From Mytilus californianus (Eukaryota): a DNA stretch of 64,000 nt. Of this stretch, positions 1 to 64,000 are shown piece by piece. Numbering within the stretch: the stretch's first letter is position 1; every line of letters starts with the position of its first letter. A program made the translations under genes and the position numbers. The notes below the pieces were generated by a model that saw nothing but the letters and a program-made list of their open reading frames with translations, did not search any database and was not told the origin of the DNA. The stretch spans positions 1,054,001 through 1,118,000 of the forward strand of contig NW_026262702.1 of NCBI RefSeq assembly GCF_021869535.1, given 5' to 3'.

Positions 1-1
1 T

Positions 2-127
<126 letters not shown>

Positions 128-163
128 TAAATAGCATTACTACTTTCATTTACTACTACATGT

Positions 164-290
164 CATAGGCGGATCCAGGGGGGCCTGGGGGCACGCCCCC
201 CCTTTCGTGGGAATCACTGAAGCATGACTGGAGCGGCCCCCCTTAGGTCAGTCAGCGCCCCCCTTATGAAAAGTTCTGGATCCGCCACTG
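164..290. mobile_element. 127-bp MITE in the Mnx homeobox intron
   Basis: Imperfect TIRs CATAGGCGGATCCAG ... CTGGATCCGCCACTG; 5-bp direct repeat CATGT at 159-163 and 291-295; GC-rich interior in AT-rich flanks. Confidence 0.8.
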
Positions 291-1071
291 CATGTACATC
301 CTCTGCTGGTGAAAGTCGGGGTCCATAGTGTACTAGTTATTTGCCGGTACGTACGTTCGTCCCAATCATCCAATTAGATGCTCTCGTTAACAATATAGAT
401 TTTGGTTTGGGTCAAATGCGGATTCTTCGTTAATGTCATTGTGCACCTCCAATTTTATTAGTTTTATTAAAATTTTCTCAAAGCAAAACAATTAGGTTGT
501 CGTTGACTTTATATATAAGAGGGAAGGCTTTTTCATATGAAATTTCTTTATGTATAATTGGATTGTAGAACAGTCACAGGCATCATGCACCTCCTGTTTT
601 ATTTTTTGGATTACATGAATATAATTCCTGGCGGTTTTCCTTTAGAAAATATTGATTTTTCTCAGTTTTTTACACAACGGAGAAAGAACCAAAAAACCCA
701 AAACTCCTTCTTAATCAAACATTAAACTTTCAGAGAATCATAACTAACTCTTGCTGGTGAAAGCCTATTTTTTTCTTAACTTTAACTTTTTAAAATTAAT
801 GCGTTTTCTATGGCTAAAACTTATTTGGAGAGTGGTTATTAAATTGTAAGGTATAAAATCAGTATTATAGAAACCGATTAAATAAAAGAATACGGGACAA
901 ATTCCTCAGAAGATTTTTTTGTCAAAATTCTGGTGAACGGTTTTGACGGGTCATCAAGTTTTTCTTTTTGGGGTCTGAATGATTTTGCTACACGTTGCTT
1001 GTTTAAATATTGCTATAGTATTTCTGTGAATGAAAAATACATGTATAATCTTTTAAATGTTTTTCATATAG

Positions 1072-1407
1072 GTAAAAATCTGGTTCCAAAACAGACGAAT
1101 GAAGTGGAAAAGAAGCAAGAAGTCAACAAATGAAGTCACGCGTAGACCGGAAGACGGTAAAAGGACTGATAAAAACGAAAGCGAAATTTCAAATGAACAT
1201 ATTTCAGAAAATATGGACTTATTTCAAATGGACGATGAGTCTGATATAGACATAGATGATGTTGATAGTGATTCAAATGATGAACACCTAATGACAATGG
1301 ACAACATTTCAAAAACACATTCAGATCTCTTGCGCATGACTGCATCAGATTTTCCGATCAACCAATACAATAGTTTGTTACAGACTGGACCAGTGTCAAC
1401 CTCGTGA
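1072..1407 (+). CDS. MNX1: Mnx/HB9 last coding exon (helix 3 and acidic C-terminus)
   Basis: Acceptor ttttcatatag|GTA gives VKIWFQNRRMKWKRSKK, continuing into ORF 1099..1407 with the acidic patch DDESDIDIDDVDSD and a TGA stop. The phase matches the previous exon. Confidence 0.95.
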   Translation, partial: VKIWFQNRRMKWKRSKKSTNEVTRRPEDGKRTDKNESEISNEHISENMDLFQMDDESDIDIDDVDSDSNDEHLMTMDNISKTHSDLLRMTASDFPINQYNSLLQTGPVSTS

Positions 1408-1689
1408 CATCATAACATTATACTTTACAAGATGTCCAATCTTTCCCACTACGGGCATAGATCACTTCTAATGTCAGAATGAACAAGTTTTTTGTCAGTA
1501 TGTAGCAAGATATCGGAAAACGTTACAAGTTGTTGAAAATTCTTGTCTCTGAATTAGATATAGTCTCAAAGATTTTGGCAACAAGATACATATACGTGAA
1601 CTGTAAATGTCAGTGATCATTGTAGACCTATAAAATTGCGTCCACAAAACCATTGCCATATTCATAGTGCTGTTGTTATGTAAATGTGA

Positions 1690-1695
1690 AATAAA
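1690..1695 (+). terminator. Candidate polyadenylation signal of Mnx
   Basis: AATAAA about 280 nt after the stop codon (a second one at 1829-1834). Motif only, in AT-rich DNA. Confidence 0.3.
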
Positions 1696-2455
1696 ATAAT
1701 TTATGAAAAATACATTCTTGTTAATTACAGAATTTCATCAAGTGAAACGTACCAAATTTGACGAGTTTGTGGCGTTGTTTCTGAAAAAGTTCGGAGACAA
1801 TTCTAATTGGTAGAGATCGATGTAAATGAATAAAACAACATTAATTAAACGAAACTAAACAAATATTTTGAGCACAAAACACCACTTCATATGCAGTAGA
1901 AATTTCAAATAAAATGAACATTGGGGAAAGCACTAAAGAGACAGAAACAAAATGAATTAAAAAACAAGAAGATAATGTGAGTCGAAAGATATACGGACAA
2001 CGCCAAGCATCACCATGACAAAATGAAAAAAAAACAAAACAAAAGGGATGTGCTCCAACAACAGTACATGAAAGACTAAACAGAAAACTAACGAACCCAT
2101 CTGAACATGAGGTAATTTACTCATGTGCTCTGAAAGAGTAATCAGCTGTTGTCCCGCTAGTTGCATCTATATATCGCATTGCCCGTAACAGGCACATATC
2201 TGTTGTAAAGTAGCTTTTGGTAACGTTATTACGATAGAAGACTGAGGATATTGTACATTAATAGTATACAATTTGAAATCAAATAGAAACATAATCGGCA
2301 ATATTTATTTTACTTCAAATATGATGAATATTTGTTAGTTTCTACAATCAATGTGAATGGAGGACTCTGTTCATATATTCAGTAATATTATTTGAGGGAT
2401 ACAGTTTCACATTGTAGTGTTTTTATTGTGATATAGAAACATAAGAAACAAAGAA

Positions 2456-2823
2456 CATGTTGCATAATGGTCAATGAGACAACTCTCCACCTCAGACCAT
2501 ACGGCTTTCAGCAATGAGCAAAACCCATACCGCATAGCAAGCTATAAAAGTTCCCAAAATGACAGATGTAAAACAAGGCAATACGAGAAAACTAACGGCC
2601 TGATTTTTGTACAAGACAATAAAAAAAAAAACAACAAAAAAACAAACAAATATGATATACATCAACAAACAACAACCACTGAATTATAAGATTTTGACTT
2701 GGGACAGGCACATGCAGAATAAGGCCGATTTGAACATGTTTAAGGGCGCCCAACACTCCCCCTAACCTGTGACAGGGGTTTAACAGCACAACACAAAAAA
2801 AAACCTATAAAAATCAGTTGAAA
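2456..2823. repeat. Dispersed repeat family 'GATGTGGTATGATTGCCAATGAGACAAC...' (probable retroelement end)
   Basis: Related copies at about 3770-4075 and 7850-8290 (opposite strand), 23195-23530, 50467-50810, 52910-53115 and 58353-58390. Boundaries approximate. Confidence 0.7.
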
Positions 2824-5800
2824 TGGGCTTTATACTTGGTTTCATTGCAACGTTCTTGTAAATGCGCATTAGGAGAAAAAAGTACCTAGTAGTATTGGAG
2901 TAGTTCACTTGGAAACTTGATTGGAATTATAGATACTTATTAGTTGTTTTGCAAGGTTTTTATACATGTATATAAAATGGCTTTCAATATATATTTCGGT
3001 CTAAATACAAACATAAAATGTGTTTCCATGCACATTAAAGAAAAAAAAGAAAAAAAAAAAAAAAACGTACAGAAATATATGGTTTTCATATTTTTCATAA
3101 AAATCAATTCAATAGGTGTTCTATTTTCCAATTTTTTTATTTCCACGATTATATGTTGTTATTACTATGAAAGCATTAACCTAACTTCTGACAAAGGAAC
3201 ATTTTTACGATAATAGTTACCTCCCTTGAAACTCTATTTACCACCCTTTAGACCTTAAACTTTATTAAATGTAAGAACTTTACTTTGTATGTTAATTCTT
3301 ATCAGCGATGACGTTGTAATGATCGCGTCCAATTTAGCATTTTGATGGTGTTTTTTTCTTCTGTCGTAAACTTTAAATTTATTATGTATTCACATTTGCA
3401 CCGTTCTAGATATACTAAAGTACACATTACTTAGTCCTTGTCACGTATATTCATTGGTCCTTTGAATAAACTTGTGTTTAAAGGTTGTCAATTTGATATT
3501 GAAGATTGACTTTGTTGTAAATCCATCTGAGGTGTACTGGTTGATATTTAAGTTGAAGAAGATGTGGTCTATTTGTTAACTTAAATTGGAATTTAAGCAA
3601 TCTTCGTAACTTTTTGAGTTCTCTTATTTATATATGTAAGAAACTTTGTGTCATTCTTCATTTTGCTAGTTTTTTCTTCTTCTTTTGTGTGTCATTACAA
3701 TGAATTACATATCTGATGAGTGTATCCCTTTTCTACTGATTTTTGCAGTTAGTTAACTTGTTGTATGATTACACTACTGTGCCAGAAAAGGGGAGTGTTT
3801 AGCGCACACGGGCATATTTTACTCTGCCACATTCTGTATGTGCCTGGTTTAAACCCGATGCTTTTAATCTAGCAGTTGTCGTTGGTTGCTGTTAACCATA
3901 ATCGTTTTTCGTCCATTGTTTTAGTATAGATACGGCTGTTGGTTTTATTGTAGCCTGCTATACGGTGTGGGTTTTACTCGTTGTTGAAGGCCATATGGTG
4001 ACCTCTATAGCTGTTCACAATTTTGTCATTCGGTCTTTGGTGGAAAGTTGTCTCATTGGCAATGATACCACATCGCCTAATTTTAAATTTACAAGAATTG
4101 GGATACATTCTCTATATAGTTTTTAAACAGTCGAAGACAAACATGTTTAACAGAAATATATACTAGAATATAAATTGAGAATATCAGAAACAATACGATG
4201 AATTAAGATCTAAATGATCAAGAGTGCAAAAGAGCAACAGCATACCAACCGACGGATCTTATAAACAAGTAAAACAAAGGTGCACCACAATATTGCACTA
4301 CTCATATTGATTAATTGTTGTTTGCTTAATGCCCAGTGGCAAATATTCCTCGCACAGTCAGGAAGACCATACAAAATAAGCGATGGCTTAAAACACGAAT
4401 ATGAAGATCAAACATGTATTTTGAAATTCTAAAAAAGCAAAAGTCGGTTTTCCAGCTTTGTTCAATATTTGTAGGCTTTCCGTAAGCATACCCGACTATT
4501 TGACAGAAGTTCGTGGAAAACAGAGCATTAAAGACCAAATTGAGACAGAAACTTCCGCTTTGGTATTTTAATTTCGAATTCTTAATTTCCAAAACCGGTT
4601 CATGTGAAACCTAAGGTTTATGTCTTTTCGGTATTTCATTTCAGCTTTCAAGTTTCTAAAAGTATTATATAAAGAAAACAGAGACTAATGGTACTGTAGC
4701 AAGGGAGGTCATTCAAATATATTCGATATCATTGCCTAAGACGATATCAATTTAGACAAACACATTCAGTCCTAATTCTTTTTCGTGATTTTAAAGTTTA
4801 AAAAATGAATTGTACATTCATGTTGTACATACTAAATAGTATATCTATGTTTCGCTTTTGTACAATAGCTCGATTTTGCTTGCATCCCTGTATGCTTAGA
4901 GTGTTAAAACATAATTAATCCGAAGTGTCTGTGCTATTCCATTTTATTGTAAATAATGAATTTGAACTACATTTTAAATTTTGGATTCTGAAAATCAAAT
5001 TAAAAATAAATATTTAAAAGATAAATGTGACATAAAATTGGAAGATTTTTACATCGTCAGAGAATCAGTGAATGAATGTTTACTTTTCATAAAATACCAC
5101 GGCCTAAGCAGTCTAATTTATCGCTCGTTAGTTAATCTAATGAAATGAAAATACAATTTGTCTAATCCTTGAACAAACAACATTATACCACAGTGGCTTC
5201 TGATTACCTTAACACAATCCTATCCGAATTAACCGTACCAAATTTGTCGTCATTCTAGACGATACCATATCTTAATCTTTATATAATATCAGATAATATG
5301 TTTTTGTAGCCAAAAGGTTAAGATTTTGATCCATCAACTGGCATATTCTAGACCGGAAATTACATAGTTGATACGAATATTTTCAAATATTATGAAAAAT
5401 ATGTAAAAAGTTTATACACCTGAAAAAAAATATATATGGTACCGCACATGTTATGAATTTCCAAAAGTGTTGTATTGTGCATGGAACAACAAACGCAACA
5501 TGTTTTTGATCTCAGTAATAAAACTGTTGAAAATAAACGTAAAAAGTCATACGATGAAGTCAGAGGGAAAGACAGACATCTTTTGATTTTTTTTCACTGT
5601 TAAAGTCAACATCTAAAGTCGAAGGACAGAAAATAGCTTTTATAATCAGACAGGTATGAATACTAGGGTTTTAGTCCTTTTCAATGTGTCTTCAAACTTT
5701 TGGTAAGGTTAGACATTTTATGATTCAAAAGATTTCCTCCGGAAATCAAAGTTTTGATTTGATATATATTGTTAAAGTAAGAATGTGGCGATAGATTGAT

Positions 5801-8295
5801 TGATTGTTGTTCGCTTAACGTCCCGTGTCTTTTATTTCATGCAAATTCAGGAAGAAAGTGTATATGTTGGTTTGAGTTGGGGAGAATAACTATTGGTCAA
5901 AAGCACATACTCGGGTCAAGCAATTTCAAATTGAGGTAATCAAAGAGTCAATACAAAATTATAAAGTAACAAAATGTCGACGCTGCGTTTTTTTTCTTCA
6001 TAAAAAGACAAAGGAGTAATAAACTAATTAAACATCAGAAAATATTTTGAAGAGTTTTTTCATGTAAAATTCTTGATGTATAAATATTTAAGTGAATAGA
6101 ATATAAGGACCTTGGATTTAAAGTTAATTTCGCCAACTTAAAAACAAATCGAAGATTACTCAAATTGTATTTGATTTTATGAGCATACTTAATTTTAATG
6201 CACTCTGTACATATTTTTAAACATCCAATGTCATAAGCGGCTCATTTATTTAATATAGTTATTGAGTTATGTCGCTTTGTATAAATTAGTGAAGTTGCTT
6301 GCTCTTTGACGCTGCTGGATAGCTGATAAACTTTGGGGTATCTTAAATATCATTTTTGTAAATGGTTGGCTCTTAGCAATATCATCAAATGAAATTAAAA
6401 AAAAAGGAGACTAAAAGACAAATTAACTGTGTAAAAATTAATTATAAAAAAAAAGCATTATTTAAATTGTTCTATCACCAAGTTACTGTTCAAAACGGGA
6501 TTGTATTCCAGGGAACGGACTGTTAACAAGCACAGCAGAAAATGGTTACATACATTGTATGTAATGAGGTCTTACAATTAGCAAATATTCGGGGAGGACT
6601 CTGTACTCTGACATTCAGTAAGAAATCTGAATCTTTTTTTTTATTAGAATACTATTGAATTAGTACTAACACTAAAATTAGTATATCAACAGTTAAAAAA
6701 ATTGAAAGCTTTGACCATGTCATTATGAGGCAAATCGACATATTTCAATATGAAGCAATGCAATCAATTAGACTTAGGGTTATAATGCTCTGGTCTTGAA
6801 TCCATAAGTAGTTGATACCTAAGTCAAGACAGTATATATGAACAAGGCTGCACATCTTATGTTACAAAGTATAAGGATTCTTGATAAATTATCTGACATG
6901 AGGCGGTGTCTGTTTACTTTCTCTGTATCACAATAAGTTTCAGTTCCCATCACAATTATATACGTATTCTGATTGCTATATTTCATCTTAATACTCTTCT
7001 ACTGGTAACATTTGGAATTTAATTAAATTCAATATCAAAGGGCATTCATGCCGTTATCATAATTCTACAAGTAAAACAGTTATTTTGCAATATTTACTAC
7101 ATAATGACGCGAAAATCACAAACATTTGACTATTTTTCTTGTATCAATCACGCCTTTAACACATCAATACCAAAGTGGCCGCCGTGACACCTCACAATAA
7201 CGTAGAAACGTAGATAAGCTCATTTGACGGTTATCATAAAATTAAATCAAAATGACAAAATTATTGAAGTTAACATTTGGCGTGCTGACAACCAGTGTAC
7301 TCTGTTATCACTAACTGTTGAGTAATTACAGGCAGTTACCTCTATACAGGTGTTTAATAATGATAATACACGTAAAATTACCGGATATATCAGTCAATTC
7401 CTGATTACATTCAAAATAGGTTTTGTAGTATATATCTAAATATGTTCTATAATTGAGAACCACAATTAAATGCAGAAAATCCCCTCTCAGAAAGAAAAAA
7501 AATAAGCAGGGTTTACATTTACTTCTGAATTTAAAGAATTCTTTTTAAAAGTGAATAAAACCTATTTTGAAAATGAATGAAAGTTTCCAGGCTTACTTGT
7601 AATTACAGATACATGTTTTCCAAAAAAAAAGTTAAGAATCGAATTTAAATACGATCTGTAAAAACCCATTACCAAATTACATACAAAAGTCACTAATTTA
7701 ATATGGGAGAAAATTATTAAACACGGATAGTGCACATTAAAATATGCTAAATCCGTTAGATATGTATAATAATTATTAATTTTGTAAAAGAACCATGATA
7801 ATTTATCAGTTATAACACTATGAACTAGCTTTTAGTAACTGCGAGTATTCGGTGATCGGTATTTTTTGCGGTTTTTGTAAGCTGTTAGATGTGCCTCGTG
7901 TCGATATGATGAGTCGAGCCGTTTCCAACTGATATTTATCGTGTGTTCTTATGTTGTGATGTTACACCGCTGTCCCAGGTTAGGGCAGGCTTTGAGTTTT
8001 AATGTGCCTTTCCCAAAGTCAGGAGCCTTGTAATTCAGGGGTTGACATTGATTGATGTCTGTCATATTTGGGGTTTTTTTTTTCGTTTAATGTTTTATCA
8101 TAAGTCAGGTTGTTGGTTTTTATCTCGTTTGATTGTGTCACATTTTATGCTTTCAGTGCCTTTTATGACTTACTATGTCGTATGGAGTTTGCTCATTGTT
8201 GAAGGCCATACGGATGACATGTAGTAGCTTATATCCACATCGAGTGATCTCTGGTGAAAATTTGTTTTATTGGCAATCATATCATTGGTCTTCTT

Positions 8296-9225
8296 TCGAC
8301 CAGCAGTAAAACTCTTGTTTTGCGGGATGTGTTTTGCTCATGAAAGTGATTTGTAGATCTTGTCTTGCTGATCATTTTTGCTATTTAAAAGTTTTTATCT
8401 TTCTATTATAGTTTTCAAGATGCTAGGCAAAAATTGGGAAAAACGTCATTTAAGGGCAATAACTTCAATAAGGAATCAACTTTCGATTTCGGTTTAATAT
8501 GCTGAATTATTTGTACATCTTGTCTTGCTCATCATTCTTGCTATTAACATTGTCTTCATATCTATTATAGCTTTGAAGATAATTGGCAAAAGTGCAAAAC
8601 AATTGGAACAAATTCGTCCTTAAATGTCAATAACTTCAATAAAAAGGCAACTACGATTTCGTTCATGTAGACTTATTTGTAGATGTTGTCTTGCTTATCA
8701 TTTTTGCAATTTAAAGTTTCTATCTATTTATTATAGTTTTCAAGATAAAATGCAAAAATGCAAAAAAATGGGAAAATCGTCATTAAAGGGCAATAACTTT
8801 AATAAGTTGTCGCCTGACAATTTCAATTGTGCTGTTTTATTTGTAGATCTTGTCCTGCTGATCATTTGTGCTATTTAAAGTTTCAGTCTATCTGTTATAA
8901 TTTTCAAGATTATAGACAAAAATAGAAAAAAAATGGAAAAAAATTGTCGTTGAAGGCAATAACTCCCATTAGAAGTCGTCTGACAGTTTTGATGTCAATA
9001 TTCATTAGGTGGATCTTATTATTCTGAACATTTTAGCTGCCATTTTCTCTATCTTTAGCGGTTTTAAAGATAATGAACAAAAGTTGCATTTTACCCCTGT
9101 TCTATTTTTAGCCATGACGAGTTTGGTATTATTTGGTAAAGTAGTTTCAGAGGAGATGATCCTTGTAAAAGCTAATTGAGGACGGACGTCGTGTGATGGA
9201 GAAAAGCTCACAGGTGAGTTAAAAA
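8296..9225 (-). mobile_element. HINE/Helentron-like non-autonomous element with ~160-166-bp internal tandem repeats
   Basis: About 4 units (gtagatcttgtcttgctgatc at 8353, 8513, 8679, 8843). The right end GACGGACG...AAAAGCTCACAGGTGAGTTAAAAA is the reverse complement of the TTTTTA(G)CTCACCTG-type terminus with a (GACG) microsatellite. Left boundary approximate. Confidence 0.65.
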
Positions 9226-10337
9226 GACATCCATGACTTTTACTGTAATACAAATAACTAAAAGGGTTGATAACAGGTGTGTGCAAAAAAGCAATAGCAA
9301 ATACGATTCGGTTACTTTGCATTTAACTAATTTAGAAATGTTTAAACGGTATCGAAAGTGCGAATTTAGAAAAAATAAATAACAAAAATGATTATAAAAA
9401 CTGACTACATCAAATTTTTTGTTAAAACATTGTATTTTTAAATTAATATTGTGTTTCGTTTTCATTCTCTTATATATCTTTATTTTAGAAAAATATCATA
9501 CAAACTTCTTTGTTATAATGTTCTTTGTATGTGTCTTATTGTGGTGTATATTAGAGTTTGATTTTTTTAATATCTATTATAATTATACAATAAATAACAA
9601 TAATTCACCATCAGTGCTTTTTGCTTATATAAGAGTTATTTCATGTAACTACATTGCTCCATATTCTAATTCCTTCAACATCTATATTTTCACTCGAACA
9701 CGGTTTAGAGAATGGATCTTCCTATTTCTGAATTTTTGTAAGGGGGTTTTGTTTTTTTAAAGTAAATATTCTTAATATTTTAACTTATTTTCATTTATTT
9801 AATGCGATTTATTAATATATGATGCCCTTTATTCTTTGTTTCTTTGTTTTTTGGTGTTTTTTTGCTGTTTCATGTACTGATTTTGTTATGCATGAATACG
9901 CCATATCCTTTCTATTTCTATTAAACGACAATATTTCAATTGTTATTTATTAGGTTCGGTTAAAAATAGTTATAATAGTATTTATAGATCTCTAAATTTC
10001 ATTTAAATATATTTATATATTCATGATACATTAATTCAAAAAAGTAAGACACAATTTCTATTAGATGTCAAATATTAATTTATGAATACATTTTCTTTTT
10101 ACTTGACTGTCCGGGGTAAAAAAACAAACATAGCATGCACTATTTCCATAATAAAATAACATACAATAATCTTTTATTTAAATGTGGCATATGAATTAAG
10201 CAGCATTTACGAAGTTAATAATTACATACATACATGCATTTAAATAATATCCCAATTTTTTTTATGTCAATGACAAATTACACAAATGTAAAAGTATAAC
10301 CACTATTGTCTCAGGAATTACATCAGTTTTGCTATAC

Positions 10338-10506
10338 AGTGCCACTTAACATATTGCTTGACTGTTATTTTTAGTAAGCATTGCAAGTCTGATTATTTGC
10401 ATATTAGTATAAATATGTGTAGTGCCACTTAACATATTGCTTGACTGTTGTGTAATTTTAGTAAGCATTGCAAGTCTGATTATTTGCATATTAATATAAA
10501 TATGTG
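10338..10506. repeat. Two-copy ~83-bp tandem duplication at the start of the receptor 3' UTR
   Basis: AGTGCCACTTAACATATTGCTTGACTGTT...TAAATATGTG at 10338-10419 and 10421-10506, directly abutting the stop codon (10507-10509). Confidence 0.85.
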
Positions 10507-10804
10507 CTATAATTTTGTTACAACATTATTGTCATTAACTAACATATTCATGTCTGAACCATTTGTTGTTTGTACTTTTGGAATTGTGATAAATGTCGAA
10601 ACGTGGCCGTCTCGTGATTTTTCATACGAAATAGAAGCAGTGTCATTCTCTGCAACACCACTATCGGAATCTTTATTGTCCGGTTCTTGTTCAAACAATG
10701 AATATCGCATATTTACTTCTGACATCTCATCGCTAGTGGGCCGCATATAATATTCCTCTTTGTTTCTAAGTTCTACTTTATCCTCAGGCTTTCTGTCAGG
10801 TGGC
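10507..10804 (-). CDS. CTLD-WSC receptor exon 10: cytoplasmic tail
   Basis: Acceptor tattttag|G, phase 2 (AG+G=R). Reads PPDRKPEDKVELRNKEEYYMRP...NNVVTKL and ends at TAG. Confidence 0.85.
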
Positions 10805-12054
10805 CTAAAATAAATACAGGTCAATAACAGTAAACAAAGGAACTCGGCTAAATATTGATTTATAAATTGGTGATATTGGTGTAGCTCAATCTTTAGTCCT
10901 CTGTTATTTGTCGAGCTTTTGCCATATTCGTGTTTTTCTTTCTTTTTTTGACGTCATGTTGTATGAATACCTTCGACTTATGGCTTTTAATTACCCTTGG
11001 CATCTTTCTCCTATTTTACAGTATAATTATCCTACTTTAATTTTACCATGTATGCAGCAGCGTCTTGTCATATAAGTAAATGATAACAAATTCACTTGGC
11101 ACAATTCAGTTGTCTACAATAACCTTTGAGATGTATAGTTGAGTTATGGTAGCAACATACGCAAACTTAATACTGAAAGGACCAGAGTAAAATATGCTAC
11201 CTTTGAGCTCAACATTTCAACCCTAGTTCAATTAGAATATGACCCACACAATTACAGAGTACAGTTATAAATCACATTCGTACCAACATAAACAATGTAT
11301 ACTAGGGGATGGTATATATATTTCGGGACTTCCCGCCCTTCAGCAGCTTTACCACCAGATTGGTAGGAAGATAAACTATACTACCGGAATTAATTGCTCA
11401 CGGCAAGTTTCGAGAGGCTTTATCATTCGACTCGCCATAGGAAACAAAAGTAAGAGTGGGGTTCAACTATATAATATTCAGTTCTCATGGATGGCTGTTT
11501 TTGTCCGTGATTGTTTTCCTATATTCATTTAAGGTTCTTGATTGTCTCTGTTGTATCGGATTGATGCATGGTACTTAATTTAGTGACTTATAACTTGGCT
11601 ACCTAACATATGTTTGGTGACTTACGTATAGATTTTATCTAGTCAAAGAAGATAATTCGTTTGGTTTAAGAAAAGCATCTCCAATTAAGGAAAAATGCTA
11701 TCCCATTTGTATGATGTAAAGTACTGTTTGTCGTTTCTTTAAAATTCTCTACTCATAAATAAATTAACACTTTTTTATAAATTTGGTGCGTCTGGTTCAC
11801 TTTTCTGGATTAATATTCATCAGAAACGTTGAAACCATCAACAATGAATGCCAAGGATGTATAAATACCTGCATACGCTAGCAGCCATAAGACTAGAAAT
11901 GACATAAAAAGAATAGCCAAATTCTAATTGTTTTACCTTGAACCCACATCCCAGGTGACATTTAAGAAAACATATATATTTGATAAACTGCATTTGTTAG
12001 TGGAGACTACATACATACAAGATTAAGAATGTCTCTATTCTTTGTAACACAAAC

Positions 12055-12142
12055 CTTTGTCCACATGCCACGTGACAGATGATAGTACCAATGACCAGAA
12101 GGGTAGGTAGCACTACCGCAAACACTATACCTACAGTTGCAC
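12055..12142 (-). CDS. CTLD-WSC receptor exon 9: transmembrane helix
   Basis: ttcgttcag|GT GCA... gives GATVGIVFAVVLPTLLVIGTIICHVACGQ; donor AAG|GTTTGT, phase 1 to 2, compatible with both neighbours. Confidence 0.85.
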
Positions 12143-13201
12143 CTGAACGAAAAAAAAGAGGAAAAATAATAGACACATGTTTCGCATAGCACACGAAGAC
12201 ATTACAACACTACACTTCTGTAAACAAACATTAAATAGATGAAGGCACATGGGAGCAAACAAATAGTATAATATAATCATTGTAAGGTACACTATACAAT
12301 GAAACGTTCTAATATAATAATTGTTAAATGAGACAACTTTCCATTAAAACCCAATCTACAAATATCTTCATAAATGTACTGCTATTGAATTCCCGTACAC
12401 TAATTCGCCGATATTTTCCCGTATGCGGTGACCTCTCGTTAGAACTTATAACGTGCACTGGAAGGTAAATAGTAATAACTGAATCTTAAAGAACAAATTT
12501 AATACAACAAATCATTTAGCAAATATTAAGAAAAAGTTAAATTAAAAAATGGGAACGCATGTAAAATAAAAAAAAATATCATGGATCTATCAATTCACTT
12601 ACAACTCTGTGTTGATTTTTTATCAATGTCACGATCAAGTAAACTTGGGCAACAAACTCGAAAATTAATTAGCTTTCGAAGTTGCGATCAACAATCACTG
12701 AATGAAATATTATTTGTCGCTAATACGTTATAGATTCGTAATAAATATAAAAAAAAAAACGTGATTGATTGCTTGGTCGGGTTGTTGTCTCTTTGACACA
12801 TTCCCCATTTCCATTCAGTATTTTATACAGGACTTAGTTTAGTATCGATGCATGCAATGGCTCATTACTTTCGATAACATTAAAATTCCCATAAAATTGT
12901 TTTATATTATTTTAAATGTAATTTTTATTATATTTATATTTATACTTTGAAAATATAATACAAAATGTAAATCAACATTTTTATTTTCACGCTGCAGGTT
13001 GTACAAGGTTTACCTATTCAGTAATCATGATGTGGAAATGATATTTGAAAATAAATTTCTCTGAAGATGAACGTTACGTTAATGTTATTACTATCACTGA
13101 GTCGATACCTCTGCAGGTGGACTGATAGTCCCCGAGGGTATCACCAATCCAGTAGCCATTACTTCGGTACTGGCATGAAAATACGGTTTTTGTGTCATTA
13201 A

Positions 13202-14788
13202 GGCCCCGTTCACACTAGGACATTTAGATCGATTTAAGCTAGATCGGTTCACTTTAGATCGATTTAAGGGCCAATGTGAACGCGTAGGATCGATCTTCAA
13301 TCGGTCTAAACTAAAATACCAAAAGAGGTAGTTTAGTTTGAATCGATCTAAAGTGAACCGATCTTTCTTTAAATGTGAACGCAGAGATCGGTTTAAACTA
13401 GTACGATTGAATCGAAAATAATGTATGCGCATGTATAGCGGCACAACTATATCAATGGTTCGTTGTTTAACTCATATTTCTCTGTTAACAGACCGTTGTG
13501 TACATGCACGTAAAAACAAACTGAAAACATGTTGTCTTCGCCGTAGCATAAATTTGCGAAATCTGTGTCTTCTTTTTTAAGTTTTTTTTTTTCTTTTCAG
13601 GAACCGCAGTATTTCGTCGTGTTGTAACTTCGTTGCTACAGTCTTTTGTTTCAAAATCAAAGAAAACTGCAAGAATATTCTTTACAAAGCACAAAAATGT
13701 CAGTATTCACCTCAAAAGCTAACAAAACCTTTAAACAGACTTATTAGGAAGGGATATAGTTACGATACTGTTGTCAGGTCATTAAAGATTGCATATTTTG
13801 GCTTTAATATTGATTCACTTATAGGGTCTTTGCATCGGAATTAAACATATTTATTCTAAAACCAGTTGTTGGCATGACACGGGTTATGTTCTTCTCACAT
13901 ATATTTTATGATGGTATAATACTAAACCCCTAACAGGAGGGATTGTGCCTGATATTCATATGATGAAGACATAATCTTTCAATCAGTTTAATTGAGGTCT
14001 GGAGCTGGCATGTCAGTAACTGCTAGTAGTCTGTTGTTATTTATGTATTATTGTCATTTTTTTTATTTTATTTTGTTTCCTATTCTGACATCGGACTCGG
14101 ACTTCTTTTAAACTGAGTTTTACTGTGCGTACTGTTGTACGTTTGTTTTTTCTACATTGGCTAGAGGTATAGGGGGAGGAGACTTGGCAGCCCTGAAGTT
14201 GAGATCTCAAAAACATGTTTAACCCCGCCGCATTTTTGCGCCTGTCCCAAGTCAGGAGCCTCTGGCCTTTGTTAGTCTTGTATCATTTTTAATTTTAGTT
14301 TCTTGTGTATAATTTGGAGTTTAGTATGACGTCCATTATCACTGAACTAGTATACATATTTGTTTAGGGGTCAGCTGAAGGACGCCTCCGAGTGCGGGAG
14401 TTTCTCGCTGTGTTGAAGACCCATTGGTGGCCTTCGGCTGTTGTCTGCTATATGGTCGGGTTGTTGTCTCTTTGACACATTCCCCATTTCCATTCTCAAT
14501 TTTAAGAACACCAGTATCAAAATTCATCCAATTTTTTTTTCAAGTGTGTGTATCAGTGTATCAACACATCAATTTGATAAATTAGTTCTATTTATACACA
14601 ATGTTTACAGTTTTACGGGTAATAAGGTCAGATCAATTGCATTTTTAATTGTAGTGTGAACGCACTGGTTCAGATTAGACCGATAGAGATCGATCGTTAT
14701 GATTAAAGATAATGTGAACGCTAACTGGTTTTATTTAGATCGATTCAAATTAGATCGATTAAAGAAAAATGCTAGTGTGAACGGGGTC
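13202..14788. mobile_element. PIF/Harbinger-like non-autonomous element with a nested Penelope-like fragment
   Basis: 17-bp TIRs GGCCCCGTTCACACTAG / CTAGTGTGAACGGGGTC (16/17 match); TAA TSD at 13199-13201 and 14789-14791; subterminal AGATCGAT/GTGAACG motifs at both ends. Confidence 0.85.
13684..14504 (+). mobile_element. 5'-truncated Penelope-like element (family 1), 3' end
   Basis: Matches the last ~45 codons (KAQKC..SPQKLTKPLNRLI.KGYSY.TVVRSLK.AYFG) and the 3' tail of the element at 25450-26790, ending ...CCCCATTTCCATTCTCAATTTTA. Confidence 0.8.
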
Positions 14789-14937
14789 TAAGATTTGCTG
14801 TTACAAAATTTTGGAATTATATCTTCCTAATGCAAAACTCCTTGCCCGGCTTTGGCTATACTTTTTGTCCTTTTTTGTTTATAAGCTCTTCTTTATTTTA
14901 ATAAGCTTTGGATTTTCAACAAATATTGTGGCCTCGA

Positions 14938-14981
14938 GCATCACTGAAGAGACATTTTTTATCGAAATTCGCATCTGGTGT
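14938..14981 (+). ncRNA. Minimal type I hammerhead ribozyme motif, family 2 (degenerate)
   Basis: GCATCA-CTGAAGA-GAC..ATC-GAAA-TTCGCAT-C-TGGTGT. Stem I pairs, the core CUGANGA/GAAA is intact, and stems II and III carry mismatches. Confidence 0.6.
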
Positions 14982-15789
14982 AGAAAAGTTGGTACCGTTA
15001 CTGTTATTTCAGTAATTGATTACGCCAGTTCAAAAACACAGCGACAACACGTACATGTATGCTACCGGAGATTCATTACTTTTGGGGGATACCAGTTTTC
15101 GTGGATTTCATGGATACAGGTGAACCACGAATTTAAATGTTCAACGAAGTACAAACTGCCTAAAAGCTTGAATGCAGACCTTTTTAAAACCATGAAATCA
15201 AATATCCTCGAAAATACAATTAGTCTTTAATTCACGAAAATAAGTCAAGGAAATAACAGTCACACACGTAGTTGTGGTATCGAGAAAGTGGCGATCGAAA
15301 CGATGGCCACGTTGTATTATGGTTCGTAAAAAAATACGGAGGTCCAGATTTTCATCACTAATTGATAAAGACAAAAAAAAACCCACCTAATTATATGATT
15401 GTCTGTTCAAAGTCTGAAAATGGTAAATGTGTTTTCTATGATCTGAAAACTTTCTACTTGACGCTGTAAATAATTAAATTATTCAACCAATTTAACATCA
15501 TCGTCAACATTTTGAAAAATTACGCAATATGAAAAAAATAAAGCGAATCGTACTGTATTAAACACAACAGCATAAAAAACAAAAACAAAACCAAAAAAAT
15601 AATACAAAAAAAAACAAACAAAAAAAACACATATGTTTTTTGTTATTTTAACAACTTTATGTTCATGGAACGCTGACGTAAAAAAAAACAACAAAAACAC
15701 CGTCATATGTTGTGTCTGACTATGTTTAAAGCCAAAAACAAATAAATTAAATAAATCACACATTTCGGGAAGTTTCATTTTTAATATAC

Positions 15790-15975
15790 CTGCGCTAATG
15801 TCATCATTATTATCGACTAACTTCTTTGGTGGTAATGTTCCTCTTGCAGGCGTTGTTGAATCAGAAGATTTTGGTTGCGTTGTTGCCTCTTCTGTTGTTA
15901 ACGGCTCTGTACTTATTGCTGTAGTATGGCCTGGTGGATATACATAACAATCGGAGGACATAACGTCTTCTGTAT
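15790..15975 (-). CDS. CTLD-WSC receptor exon 8: Thr/Ser/Pro-rich stalk
   Basis: ttatcag|AT ACA gives DTEDVMSSDCYVYPPGHTTAISTEPLTTEEATTQPKSSDSTTPARG...DDISA; donor CAG|GTATAT, 186 nt, phase 1-1. Confidence 0.85.
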
Positions 15976-16039
15976 CTGATAAAATATTGAGAAATGTATG
16001 ATTATTTATATGCATATCCTATTTACATGGTTTGATATG

Positions 16040-16320
16040 TATAGTTATATATTTTTTTAAAGAGAGTCGAAAGATACCAAAGGGAAATTCAAACTCATTA
16101 GTCGAAAATAAACTGAAACGCCATGGCAAAATACGAAAAAGACCAAAAAAACAAGCAACGGTATAAAAAACACAATATAGAAAACTTATTATAAGACTGA
16201 GCAATACGAACCTCAACAAAAACCGGATGTGATCTCAGGTGTTCTGGAAGGGTACTCAGATCTTGCTCCACATGTGGCACCCGTTGTGTTGCTCATGCAT
16301 GTAAGTACAAACCCGGTATA
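16040..16320. repeat. Dispersed repeat family 'GGGTGCCACATGTGGAGCAAGATCTG...' (probable retroelement end)
   Basis: Related copies at about 1955-2170, 42340-42500 and 45690-45910. It is the source of spurious ORFs such as MPHVEQDLSTLPEHLR. Confidence 0.6.
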
Positions 16321-16705
16321 GTCCAAATATTTTTACCATGAACTTAATTAATTCTTAGCATATTTGAATCGCAAAATTTAAGTGTATTGCTGTTAACGTA
16401 AATGCGTACGAGACCATCGATAATCACATTTCTCTAAAAAATCATTGATTAAAGATTTGAAGATGCCGAAAAAATCGAAAAGACAAACAAAAGAAGAATA
16501 TTAGACCTGTTGATAAAACTGAAGTAAGCAATCAAATCAATACATATCTCTTATTAATTCTATCTGTTGTTAACTTTAATTAAAATTACTATTGATTTTT
16601 CTCCCTTTGTTGCTAATTTTCCACTTTAAAGCAAATTTTGTAGTTAATAAAAATAACTTTTTAACACCCGGTTATATCTATGAAAACTTATTTACTGTTT
16701 CTTAC

Positions 16706-16822
16706 CTAATTCGCATACAAATGGTAGTTGCGCTGTACAATTTAAGTTACTGTCTATTTTCAAAACACCAGCAGTGAGCATCCCATGAAAACAAGAAGCT
16801 GTAGATACTGATGACTCTTCCT
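16706..16822 (-). CDS. CTLD-WSC receptor exon 7: C-terminal half of lectin-like domain 2
   Basis: tttaacag|AG gives EEESSVSTASCFHGMLTAGVLKIDSNLNCTAQLPFVCEL; donor TAG|GTAAGA, phase 1-1. C...LPFVCE is the typical CTLD beta5 ending. Not in the ORF track. Confidence 0.85.
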
Positions 16823-17086
16823 CTGTTAAAGAAAAAAGTATACATTTTCATAAATGACATCTGAATTGCTTTAAAATAATAAAAATGATTGCACCTAAGG
16901 AAGTAATATTTCGTATCTCTTTTTATTCATGATAGACAGCTCCTCGCGCAAGTGCAGGTTTAAAAGAAACTGACTAAAGGGATTTGGAATAGAAAAGGAT
17001 TTTTCAAGGCATATATCTGAGTTTATCTTTAACTTATATCTACATATGACCAATAGCTGCGTTCTAAAGATATTGTGTCATAAAAA

Positions 17087-17557
17087 TAAAATTGAGAATG
17101 GAAATGGGGAATGTGTCAAAGAGACAACAACCCGACCATAGAGCAGACAACAGCCGAAGGCCACCAATGGGCCTTCAATGCAGCGAGAAACTCCCGCACC
17201 CGGGGGCGTCCTTCAGCTGGCCCCTAAACAAATATGTATGCTAGTTCAGTGATAATGGACATCATACTAAACTCCAAATTATACACAGGAAACTATAATC
17301 AAAAATGATACAAGACTAACAAAGGCCAGAGGCTCCTGACTTGGGACAGGCGTAAAAATGCGGCGGGGTTAAACATGTTTTTTGAAATCTCAACCCTCCC
17401 CCTATACCTCTAGCCAATGTAGAAAAAACAAACGCACAACAGTACGCACAGTAAAACTCAGTATAAGAGAAGTCAGAGTCCGATGTCAGAATAGGAAACA
17501 AAAGAAAATAAACAAAATGACAATAATACATAAATAACAACAGACTACTAGCAGTTA
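17087..17557 (-). mobile_element. Penelope-like family 1 3'-end fragment
   Basis: Same tail as 13684-14504. Further partial copies at about 12767-12825, 17853-18050, 45415-45525 and 60573-60729. Confidence 0.75.
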
Positions 17558-18061
17558 TGTTTTATACAGCAATACTGATGCTGTTATTGAATCCACACTC
17601 AATTTGTGGGTGAAGCATGAATAGAATGAGATTCAATAACAGCATCAGTATTGCTGTATAAAACATTTTGTGTGAAAATATCTTTAGAACACAGCTATTG
17701 GTCATATGTAGATATAAGGGAGACAATTTCAATCTATGACAAGTTGAGCAATTTGTATTCATTTACTTAAAAAAGGAATGTAAACACATAAAGCAAACGT
17801 GTAAAAGAGAGGCGAATGGTACCAAAGGAATATTTAACCTCATAATATTTGTAAGACTAACAAAGATTCTCCCGACTTGGGACAGGCGTAAAAATGCGGC
17901 GGGGTTAAACATGTTTTGTGAGATCTCAACCCTTCCCCTTTACCTCTAACAAATGGAGAATAAACCAACACACAGCAATACGCACAGTAAAACTCAATTT
18001 AAAAGAAGTCCGAGTCCGATGTCAGAATAGGTAACAAAATAAATTAAAACAAGGTATATTA

Positions 18062-18329
18062 CAGCCGATTTCAATGAGTGTGTAGGCAAAGGTAATAATA
18101 TCTTTGGTTAGCTTGCTTGCTAGCTGAACTGTGGTCATTGTTAGGTTAGGTAAACAACCCTCCTTTAAGAGTAGACTAGTCCGACAGATAACCGATCTAT
18201 CTGTCTATAGGACTAGGCTACTTCGAACGGAGGGTAGTATACCTTACCTAACAATGACTTCACGGTTCAGCTAGCAAGCAAGCTGACCAAAGATATTACC
18301 TTTAGCTTCACACTCATTGAAATCGGCTG
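18062..18329. mobile_element. 268-bp fold-back MITE (Tc1/mariner-like ends)
   Basis: Long imperfect TIRs (~110 bp) CAGCCGATTTCAATGAGTGTG... / ...CACACTCATTGAAATCGGCTG, flanked by TA on both sides. Confidence 0.85.
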
Positions 18330-18772
18330 TAATACTACGAAAAACTCATTAAAGTTTCCAGACTTAAAATTATCTACATAAGTATCATCAGTGACACTAT
18401 AATCAAAATTTGCAAAACGTTTTTATACTTTTGTCTTTGATAGGTTTTGTTTTAATTCTGCTTCCTACGATTACAAAAACAAGATGAAATATCAACCCAT
18501 ATGTTGTCGATAAAAAATATCCAACATTTTGATGATATTTTCTTCCTTGTATTTCGGTATTTGGAATACAAGGAAGATATGAGGTATATATCAACGAAAC
18601 AGCAACCTGACACTACCCATATAAAACAGTATAAAAAAATAACAAATGAAAAGCCCTTAAGTGGACAACAATCAATCAAATACAAATGTTTTTGTCATAC
18701 ATTCTCCTTTACAAATGAAACAGTATGGAATCATGTGACTATAATGTACTCTTACACGTAACGGACATTCAC

Positions 18773-18952
18773 CTTTCACAACTTTAGTTCTTTTTCGCCT
18801 ATAAAGACCTATCCAAAACGGGGCTCTGCTTGTTGTGTTGACACATTCTAGATCGTTGATTGTACCAGCTAAGAGAAAAGATTGATAATCGGACCAGCAA
18901 GCTTCTTTTCCTTCATTCCAATATCTATTGTCTTCTATCTCGCTTTTGTCAT
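18773..18952 (-). CDS. CTLD-WSC receptor exon 6: N-terminal half of lectin-like domain 2
   Basis: tttttggtag|AT GAC gives DKSEIEDNRYWNEGKEACWSDYQSFLLAG...RAPFWIGLYRRKRTKVVK; donor AAG|GTGAAT, 180 nt, phase 1-1. Has the W..G...C helix and the FWIGL motif. Confidence 0.85.
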
Positions 18953-19518
18953 CTACCAAAAAGATGAGTAAACTAGAAGCAGAACTTTAATTTTCAATTG
19001 AAAATCACGCATATTTTACATTATATTTTTAAACGATGTTTTTTAGAAAGTGTGATCTTTTTTTTTTATACTTTTCTCAAACGGGCCTACCGTTTTGCAT
19101 TTTCATTCAGACGAACTCGCTGAACTAAACAACAAAAGTTAAACACTTGCATTTTTAAATACTGTAAAATAATTCACAGATAAAATGCTAAGTTAAATAC
19201 AATTAAAATTAAATTAAAGAGTTAAAACAAAACAATATAAAACAATAATTGCTATTCATAAAGTTGTTAAAAGTATGACATAAGTCCGTAAATATACGAT
19301 GTAGAAACTGGACACATATGTTAACAAAATAACTGCGACTGACATGCAAAACTTTTAAACCCATAATGCCAAATGGACGAAGTGACAAATTAGATAGAAA
19401 ATTGTAGATATTATGCACTATACCAATCATTTGTATTTGGAAAAAGAAATGAGTATTACAAGGAACTCTGCAATATGTTACATGATAGTCATTTGGAAAA
19501 AAAGTATACATACAAATT

Positions 19519-19709
19519 ACGTACTGCAAGTCGTCGGTAGTGATTGGTTAAAAACAGTATGCATACAAATTACGTACTGCAAGTCGTCGGTAGTGATTGG
19601 TTAAAAACAGTATGCATACAAATTACGTACTGCAAGTCGTCGGTAGTGATTGGTTAAAAAAAGTATGCATATAAATACGTACTGCAAGTCGTCGGTAGTG
19701 ATTGGTTAC
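19519..19709. repeat. 53-bp tandem repeat that duplicates the exon-5 end and its splice donor
   Basis: ACGTACTGCAAGTCGTCGGTAGTGATTGGTTA at 19519, 19572, 19625 and 19677 (periods 53, 53, 52). The last copy overlaps exon 5. Confidence 0.95.
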
Positions 19710-19817
19710 AGGAATACCCATAGTATTGCCATCCTGAGTTGGTGCACTCCACACAACCACACATTATAGAGTTTTTGTTTGGCTCATCATCTCGGTCAAG
19801 CACTAGATTATTGGACA
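19683..19817 (-). CDS. CTLD-WSC receptor exon 5: C-terminal half of lectin domain 1 (EPN)
   Basis: tttactag|TG gives VSNNLVLDRDDEPNKNSIMCGCVECTNSGWQYYGYSCNQSLPTTC; donor GCA|GTACGT, 135 nt, phase 1-1. Confidence 0.8.
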
Positions 19818-20504
19818 CTAGTAAATAATAAATGATAACATTTACACCGTAGTTGTAAGTTTAATATCACTTTTAAACAATCAATTGAAGTACAGTTTAC
19901 ATCGACTTTATTTTACGAAATATGATGCAGAAAAAAGTTATGAAAAAGCTCTCTTTTTGAAAAATTTCAATATAACGGAAGTAATTAATATGCTGTTATG
20001 CATCGCAACTATAAAACTATAAAATCAAAACGCGCACTTAAGGATGTTCGCTGCTCAGTTTCAAAATAATAAACTTTTGAAAAGACCGTTGTACATTGAT
20101 AGTATATAAATAACGGAACTTAAAAAGCAGAAAAAATGAAGGGGAACTGTCCTTGTTTTTTTTTTTAATATAAGCAATTGAAAATTTGGCGAGAAATAGT
20201 TCTCTCTAGATTTTTTATACATTTAACACTGGCACCCTTTTACTTTCAAAAACTATGAAAAAAAAATAAGGATCTTATAAGTTTTCAAAATTGGCTTTTT
20301 AAACAATATATTATAAAACTACGAAAAGAAAAGTAGGGGTTAGCAGCAAACATTTTAATTGGCACTACATGCATAAAAGTAGAGGATTCCAAATATCTGG
20401 CAAAAAGTATAAAACAAGAGTAGCCACCATCATTTAAATGAAAACGATGTTATGCTATGTGATACGGCAAGTCGTAAGTATATGTATTATGTAGATCTAT
20501 TTAC

Positions 20505-20649
20505 CTTTCTTATAAACAGTTATATACCCATTGCCACCACAAGAATCTTGCATATTTTCGTCACATGTCTTGTTACACATTGAATCATTTACTGTACTTT
20601 GATCTGTTTCCCATGCATAATTATCAGGCAAACAGAAACAATTGTTATC
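20505..20649 (-). CDS. CTLD-WSC receptor exon 4: second half of the WSC domain
   Basis: cctgtttgtag|GAT gives DNNCFCLPDNYAWETDQSTVNDSMCNKTCDENMQDSCGGNGYITVYKK; donor AAG|GTAAAT, phase 0 to 1. The C.C / C...C / CGG / VY pattern is that of WSC domains. Confidence 0.9.
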
Positions 20650-20829
20650 CTACAAACAGGAAAATACTTTTTAAAACTCTTTTCACATGTACCTTTAACG
20701 CGTGACCATATTCGACCACCAAGACGGATGAAATGAGTTATGTAAGGACTGCTCACCCCGGCTTGAATTTTGGGTTATCAATGCTCCTTAACTCCGTACT
20801 TTATTAGTCCTTTTAACTTTTTAATTCGA

Positions 20830-20873
20830 GCGTCACTGATGAGTTTTTTGTAGATGAAACGCGCGTCTGGCGT
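20830..20873 (+). ncRNA. Minimal type I hammerhead ribozyme motif, family 1
   Basis: GCGTCA-CTGATGA-GTT.TTTTGTA.GAT-GAAA-CGCGCGT-C-TGGCGT. Core intact, palindromic stem III (ACGCGCGT), GUC cleavage triplet; stem II is weakened by two C>T changes. Confidence 0.75.
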
Positions 20874-23844
20874 ACAAAAATATAAGCCTCAGTGTATATA
20901 AAGTGCGAATCCAGTTAGTTCATTTTCACTGTCGTATGCAAGTATGTCTATTGTAGAATAAAGGATGATGGGAAAAACTGCGTTTGTTTACTTTTTGAAA
21001 ATACAAAATAATTGATTTGAATGTATGTTTTAACACAATTTCATTAGAATATAACTTTTTAATGTATAATAACAGAATTAAAGTCTTAAAAGTGTAATTA
21101 AAGCTGCTGAATTCATAATATTGATCACTGAATGCGATTCATTTTAACTATAAATACGATGAACATTATCACGGTTAGTGCGATCATTTCTGATGTGGAA
21201 TTTTTGGAGGTGCGATGAATTTTCATTGCTGTTTTATATGATAATTCGACATGCAACAACTGAAAATAGTCTTTTAATGACTTTAATATTGATGATATTT
21301 ACAATTTGAAATGCAAGCTAGTCGTAGATGCTTATACACGGGTATGACCAACGTATTGTTGATTCCGGACGTTGTGCGTTGATTTTGTTTTCTGTACGTT
21401 CGTTTCGTGTTTTCGTCATAGTTCTGTGCCGTTCGTTAGTAAAGCATCGAAAACATAATTAGCTGTTTCTATTGAAATACCTATCTTTTTTTTTTGTTAG
21501 CAAGCATTTGCAACTACTAAAACTATTTGACATTTCTATCATTTCATATTATAAATCAAAACAACCTGCATTTTGTATTTGTTTGATGTGAAACAGAACT
21601 TACTGGAACTAGAGAAGCCCACTCATCAGGAGCACCTGATTGCAATCCAGTTTCTTAGAAATCCAGTATTTTGATCTTGAGGTCAAAGGTCAAGACTATG
21701 CTCTATTTGTAGTTTAATCAAGTTTTGATTATACAGAGTGTTTTTTTCGCGATGTTTTCAAGTAAATCAAAGACCTGTGTATTTAAAATAATCACATGGT
21801 GTTCATGTAATATAAATAATGTATAATGCTGTCAGGAGCAGTAAACTTTGTTTTCATAAACATTCAATACTTAACTGAACAGTACGTCAATTAGTCTTTG
21901 GTGAAAATAATAGGACGGTCTACTCTACAAACATCGTTTTGCGATGCAGTGATTAACATTCGGAATTAACTGTACGGCGGTTATACCCCGTGGTATAGAA
22001 CCATTTAAACATATAACTATAAACTGTATTCAATATATCCTTGAATTCTTACAATTACGTATTTGCTTATTTGTAACAACGATTTATAAGAAATTCAAAC
22101 ATAAATTAAGATGACTAGATTGTAGGTCGAACTTTCTTTACCGTATAAATTTTATCTTACATATAGATCTTGATCTGGACAAAAATTAGAGAAAATAGAA
22201 TTGACTTTTTTTTTAACCAAGAAATGCTATTTTACGGAATTTATTGATATAATAACTCAGACTTTCACTCACAAAGTATGCATATATAATCAATCCTTCT
22301 GACTTCATAAATTTTGTTAGAGAGTCGGCTGAATTAAAACTTTATATGATGAAATTAATTAATTTCCTTCTGTGAAAATGCATCGCATGTACAATAGAAA
22401 TGAATCGCCCCTACAGTGAAAATGAAAGTCTAGTATCATTATGAATCGCATAACGAAAACAGCATAGTGGAATTTAATGCAATATCAACAACCTGAATAA
22501 CAAAACCTGTTTTAAGTTATACAACATTAATAATTATGTTAAAAGGTACATTTTTCTGCAAATGAAACTTAACACGCTCTGTTCGTGAACTATTCTTAAT
22601 ATTTATCTATTTGTGTATCAATTTTACACCCGGGTGGCTGTAGGCGCGATGAAAACCCGTCCGCTTCTCATACCTATATCATGAATTTATAAAAACAGTA
22701 CACGTTACATATTATTTCTTATTTTATTAAAAAATCATGAATTTGTCGTCTGTTTATTTATCATCCTGCATTAGAAATTCATAACGGATACAGTAAAAAT
22801 GATATTCTAGGATTCGCACATTATATTCACCGAGCCTGAATTCTTTGATGAGTTTATTTAAGTTTGGTTTGCATTACATTGTAGATTTATGTAAGTCTAT
22901 CTCTTCAATGATACCAGGCTTATAGTTTGGTATGAAAGACGCGCGTTTCGTCTACAATTCGTCAGTAATTAAAACTCTTTTTTTTAAGTTTTATTTAGGA
23001 ATAAATTATAACAGATTTATCTATGATCTTTTGGTGCAGTTCTTAATGACGAGCTATTAATGAAGCCTTTTGTGAAAAGTCGCTGATGCATTATTACCTT
23101 CGTTTTATGACGTTTTAAGTTAGGTGAGTATTTTGCAATAAATATTTTTTAAACATATTTTAAGACTTTACCTTAAAACAGGTAGAAGTAAAGATATGTT
23201 GTATAATTGCCAATGAGAGAAATTATATATACTAGAGACCAAATGATGTAGATTTTAGCAACTATAGGCCACCGTACGGCATTCAACAATGAGCAAAACT
23301 CATAGCGTATAGTCAGTTATAAAAGGTCCCGACATGACAAAATGTGAAATAATTCAAACGAAAAACCAACGGCCTGATTTATGACAAAATAATAAACGAT
23401 AAACAAATATGACATACTGGCTCCTGACTGGAACTAGCTCATAAAGAATGTGACGCGGTAAAACATGTATGTGAGCGATCAACCCTCCCCTAACCTTGGA
23501 CAGTGGTGTAGCAGAACAGAATACGATCAGTTGGAAATGACTTGACACATCATCCGATCGGAACGACGTACAAATAAAACAATTAACACAAAAACAAAAG
23601 AAACAAATTGTCGATATAAGAGTACTTGCAGTTACTGAAAGCTAGTTTAAAGGCAATAAATGATAAAATAATTTCACACAGACTAAAGTTTTTAACAACA
23701 TTTGATATACATGAGATCAAAAGTTTTGGAAACAAAATACAGAAAACGTTTCAGAGTTTCAAAACAAAACGATCCTTAATCTAACATCCAAAACAGTCTG
23801 AAGCTAACATTACCAGGAGGAGGTAGTTGAAACTTCTGTTTTAA

Positions 23845-24118
23845 GGTGGTACCCAACACCTTGACTAATATTAATTTGGCTCGTTTAATTTTCATAAAAT
23901 TTTGACAAAATGTTTACTTTGACCCTTTGACAAAAATATAAAAATTTCAAAACATTTGAACCAACCACTTTATCAGAAAAATTTCATTGGTTATATAGCA
24001 GTTTGACAAACACTAATTTTGATCATTGAGAAGCTTGATATTTCCTTAACAATACAACGTAATTAAAACGTTTAGCTGATTTTTACAGAGTTATCTCCCT
24101 GTAGTGTTAGGTACCACT
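23845..24118. mobile_element. 274-bp MITE with TTAA TSD (Kolobok-like ends)
   Basis: TTAA|GGTGGTACC ... GGTACCACT|TTAA. Purine-purine start and TTAA TSD fit Kolobok better than piggyBac. Confidence 0.7.
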
Positions 24119-25449
24119 TTAATATAAATACATTATTTGTAAACTAAAGTTTTCTGTTTAGATGTGTTTTGTTATTCAAGAACTGGCATTGGGTGGATGG
24201 TCACTTTTGATTGTGACATTTAACCTTAAGGGGAACCGTTAGAGTTGTAGTTCATAGAAAATATAAAAGACGAATCAAAACTAGAATTCATGGCAACACA
24301 TTAAAAGATATATTAAACATACAGGAAAACACGAGGAGCCATTCAGATCAACAGAAAATACAACGTTTGGACAATACAAACTGAACATGCTTGCAACTGA
24401 TTTAAACAAGAAAAGATCTAATTTTTCGGTATTATCATGGACTCAAAATTACTAACAATAGAAACGTGTGGATTGTTTTGTACACTTCAATAACCATGCA
24501 ACAAAATAAAACAAGTTTACCATGAAATAATCACATTTTCATCACGATGTATATACACTTCATATATCTGCCTCGGCATAAAAGAACTCATAAAGGGATA
24601 AAAGAATGGACTTACTTTACACAAAAAGTCAATTTAAATGTATCACAATAATAATTATAATCATAATAATAATAATCACTATTATTTTGGAGTTATTGTG
24701 TTGTTTTTTATTTTCCTTTCGATTTTTTTTTTGCCTGTTTTTAATATTACTAGTATTATTAATGCTATTGTTGTTGTTTTTAAAGTTTGCCAGAAGGTCA
24801 GATACATTAACGAATCGTTTTGTCAACTGCGATAGGTTTTTTAGTAAGATGTGGGAAATATCAAGGGAAAACAAATTAAATCATTTTGTATATAAATCGT
24901 TTTCTTAATTATTTGAAAAGGATCTTAACTTGCATTTCGACACTTTATATTTTACTTTAAACACCCGTTAAACAACATTTATAATATGGATGAACATATT
25001 TGCAATTCAAATGAGGATTGTGATATGTAATTTTGAACTACTTTGTACAATTAAAAGATACATCATATATGGAAATACGAAGCATGTCTTTTTATGAGAC
25101 AAACTTAAGCAAACACGTTATTTGATAAGTGAGAAGAACTGAAATTATATTCTTATTGCACATCATTTCAAGTTCTATCATTTGTACAGTTTCATCTATA
25201 GGTGAAATGAAAGCTTCCGTCAAGATATGGTTTTGTATGAACATTGGTATATTTACATCATTGTTTTACAATATAGCATAACGGATTTACTAGCACATCA
25301 TTTATATTTTATTCAAGAATGCACCCATCTATAAACGACAAGAACGCCAAATGTACCGAACTAAAAAAGTAGCTTCCAAAATCAATAAGTCTATTTTTAC
25401 AAAAAAAAACTGTGAAGCAGTATATGTACTTTGCTTAAAAAATGAGTCA

Positions 25450-26790
25450 ATAAAATTGAGAATGGAAATGGGGAATGTGTCAAAGAGACCAAAGAGCAGA
25501 AAACAGCCGAAGGCCACTAATGGGTCTTCAACACAGCGAGAAAATCCCGCACCCGGAGTCGGGCAGCTGAAGCCCGTAAATAAAAATGTGTACTAGTTCA
25601 GTGAAAATGGACGTCATACTAAACTCCAAAACATATAAATGAACTAAAATTAAAAAACATACAAGACTAACAAAGGCCAGAGGATCCTGACTCGGGACAG
25701 GCGCAAAAATGCGGCGGGGTTAAACATGTTTTGTGAGATCTCAACACTCCCCCTATCAGTCTAGCCAATGTAGAATAAACAAAAACACAGCAATATGCAC
25801 AGTAAAACTCAGTTTAAAAGAAGTCCGAGTCCGATGTCAGAATAGGTAACAAAAGAAACTAAGCAAAATGACAATGATACATAAATTAACAAAGGACTAC
25901 TAGCAGTTACTGACATGCCAGCTCCAGACTTCAGTTAAACTGATTGAAAGATTATGACGTCATCATATGAAAATCAAGCACAATCCATCCTGTTAGGGGT
26001 TTAGTATCATACCATCATAAAATATATGAGAAGAACATAACCCGTATCATGCCAACAACTGGTTTTTAGAACAAATGTGTATATTTCCGATGAAAAGACC
26101 CTATGAGTGAATCAATATCAATACCAAAATATGCCATCTTCAATGACCTGACAACAGTTTCGTAACTATATCCCTTCTGAATAAGTCTGTTTAAAGGTTT
26201 GGTTAGCTTTTGAGGTGAATGCCGACATTTTTGTGCTTTGTTAGGAATATTACCATAAAAGATTGGATGTGAAATACCTGAACGTATAAGATGTCTGCAT
26301 GTTGATTTATATTTACGAATGATGTCCTTGTACCGATGATAAAATTTGGGAAATGTTTTGACTAGTTTGTGATATCGAAAACCCTGGTGTAATAATTTTT
26401 CAGTAATACAAAGATTTCTGTCGTTAAAATCAAATACAGCATTACATACACGAGCGAATCGAACAAGTTGAGATATATAAACACCATAAGATGGCGACAA
26501 GGGAAAGTCACCATATAAAAATGGATAATTAACAATAGGAAATGAAAAATCATCTCTTTTATCATAAATTTTGGTTTTAAGCTTCCCGTTTAAGATATAG
26601 ATATCAAGATCCAGGAAAGGGCAGTGTTCATTGTTAGAATTAGCTTTATTTAAAGTCAGTTCAGCAGGATAAATCTCTTTAGTGTACATATTGAACTCGT
26701 CATTATTGAGAGCCAATTTATTATATATCATCCAAATATCTAAAAGTGTTATTAAATTTTTGTATCAGATCAAGTTTGCTTATTTGCTAC
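25450..26790 (-). mobile_element. Penelope-like retroelement family 1: 5'-truncated RT C-terminus plus 3' tail
   Basis: RT motif FNNTFRYLDDI (YLDD at 26727-26738) is followed by a 7-nt frameshifting insertion. ORF 26066..26731 then gives PFLDL..IYDKRDDFSFPIVNYPFL..SYGVYISQLVRFAR, typical of PLE RT thumb regions. No GIY-YIG follows the RT. Confidence 0.85.
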
Positions 26791-27013
26791 AAAAATATTG
26801 CCTATAACATCAATGTTACTTTTGTTAACTTCCCAGTAAAGATAACACTAGATATTACTAACTAATCAAATCATAGGACGGTTAACAAAAGGATGACTGA
26901 AAATCTTGTGTGACCTGAACAAAAATGCTTGCCTTATATTCACCTCAACTCTGGTGATAAAAGACAAAAGCAATTAATCTCATTTGCATAGATTGATATT
27001 CAAAACTACATCA

Positions 27014-27355
27014 ATGTGATGACTGAACGGCAGTCGGATGATGAATGATCCATGTGATGACTGAACGGCAGTCGGATGATGAATGATCCATGTGATGACT
27101 GAACGGCAGTCGGATGATGATTGATCCATGTGATGACTGAACGGCAGTCGGATGATTATTGATCCATGTGATGACTGAACGGCAGTCGGATGATGATTGA
27201 TCCATGTGATGACTGAATGGCAGTCGGATGATGATTGATACATGTGATGACTGAACTGCAGTCGGATGATGATTGATCCATGTGATGACTGAACCGCAGT
27301 CGGATGATGATTGATCCATGTGATGACTGAACCGCAGTCGGATGATGAATGATCC
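27014..27355. repeat. 38-bp minisatellite, 9 copies
   Basis: Unit ATGTGATGACTGAACGGCAGTCGGATGATGA(A/T)TGATCC with few substitutions. Confidence 0.95.
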
Positions 27356-27986
27356 ATACAAAGGATAACAGAAATTCAAAAAATAGCGGACACTGCAACA
27401 AACTCCTCCGACAAAATACACATACACACAATGACAAAAACGAACAACACGTGGTCCAGATAACCTTACTTGACACAGCCACCTAATGTATATGTGTGTA
27501 AAACAAGTGTATTGTGCGCAAATCTGCTTATGTATTAAAATTAAAAAAAAGCTTGCATAGGATTCAAGACGTATAAAAGCTTTTATAATGATTTGATAGA
27601 ATAGCATCAGCAATGTGTTTAAAACCTAAAATATGTATCCTTAGAGACCAAACATACCATTTAAATCAATTGTAGTAGGTAGCCTACGGAAGCCCATAGG
27701 GGACCTAAAAAAATAATAGTATATCGTTATCTCAATATATATATCGTTCTTTTGATATAATTAAATCGTTATCTCGATATATTAAGATCGTCATCTCGAT
27801 TTTTATATCGTTATACCGATATAATTATATCGTTATATCGATATAGTTAAATTCGTGGCTTCCGTAGTAGCCATCCATTAAAATCTTAAAATGTTAATTT
27901 TTTTATTTCGACGAGAGAATAAATATTAAAAGGACTATACATTTATAGATTATTTTATACAAAATGCAATAAATAGGAGTACTCAC

Positions 27987-28084
27987 CATCATTCCGAAGA
28001 ACATATCACAATTACCAACGCAAGTTCCTGGGCTGTCACTGTTGTACTGGCTAACAATGCTAGACGTATTCATCTGAGAACAAC
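27987..28084 (-). CDS. CTLD-WSC receptor exon 3: first half of the WSC domain
   Basis: ttttttaag|GT TGT gives GCSQMNTSSIVSQYNSDSPGTCVGNCDMFFGMM; donor ATG|GTGAGT, phase 1 to 0. Not in the ORF track. Confidence 0.85.
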
Positions 28085-28699
28085 CTTAAAAAATCAGAGA
28101 TATGATTGCAATTTTAGGCAAAGATAAGTAATACTTTTACTTATGATAAATTAAGACAAGATAAAAAAAAACCTTCTACGAGTTATCAAACATTTAATAG
28201 TAGATAATCTGTAATTTATCCTTATAACCTTATAATTGAGATTATCAAATTTAAATATAAATCAAACATGTATTGCAAAAAAGTATACAAACGTACCGAA
28301 CTTCAAGGTAAATTCAAAAAGTGGGACGTCCATAAAAATTGACTAAATCATATGTATTCAATCAACGGAATGAGTGAAAAATAACTGTCATATTCCTGAC
28401 TTGGAAAATGCATTTTCCGAAGAAAATGTTGGGTTACATGGTTTTATAGCCAGCTAAACCTCGCACTAGTATGACAGTTGTTTATAGTTCCGTTATATTG
28501 ACAGAATTGGATGAGCAACCCAAACAGACATAATTATAGGTAAATGTAACAATAATTGCGATCCAACAGCCAAAATTGTGTAATCATACATACAAACTAA
28601 CTTAAAAATTCGAACAAACATACAAATAAATCTGACAAAGACGCCAACAAAAACATTTTTGTATTGATTGTATATTGAAAAATACACGAATACAATTTT

Positions 28700-29450
28700 T
28701 TATGTAGTTGATAGTACCTACCGTATTAAGTAAAATATAAACAGAAGGGTAAACAAAAACCTGTACAGAAAATAAAGACTCACAAATTCAGCACCAAAAA
28801 CCTGTAACTCAAAACCAGCTTGTATTATTTGTGTAGTAGACACTGAATATTTATCTATTAGGTCTTGGTACTTTCCGATGAACTTTTTGAGAAAAAGGAC
28901 GAGACGTTTTTTGACAAAACCCTGGCTTATTAATTTTTGCTTATACACCGGTGACGTTTTACAAAGTCTGAGTAGCAACTGCAAGTTCTTGAATATCAAG
29001 TTGCGAAAGGTTTACTTCATATGTGGTTGAAGTTGGTTTGTTGCTGTTAACGTGAGGAAAATTAATAATTTCAAAATTGAAATCGTCTCGTTTGTCATAG
29101 ATTCTGGTACTGAGATGACCGCTGGTTGTCAAATCGAGGTAAATGTGTGGAAATGAGGCGGAGGAGCTGTACCTGTGGTTTCTTTGATTTCTAGTTCAGG
29201 GGGATGTATTAATGGGACCCAATCAGAAAAGTTTGGACTGTTAACGGTAAGAACATCATCAATATATCTGTATTTGAAATTAAATGATCTTGCTTCTTTG
29301 ATCTTCTTTTTTTTCACAAGTGTCTGAAGGAACTCGGACTCATGTGAAAAAAAGAAAAGGTCGAGCAGGAGAGATGCACAGGTGGTTCCCATAGGAATAC
29401 CGACAACCTGCTGGAAAACAAATTAAACAAATATGTTGTCAATGAAAAAC
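28700..29450 (-). mobile_element. Penelope-like retroelement family 2, degraded RT fragment
   Basis: FQQVVGIPMGTTCASLL..LF, FKYRYIDDVL and YPPELEIKETT-like motifs (ORF 29129..29392), plus the C-terminal QGF...L.KF.GKY.DL..KY (ORF 28718..28999), joined across frameshifts. Confidence 0.8.
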
Positions 29451-29521
29451 TCTAGCATACTTATATACTTTCTCACATGAATTGATAATTTTAAAAATGC
29501 ATCTTCAAAACATCTACATAC

Positions 29522-29716
29522 CCATTATCTGTATCCACGGTGTAAATTCATCGTATGTTCCAACCCAAAAGTTTGTATTTTGAGGAAATGAACAGTTATA
29601 AAGCTGTTGTTGAAAAGAACCATTAACTAAATCACCGCCTCGTTGTAAGCAATCATCTCTTGCAGCATCCCAGTTTAATTGAGTAGAATTATATCTATAC
29701 ACCAATATGCATGAAT
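29522..29716 (-). CDS. CTLD-WSC receptor exon 2: N-terminal half of lectin domain 1
   Basis: ttttctacag|AT TCA gives SCILVYRYNSTQLNWDAARDDCLQRGGDLV...NFWVGTYDEFTPWIQIM; donor TGG|GTATGT, 195 nt, phase 1-1. Has the NW.AAR..C...GG.L and FWVG CTLD motifs. Confidence 0.9.
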
Positions 29717-32260
29717 CTGTAGAAAAAGGTAAAGACAATGGTAATGATAGTTATTTCAGCATGTTTGTCTCTCAAAGGGTTAAAGTTTTAATCTGTATCG
29801 ACTACATGAGTTGCTAGACTACAAAATCAAATCTGAAAGCAAAACGATTAGCTTGAACGTAAACTCTTTGAACCACGGACTGTAGTTTTCGGTTTTTTTT
29901 GGGGGGGTGGTGGCATATTTCTAGGGCTTTTTTTCCTAGACCAGGAATATTCGAATTATACGATTCCCCTTCATTTATCACCACGCTTACAAACAAGAAA
30001 ACTATTTTGGAAAATATTTCAAATTTTATGCAGTAATCAATTAAAGAAACTGATGAACAATTTAAATATACGGAATTCAAATAGGAAAGCTATAATACTA
30101 TCCCAAGCCCATTTGCTTAACTTGGTAAATACAATACAAACTAGTTCTTTTAAAGCATTCCTCTACTATCAATTTACTCGAATAGACTTTTGTCCGTTCC
30201 TTAACTTATGATAGGTGTCTTAGGGGTCAAAAGCAAATCCGATAAATGTTCATTTAAATGTGATTATAATATACTAAATGCAAAATGAAAAAAAAGGAAT
30301 TAAAAAGAAGTTAAATGCACCACCCCTGTGAGAGTATTTGAGATATTGGTTCGTTATGGTTGAAAGTTGTCATCCAGATGTTAGATGTTGTATTTCTTTT
30401 GTCACGCAGTATTTTTAATTGAGATCATGCAAATAATAACTATAAACACAAAAAGAACTGAAAAGAACACGCGAACCAATGAAAGCTTGTTGTTTATGTC
30501 TATGCATATGTCATACAACAGGTTATTTGTTACTGCAACTATTTAAAGTCTATTGTTAGCTTTAGAAAGATTTTTAATGATGATAGATAGTTTGATAAAT
30601 TTAAACTTCCTGGGAATCTTCAATTATTTACAAATTACTAATAATGTTGTTATTTCAGTTATATCTTATCAGTAATAAATCAACTAACTGCGATAGCACA
30701 AAAACAATATTGTTTATCATAATTATCCAAGATGCAAACAAATAATAACAATAAAAAATAATATCATTTTCATGTACCATTACAACATTACTGTAGCTTC
30801 ATATGCAAAATCAAACAATTTTGTCGCACAATTACTACTCAGACAAAACTTGAATTGTTTAATCAGAAGTCATTTACTAATGCATTTGTTTTTGGTCATT
30901 CCAATACGTTTACACCGTCAATTCGTATGAACGCGCTAAGTTTTTTGATTTTTGCATTCTGTACGTATGATCACGTGAATTAAGCTGCAACCTTCGGAAA
31001 TTTCCTTTTTAATGATATAGTATAGTGTTATTTTTTTACCTGCTATTGGCGTCTCTACTGATCAATCAATTGAAAATGTGTGATTTGTTTTGGTTTAACT
31101 AAGTTCAAAAAATAATCGTCTTCATTTCGTTATAGACAATGATATAATATACCATATAATTTTAAAACCATTGTTTTAAGAACAATAGTCATAAAATTAT
31201 AGTATACTTTTATACTCGTTGTTTATGATCTTTCTTTTTTTCTATTTATCCCTTTTTATTTCTTTCCATCGACTGAAGCTAGAAGGTAATACATTCATGT
31301 AAGTCAGACTCAAGGACGAAGTAATAAACTGTGATATATGCAATTATTAAATGTTCTAGAAATTGTAGCAAGCCAATCTGGGAGCTAAAAGGCAATGAAA
31401 TATACGTGAAACATACGTTTGAGTGAAAGTGACAAAAGGGAGGTACAATAAAGTTAAGCTTTGAGTAAAAAAAATGTGTCGCAGTGCTTAAAACTTGAAT
31501 GATAAAGGTTCTTCTTCCGAATTTTACTATATAGTATGTGAGGTTTTGTAATTCACTTTTGAAAATTCCTAAAACTTAGCCCAAGTAAATGTAGAAATGA
31601 CAAATCGTTGTACCTTGTGGGACGATTCACCAGTCAACCTTTTTCATAATAAGCATGTTTTCACAAATTGAAAAAAAAAAAATCATAAAAGATTTTCGAA
31701 TTCTCTACATGATAAGACAAATCTGCTAAAAGTTCCTCTGATATTTTTAAGGACTATCATGTCTTTATTGAAGAATTAATACATTTTATTGGATCTTATT
31801 TTTTTATTTTTACGCATGAATGAAAGGAAATTTTGGTTATACGTATAATGAGACAGCAACCCAAAGTCAAAATGACCACAAGACATCATGAGCCTAAGAC
31901 AATAGACAAGTTTCAAGCTTTAAATCGTCATAATTCTATTAAAGTTTAGAATAGATTAAACAGAAATGATCAAACTCTGTCATCAACATAAAACTACCCA
32001 AATAATAATAAAAAAGAACATCAAAATATGAAATAAGGACACTACTGGTTGAGGTTCCTGATTATGGACTGACATAAATATGTGTCGGAGTTAAGGACTT
32101 TTATTTTTATCTTGACCCTACTGCTTTTTATCTTGATCAGTGCATTAAAAAAAATACACAAAAGAACCTACAAAAAAATCTGAAATAACGATATAATAGT
32201 CAACAACAAAAAATGACAAACAAAAAATTAATGATAAACTATCTTATGCCGTATGTTTAC

Positions 32261-32351
32261 TCGTCACAATAACTGGAAGTAAGCGCAAAGTACTTAAGCT
32301 GATGATAAGTAAATGCCTTTCAGTACCTTGATATCGGTTGCTGAACTTCAT
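32261..32351 (-). CDS. CTLD-WSC receptor putative exon 1 (signal peptide)
   Basis: ATG MKFSNRYQGTERHLLIISLSTLRLLPVIVT plus 1 nt, donor GA|GTAAAC. The phase-1 end fits exon 2. The hydrophobic core is only moderate, so this exon is tentative. Confidence 0.45.
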
Positions 32352-34744
32352 AGAAGATTTCCTTTGTCATAAACACCAGCAACTTTATTAAAAGTACAAG
32401 AATGAAAACATGATCTGGAGCAATGTCCATCTAAAATGTTAAGAAAAACAAAAACAAAAAATATTTTTGTATTGTTCAAAAAATGAAAACAACACGTTAT
32501 AAATTTCATGCGCCCGAAGCGCTTTTTTGAATTTACCTTCACAAGGAACACTCGCAGCCGAATATTTGAAAGCCAAGGTTGTATAAGAACCGAAACAGTC
32601 GAAGAGCTATATGACCAAAAAAGAAATAAATTGATGAATAAATGTCCACCCAAAAATTAAAGAAGCATCGATTGAATACCAACAAATAAACTGCCTTTTA
32701 TCAATAAGGCTGTAAAGTCAAAGAGAAAATTTTCAGGGAAATACCTTAATTTTGTAAGCTTTATGAACAATATTGCTGTAAAAAAACGGATACAAATTAC
32801 CACTTTTAATAAATATCTAGCGTGACTTCTTTCTTCATTGTATTTGCACTGATAGCATTCGTATAAAACGAAAAAAATATTCTTCGATAAAATTTCATTT
32901 AAGTTTTTTAAATGATTTAATCGCAATGAACATGAATGTTAAAAACAAATGTTTAAAAAAAGAATGTTGTACACACCTCTATAATTTTAGTTCGTTTAAT
33001 CAACAATGAAAAGAAATTATCAAATTAATTTTTTTGCACTTAATAACCCAACTGCTTCAATGCGTGCTAGTTTCTTATCTTAAATTTTGTTTCGCTTTGT
33101 TCATTATATAATGTTGTCCCGATGTATAGTCATCTTGTTTCACTCCTACCTTGATAATATCATATTCCGTTTCGTACCTCACCCATTAATTGTCTTAAAA
33201 TCCATTTATTAATAAATTGAATTTATATTATCATGATTTTTCATCCATTCATATAATTTGTTAATTTTTAAGTACTCACAGTTTTCAAAGAAGAAAAATA
33301 CGACAATGATAAAACACAGCTTGCAATTCATTCTTCCTATGCAAATATAACTATTTTGTATATAAAACTTTATTTAACACGGAAGTTTTAACACTTCAAT
33401 TGCTTTAGGAGTATCAAATTTCAATATATATTGTGTACCCGTTAAATGTCTTTCAGCTAAAAAATGTATCACATAATGGATGCATGGGTGGTTTTCCAAA
33501 TGAACTTAAAAACAGTACTTCATTTATTATATATTGGCATTTCATAGTACACACAAAGGATAACAGTAATAAGCGACAATACCTTATTTCTCCAGGTGCA
33601 TAGGCACCGAACCCGCAACTTTCGCAAATGAAAAAGGAAAAGAATTTCTAGATATAATGCACAGAAACAATGGGAACGAAGCCTTCTATTGTATCGACAC
33701 GGACGTTATTGAAACAACATTTGCAAAAAGGCAGCTTGGAACACTTTAACGGATCCACCTAAATTGTGAACGAATTTCAAAGTATACCATACTAATATTT
33801 TCCGTATAATTTTAACAATTTTTCGGGAAAATAGTGTATATACCACGCAAGAATCAATATGTCCATGCTTCCGGACTTACCATACACCTTCGGATATTTG
33901 CCTAATGCTGGTGACTGATTTGTAAGTAATCAAGTAACAAAGTCTTCCTCTGTCCCATTAAGAAAGACTAGTAAATGGTTAGCTTAAATTTTGATATTAC
34001 GAAAAAAATTTCACAAAATGTTATACACGTTACTTATACATAAATACTGGACCTCATTTTGGTTGTTATTGAACGACCATCGATTACGATAAACGTCAAA
34101 ACTACTAACGAGTCATATGGCTGATGGCAAATGCAAAATATTAAAAGAAACTTCACGTTAAGAAACTAAGTATATCCAATCCATCTGTACATCATTTCAC
34201 TCAGTGCAAATGTTATTGTTTAGTTTTATATTTATGGAGGTTGTTGAGAGTGTGGTATGTATTGCTAAAGGTTATCTTATTGAAGTACATATATTTTACG
34301 GTCTTAAATTTCAATTTGATTTGAATGATTCAAATTGGTCAAACAAAATAGATGAAATTACTCATTGTATGAACAAAATTAGCTTAGAGGTCAAAATAAA
34401 AATTCGTGTGCAAAAACTGTTTAAAAGAAGATTACAGAATTCAACAAAATGTTATTTGAAGACAACTCAGCCACAATATTCCGGTATAACTGTTTGAACA
34501 AACAAATATTTAGAAATGTCCACATATGAGGCAAGTGGGTAGCCTTAATACTGAAACCACTGTGGTGTGTATATTAAGAAAATCATTTTGGGAGTATGCA
34601 GTATACACTTTGATGTATGTAGAAATAGACAACTTGTTATCAATACAACAAACTTCTTTTCATCACGCTAAATTGCAGTCGATGAAAAAAATCACCTGGT
34701 TTTATTCGCTCCAATAACAACCCAAACTCACTTCTAATAAGTCC

Positions 34745-35011
34745 AGGGGCCTCGGTGGCCGAGTGGTCTAAGTAGTTACTACTGTAATCACTAGCCAGTC
34801 AACACTGAGGTTGTGAGTTCGAACCCCGCTCGTGCGGGTGCACTCGACTCCAATCTTAATTGACTAGGATTGTCAATTTTCCTATCGAAGGTCGGTGGTT
34901 TTCTCCGGGCACTCTGGCTTCCTCCACCCATAAAAACTGGCCGCCACGAAATAGCCCAAAAGCGGTGCTTAAAAGTGGCGTTTAAACACCAAAAATCAAA
35001 ATCAAATCAAA
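34745..35011 (+). mobile_element. Full-length tRNA-derived SINE with a V-domain-like core
   Basis: A box TGGCCGAGTGG, B box GTTCGAACC, core GGTTTTCTCCGGGCACTCTGGCTTCCTCCACC, (AAATC)n tail, and a 12-bp TSD TCTAATAAGTCC at 34733-34744 and 35012-35023. Family name is from memory of V-SINEs. Confidence 0.85.
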
Positions 35012-35099
35012 TCTAATAAGTCCTTGAATGAAGTATACTGCAATATTGTTCGCAATGCCAATTTGACTCTGAATCTGTTGAATTTAACTATCTCTTAGT

Positions 35100-35590
35100 G
35101 ATATTAGGAGTCAAACATTCTTATATCATATGTGTAAAACTTGGAGTTAACAATTCTTATTCCATGTGTAATATTTGGGGTCCATTGTTATCATTGCACG
35201 TGTAATATTTGAAGTCAAAAAGGATTATTCCATTTCAATTGTATAATCATCCATTCTCATTCCAATTGAAATATTACGGCTCAACCATTTTATGTGTACA
35301 TTAAGGCTCGACCAGATTTGTTTTGTTTGTATAAGTGGGTTGCAAAAAGTTAAATTATAAATTTAATATTTGGAGTCAATAATTCAAACCAATTTCAAGT
35401 GCAGTATTAGGCATGAACCTTGCTTATTCCATGTGATGTATTAAAAGAGCCAACACTTCTTTTTACTGTTTTATATATTTGGACTCAGTAATTCTATTTC
35501 AATATATACTATTATGACTCAACAACTCTATGTGTGATATCAGCAGTCAGTAAAATTCATTCAATGTGAAATATTCAGAGTAATAAATTA
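35100..35590. repeat. Degenerate ~33-35-bp tandem repeat downstream of the pseudogene stop codon
   Basis: Recurrent GAGTCAA(C)AATTCTTATTCCATGTG..ATATT-like units. The homologous array at about 51600-52000 lies behind the intact paralog. Confidence 0.55.
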
Positions 35591-36097
35591 TAATTACATG
35601 TGAGGAAGAAACATAATTATTCATATATGTAATAAACAAAAACAAAATTATTTTAAAAGTATGATGATATAAATAGTTGTAGTCATGTTGCTGCTATATC
35701 CTGAGCATTAGTTAGAATATCTGTGTTCACTATGATTTTATTAGAACCACTTTGTTTAAAACCTTTCGACCTATCCTCATCAGCTGGAACTGGAATATCT
35801 ATTGTCATATCTAGGTCAGTTCTACCGTAAGATTCAGAGAAAGCAAACATAAATAACAGTCCAACAGCTATACTGCATAGCAGTGTCCAGTTCATCTATG
35901 ATGTTCCTGTCAATTAAGATAATATATCAGATATCAAAAGACTATCAATTGGAAATAATTTTAGATACAGGAATATATCTTCCTAATGAGAAGCTTTGAT
36001 TTTGTTTCCCGGATTTAGCTATACTTTAGGTTATTTTTGTTTGATTAGCTCTTCAACGATTGTATAAGTTTTAGTTTGTCAAATATTTTAGCGTCGA

Positions 36098-36141
36098 GCA
36101 TCACTGAAGAGAAATTTATTGTCGAAATGTCCATTTTATGT
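36098..36141 (+). ncRNA. Degenerate hammerhead motif, family 2
   Basis: GCATCA-CTGAAGA-GAAATTTATTGTC-GAAA-TGTCCAT... Core is present but stems III and I are decayed. Confidence 0.45.
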
Positions 36142-37074
36142 AGTCAAATTGGTACCGTTAGTGCTTTTATTAAGATATATGGTTGTCCGAAATTATGTGC
36201 TTCTTTTTAATGGAGCCAATGTCAATTGTAACATATGTTAATAGCTTATATATTTATAAAAGAGTTTAATGTTTCCTAAAGTCATATTCAAACTAGGATT
36301 GCATATTCCTCAATCAAAGTTGAACAGAAAAGATTTTGATAGTTCTGTAAAGCCTCAGGTTGTTTTATTGCACTTTAACGTTTTAATTTTGTTTTGTTAT
36401 TTTGATATTTCATTTTGTTTGTTTAATTAAATCCTGGGCTCACGTGTACTCGAAAAATCTTGTCGCACGCACAAAAATGTAGTTTTCAAGAATTTTTCTT
36501 TCATCTTTCGTCGCTAGTGTAGTCCACAATTTTCTATCAACTTCGATACTTAAATAGGTAAATGTTCACTCTAGCGGGCAAAATTGACCCAAAACGGTTG
36601 TTGACTGTTTGTTTTTGACCGTTTTGCTACATATGCTTTTAAATTTTTTTGTATTTGCATATTTGACATTCCTAACTTTTATTTTTGACCTTATTGCTGA
36701 TGCAGGTAATTCCGAGAAACGAAAAAAAGATTTTGACAGTTATGTGAAGCCTCAGGCTGTTCAAGTACTGTATATGACTACTAATTGAAAATAATTTACC
36801 TATATTTGGAATTTGTAGTGCTAACAAAAATATAACACCAAATATATTATTAAGCACAGTAAGAAAAGCACCAGTTATTCCGTCTGCTATGGGATACGAT
36901 ACTTCACAAGACAGTTCGAAAAATAATGGTACGCCTCCATTAAGAAATATACAACCAATGATACATGATATATATATCTGAACTGAAAAATAGAAGTGAG
37001 GGTGTATTAAAATTGTTTTAATCCGAATAAACAAAATAAAAGAGAAACCGTAAGTCATTGATAAGAAGCAGTCC

Positions 37075-38759
37075 TTTTTTTAGGTCACCTGGCCCCAAGG
37101 GCCAAGTGAGCTTTTCTCATCACTTGGCGTCCGCCGTCCGTCGTCCGTCGTGGTCGTCTTTTACTTTTTACATTTTGAACTTCTCCTAGAGAACCACTGA
37201 ATGGAATGAAACCAAACATGGCATGAATGTTCCTTATGAGGTGCTGACCAAATGTTGTTACTTTGTAGCCGATCCATCATCCAAAATGGCCGCCAGCGGG
37301 GGACTTCGTTTAACATAGGACCCTATGGACAATACATACACATGTCTTCTCTAAGAGAACCAAAAATGGAATGAAACCAAACATGGCATGAATGTTCCTT
37401 ATGAGGTGTTGACCTAGTGTTGTTACTTTGTAGCCGATCCATCATCCAAGATGGCAGCCAGCAGGGGACTTCGTTTAACAAAGGACTCTATGGACAATAC
37501 ATACAAATGTCTTCTTTTAGAGAAACACTGAATGGAATGAAATCAAACATGGCATGAGTGCTCCTTATGAGATGCTGACATAGTGTTGTTACTTTGAAGC
37601 CGATCCATCATCCAAGATGGCCGACAGAGAGGGACTTAGTTTAACATAGGACCCTATGGGAAATACATACAAATGTCTTCTTTTATTGAACCACTGAATT
37701 GAATGAAACCAAACATGGCATGAATGTTCCTTATGAAGTGCTGATCAAGTGTTGTAACTTTGTAGGGGATCCATCATCCAAGATGGCCGCCAGTTGGGGA
37801 CTTTGTTTAACATAGGACCCTATGCACAATACATACAAATGTCTTCTTTTAGAGAAGCACTGAATGCAATGAAACCAAACATGGCATGGATGTTCCTAAT
37901 GAGATGCTGACCAATTGTTGTTACTTTGTAGCAAATCCATCAACCAAGATGGCTGCTAAAGGGGGATTTAGTTTAACAAAGGACTCTATGGGAAATATAT
38001 ACAAATGTCTTCTTCTAGAAAAACGCTTAATGGATTGAAACCAAACATGGTTTGAATGTTTCTTTTGAGGTGCTGACCAAGTGTTGTTACTTTGTAGCTG
38101 ATTTGTCATATAAGATGGCTGCCAGCACGGGGAGTAAGTTTAACATAGGACCCTATGGAAAATACATACAAATGTTTTCTTCTACAGAACCACTGAAAAG
38201 AATGAAACCAAACATGGCATGAATGTTCTTAATGAGGTGCTGACCAAGTGTTGTTACTTTGTAGCCGAACCATCATCCAAGATGGTCGCCAGCAGGGGAC
38301 TTAGTTTAACATAAGACCCTATGGGAAATACATACAAATGCTTCTTCTAGAGGAGCACTGAATGGAATGAAACCAAACATGGCATAAATGTTCCTTATGA
38401 GGTGTTGATGAAGACCTTAATACATGTATCTTTATAGATTGAGATATACTGTAAACTGCAAAAATATCAAGAAAAGAAGATCTACACATTAGTCAACATG
38501 ACCAAAATTGTCAATTGATATCTTGTTGGAGTTCTTGTCCTTATAAAGTCATTTTCTACAATTTCAATGAATTTATTGGTAATTTCTGTAAACTTTACAA
38601 AAGTCTTCTGCTTTTGATTAAATTACGGGGCCAATATTAAACCAAATTTGGCCTCAATCATTATTAGGGTATCTGTTATGATTTTAATCTATTTTTACAT
38701 GATTTCCAAAACCAAAGTAGAATCAGATGAGCGACACAGGCTCTAGAGAGCCTCTAGTT
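37075..38759 (+). mobile_element. HINE/Helentron-like element with a ~166-bp satellite (~7 copies)
   Basis: 5' TTTTTAGGTCACCTGGCC..GGCCAAGTGAGC stem-loop; (CGTC)n microsatellite; units starting at 37191, 37357 and ~37522 running to ~38410; 3' CAGATGAGC sub-TIR and hairpin AGGCTCT-AG-AGAGCCT. Confidence 0.8.
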
Positions 38760-38778
38760 ATATTTACCCCTGGATTTG

Positions 38779-38796
38779 CTCTCTCTCTCTCTCTTC

Positions 38797-38832
<36 letters not shown>
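38779..38832. repeat. (CT)n microsatellite
   Basis: Imperfect (CT)n run; a (TA)n run follows at about 38920-38938. Confidence 0.9.
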
Positions 38833-39420
38833 GCTGAATGGAGATAAGGTAATAAATTGCTTTTTTTTATATGTAACATTCTGCTTTGGAGGACATCCCA
38901 CGGCAAAACGAATCTACTTTATATATATATATATATATGATTTGTATCTTAACAAACTGTATCGCTTTACTTTCGACATGATGTAACCTTAATTGGGAAT
39001 ATTCGTCGCTTGCCATTTTAAAGCAAAAGTACAACTACGAATTTCATTTAAAATTGTTGGCAGCTGTCATCTACAAGTTTTTGTAAGCGTAAGTAATTTG
39101 ATCAAATGTAAATAAATATTTAATTCTATTGTTTAAAACTGAAGGTGTAAGCATGAAGAAGAGATGCGAAAGTGTTTTGGTTCTTTTTTGTTAAGCTTCA
39201 TTCGACTTTTTGAAAATGATCGTGATGGGTAATATATAATGACAAAACTGGTCGTACATCTTTATTCCTAATTAACATTACCTAAAGAGTACGGAATTAT
39301 CTTTGAACAGATCAAAGTAAACCAAACGTATAATCCACAACCACATTAATATAAACAAACCAAGAATAACTTCATATGCTTCATAAATGTGTCCGTAAAC
39401 CTTAAACCTAAGAATTAGAA

Positions 39421-39790
39421 AAATAAAGGCAACAGTAGTATACCGCTGTTCGAAATTCTAAAATCGATTGAAAAAAAACAAATCCGGGTTACAAACTAAA
39501 ACTGAGGGAAACACATCAAATATAAGAGGAGAACAAAGACACAACAGAAACACTAAAATGCAACACACACAGAAACGAACTATAAGATAACAATAGCCAC
39601 TTTCCTGACTTGGTACAGGACATTTTAAGAAAAAATGGTGGGTTGAACCTGGTTTTGTGGCTAGCCAAACATCCCGCTTTAATGGCAATGTTAAATATAA
39701 CACTAAGATGACAACATTACATGACAAGACTACAATACAAATAAATGGAAGAACATACAGGACAGAGAAACATACAAATAAACAATACAA
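39421..39790. repeat. Dispersed repeat family 'AAATAAAGGCAACAGTAGTATACCGCTGTTCGAAA...'
   Basis: Near-identical copy at about 54157-54500. The two copies sit in non-orthologous introns of the two transporter paralogs. Confidence 0.8.
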
Positions 39791-42700
39791 TAGAACATTA
39801 CGACAAGCTAATAGTTATCAAAGGTGCCAGGCCTAAAGATGAAGAGCATTGGTGACCCAAAATTCCAAAACGTTGTGCCAAATACGGCTAAGTTATCTGC
39901 CTGGGATAAGAAATATTAAGTATTTAGAATAATTCATATTTTTGCAAACAGCAACATTTATAAAATATAAAAATGACCATATAATTGATATACATGTTAA
40001 CACCGCATAATTGGTAAAGTCTAATTTTAACTGCTAAACTATCGAATGAAAAGGAAATCAACAATTTCTTGTTGTCCACTTTTCTTCGGACTCATAGCTT
40101 GCAAATCACGTTATGCATATAAAAAAAACAAATTCAAAATAGAAAAGATGGAAATGTGGTATGGTACTCAACTTCTTGACTGTATTATTAAACAGTAATC
40201 TAGGTTTTAATATTTAGAAAAAATATTAAATTCTTTTGAAAATTATTTGCATTTTGATTTAATAATTGAATTTCGAATGTATGGTAAACTTAAAAACAAA
40301 CCTTGCTATTACTAAATCTCCAACGCATACAGCCATTTAAGCATAGAAACCAATCCATCCGACCTCTGTCTGGAATATTTCATAAGAGATACGTATACAC
40401 GTGTTTAAGAATGAGCTGTTTTCGTTATTTTAATCGCAATTGCGTTAATGAATCAAGTTTTGGTCTATATATTAAGAATACATTCGTACATTATTCAGTA
40501 TTAATTATATATCTAATTCGCATATGCAATGTCTCATAAGCGTTCAACAAGAAACCTAAACCAAATGAATTTTAATTCCTATATTGCACTCTTAATTATC
40601 TAGACTGTAAGAATTGTATATTAGCTTCATGTGTGGTATGTAGCGTAACTGGGGTACTGGGGTACTTGAGTCCTGTGCAATGAAATCGGTATTATATATT
40701 TGTTATAGTTTTGTGACTCATTTCGTTATCAGAATTTAATATTTTGTGGCTTCTGGTAACTGTATAGTTGAATGCGTTTTCATCAGTTTGGGATTTTTGC
40801 ACAAGTGCAACAGAAGATCCAGGCGGAACACAACGAGATGAATTTGTTTATAAGATGTAATAACGAAAACTTTTCTTACTAATGACAGGAACATTCAATA
40901 TTCCAATGACTTCAAGAATTTTAATCAAATTTTATATCGAGCACAAATCTCAGAATATGTACTCTGTTTCTTTACATTACACTCTCTACTTCTGAAATAT
41001 ATTCTAGCCTGACTAACACCAACAGGATTGATAATCACATCTAATACTGTACCCCCAAACACCATAAACACCAGTAGGTAATGCGTAGGATAATGCAACT
41101 AGCCATACTGGAACACTTCTATAAATAACTATGTATTATTTCAACTACTTATCTTACAACATATTTCAACATACTCTATAAACTCTACATACTGCATTTT
41201 ATTATGTTTAACAATTGTCTTCAAACAATGTGAAGTTTCCCGACTTATAAGAGATCGAACTGTCGACATTTCCTATTTTTATTTAGCCAATTCGCAAACT
41301 AAGATAAATTTTATTTAGAAAATGTTTAATTGATGTATTTCAAAAAGCCTGATATGTACCTACTGTTTATGGACAATAACTTTCAGGATTAGTGAAAACG
41401 ATTTGTTGTGACCATATGGGAATGTCTCGAAAATTTCATTTCACTGCTATACCTGAAACATATACTAGTATTATGATAACCTTTCCAAGAAAGAAAGAAA
41501 GAAAGATGATCAGAAATTATTCATACGTATGAATAGTAGTTATGGAAAGAAATAACAGTAAAAAAAACTTTTAGTAAAACCCTTGCATATTCTACCCTCT
41601 TGACAGATGCAGTATAAGTTGGAGGAGTTGGTGGTTTATCAGGGAAATATATTAAACCAGCGACAAAAAGGACACCTGCCGCCATACACTCTGAAATAGA
41701 ATGTTTATAACTGGATAAATAGTATGATCTTCATCTTCAAATTATAAAATTCATCCTTGGTATTGTCTTTCGTTTAAAGAAAAAAACCTTAAGAAAACGG
41801 TATATTGCACAATGGCACACCGATGACACAAACTATGTGGTTTTTTTTAATTTTCAATCACTTAAATTAAATAACTGAACAGTCCTCGTAGTAATGACGT
41901 TGCAATTTTAGCAGTAGTAATTATTCGGGCAGAATCCTTTACAAATTTTAAAAATCACTCGTGTTAAACATTTACGGCATCCGGACTTTCCAAAAGAAAG
42001 TTGGATATTTACATATATAAGGCATAAAACAAGCAGCTTAAATACATATGTTTACAAATAACATTTTTGTTTGTGTGTTTTCGTTTGATCTTCTCGAGAA
42101 TTATAAGCTTCACACCACTGAATGGGTATACTACATGATCAAAATAACTCATATTTAAAGCATATCATTTCATACATTATAAACTTTAGATATGAAAACA
42201 GTTCTCGAATTATATTACGATTGTTTGTTAACAGTTACGAACAAACAAATCCTAGCTTTTCCTAGTAATAAAGACCACTTACCGTAGTACATTAAAACAT
42301 AATCTCATTCTGCAATTGCGAATACTTCAAAAGTGCTGAAAGTAAAGTAAAAGAGAAGCAGAAGATACCAAAAAGGATATTCAAAATTCATAAGTCGAAG
42401 AAAAACTGACCACGCCATGGAAAAAAAACCGAAAAATACCGAGGTGTATCTCATGTGCTCCAGAAGGGTAAGCAGATCTTGTTCCGCATTTGGCACCTGT
42501 AATGAATTCCTTGAATTCAAAACTAAAGTATGCGCGATAAATCTAGTCCGAGCATTGTTCATTCAACTGGTTGTTGACTATATTTGCCGTTTGGCATGTG
42601 CTTTAATAAGTGGTATCCTTTATTGACTTTGAGGCGATTGTTGTCAATATTGAAAAACAATCATTAGTGTTTTATTGAAAAATTCTGTCCGAGAAGTTTT

Positions 42701-45700
42701 ATATTGTGTACGTAAATAAACACGTGAAACAGATAACAGTGTTCCTACAATATGACATGCCTGTGTATATTACCATGTTATTTTTTGTGTTTTTGTTTCG
42801 TTTATGTTTTTGTTTTGTTTTGAATATGAATACAATCTTAGACTAGGTTTTTATATAATACTTGTATTTTAAAGCTGTAACTGTCTCATTGACGAATATC
42901 CTATATTTCCTTTGACTCGTATTAAAACATGGATTTCGGTTCAACTTCAATCAAGCAAAGAAAAAATTGTATATAAAAAGCACCTACTCGAATTATAGTC
43001 CAATGAAGTAGTTGTAACAGAATTACCACTTGTTAATTTATAGCTGCAACACAAGAATTATATATGTATATTCGATTCTGTTTTTTTAAATAAGGGAAAA
43101 AAGATTTATTATTCAATGAGCTGTTCTCTAATAAGTGAAATTTACTTTTATGTGTTTAATATACATTTTTATTGACCTTTCCAGAATAGGTCAAAATTTG
43201 GAAATGATGAATTGGAAAGTTTCTAACCAAACGTATTTACAATTGCATCGTGTATAGGAATTATGGATTAAAAGTTTGTTAATAATACATGTTCCTCAAA
43301 TGACGTTTTTCTAAATCGAACTTCGAAGTATACTCTTATTTGCAAAATATTTACAATATAACGGGAACTAATAATATAATTTGTTTAGTGATTCGTAATA
43401 GTGTATGCAAAAGTCTATATATATGCATTTTAAGTTAATACCTTTGATTTGATCCAGTAGAATGGTTATATTTCGGCGAACAAACTAACTGAGGACCTAT
43501 AAAATCAATCTGAGATGGAAATAAACAAAATCATGTCAAATCAACAGATACAGGTCGTACTTCTTAAGTTCCAAGTCAAACCAGATAATATTTCTGTTAT
43601 TAGAAACCAGAAAATAAAAAATACAATTCAAATAAAGGACAATAAAAGATTTTATATTTTATTTCAAACACTGAAGTCTGTTAGAATGTCAGAAAAATTG
43701 TTGACAGTACAATTACATCATATTCTAAATCAATTCGTCCTTACAATATCAATTAATAAAACGTATGCCAATAACAAACCCAGCAGCAATTCCAGCAAAG
43801 TTGGAGAATGTGCCAATCGGTGTTGCTGTTGCTCGCTGATCTAATGGGAACCAGGCTGATGCTAACAACGCGGGTCCAGCAAAGAATACTGTTCCAGCAA
43901 AACCATTCAATATGGCTGCAGCATTCATCAATCTCATATGAACGACAAAATTTAAGATATTCGGTTGACGTGAACTCCTATAATTTGAATTACATATGCT
44001 TCTTGACGTCACAGTAACCAAATTACACCCATTTAGCGAAAATAGCAAGTTTTCCTAGAGACTAAACAGTTTGTATATTTATGATTTGACATTGTGCACG
44101 TCTTTCAGCATAGCTAAATATATCTAAATATACACAAAATGTTCACAGTATATATTAACAGATGAAGTATTCACTACAAAAAGTAAAATCTACGGAAACA
44201 CAAAGAAGTCAAATTTTAAAAATTAGCAATTAAAATATGTTACAGGCTTCCATTTCTTATAAAATGAATAGTAAGCATTGACTATTGTCAAGTTGTTCTA
44301 AATATTTGAAGAAATAAAACAAAACATCAGATTATTCGATTTTTACTGAAGTGAATTTAAGCAGAGATGCAAATTGGGTACTCCTCATAACAGAACCATG
44401 GGTCGTTTGTAGGTCATTTCAAACCCATTTTTCTCTATGATTCAATATGGATTCAAAATTAAATTGGTGGAACTATATAGTAAAAAAGGATATATCTACA
44501 AAATAAACACCGAATGGAAACTTTTGTCTGGATCATAAATAAACGTAGGTGAAAAAACTGTCAAAATATGTGCAATTTGGGTACCCTCAAGTCAGGATAC
44601 CGATATTAACAATAAAGGTTTTTTTAGTACGTCGTTATTTGTATATTTGTGGTATTCTCTTGTTTGAGATAAGAAATGAAATAGAATTATGTACTAAAAA
44701 TGTTTTTAATCTAGTTTAGGATGATGACGTGTTAACGTATGTATCCAAAGTCTTGAAATCGTCAGTTGTTTTTGTATTTAATTTGTTTTTTTGTCTGTTT
44801 TATATCTGAGTGTTTCTGTCCTTTAAGTAAGTTTGCAGCACCTATACATTAAACTCACTCACACGCTTACTACGTCATTATCAATCAAATGAGGTCAAAC
44901 CGATATATAAAGGTCACCATTCAGAGCTGGGAAAACAGGTCTTATAAAAGAGGTGATCTTTAAATTGAAATTCAAAATGCATAGGCATTACTGAGGCGGG
45001 ACCAGAAGAGGATGACTTAAAAAGATAGTTTTTCGCAAAAAAAAGGTGACCTGTATATCAGGTTTGTATCATATAGTAATTGATAGAGCTTTGCACTGCA
45101 TAGTTTCTTCTGAATATATACAATAAAAGAAAGATGTAAACATGTTGGTCCTTCATTATTGTCATGTATAAAATGATTATTTTTTAAACAAATTATACAA
45201 ATGTTGACCATTTTACGTACCATGTAGCATATTTTGGGATACTCGTTATGCATCTTATTCCGGCTGTCACTGATATTAATCCAGAGCACACTTCACAAGA
45301 TATTCTCAGGCCTGAAAAATATACAAAAGTGTGAAAGAAATAAACAATACCATAGTACGAAATTTATACTCTGTGACCCATTTGTTGATGTGGCATTAGT
45401 GTAACAGGCTTAGTATAAAATAGAGAATGGAAATGGGAAATGTGTCAAAGAAACAACAACCCGACCAAAGAGCAGAAAACAGCCCAAGGCCACCAATGGG
45501 TCTTCAACGCAGCGAGAAAATCTCCAATCCAGAATATACACACATTATTTAAGCAATCAGAGTCAGCCTATTTTGATTATTTTCGACATTTGATGTTTTC
45601 GTATACACAGAAAAATGCATTTTCACTGAGCTTTCGAACTTTAATATGAAAGAAGAGCCTTGTGTAGTTGGAAATAACAATACGAGAATCTTAATCCTCT

Positions 45701-47440
45701 ACCATTGTCTGACAGGAATGTTGTTTTTCCAAAAACCGAAAATCGAATAAAGACCGACCAAATAATACCAAAAGAGATAGATGTACGTAAAAAAATAATA
45801 GACTACAATACACAGAAAACTAAAAATTATGCAACACTTACACCAACACAATCTAGTGTTAACTCTGGTTCTCCAAAAGGTCGCTAGTGCCTACTCCACC
45901 AGCGACACCCAATGATTTATAACTACTAGTATTGCCTTTTGTATAAAATATTTCGTAGCGAAAAACAATTTTTGTTTTAAATCTTACAAAAAAAGATTGA
46001 GATATTAACTTTTATATATTTTACTTAAAATATATTTTTTCTGCTTTTAGTAAACACATGGTGTATACGAAAGATGTTGTATTAAGTTCTTGAGTCAAAT
46101 AAATTTCTAGCATATACTTTTTACGACCATAGGATAACTTGCAAAGAATACAGTTGCTATAAATCCAATGTTTCCCCAGTTAGGAAGCATTCCAAGTTGT
46201 CCGTCGTCCCTAGCGAATACTACCTTTGCTGACTGTGCAATGGGTCCCCATGTGTTCCAAATGATAGCTTGCATAAAACAATTCAACGAAAATAAAACTA
46301 AAATCCACCATCATCGGGTGTATAGTATTATAGTTCTTTCGTCAGATCTATCAATTAGAGGTTCGTTTTCGTCCATCTTTAGTTATGGACAATCAGCATA
46401 TAACTAGTTCTCAAGTTAACAGTCATTTATCAGCAATGAAAAATTATAATCTAATTTTAGATAATATATAATATTCATTGTGTATACAGAGACTAATGAT
46501 ATACGCTAAAGGATATTATTTATATATATATTTATATTAACAATCCTAAGAATCATGTTTGATAAAATTTGGTATACATGTTATTGCCATTATCAGCAGG
46601 CATGATCAGGTATTAATGCCGAATTATTTTTAGTGACCTCAAGAATGGTATGCTATGGTAATCTGGGTGCAATCTGAAATGAAAATCCACGTATAGACGT
46701 TGGTTCGGATATCCAAAGGGGAAAATATATCGTCGAGTCGTCGCAGGAATGGGACATGTATAATTAACAATTTTGCGTTTGAGTATTTGACAGTAAAATT
46801 GATACATTTACGATGTTTTTATATGAACTACATCTCCCAGCAACAGTTCATCATGTGTTTGTGTTTCTACTACTTCAGATTAAGCCGACGCATAAACGTA
46901 TCACTCAAATCACGATAACGAAGCCACTTTTCATTGTCTAGTTGGTAGAGCGGTCTACTGCGATTGGCACGATGTACATGGGCTTGCGTAAGAATGTTAT
47001 AAACTTCAAGGTCAAAAATGCCTTTTTTTATTATTTAAAACAGGACGATTAGCATGATCATATACCGGTATAATGGGCTAAGTAAATAAACTAACAATAT
47101 TCAGTAAATTTTATGTTTTGCATCTGCACCACATACGGCTGGAATCCATACTTTTCTCTCACTTTTCTGACAACTACGCCTATATCACCTGAAGTTACAA
47201 GAGGTGATGAGGGTGCTGCGAATTGCTCTGCGGTGTTATTATGTTTAAAGTTTGTGCAATTACTACTGATTTGACTTCCATGTTTGTTTTGTAATAAATG
47301 CATGAGCTGTATTATATCTGCTATGACATTGGTACAATTGTTTCATCTATATATTTTTTTTTTAATTCAATAATTGTTTTATAGCTGTTGATTGATAAGT
47401 GTAAAATAAAATACATCAAATAAATGTTTTAATGTGAACG

Positions 47441-47717
47441 AGACCCCAAGGGTGACCGAGGAATAGACATATGGTAACTTTGGTCTTCTTCCGACCGGCA
47501 GTAAAACCCTTGCCGAAGTTGGGCGTTTTTGTTGATATGTGGGATGTACAAGTACAATGTCAGAATTGGGACGTTAAATCCGTTGCCTCTTGTAAAGAGA
47601 GTGCTACGCTCTCTGCATGTTAATAATCCTGGCAACAACTCTTTGACGGGTAAGTAGGTGGCTTGTTGTTTAAAATATTTGCCATTGGACGATAAACAAC
47701 CAACAATCAACGAATCA
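47441..47717 (+). mobile_element. 5'-truncated SINE-like insertion with an (AAC/AATC)n tail
   Basis: 12-bp TSD TTAATGTGAACG at 47429-47440 and 47718-47729. The tail ...TGGACGATAAACAACCAACAATCAACGAATCA also occurs inverted at about 4310-4350 and 5790-5850. Core TGGGACGTTAAA..GCATGTTAA resembles Meta/Deu-type SINE cores. Confidence 0.6.
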
Positions 47718-48072
47718 TTAATGTGAACGCCCTGCAATATCCATACGAATAATTATAATCTGTTCAAATAAAAATAAATCCAATACGATAATACTAAATA
47801 TACGGTTCTGAAATATTTGTCCGTAGACACTTGGTTTTTTAATGATTTCGAATATGTATATTAAAGGAAAACATAAGTCAATGTATGTTTGAAATTAAAT
47901 TCACATTGGGAGGGCTAACACAATTTGATCAAATATTTGTTCTAGGTAAGTCACGTATATATATATATATTAGTTAATAACTAGCGTAAGTCAAAGGTTT
48001 AGCACAAAAATGTACGTATAAATATGATTACAAAACTTAATATGAACAAGAAATGATTGTAACAGGATGCTG

Positions 48073-49790
48073 TTACGAAGTCTCCCAAACGAAGCTCCCA
48101 TAATTCGTAATTCCCAAGGTCGCCTGACATTGGGCAAAGTCCAGTGAAAATTGGATTGGTCCAGTAAAGTTATATGCATTAGTGATGCCTGATGACTAAC
48201 CCTGTATATCATTCAAATCATCTTGGCATGACAAATCTGAATATATATGGTTTAGGGGTGGGGATCTCGACTATTTACAAGATACTAGAACATTAGGGGT
48301 GGGGGGAACCCCTGGGGACTGACCCTATACCTCATTCAAATGTTTGAGACATGAGGAACAGGAATATATATGGTTTAGGGGTGGGGATCTCGACCATTTA
48401 CAAGATATTAGAACTTTCTCAAATGGCAGGGGGTCGGGATGACCCCTGGGGACTAACTCTGTATATCATTCAAACCATCTTCACATGACAAACATGAATA
48501 TATATGGTTTAGGGGTTGGGATCTCGACTCTTTACAAGATACTAGAACATTGGGGGTGGGGGGAACCCCTGGGGAATGACCCTATACGTCATTCAAATGT
48601 TTGAGACATGACGAACAGGAATATATATGGAATAGGGGTGGGGATCTCGACCATTTACAAGATATTAGAACTTTCTTAAATGGCACGGGGTGGGGGTGAC
48701 CCCTGGGGACTAACCCTATTTTTCATTTGATGTGCTTTATCATGACAAACGAGAATATATATGGTTTAGGGGTGGGGATCTTGACCACTTACAAGATATT
48801 AGAACTTTCGTAAATGGCAGGGGTTTGGGGTGACCCCTGGGGACTAACCCTGTTTTTCATTTGATGTGCTTTATCATGACAAACCAGAATATACATGGTT
48901 TAGGGGTGGGGATCTCGACCATTTACAAGATATTATAACTTTCTCAAAAGGCAGGGGGTGGGGATGACCCTGGGGACTAACCCTGTATATCATTCAAACC
49001 ATCTTAGCATGACAAACCAGAATATATATGGTTTAGGGGTGGGGATCTTGACCACTTACAAGATATTAGAACTTTCGTGATTGGCCAGGGGTGGGGTGAC
49101 CCCTAGGGACTAATCCTGTATTTCATTTGATGTGCTTTATCATGACAAACCAGAATATATATGGTTTAGGGGTAGGGATCTCGACCATTTACAAGATATA
49201 AATACTTTCTAAAATGGCAGGGGGTGGGGATGACCCCTGGGGACTAACCCTGTATATCATTCAAACCATCTTAGGATGACAAACCAGAATATATATGGTT
49301 TAGGGGTGGGGATCTTGACCACTTTCAAGGTATTAGAACTTTCTTAAATGGCAGGGGGTGGGGGTGACCCCTGGGGACTAACCCTGTATTTCATTTAATG
49401 TGCTTTATCATTTAGAACATTTTCAATTAAAAAGATTGTGTCTATCACAAACGGTTTTCAATTTATAATCATTTGAAAATTTAAAAAAATAAAATCCCAT
49501 AGGGTTCTATAGTCAAACCCTCCTTTCATTTTGCCCCTCAAAGTACCCCTTTATAAACCCTATTGCACAAACAAAACCCTGATTGCACCACTAGACATGT
49601 TAGTCTAACATATTGTTAAACCCTAAGTTAATCTGACAAGCGGTTTTGGAGAACGGGTGCGGACAAGTTCAAATTTAAAAGCGGCGGAAGAAGAAGAAGA
49701 AGAAGAAGAAGAAGAAGAAGAAGAAGAAGAAGAAGAAGAAGAACTGAGCAAAACCAATAAGTCTTCCCAAACTTCGTTTGGGAGACTTAA
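48073..49790 (-). mobile_element. HINE-like element with a G-rich 123/134-bp satellite and (GAA)19
   Basis: Inverted 17-mer AAGTCTCCCAAACGAAG (48078-48094) / CTTCGTTTGGGAGACTT (49772-49788), terminal hairpin at 49758-49789, (GAA)19 at 49687-49743. Nine units start at 48239, 48362, 48496, 48619, 48753, 48887, 49020, 49153 and 49287. Confidence 0.8.
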
Positions 49791-51194
49791 TGAGGAAAAA
49801 AGGGAACCATTGAACTAAATGCATTTAAGTGCAATAGTGAAACAGTATGTATATATTATAAAAATAATCTAGAAAACGTTCTCAGAGAAAAATCCTGTCT
49901 AGTGGTTTTGTCGTTGTTTTGACATATGTTTAAACTTATGTATGATTTCAAGGATAATAGTTCAGATAAAAATAATTGAATTAACTTGTATCGGTGCTTT
50001 CCTTCACTCATAGATTTTTACTGAAATTCAAGGTGGTTAAAAGAGAGTAAATGAATTACGCTAGTAATGTGGGATGCTAGATACTAAGTAATAATGAAAC
50101 AACGCTACACTACAACCTCCTTTAAGGGTAGTTCTACAATTATTTATGGTATAATGACTTTTGATATGGGCGAAAAGAAGCTTCCTTCACTTATTTCCCT
50201 TATAACGTTCCCATTAAACCTGAACTACTACAGCCTTGCTTAAGCTAACTGATTTTTTATAAAGTTATGCATAAAACAGTTCCACCAGTAAAAGTCAGTC
50301 GTCAAGGGCTATTAGTAAAGATTTAAGGACGGTGTGTCCGAAATTCTTTTAATTTAGTACAGTTCATGAATAAAAAAATTAATATGCCTAAATTTTAATT
50401 AAAAAATGAGGAAACGAAACTAACAAATATGAAAACACCTGAAGTTTTAACATTTGTAGTAGCATGAATATAAAAAAGAAGATGTGGTATGATTGCTAAT
50501 GAGACAACTCTCCACAAGAGACCAAATGACACAGAAATTAACAGCTATAGGTCAACGTACGGCCTTCAACAATGAGCAAAGCCCATACCGCATAGTCAGC
50601 TATAAAAGGCCCCGAAATCACAAATGTAAAACTATTCAAACGAGAAAACTAACGGCCTAATTAATGTACAAAAAAAATGAACGAAAAGCAAATATGCAAC
50701 ACAGCAATAAACGACAACCACTGAATTACAGGCTCCTGACTTGGGACAGGCACATACATACAGAATGTGGCGGGGTTAAACATGTTAGCGGGATCCCAAC
50801 CCTCCCCTACGTCATAAACAGTCAGAGAAAAACATGACCTTGTGCAATTCCAAGATACAGGAGTCGACAGATTGAAGATCTATGAAAGCGCATATGTATA
50901 TAACAATAATATGAAGCTTTTTTTATTTATCAGAAGCGAGATGATGTAGCAAATTATTTTGCGTAATACGTGTTCAAGACAAAACAACTCAAACACGTTT
51001 GAACGTAAAAAGGTGTAACAGAAGTCCTATTTTCGATAAGATTATTGCCAATCTTTAGGATTCCCCCCAAAAAAAAACTGTTGCCAGGGGTAGAGATGCA
51101 AATTAATGGTTAAAAAGTTTAATTTTTCATCTTTCTGTGGAATTTGTTTCGGCGGAAATAACCCTCATCATAGATACCAGGATTAAAATTGTGT

Positions 51195-51238
51195 ATGCCA
51201 GACGCGTGTTTCGTCTACAAAAGACTCATCAGTGACGC
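51195..51238 (-). ncRNA. Minimal type I hammerhead ribozyme motif, family 1 (best-preserved copy)
   Basis: GCGTCA-CTGATGA-GTC.TTTTGTA.GAC-GAAA-CACGCGT-C-TGGCAT. Full core, perfect stem II, GUC cleavage site ending at 51201. Confidence 0.8.
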
Positions 51239-52079
51239 TCCAATCAAAAAAGTTAAAAAGACCAAATAAAGTACGAAATTGAAGAGCATTGAGGACCCAG
51301 AATTCCGAAAGGTTTTGCCAAATACAGCTAAGTTAATCTTTTCCTGAGGTTGAAAATCCTTAGTTTTACGAGGAATTCAAAGTTCTGTTAACTTATTAAT
51401 TCATAATTATTACCATATCAATGAAGAGTATTTTGTAGACGAAACACGCGCATATAAAATTTTAATCCTGGTATCTATGATGAGTTTATATCAACTTGGC
51501 TATTTTTATCTTTTCTAAAAACAAGTTCTTTTTCTTTTGTTTAAATTCAATTAGATATCAGCCTGTTATTTCTCCTGTAATATAAGATGTCATTAAGTAT
51601 CATACCTAGTGAACTTTTTAGGGGTGAACAATTCGTATTCCATGTGTATAAAAAGTCACCGGGTAGCATTCCATGTGACATATTAGGAGTCATCAATTTT
51701 TACTTTGAGGGTTATATGAGAGAATTCTTATGAATCGACGCAACATTACTTTACGGACGTATATCATACACGTTTGGTGATCTATAATGCACATATTAAA
51801 CCATTCGTTTAATCTATCTCAGTACAGGAAAAATTCAAAATAGGTCAGACAATGTATATTACGTAGTTGTTCAAGGTTCACTAATAACAGTCAATAATTC
51901 TTATTCTATTTGTAATATCAGAAGTCAACAATTCTTATTCCGAGTGTAAAATAAGGAGTCAACTGTTCTAGTTTCATGTGAGGTAGGACAATAATTTTGT
52001 AAGTATATGGATAACAAATACAAAATTACTAAAATGATATAACAATAGTTATAAATGTAGTGATAATATCATGTTGCTG

Positions 52080-52300
52080 CTATATCTGAGTACTAGTATT
52101 CGCAAGAATATCGTCATTCACTATGATTTTATTTGAACCATTTGGTATAAAACCAATAGACTTGTCCTCCTCTTCATCTGGAGCTGGAATATCTATTGTC
52201 ATATCTAAGTCAGTTCTTCCGTAAGATTCAGGGAATGCGAACATAAATAAGAGTCCAACAGCTATGCTTCCTAACAATGTCCAATTCATCCAAGACGTTC
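52080..52300 (-). CDS. SLC49A4: SLC49A4/DIRC2-like transporter copy B, last exon
   Basis: ttttaacag|GA ACG gives GTSWMNWTLLGSIAVGLLFMFAFPESYGRTDLD...ANTSTQI and stop. Confidence 0.9.
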
Positions 52301-53632
52301 CTGTTAAACAAAAATAATATGTCAGATATTACATAGAATATCTAAAATTATAGTGTGTTATTCGCAATTTAAACAATATTTATTTAGATAAATAATCACA
52401 TAACAATATAAAACACTTGAAATAAATATCTAGGATTCATGAACAAACAAATTTGTTATTCATTCTTTTCTGAGGTTTTTCCAGTAATGTCCATCATGAT
52501 TTTCGGGAATGGTTTACATATTCATAACACGATTTTGTTCAATTTCGTTTGGAACTTATTTTGCGACATCTTCCTGCAGAGTTTGTGGCCTTTTGGCTTG
52601 ATTTATTTTAACGTTTAATTTTGACTTTTTTGTTTTGCTTTAACATTATTGGTCTCTTTTCTTCACTTTGTTTCTTTTCAAAAAGATACCTTTTTTAAAT
52701 CGGTCAAATTAACTTTTTAAATGTTTACTTAAGCAATACGTATGCTACGACTACTTAATTTTGTTCTTTTAAAAGATATCTTCTTTTTCTTGAATTTGAA
52801 AAAGTAGAATATTTCAATTTCAAGAAGATATTTTTTAAATAGAGAAATGTGTTTTTATCATTTTATCTGTGCGTAACTTGAGTGTCAAATATTACATGCA
52901 TATAAAAATAAGGAGATGTGGTATGATTTAATTCATATGAAACAGCTCTCCAAACATAAACTCATCAAAGATTTCAGACTTACAATTGTGTACGTCAGAC
53001 GCTCGTCTTATAGAAATGGATATAAGATAATACAGGTCACAGTACGACCTTCAAAGATGAGGAAAACTTTTACCGTATAGTCAGTTATAAAGGCCCCGAC
53101 ATGACAAAACAATACAAATGAGAAAAACCAATATTGATTTGGCTATTATATTTAGGTCTTTTTATGTCATATAGCTCTTTAACTCTTTCTGTTCTTATAC
53201 ATCCTTGGCTTTGAAATATTCGGCTTTGAGCGTTCCTTATAATGGTAAATCCAGACGAGCGCTTCGGACGGATGACATTGATAAGTTGTTGTTTTCATCT
53301 TTAACATTTGGTCGATAACGCTGCTGGTGGACTATCAGTCCCCGAGGTTATCATCAGCTCAGTAGTCAATACTTCGGTACTTACATGGTTTATAATAAAA
53401 CGGGTTTGACGTAAATAAGAGATTAAATAACAAATGCTACATTTGATATAAAACCAAATAAAAAAAGTACTGGCCATAAAGGGACTAACTCTTGTTAAGA
53501 AAACATTTAGAAAATTTGGATTTCAATGTACATAAGACGCCATTTACATTTTAAAAAAATATCAAAACATTCTATATTACAACTATCATGAACAAAAATA
53601 CTAAATATATACTACTTATATATAAAAAATAC

Positions 53633-53815
53633 CTATATTTGGAATCTGTAGTGCTAACAAAAATATAACACCGAATGTGTTATTAAGTAGAGTAAGAAAA
53701 GCACCCGTTATTCCTTCTGCTATGGGATACGACACTTCACAAGACAGTTCGTAAAATAATGGTATGCCTCCATTAAGAAATATACAACCAATGATACATG
53801 ATATATAAATCTGAA
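53633..53815 (-). CDS. SLC49A4: SLC49A4-like copy B, exon 11
   Basis: VQIYISCIIGCIFLNGGIPLFYELSCEVSYPIAEGITGAFLTLLNNTFGVIFLLALQIPNI; phase 1-1, GT-AG. Confidence 0.92.
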
Positions 53816-56529
53816 CTGAAAGATATAAAATAATTTAAAAAAGAAAGTTATCATTATAGCATTACATACATAAATAAAGTAGCTTTGAAACAATATTAGA
53901 AGTTGATATACGCATTTGTTATAAAATATAAAACTGTGCGTTAGTCATTCACGGGAGCAGTTTTATACTTCGCTCTCTATATTTCTTCTTCTTTTCTTTT
54001 TCATTGTTTAAATGGTTAAAAAGTGAGATACAAGTTTATTATTTATAGTTATTATAAATTTTACTTGTTTTCGCAGTGGAAGACATGTATAGGGGTAAAT
54101 TTAGTAAATAAATATACATCATCAGGGACCGCTCATTTGGGGGAGAGCTTTCTGTATAAATAAAGGCAACAGTAGTATACCGCTGTTCGAAACTCATACA
54201 TCGATAGAGATAAAAACAAATCCGGGTTACAAACTAAAACTGAGGGAAACGCATCAAATATAAGAGGAGAACAACGACACAACAAAAACACAACATTAAA
54301 ATGTAACACACACAGAAACGAACTATAATATAACAATGGCCATTTTCCTGACTTGGTACAGGACATTTTAAGAAACAAAATGGTGGGTTGAACCTGGTTT
54401 TGTGGCAACGTCAAACACAACACCAAAACGACAACATCACATGACAGGACCACAATACAAATAAATGGAAGAACATACAGGACAAAGAAACATACGAATA
54501 ATAGCTAACAAAAGGTACCAGGCTTAAAATTCAATACGCCAGACGTGCGTCTCGTCAACACAAGACCATCCAGTGACGCTCAGATGAAAAACACTGAATT
54601 CCTGTGCTCTTCTGATTGGTAGATAATGTTTGTGATAAATATTTTTTGGATCAAAACTATAGTTGAAAAAAATAAAATAATGAATGCTGAATGCACTTAA
54701 GTATTTTACTACAGGATTGAACAGTAATGGGGGTCAGTATAGGAATTAAGTGCGAATAAACAGTGTTTGTAAACAAGGCCATGTGAATGCCCAAAAATGC
54801 CGCATGACCCTATGTTTTCATTGTTGCAAAAGATGGGGCTAAATTTGTACTTTAATGAATGATATATGAAAGCTTCTGATTTCTAAAGGTAAATCTGGTA
54901 TAAATTTAATTCAAGAAAAAGATTTGAATTAAAGTCAATGGGAGATTTTTTACTGAATTTACCCCTATAGGAAAATATGCACTTTATCACTGTACTTTTT
55001 CAAGGCCACACAATAATCACAAAGCTCATTTCCTGTAGATATTAATGCAATGGAAGCTTTTTGGAACCAGTTAAAGTTGTTTTTCATACACAATTCAATG
55101 TTTAACTGCGGCTGGCAAGGATGCACTGAGTATGCTGTGGGAGGAAGCATGGGGTATATGAGAAGAATCAGTTTTTTGTCCAGATTGAAAGAAACAAAAG
55201 AAATTACACTTTAGAGTTACAAAATTGATGAAAGACATAAATATTCTCTCTATTTTACATTAAATTTTGCACATATTTCTTCTAATAATGTGTAAAATCA
55301 TATGCAAAATCAGAATTACCTCCCTTTGACAAAGTGTATTGTTTTAGCAGTGTTCCCCGTGTAAAGTTGCAGATTAAGTTGTTATTATGCACTTTTTCAA
55401 GTATTTTAACACTCGAATAATCTGGCTGAATGAATATATTCATTTTTGTAAACATAATTCATTGCATTTTTTTAATTAAAAAACATTCTGGACAGCCTTT
55501 CAGAATTAGATACCCTTCATCTATGAAACTGGTGTTGAAATGTTTGTATTAGGATTTCTGTGTTAAATGATTGTTTTTAAATATTCTAAATTGTTACTTT
55601 AATCTTTCAAATGCAAAGTTTGGTCATACCCAGTCTTATTTTTTCATATTTGGCACATTTTTCTTGTTCAGTTTTGCCTGTACGGTTTTGGCGAAGAAGT
55701 AATCCTGATGTTGGGTTAACAGGAATTTCTGCAGAATGTTTGTCATTGACAGTTTTTGAACTTTACAAGTAATTAAAACACAGATTTAGTCAAATGAAAC
55801 ATAATTGTTGGTTTGTTTTAGGTATGAAACTGCTTAAAAAGCCTTTGAAAAGTCTTTTGGGGGTATTTTCAGGGTATATAATCAAAAACTTCCATATAAG
55901 GCAAAATTTAACTAAAAGTACATCAAAACTTTAGTTCTTAGATGTACTTGCAATACTGATCAAAGCAAACACATAAAACAATTCATATTTATTGAGCATA
56001 TTATTTTACATCATTCTTTTGAAAACAGTCAATGTGCAACTTTATATACAAAATATACATTGGCTGCAGTATGGGCTGTAGTATAAATTTTCCTCTATTT
56101 TTACAAATTCTGCATTTATAAATATTGTATTGAAACTGGAACTTAAAAATTGGATAAATTACATGATCAATATAAAAAAAAAATAGAAGTGAGGAAAAAA
56201 GGTCCCTTATGATCAAAATGAACTGATTTGTATCGAACAGAAATACATCGTTTTACTTTCACTGGATACTGGTGCATATTCATTCATTATTTCAGCCCAA
56301 TTCTCCAAAAACCTCTGATGTAAAAACAATGTGCAGTTTTGATTTATCATTAAGCATAAACAATCAAATAAAACGCTGTCCGGACCTCAATTAGGTCTGA
56401 CACATGAGGCTGCAATGCTGTATTGATCTTTTTTTATTTTCTTTTTTCGTAAAAAATCAAAAGGATATTAAAAATAATCCTGCTGGTGAAGAAAATTGAC
56501 CGCACCTCTCTATTCTTAAATAACATTAC

Positions 56530-56648
56530 CTAAAGAGTATGGAATAATCTTTGTACAGATCAAAGTAAACCAGACGTATGATCCTCCACCACATAAATAT
56601 AAACATACCAAGAATAACTTCATATGTTTCATAAATAGATCAGCAAAC
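56530..56648 (-). CDS. SLC49A4: SLC49A4-like copy B, exon 10
   Basis: RFADLFMKHMKLFLVCLYLCGGGSYVWFTLICTKIIPYSL; phase 2 to 1. Confidence 0.9.
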
Positions 56649-57175
56649 CTGGAAAAAACAGGATTATAAGATAGCAATTGCAGTAAATTTCAACATATAT
56701 ACTATTTTTAATCATCGTTGTTGCTATTGTTCTTGAAAAGTAATGATCACATTTGACCAACAGTGAACCAACAAATTATGGATTCCCGTTTATCATACGA
56801 TTGTCCATGCATTAGGAATCGATAAGTTGCGATTCGTGCCTGGTATATTCTAATCCGTTTGACTAAAATATCGGAAGCATGGGAAGCAAATTAATATCAA
56901 TTAGATTCTCACGTGTCTTAAGACTGCAAAACGATTCTCAATTATTTATTTATATATTATATATAAAGTTATTTGACAAGATAACAGCACTAAACAGAAA
57001 AATTAGAAAATTAGAAAATTAACATCTTTTCCATGGCTGTACTATTATCTATCAAACTACTATTTCATATTTATTGAACATTTTGCGTTTTACTTCTACA
57101 CATTATACTTGTATTTCTGTTTTAACCTTTAATGTAATAAAACAATTTAAAAAAAAAGTAAACTTGAAAACAAAC

Positions 57176-57243
57176 CTTGCAATAACTAAACTTCCAAAGC
57201 ACCCAGCCATTGTAGCATAGAAACCAATCCATCCTACTTCTCT
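57176..57243 (-). CDS. SLC49A4: SLC49A4-like copy B, exon 9
   Basis: REVGWIGFYATMAGCFGSLVIA; phase 0 to 2. Confidence 0.9.
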
Positions 57244-58197
57244 CTGAAATATTTTGTTTTTGACAATGATTGAGATGCACTGTTTCCGGTGTCAATTCTG
57301 AGTGTGAATAAGATTGTGGTCTTAATGCGTATTTCAATAATGTGTTATGTCGGGATTATGGCTCCTGTTCAGGGGAACACAATGACGTGTTAAAGGTTAC
57401 AAGGTTGTAACAGGAACTGCGGCCATTTTTTTCTAGTTTGTGAAGTCTTCAAGAAATAAAATATGGAACACAACTGGTACTCTATGGAAATGGAATTACG
57501 AATAATAGCGGTCTTATAACCTAAAGTTTAACGGATTAAATCACATGAAACATCCTTTTTGATATACGGTGGGAAACATTTGATGATCTTTGATATACCG
57601 GATTCGGGAATTTGAAGAAAATTGATTTGCTTATTCTTATCAATTGCAATACAAGAAAAAAAATCAAATAGACAACAAGGTCTATTAAATTCGTATATGC
57701 ATTTCAAATTCCAATCGACTTACTGGTCGTTTACTTATTTAACACTTCCAAGGTTAAACTTAAGGATTGGAACTCACTATAATAATAAGCAAACTTAACA
57801 TTCGGTGATTAATTGCCTGTTCTAATTATGCCCATTTGGTATGTGCGCTCTGAAACGTTATATATTTTGTCCTTTCCGTCACAATCGTACCTGATGAAGA
57901 TAATTCCAGAAACATGCGCTCGTAAATCATATCATTTATTTTTCTGCTCTACCGAGCTCTTCCATCGCGAAGCACAATTTTGGCAAGGATGTTAAAAGTA
58001 AAATAACAAAATACCGAACTCCAAGGAAAATTCAAAACGGAAATGGCAAAATCAAAAGCTCAAATACTTCATACGAAATGGAAAACATATGTCATATTTC
58101 TGACTTGGTTCAGGCATTTCCTTATGTAGATTAAGACTATGGTCGAAACGTAATGACATCAAACATAAAACTCATCACTGTTGAAATAAATACTTGC

Positions 58198-58306
58198 CTG
58201 GCCAACACCAACTGGATTAAGAATTACATCCAATACTGAACCCCAGACACCATAAACACCAAGAGGTAATGCGTAAGCTAATGAGATTAACCATACTGGA
58301 CCACTC
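58198..58306 (-). CDS. SLC49A4: SLC49A4-like copy B, exon 8 (GC donor)
   Basis: RSGPVWLISLAYALPLGVYGVWGSVLDVILNPVGVGQ; donor CAG|GCAAGT, phase 2 to 0. Confidence 0.88.
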
Positions 58307-58979
58307 CTATAAAAGAATTGATATTGACTAATACACATAATAATGTTAATATATATAAGAAGATGTGGTATGAGTGCCAATGAGACAACTCCATCAGAGT
58401 ACTTTAAATTTGGAAAAATAATTATATTTTGTGTTTTGAATTTTAAAAAAAATCTATAAAATTATTTTATATTTGAAATAAGAATTAAAGGAGACTTTTA
58501 TTAGTGCTGCAGTAAGTTAAGCATAATACAATCTTTTTCTGTCTTAAAAAATAAATATTTTCAGTATTTTCAAGTTCCTAAAATGCGAATTTCATTCTAA
58601 AAATCAAAATCGTTGTGACGTTTTAATTGTTTTTGTCTGATGATTACAGAACAAGTATTTTGTCTTGTAGAAACAAATCATGAACAATATCATATCATTG
58701 CTACCACAAACACGTATACTATGTTCAGAGTTTTCAACAATAGAAAGGCATGTATACAGAAATCATTCATGACCGCTATTAGTAAGTAGGGGACAAACAA
58801 GTGTTCTTTAATATAGAAACATTTCAAAACATTATTATCTTTTTTGGTCATATAGTTCTTCAACTGTTTCGGTTCTTATACATCATTGGCTTGGAGCGTT
58901 CTTAGTGAAGGTAAATCCAGAAAAGCGTTTCGGATGTATGAAATTTATTTTTCATTTTTATAAGCATTATATGTCTTGC

Positions 58980-59109
58980 CTTATAATTTTGGATAACGCG
59001 TTGGTATATTCTATCCTCTTGACAGAAGCAGTATAACTTGGAGGGGTTGGTGGTTTGTCAGGGAAATATATTAAACCAGCAATAAAAAGGGCACCGGCTG
59101 CCATACACT
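58980..59109 (-). CDS. SLC49A4: SLC49A4-like copy B, exon 7 (GC donor)
   Basis: ECMAAGALFIAGLIYFPDKPPTPPSYTASVKRIEYTNALSKII; donor AAG|GCAAGA, phase 1 to 2. Confidence 0.88.
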
Positions 59110-59512
59110 CTGAAATGAAATATTTAAATAAAAAATACAAGTGTTAGGGTAACACCAGTTATTGGTATCTTCTTGATCTTTTTACATTTTGTACATACAG
59201 CAAAATATACGCTGAATCATAATATCTTAATATAGTCCTAGTAGTGTAGAATGTCACACTTGTTTTCCGTTTGGGCAACGCATGGATACTTTCGTGCATG
59301 ATCCTTGTATCATTCTTGTTTTTATTACGTTACCAAACTGTCGTATTACTTGATAAGTTATATTTATCTCAATATATTTGGAAAGGCAAATTTAAGCTAA
59401 AAATATATAAACAGGGATCCAAACAGTATGGTTGTATGTTTCCATATCATGTAAACAAAGAAAGGAGTCGTTTAAATAAACTCATCATAGATACCAGTAT
59501 TAAACTTGTGTT

Positions 59513-59555
59513 CGCTAGACGCGCGTTTCGTCTACAAAAGACTCATTAGTGACGC
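59513..59555 (-). ncRNA. Hammerhead motif family 1, core-mutated
   Basis: GCGTCA-CTAATGA-GTC.TTTTGTA.GAC-GAAA-CGCGCGT-C-TAGCGA. The G5>A change in the core predicts inactivity. Confidence 0.65.
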
Positions 59556-59752
59556 TCGAATCAAAAAAGTTAAAAAGGCTTAATATGGTACAAAGAAACC
59601 AAAATTCCGAAAGGTTTTGCCAAATACAGCTAAGGTAATCTATTCCTAGAAGAAATACATTCTTTATCGCTGATGTGTTAACCAAGCAAAACCTCAAAAA
59701 ATAAAAAAAATAAAAATCTAACTGTATATTTCATGTACTGTATACAACTTAC

Positions 59753-59806
59753 CATAGTACATTAGCCACATTATCTCATTTTGTAACTGTGAATAATTCA
59801 AAAGTG
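59753..59806 (-). CDS. SLC49A4: SLC49A4-like copy B, exon 6 (54 nt)
   Basis: (T)LLNYSQLQNEIMWLMYY; ttttttag|CA ... ATG|GTAAGT, phase 1-1; homologous to 42335-42283. Confidence 0.85.
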
Positions 59807-60396
59807 CTAAAAAATATAGAACACTTAAATATGTTGTAGAAAGGCTTAAAACTATTGATGGTTTTGGTATTCCTTCGCTATCATTCGTCTCTCTTTTACA
59901 TTATAATTGATTCAATAGTATACAGAATGATACAGATACAGATAATTTTATTAAACAATCAAGGTACCCTTTGAAGGGCAGATTAATTACAATGCAATTA
60001 TTCATGACATAATAAACAAACTAAACAATAAACTAATATGGCAATAATGGTTCATTAGAATAATAATTGTATTGATTGTAAAATAACAAAAAAAAAATTT
60101 TTAACGTAATCAAAAAGTAGAAATGTTAACATTAATGTATTTTTTTTATAGGTATTGATGATATCCAGTTTGATTTGGACAAAGAAAAACAACTCCATTT
60201 TAGATGTGGGTTTGTCTTAGTAATGAATCCCGAATTTCTGTTATTCATAAATTATATTGAACTTGCTTCATCTATAACATTGTGTCGTAATCATATTGAA
60301 TCACTTGTAATCATTAGTACGAAATTGATGTTGATCATTCAGCTCCTTGTGGGCGCTGTGATTAGCAATAAAATATTTGTTTGTTTGTTATTTGAA

Positions 60397-60478
60397 ATAA
60401 CTATCTTCATAAGTCATTAACCATAAAAACAATTCTGATAACTATCTTCATAAGTCATTAACCATAAAAACAATTCTG
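60397..60478. repeat. Exact 41-bp tandem duplication
   Basis: ATAACTATCTTCATAAGTCATTAACCATAAAAACAATTCTG, two copies. Confidence 0.9.
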
Positions 60479-61300
60479 AAGAAAGCTTGATAAAATTTTT
60501 ATATTTATATTTCACATCATTAATGAGTTTTCTACAGTTTTCAAGAAAGGGACAGTCTAATACAGTCTGAACTAGTACACATTTTTGTTTAGGGGCCAGC
60601 TGAAGCCCGCCTCCGGGTGCGGGATTTTCTCGCTGTGTCGAAGACCCATTGTTGGCCTTGGGCTGTTTTCTGCTCTTTGGTCGGGTTGTTGTCTCTTTGA
60701 CACATTCCCCGTTTCCACTCTCAATTTTGATAGAAAATCCTTATATCTTTTATGATTTCAATTTAGTCCGAGCTTCGTTTATCCAATTGTTGTTTACTCC
60801 TTTTGCCTTTAGTCGCCTGCTGGAGATTCCAATGATGGATAAGCGTCATCTTTGACGTTGAAGCGTTTGCTGACAGCATTGAAATTACCATTACCTATTT
60901 ATGATGTGTTGTTTTCGGACATGTTTCATGTTGTAGACGTAAATTAGCGCCTAATAAAAGTAACAATTTAGCAGCTTAAATGTAACGTGCGCCTGATTCT
61001 CATTCTGTACACTTAACACTTTTAATCAATTTTTTGTCTTTCTTTGTGTTATTATTTCTTTGGTTTCTGATTGGTCTTCTGTTATTTTGTGTGTTTTTGT
61101 TTTTCTTTTTTTATAGGGATTGGTTTGTTGTTGTTGTCATATATATGAAAATAGTGAGACACAGTATAATGATTCATTAACAACTGTACGCGATTCTATC
61201 ATTTAGATGATAAACATGTAAAAGTGATATTGTTTCACCTCATATTAAGACAGCAACCCAAACATAATAAAACTAAGACATGTCTATATTTAATACCTAC

Positions 61301-61356
61301 TCGTGTGGTTGTCAAACGAAGCAGTTGTAACAGAAAAGCCAGTTGTTAAATCATTA
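61301..61356 (-). CDS. SLC49A4: SLC49A4-like copy B, exon 5 (56 nt, loop)
   Basis: (S)NDLTTGFSVTTASFDNHT; ttttgtag|T ... GA|GTAGGT, phase 2 to 1. A same-length homolog at 43043-42988 has the same donor. Confidence 0.75.
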
Positions 61357-62239
61357 CTACAAAATAAGAACAATGTTTATTTCTAAGTTAATGCTATAAA
61401 AAGAAAAAGTTCTGTAGCTAGGTATTTTGTAAAAAAGTAATTGAAGTGGAACGTACCGCTTTTGTTGATTCTATTACCTATCAGTGGATTGAACTTTATC
61501 AGGAACGCGCATAGCCAAAATCTTGTTAAGCAAAAGATGTATAACTAATTGCACCTTACAGAACTACATTTTATAAGAAAATAAACATGTTTATTGTGTA
61601 TAGAATATCGTTTTCAATTTTGATAATTTTGTAAATCTTGGTTTTTTTCACTACTATTAATCCCATGATACGTATTTAAGCTTTCTGGTCAAAGTTTTAC
61701 TAAAAATTACTTCCGAAATAGCTCATTATATTCTATAAATTATATAACACTATTAACAACTGTCATACATGGTGGAGGTTTAGCTAGCTATAAAACTAGG
61801 TGCAATCCACCATTTTATTCAAACAATACCTGTACCAAGTCAGGAATATGGCTGGTATTGTCAATTCGTTCCGTTGTTTGGTTAAGTCTAACTATTGATT
61901 TTGTCAGTTTTTATGGATTTCCCTCTTTTTGAATTTACCTTGGAGTTTGGTATTTCTGTTATATTTTTTTTTCTTTTTTCAATGACAGAAGAAATAAAAC
62001 TCTACAGTAACAAACGCACAAATGCTTTATACATTCGCTTACGTTACAACAGATGTGTTCAGTGTGTACATTGTAAATGATAATAAATCTAAAATATAAA
62101 TTGCTATCAAATCTGCCAGCTTATCAACAATTCGTATGACATTTCCAATTTTCTTTCAACAGACTTTTATTGAGAATTTCGTCATTAATTAACAGATACG
62201 TACATCGCTTTTCAGTTTGTGATGTTTTTTATTTTGTTT

Positions 62240-62271
<32 letters not shown>

Positions 62272-62299
62272 GGGGGACGGGGGGAGATAAAGATGTTAC

Positions 62300-62360
62300 C
62301 TTTGACTTGGTCCAGTAGAAATAGAGTGGTTATATTTTGGTGCAGAAACTAACTGAGGAC
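62300..62360 (-). CDS. SLC49A4: SLC49A4-like copy B, exon 4 (61 nt)
   Basis: GPQLVSAPKYNHSISTGPSQ; phase 1 to 2; homolog at 43496-43442. Confidence 0.85.
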
Positions 62361-62733
62361 CTATTAAAATATGAAATGAAAAAAAGATTAAAGGCATTTC
62401 AACAAAATTTTCATAATTTCACAAAAGAATAGCAAATTGGTATTTATAAATAGCTGTCTGCAACAAAAATACAACATGATTGTTCTTACCTTGTTATTCG
62501 TTTCATAATAGAGTATTATCTACTATACAAATATTCTATTGAGTTCCTGAAGTCTCAAGTAATTCTAGATGCTTTTATTGAAAAAAGATTTAGTCGAAAA
62601 TATTTAATGATGAAATAAAAAATATCTATTTATCTTAATCAATGATGTATATATGCATTTCAGGAAAAATCGCAGACTTACAAATCACGTCGAACAAATA
62701 AAGCTTTATATCCTAACAACAAGCTATATATAC

Positions 62734-62897
62734 CAATAATAAACCCAACAGCAACTCCAGCATAATTAAAGAATGAACCAATCGCTGTTGCTGTTGCTCG
62801 CTGGTCTAATGGGAACCATACAGATGCTATCAATGCCGGTCCAGCAAAGAAAACCGTTCCAGCAATACCATTCAGTATGGCTGAAGTGTTGATTAAC
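62734..62897 (-). CDS. SLC49A4: SLC49A4-like copy B, exon 3 (exons 1-2 expected beyond nt 64000)
   Basis: (W)LINTSAILNGIAGTVFFAGPALIASVWFPLDQRATATAIGSFFNYAGVAVGFII; phase 2 to 1. Exons 3-12 join in frame with no stop (1165 nt). Confidence 0.92.
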
Positions 62898-64000
62898 CTA
62901 TTTAGAGAGACAAAATATAATTCATAAAGTTACGACTGAATAATAGTACGCTTTCTCCGGATATATACAATATTAGGTCAATATCAGAAAAATATTAACT
63001 TTTTTGTATTCGGCACAAAACTGGGGAGAGGCTCGGTAAAACCTCATCCTTCCCCAATTTCTCAGCCTCATACAATAAAGTCTATATTATTCTGACATTG
63101 ACCTAATATTGTTTTTATACTGCAACTTAAATTAATACATTGATAGCTATATAAATTGTAGCGTAAATTTCTAACTTATTTTCATCCCTAAATGAACCCT
63201 TGATTGTGGAAAAAGTGTTCCATGATGAAATTGACATTGCACACAATATAGCTTTGTTACTATATTTAGGAAATAAACACAGCTAGTTGCAGTATAAATT
63301 AGCAATACCTGTTGAATTGATCAACGCCACTTTAAGTAGATTTATAGAGAGGCTTCTTTACTGTACATTCTGGTATTCAACTGGTTGAGTTAATAAAATA
63401 TCAATAACAAAACAAAAACCAATAAATTGGTTTAAGACCACCTCATGTTAATATACCTTTCATCAGTGGTGTTTTTTGTTTTTATCTTTTGAAATAGTTC
63501 GGTGTTAATGGTAGATAGTTAAATATATTCAAATATATTCAAAACCTCTTGACAAAACTCTATTGTACATGTATTTAGGTATTGACATATAGTACAGCCG
63601 CTTGTCTTATGTTAAAAACCTCTTGTTTGTCTCTAGTCGTCTCTTTTTTGTTTGATTGTTTTATTGTGGTTGAGGTTGCTGTCTCAATGACGTCTACTAG
63701 TATTTTTTTTCATGTCAGTAAATAATGTGACAAGTATTTATTGTTCTATTAGAAAAAAGAGAGAAAATACCAACAGGGCATTACTAATCATAAATCAAAC
63801 AAACTACCCCCCCCCCCAAAAAAAACAATACAAAACAAAACAAATGGACAAAAAAACGACGAAATAACACAGTCAACAAACCACGACAAACACCAAATAG
63901 CACGAACCCTATCAAAAATTGGGAGTGCATTAAGGTTCTGATTTACTCAATATTGTGTATTAATTCATACAATTGTTTCAATAAAATATAGGTTAGTTAT

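Follow-up and report, generated by a model that had tools for sequence, protein, structure and literature searches.

A WSC-like exon cassette that probably lies within the first C-type lectin domain of a putative Mytilus membrane receptor

Bivalve C-type lectin repertoires are hugely expanded, and a role in innate-immune specificity is suspected. LOC127703774, a minus-strand gene of Mytilus californianus annotated as "uncharacterized", is an expressed Mytilus gene with an 81-codon cassette between the two halves of its first C-type lectin domain (CTLD) exon pair. The reading that we favour, and consider probable, is that the product is a putative glycan-binding type I receptor whose first domain, CTLD1, is discontinuous, a shuffled WSC-like cassette being placed in its long loop.

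Gene structure and expression

Isoform X1 of the gene product (XP_052063815.1) has 497 aa, in place of the 510-aa model of the first-pass annotation. All exons are on the minus strand of the window, the 64-kb stretch of DNA that was analysed; tblastn found no paralogue inside it. Exon 1 (33280..33331) has the ATG and a 17-residue hydrophobic signal peptide, MNCKLCFIIVVFFFFEN, and ends in phase 1. It corresponds to the N-terminus of XP_052063815.1 and to nt 1-55 of L001, an intron-free Logan RNA contig of 1,990 nt that codes for a 494-aa protein; its GT donor was read directly. When the alternative exon 1b is included (32327..32430, L001 nt 53-157), the frame opened by the signal-peptide ATG closes at a stop 24 codons on; translation from the following ATG yields isoform X2 (MKFSNRYQD...), which is without a signal peptide.

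Exon 2 (29522..29716, phase 1 end) encodes the CTLD1 N-half, i.e. beta1, alpha1 (WDAARDDC), alpha2, the FWVG strand and TPWIQIMG. The WSC-like module is in exon 3 (27987..28084, phase 1 to 0; GC...C...C..FFGMM) and exon 4 (20505..20649, phase 0 to 1; CFC...C...C...CGG...VY), which together make 243 nt or 81 codons, phase 1-1. Exon 5 (19683..19817, phase 1 to 1) is the proposed CTLD1 C-half, assigned from CTLD profile scores, with EPN (codons at 19777-19785), the beta3 Cys, the beta4 W, C3 and LP..C4. A 53-bp tandem repeat of four copies, detected by TRF at 19497..19708, copies the last 26 nt of exon 5 together with its GT donor; the sole donor in use is the first one, at 19683, as the only joint is 19683|18952.

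A second CTLD without EPN, a stalk and a transmembrane helix had been predicted further downstream, and all are present. CTLD2 is formed by exon 6 (18773..18952, phase 1 end; RYWNEGKEAC ... FWIGLYRRKRTKVVK), which represents its N-half and ends at the point in the domain that corresponds to the exon 2 end, and exon 7 (16706..16822, phase 1 to 1; C...NC-TAQLPFVCE), a compact C-half without the long loop. Both are found in L001 and in RNA joints. Exon 8 (15788..15975) encodes a Thr/Ser/Pro-rich stalk, and exon 9 (12055..12142) the transmembrane helix ATVGIVFAVVLPTLLVIGTIICHVAC; both are read from the protein sequence and L001, with an RNA joint for exon 8 and, for exon 9, an RNA loose end at 15788. 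The coding part of exon 10, with the stop (10507..10804), is likewise seen in the protein sequence and L001 and specifies an acidic, Ser-rich cytoplasmic tail of 92 aa carrying a YSLF (YxxPhi) motif. A 26-residue hydrophobic stretch followed by R/K precedes this tail. The order signal peptide, CTLD1, compact CTLD2, Thr/Ser/Pro stalk, transmembrane helix and tail is probably that of a type I membrane glycoprotein, and the YxxPhi motif leads us to propose a receptor at the cell surface that serves in recognition, adhesion or endocytosis.

The exon chain 2-3-4-5, proposed initially from the DNA letters alone, is borne out by RNA. AG/GT splice sites flank each of these exons, the frame is open across the joins, and the spliced translation is identical to residues 19-208 of XP_052063815.1. 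L001 maps in the order e1, e1b, e2, e3, e4, e5, e6, e7, e8, e9, e10, and its breaks coincide exactly with these splice sites. The joints 20505|19817, 19683|18952, 18773|16822 and 16706|15975 occur in stranded raw RNA reads of M. californianus and in contigs from three runs. Of the RNA loose ends, the one at 20650 matches the exon 3 end in reverse complement and the one at 15788 is the exon 9 start. The chain seen in RNA agrees with the proposed one.

The N-terminal half of CTLD1 and the WSC-like module

Exon 2 is unambiguously a CTLD N-half, with beta1, alpha1 with WxxAxxxC, alpha2 and a WIGL strand, as first thought. Compared with 60 CTLDs it has an hhalign probability of 98.8% (E 1e-16); it scores 39-50 bits on a custom CTLD HMM and 18.3 bits on Pfam Lectin_C (profile positions 2-48). 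Its dN/dS is 0.16. The three cysteines of exon 2, the five of exon 5 and the eight of the insert are all kept in four Mytilus species: M. californianus, M. coruscus, M. trossulus and M. edulis. The module layout is the same in all four, the M. coruscus orthologue being UniProt A0A6J8DXZ2, and the M. trossulus locus has the same ten-exon layout.

The inserted module spans residues 83-163. Direct reading confirms the eight-cysteine pattern that had been pointed out in exons 3 and 4, with FxG, CxC(G), CxxxC and CGG...VY in canonical WSC order. Among 24,736 Pfam models, WSC (PF01822) is the sole meaningful family match (E 2e-4 to 1.6e-3, library-wide; 19.0 to 21.9 bits), and covers profile positions 15-82 of 82 (68/82), exon 4 providing positions 48-82. 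These scores are below the gathering cut-off of 27.8 bits in all four species. All PDB sequence matches are to the Kremen-1 WSC (5FWS and related entries), in which six cysteines, FxGM, CxC and CGG...(I/V)x(V/F)(Y/F) align with the module, at an E of about 4 that is not significant alone. The nearest language-model atlas cluster is also WSC, at 0.87, a score in a range good as a lead only. Thus family, structure-database and atlas matches all point to a WSC-like nature. Purifying selection acts on the module, whose dN/dS is 0.21 (flanks, 0.26).

Does the module have relatives elsewhere? When the complete protein, the insert region or just the insert was used as query, word-indexed protein searches returned Mytilus orthologues only, or nothing; phmmer gave no match to the insert among the 103 nearest CTLD proteins. 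The suggested survey of molluscan relatives thus produced orthologues within Mytilus and, in protein searches, no relative of the module outside the genus. Faint matches of the insert in four proteins proved not to be WSC.

The first-pass annotation also predicted that standard scans would miss this layout, and they do: every Pfam match is below its cut-off, and nothing is entered in the precomputed Pfam field. Lectin_C (PF00059), which has a gathering cut-off of 22.6, scores the whole protein at 20.9 bits, residues 17-215 at 16.3 and residues 216-320 (CTLD2) at 20.5. As both Lectin_C and WSC fall short, this protein would probably be absent from surveys that rely on standard scans.

Exon 5 and the nesting of the module

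The case for a nested module depends on exon 5. When a CTLD profile is chosen for its match to exon 2 alone, its positions 100-139 align with exon 5 at 8.9 bits, a value that 13 of 2000 shuffles reach (p about 0.007). This is comparable to the 8.4 bits given on the same profile by the C-half of CTLD2, which is undisputed and contiguous. A second profile gives 9.1 bits (p 8e-5). The insert itself scores 1.5 bits on the CTLD profile, a shuffle-level value (555 of 1000 of its own shuffles are as high). An ordinary-CTLD profile matches the intact protein in two parts, residues 23-94 (positions 6-81) and residues 172-213 (positions 80-120). When the insert is deleted in silico, the joined exons 2 and 5 span the junction in single HMMER domains against ordinary CTLDs, with 'WIQIM|VSNNLVLDRDDEPN' opposite 'WIDGWPVTF-TYWDDDEPS'. 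Exon structure fits this as well: exons 2 and 6 share a phase-1 end some 11-13 residues past WIG/WVG, exons 5 and 7 are both phase 1-1, and they have the 'C-xxx-LP-xx-C' ending in common.

Other comparisons were neutral or gave no signal. In local mode hhalign does not extend into exon 5, which is neutral in global mode, and neither exon 5 nor the insert finds anything significant among 60 CTLDs by this program; the best local match of exon 5 alone is to the N-terminal GW...CY hairpin, at a probability of 2.5%. Joining exon 5 to exon 2 raises the whole-sequence HMMER score no higher than joining shuffles does, and Pfam Lectin_C has no match to exon 5 alone. Pairwise similarity of exons 5 and 7, and of exons 2 and 6, is not significant (p about 0.1), and an atlas search with the exon-5 segment gave no usable match. 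MAFFT places CTLD C-halves on the insert or stacks fragment rows; only trimmed N-half rows align robustly. Profile scans with and without the insert, recommended at the outset, thus give a divided answer: HMMER crosses the junction of exons 2 and 5 after deletion, and Pfam does not see exon 5.

The proposed structure prediction was also carried out. AlphaFold2 reached a pLDDT of 37.7 for residues 17-215, from orthologues together with 36 N-half CTLD rows, and of 39.0 when run on the insert with its orthologues; these low-confidence models offer no structural support. The split of CTLD1 into exons 2 and 5 around 81 residues holds at the sequence level, and the single fold that was suggested for them is a prediction. 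Nesting of the WSC-like module within CTLD1, supported by sequence and not by structure, appears probable to us as part of the favoured reading.

How might such an arrangement have arisen? Exons 3 and 4 lie in a phase-1 intron, and the same kind of intron splits CTLD2. CTLD2 keeps this intron empty, at an equivalent position and in the same phase, and so constitutes an internal control for the insertion. The CTLD1 intron would have gained these two exons, 81 codons in phase 1-1, as one cassette, most likely by exon shuffling in the Mytilus lineage. Exon 2 would supply beta1-alpha1-alpha2-beta2 up to 'WIQIMG', the 'WxWxDG' position of ordinary CTLDs, and the last part of the long loop (EPN/EPD) and beta3-beta5, including C2, C3 and C4, would come from exon 5. 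The module would then project from the long-loop face of the CTLD, the usual sugar-binding side.

The calcium site of CTLD1

Canonical EPN-type CTLDs (mannose-binding-protein type) share with CTLD1 the alpha1 'WxxAxxxC', the 'WIG' strand, the C1-C4 order and, in M. californianus, EPN. They differ in the calcium ligands and in the long loop, the first half of which is replaced here by the 81-residue module. The proposal of a mannose/glucose Ca2+ site at EPN, next to the WSC module, is not supported. EPN is found only in M. californianus; the three congeners M. coruscus, M. trossulus and M. edulis have EPD. WND is replaced by WQY, as had been noticed, or by WLY, and alignments show Cys or Gly in the position of the Glu before the beta3 Cys. 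If the site-2 ligands are counted as E and N of EPN, this Glu, and N and D of WND, two of the five are left (E and N, or E and D). Assignment of CTLD1 to the Ca2+-dependent EPN/QPD carbohydrate-recognition type is thus not supported, as judged from these residues, and it seems more likely that the module replaces the loop site of CTLD1 than that it adds a second one. With site 2 degenerate, ligand (glycan) binding has probably passed to the module, with the CTLD as its scaffold. A fuller version, in which a WSC domain was shuffled as two exons into the CTLD-splitting intron and replaced the sugar loop, the CTLD serving as scaffold for another predicted glycan binder, is tentative, and we rate it at somewhat less than an even chance.

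Alternative readings

Is the module a WSC domain at all? The CTLD long loop might have been elaborated in this lineage into a Cys-rich stretch whose cysteines merely happen to look like the WSC pattern. The sub-threshold scores in four species, PDB matches at E about 4, an atlas score of lead value, the lack of a confident AlphaFold fold and of a relative outside Mytilus, and a non-significant BLASTP comparison (E 2.2) with the bona fide WSC of a large multidomain protein all agree with this. It is nevertheless unlikely, as WSC alone stands out in the whole Pfam library, the eight cysteines and accompanying motifs are in canonical order, three methods converge on the same family, and the two-exon phase 1-1 cassette has the look of a shuffled module. 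We consider equally unlikely a tandem layout, in which a degenerate half-domain, CTLD1, would precede the WSC-like module, with exon 5 serving as a Cys-rich linker or as the beta0-beta1 hairpin of CTLD2 (C..GW..Y...C). In its best local match to exon 5, hhalign does put 'TNSGWQYYGYSCNQ' on the N-terminal 'GW..y..CY' columns of CTLDs, Pfam Lectin_C and whole-sequence scores are blind to exon 5, and C208, the final Cys of exon 5, is 12 residues before the CTLD2 W, much as C20 is 13 before that of CTLD1. However, the hairpin has only the low hhalign probability given above, and would leave 20 residues from C0' to W compared with the canonical 10; HMMER puts exon 5 on EPN-to-C4 positions with a score equal to that of the CTLD2 C-half; and its phases and ending match exon 7. 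Exon 2, moreover, is well conserved and has the alpha1 cysteine (C40), so that a beta5 partner is needed.

A whole CTLD could instead be sought in exons 2-4 ('YNSDSPGT' for Y.NW..GEPN, 'AWETD' for WND, 'SMCNKTC' for the last Cys), with exon 5 an unrelated appendix. MAFFT repeatedly put CTLD C-halves on the insert, and one HMMER envelope runs over residues 23-142 (positions 25-138), with low posterior probabilities. We rejected this reading, which has very little chance of being right, because the insert is at shuffle level on the CTLD profile; global hhalign also loses about 8 score units on the insert while exon 5 is neutral, and the cysteine spacings misfit a CTLD and fit WSC. Finally, the WSC exons may be optional, a plain-CTLD isoform with exon 2 joined to exon 5 existing alongside the nested form. 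Skipping 243 nt in phase 1-1 keeps the frame, and a minor isoform could be missed at an RNA depth of 3-6x. Yet among the RNA joints listed, at that depth, there is no exon 2-exon 5 joint or matching loose end, and the module is included in three RNA contigs, raw reads, both NCBI isoforms and M. coruscus-like transcripts, which makes this improbable. It is in any case compatible with the nested reading and not a true alternative to it.

Relation to known proteins and significance

Uncharacterised, bivalve-restricted proteins that pair CTLD and WSC domains are known, and immune recognition has been proposed for them (Saco et al. 2023, PMC10140915). That survey of CTLDs with extra domains obtained its combinations by standard scans and described no WSC inside a CTLD. 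The mussel protein is like these in its CTLD and WSC-like content, but its two domains are below the Pfam cut-offs. In two large multidomain proteins, where F5/8-type-C, WSC and CTLD occur in tandem, a canonical CTLD (98 bits) immediately follows a canonical WSC (59.8 and 51.7 bits); their domains are in series, each contiguous and well above threshold, whereas the WSC-like module of LOC127703774 is between 'WxWxDG' and 'EPN'. Polycystin-1 has WSC and CTLD as separate domains. The Kremen WSC is found in series between Kringle and CUB, and has a part in protein (Dkk/LRP6) and virus binding.

A layout with one domain inside another is unusual, and it carries a practical lesson: domains below cut-off hide architecture from surveys that use standard scans. 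If the favoured reading is true, LOC127703774 would represent a clean natural case of domain insertion through exon shuffling. The exchange of a CTLD loop site for a second module of carbohydrate-binding type would then constitute a new route of receptor diversification.

Gene structure and transcripts

The studied region is free of N runs and lies within a ten-exon gene, LOC127703774 (10507-33331, minus strand), which NCBI lists as 'uncharacterized'. When exon 2 was used as query, an exhaustive protein search returned P0001 (XP_052063815.1, 'uncharacterized protein LOC127703774 isoform X1', Mytilus californianus), whose 497 aa equal the spliced translation exactly. Exon 1 encodes the signal peptide, exon 2 (29716-29522) the N-half of a first C-type lectin-like domain (CTLD1), exons 3 (28084-27987, 98 nt) and 4 (20649-20505, 145 nt) a module of 81 residues with eight cysteines, and exon 5 (19817-19683) a 45-residue block carrying EPN and five cysteines; exons 2 to 5, all on the minus strand, are flanked by canonical AG/GT and keep the reading frame when spliced together. 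The first-pass annotation placed a second CTLD, a stalk and a TM helix after CTLD1, and these are read in P0001: a compact CTLD2 in exons 6 and 7, a stalk rich in Thr/Ser/Pro in exon 8 and the TM helix in exon 9, followed by an acidic tail of 92 residues with a YSLF motif in exon 10. Orthologues in M. coruscus, M. trossulus and M. edulis show 76-91% identity, and the M. trossulus locus matches the ten-exon layout.

The exon 2-3-4-5 chain is real. The Logan contig L001 maps to exons 1, 1b, 2, 3, 4, 5, 6, 7, 8, 9 and 10, with breaks exactly at the predicted sites. Two cluster members, P0108 and P0109, come from contigs (1,990 and 1,707 nt) that could not accommodate any of the introns. In M. californianus RNA-type runs, the fraction of sampled words present is about 0.20 for 19600-20700 and 0.11-0.12 for 27950-29750, as expected from exons alone. 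Over 14701-20700, where read and contig joints were examined, those of exons 4-5, 5-6, 6-7 and 7-8 are seen in stranded raw RNA reads and in contigs from three runs; no joint skipping exons 3 and 4 is listed there, at a depth of 3-6x only. At the exon 4 acceptor one contig has a loose end that matches the end of exon 3 in reverse complement; another contig's, at exon 8, runs on into exon 9. Splice sites, L001 mapping and RNA joints all bear out the chain first proposed.

Exon 1b (32327-32430, minus strand) is alternative, being included in L001 and in NCBI isoform X2. With it, translation from the signal-peptide ATG terminates after 24 codons; the protein begun at the next ATG starts MKFSNRYQD and lacks a signal peptide. 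Exon 1b may be a poison exon or mark a regulatory isoform.

Repeats and probable retroelement remnants

The unit of a 53-bp tandem repeat (19497-19708; four copies, 96% matches) comprises the terminal 26 nt of exon 5 and 27 intronic nt, with the GT donor. Among the duplicated donors RNA uses the first only (19683), and read-through from exon 5 would hit a stop within about 10 codons. A 38-bp tandem repeat is present in nine copies at 27010-27357. An interspersed repeat lies in introns at 16900-17500, with alike pieces near 12800-12860, 14339-14527 and 25351-25596 that share a 'aatggaaatggggaatgtgtcaaagagacaacaacccgacc' core; its RNA depth is very high on either strand, with summed contig depth reaching ~28,000, and unrelated to the host gene's 3-6x. 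Introns 2 and 3 hold, at 29129-29392 and 26066-26731 (minus strand), reverse-transcriptase-like ORF fragments with YIDDVL / LDDI motifs, one of 221 aa, presumably retroelement remnants.

A lectin-like domain interrupted by a module?

By profile comparison, exon 2 is unambiguously a CTLD N-half (hhalign against 60 CTLDs, probability 98.8%, E 1e-16). Does exon 5 supply the other half? With the 81 residues removed in silico, exons 2 and 5 align with ordinary CTLDs as single HMMER domains spanning the junction. 'WIQIM|VSNNLVLDRDDEPN' is paired with 'WIDGWPVTF-TYWDDDEPS', which would place the module in the long loop, just past 'WxWxDG'. When 36 ordinary CTLDs, chosen by fit to the composite, are made into a profile, it gives two complementary matches on intact P0001 (positions 6-81 to residues 23-94, positions 80-120 to residues 172-213). 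Because these domains were selected on composite fit, the test was redone with 80 domains chosen by exon-2 match only. On this second profile, positions 100-139 (EPN to last Cys) match exon 5 alone with 8.9 bits, a value attained by 13 of 2000 composition-preserving shuffles; exon 7, the undisputed contiguous C-half in the same protein, scores 8.4 bits, and the insert 1.5 bits, level with its own shuffles.

Other tests are less favourable to a split CTLD: adding exon 5 to exon 2 does not raise the whole-sequence score, and local hhalign alignments never reach into exon 5. In global hhalign exon 5 is neutral (71.1 vs 72.0), and the insert costs about 8 units. The best local hhalign match of exon 5 alone covers 14 columns of the N-terminal GW...CY hairpin (probability 2.5%). 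Pairwise similarity of exons 5 and 7 is not significant, the best local alignment being 'SCNQSLPTTC' with 'NCTAQLPFVC'. Two AlphaFold2 models (pLDDT 37.7 and 39.0) were both unusable, as the family is too shallow.

The module itself was also tried as the CTLD C-half (residues 92-142), and this pseudo-match scores like shuffled sequence. It attracts global aligners through 'YNSDSPGT' (against Y.NW..GEPN), 'AWETD' (WND) and 'SMCNK' (last Cys), and it will corrupt automatic alignments of the P0001 family.

The gene structure of CTLD2 provides an internal control for that of CTLD1. Its N-half exon ends in phase 1, about 11 residues past WIG, and its C-half exon is phase 1-1. The equivalent CTLD1 intron contains exons 3 and 4, which total 243 nt in phase 1-1, as is characteristic of modules shuffled into pre-existing introns. 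P0006, on Logan contig L002 (SRR19987513), has a diverged exon-2 homologue with its donor at the matching codon position. The homologue (L002:190-426; 56% amino-acid and 73% nucleotide identity to exon 2) ends in 'TPWIQIVG' plus a GT donor, and represents a paralogue or else the orthologue of a more distant mytilid.

Identity of the module

The module is probably a WSC domain, as first annotated. For residues 83-163 in all four species, Pfam gives no meaningful family other than WSC, which covers profile positions 15-82 of 82 at 19.0-21.9 bits (E 1.6e-3 to 2e-4), short of the 27.8-bit cut-off. PDB sequence matches are to Kremen-1 WSC domains only (E ~4), with six cysteines, FxGM, CxC and CGG in register, and the nearest language-model cluster is a WSC family (score 0.87, a lead only). 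BLASTP against the bona fide WSC of P0056 is not significant, and the protein searches run for relatives of the module returned none outside Mytilus. Against M. trossulus the module has a dN/dS of 0.21, and exons 2 and 5 have one of 0.26 (dS 0.3-0.46); cysteines are invariant across the four Mytilus species, 8/8 in the module and 8/8 in the flanks. By these comparisons the module is being maintained within the protein.

Bivalve-specific proteins combining WSC and CTLD have been mentioned (Saco et al., 2023; PMC10140915). Two proteins among the CTLD hits, each ~2,400 aa long, carry F5/8-type-C, WSC and CTLD in direct series (P0056:1100-1500 and P0095:1170-1570), with WSC scores of 59.8 and 51.7 bits, and represent the ordinary serial, non-nested way of joining WSC and CTLD. 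In the literature searched, no account was found of a CTLD with a WSC nested in it.

Functional implications

The argument from EPN to Ca2+-dependent sugar binding fails. EPN is specific to M. californianus, the three congeners having EPD; the WND position of exon 5 is WQY or WLY, and the Glu preceding the beta3 cysteine is absent, leaving two of the five canonical Ca2+ site-2 ligands. On the best reading, the CTLD would serve as a scaffold, with the WSC-like module standing in place of its sugar-binding loop. The resulting protein would be a receptor acting at the cell surface in recognition, adhesion or endocytosis.
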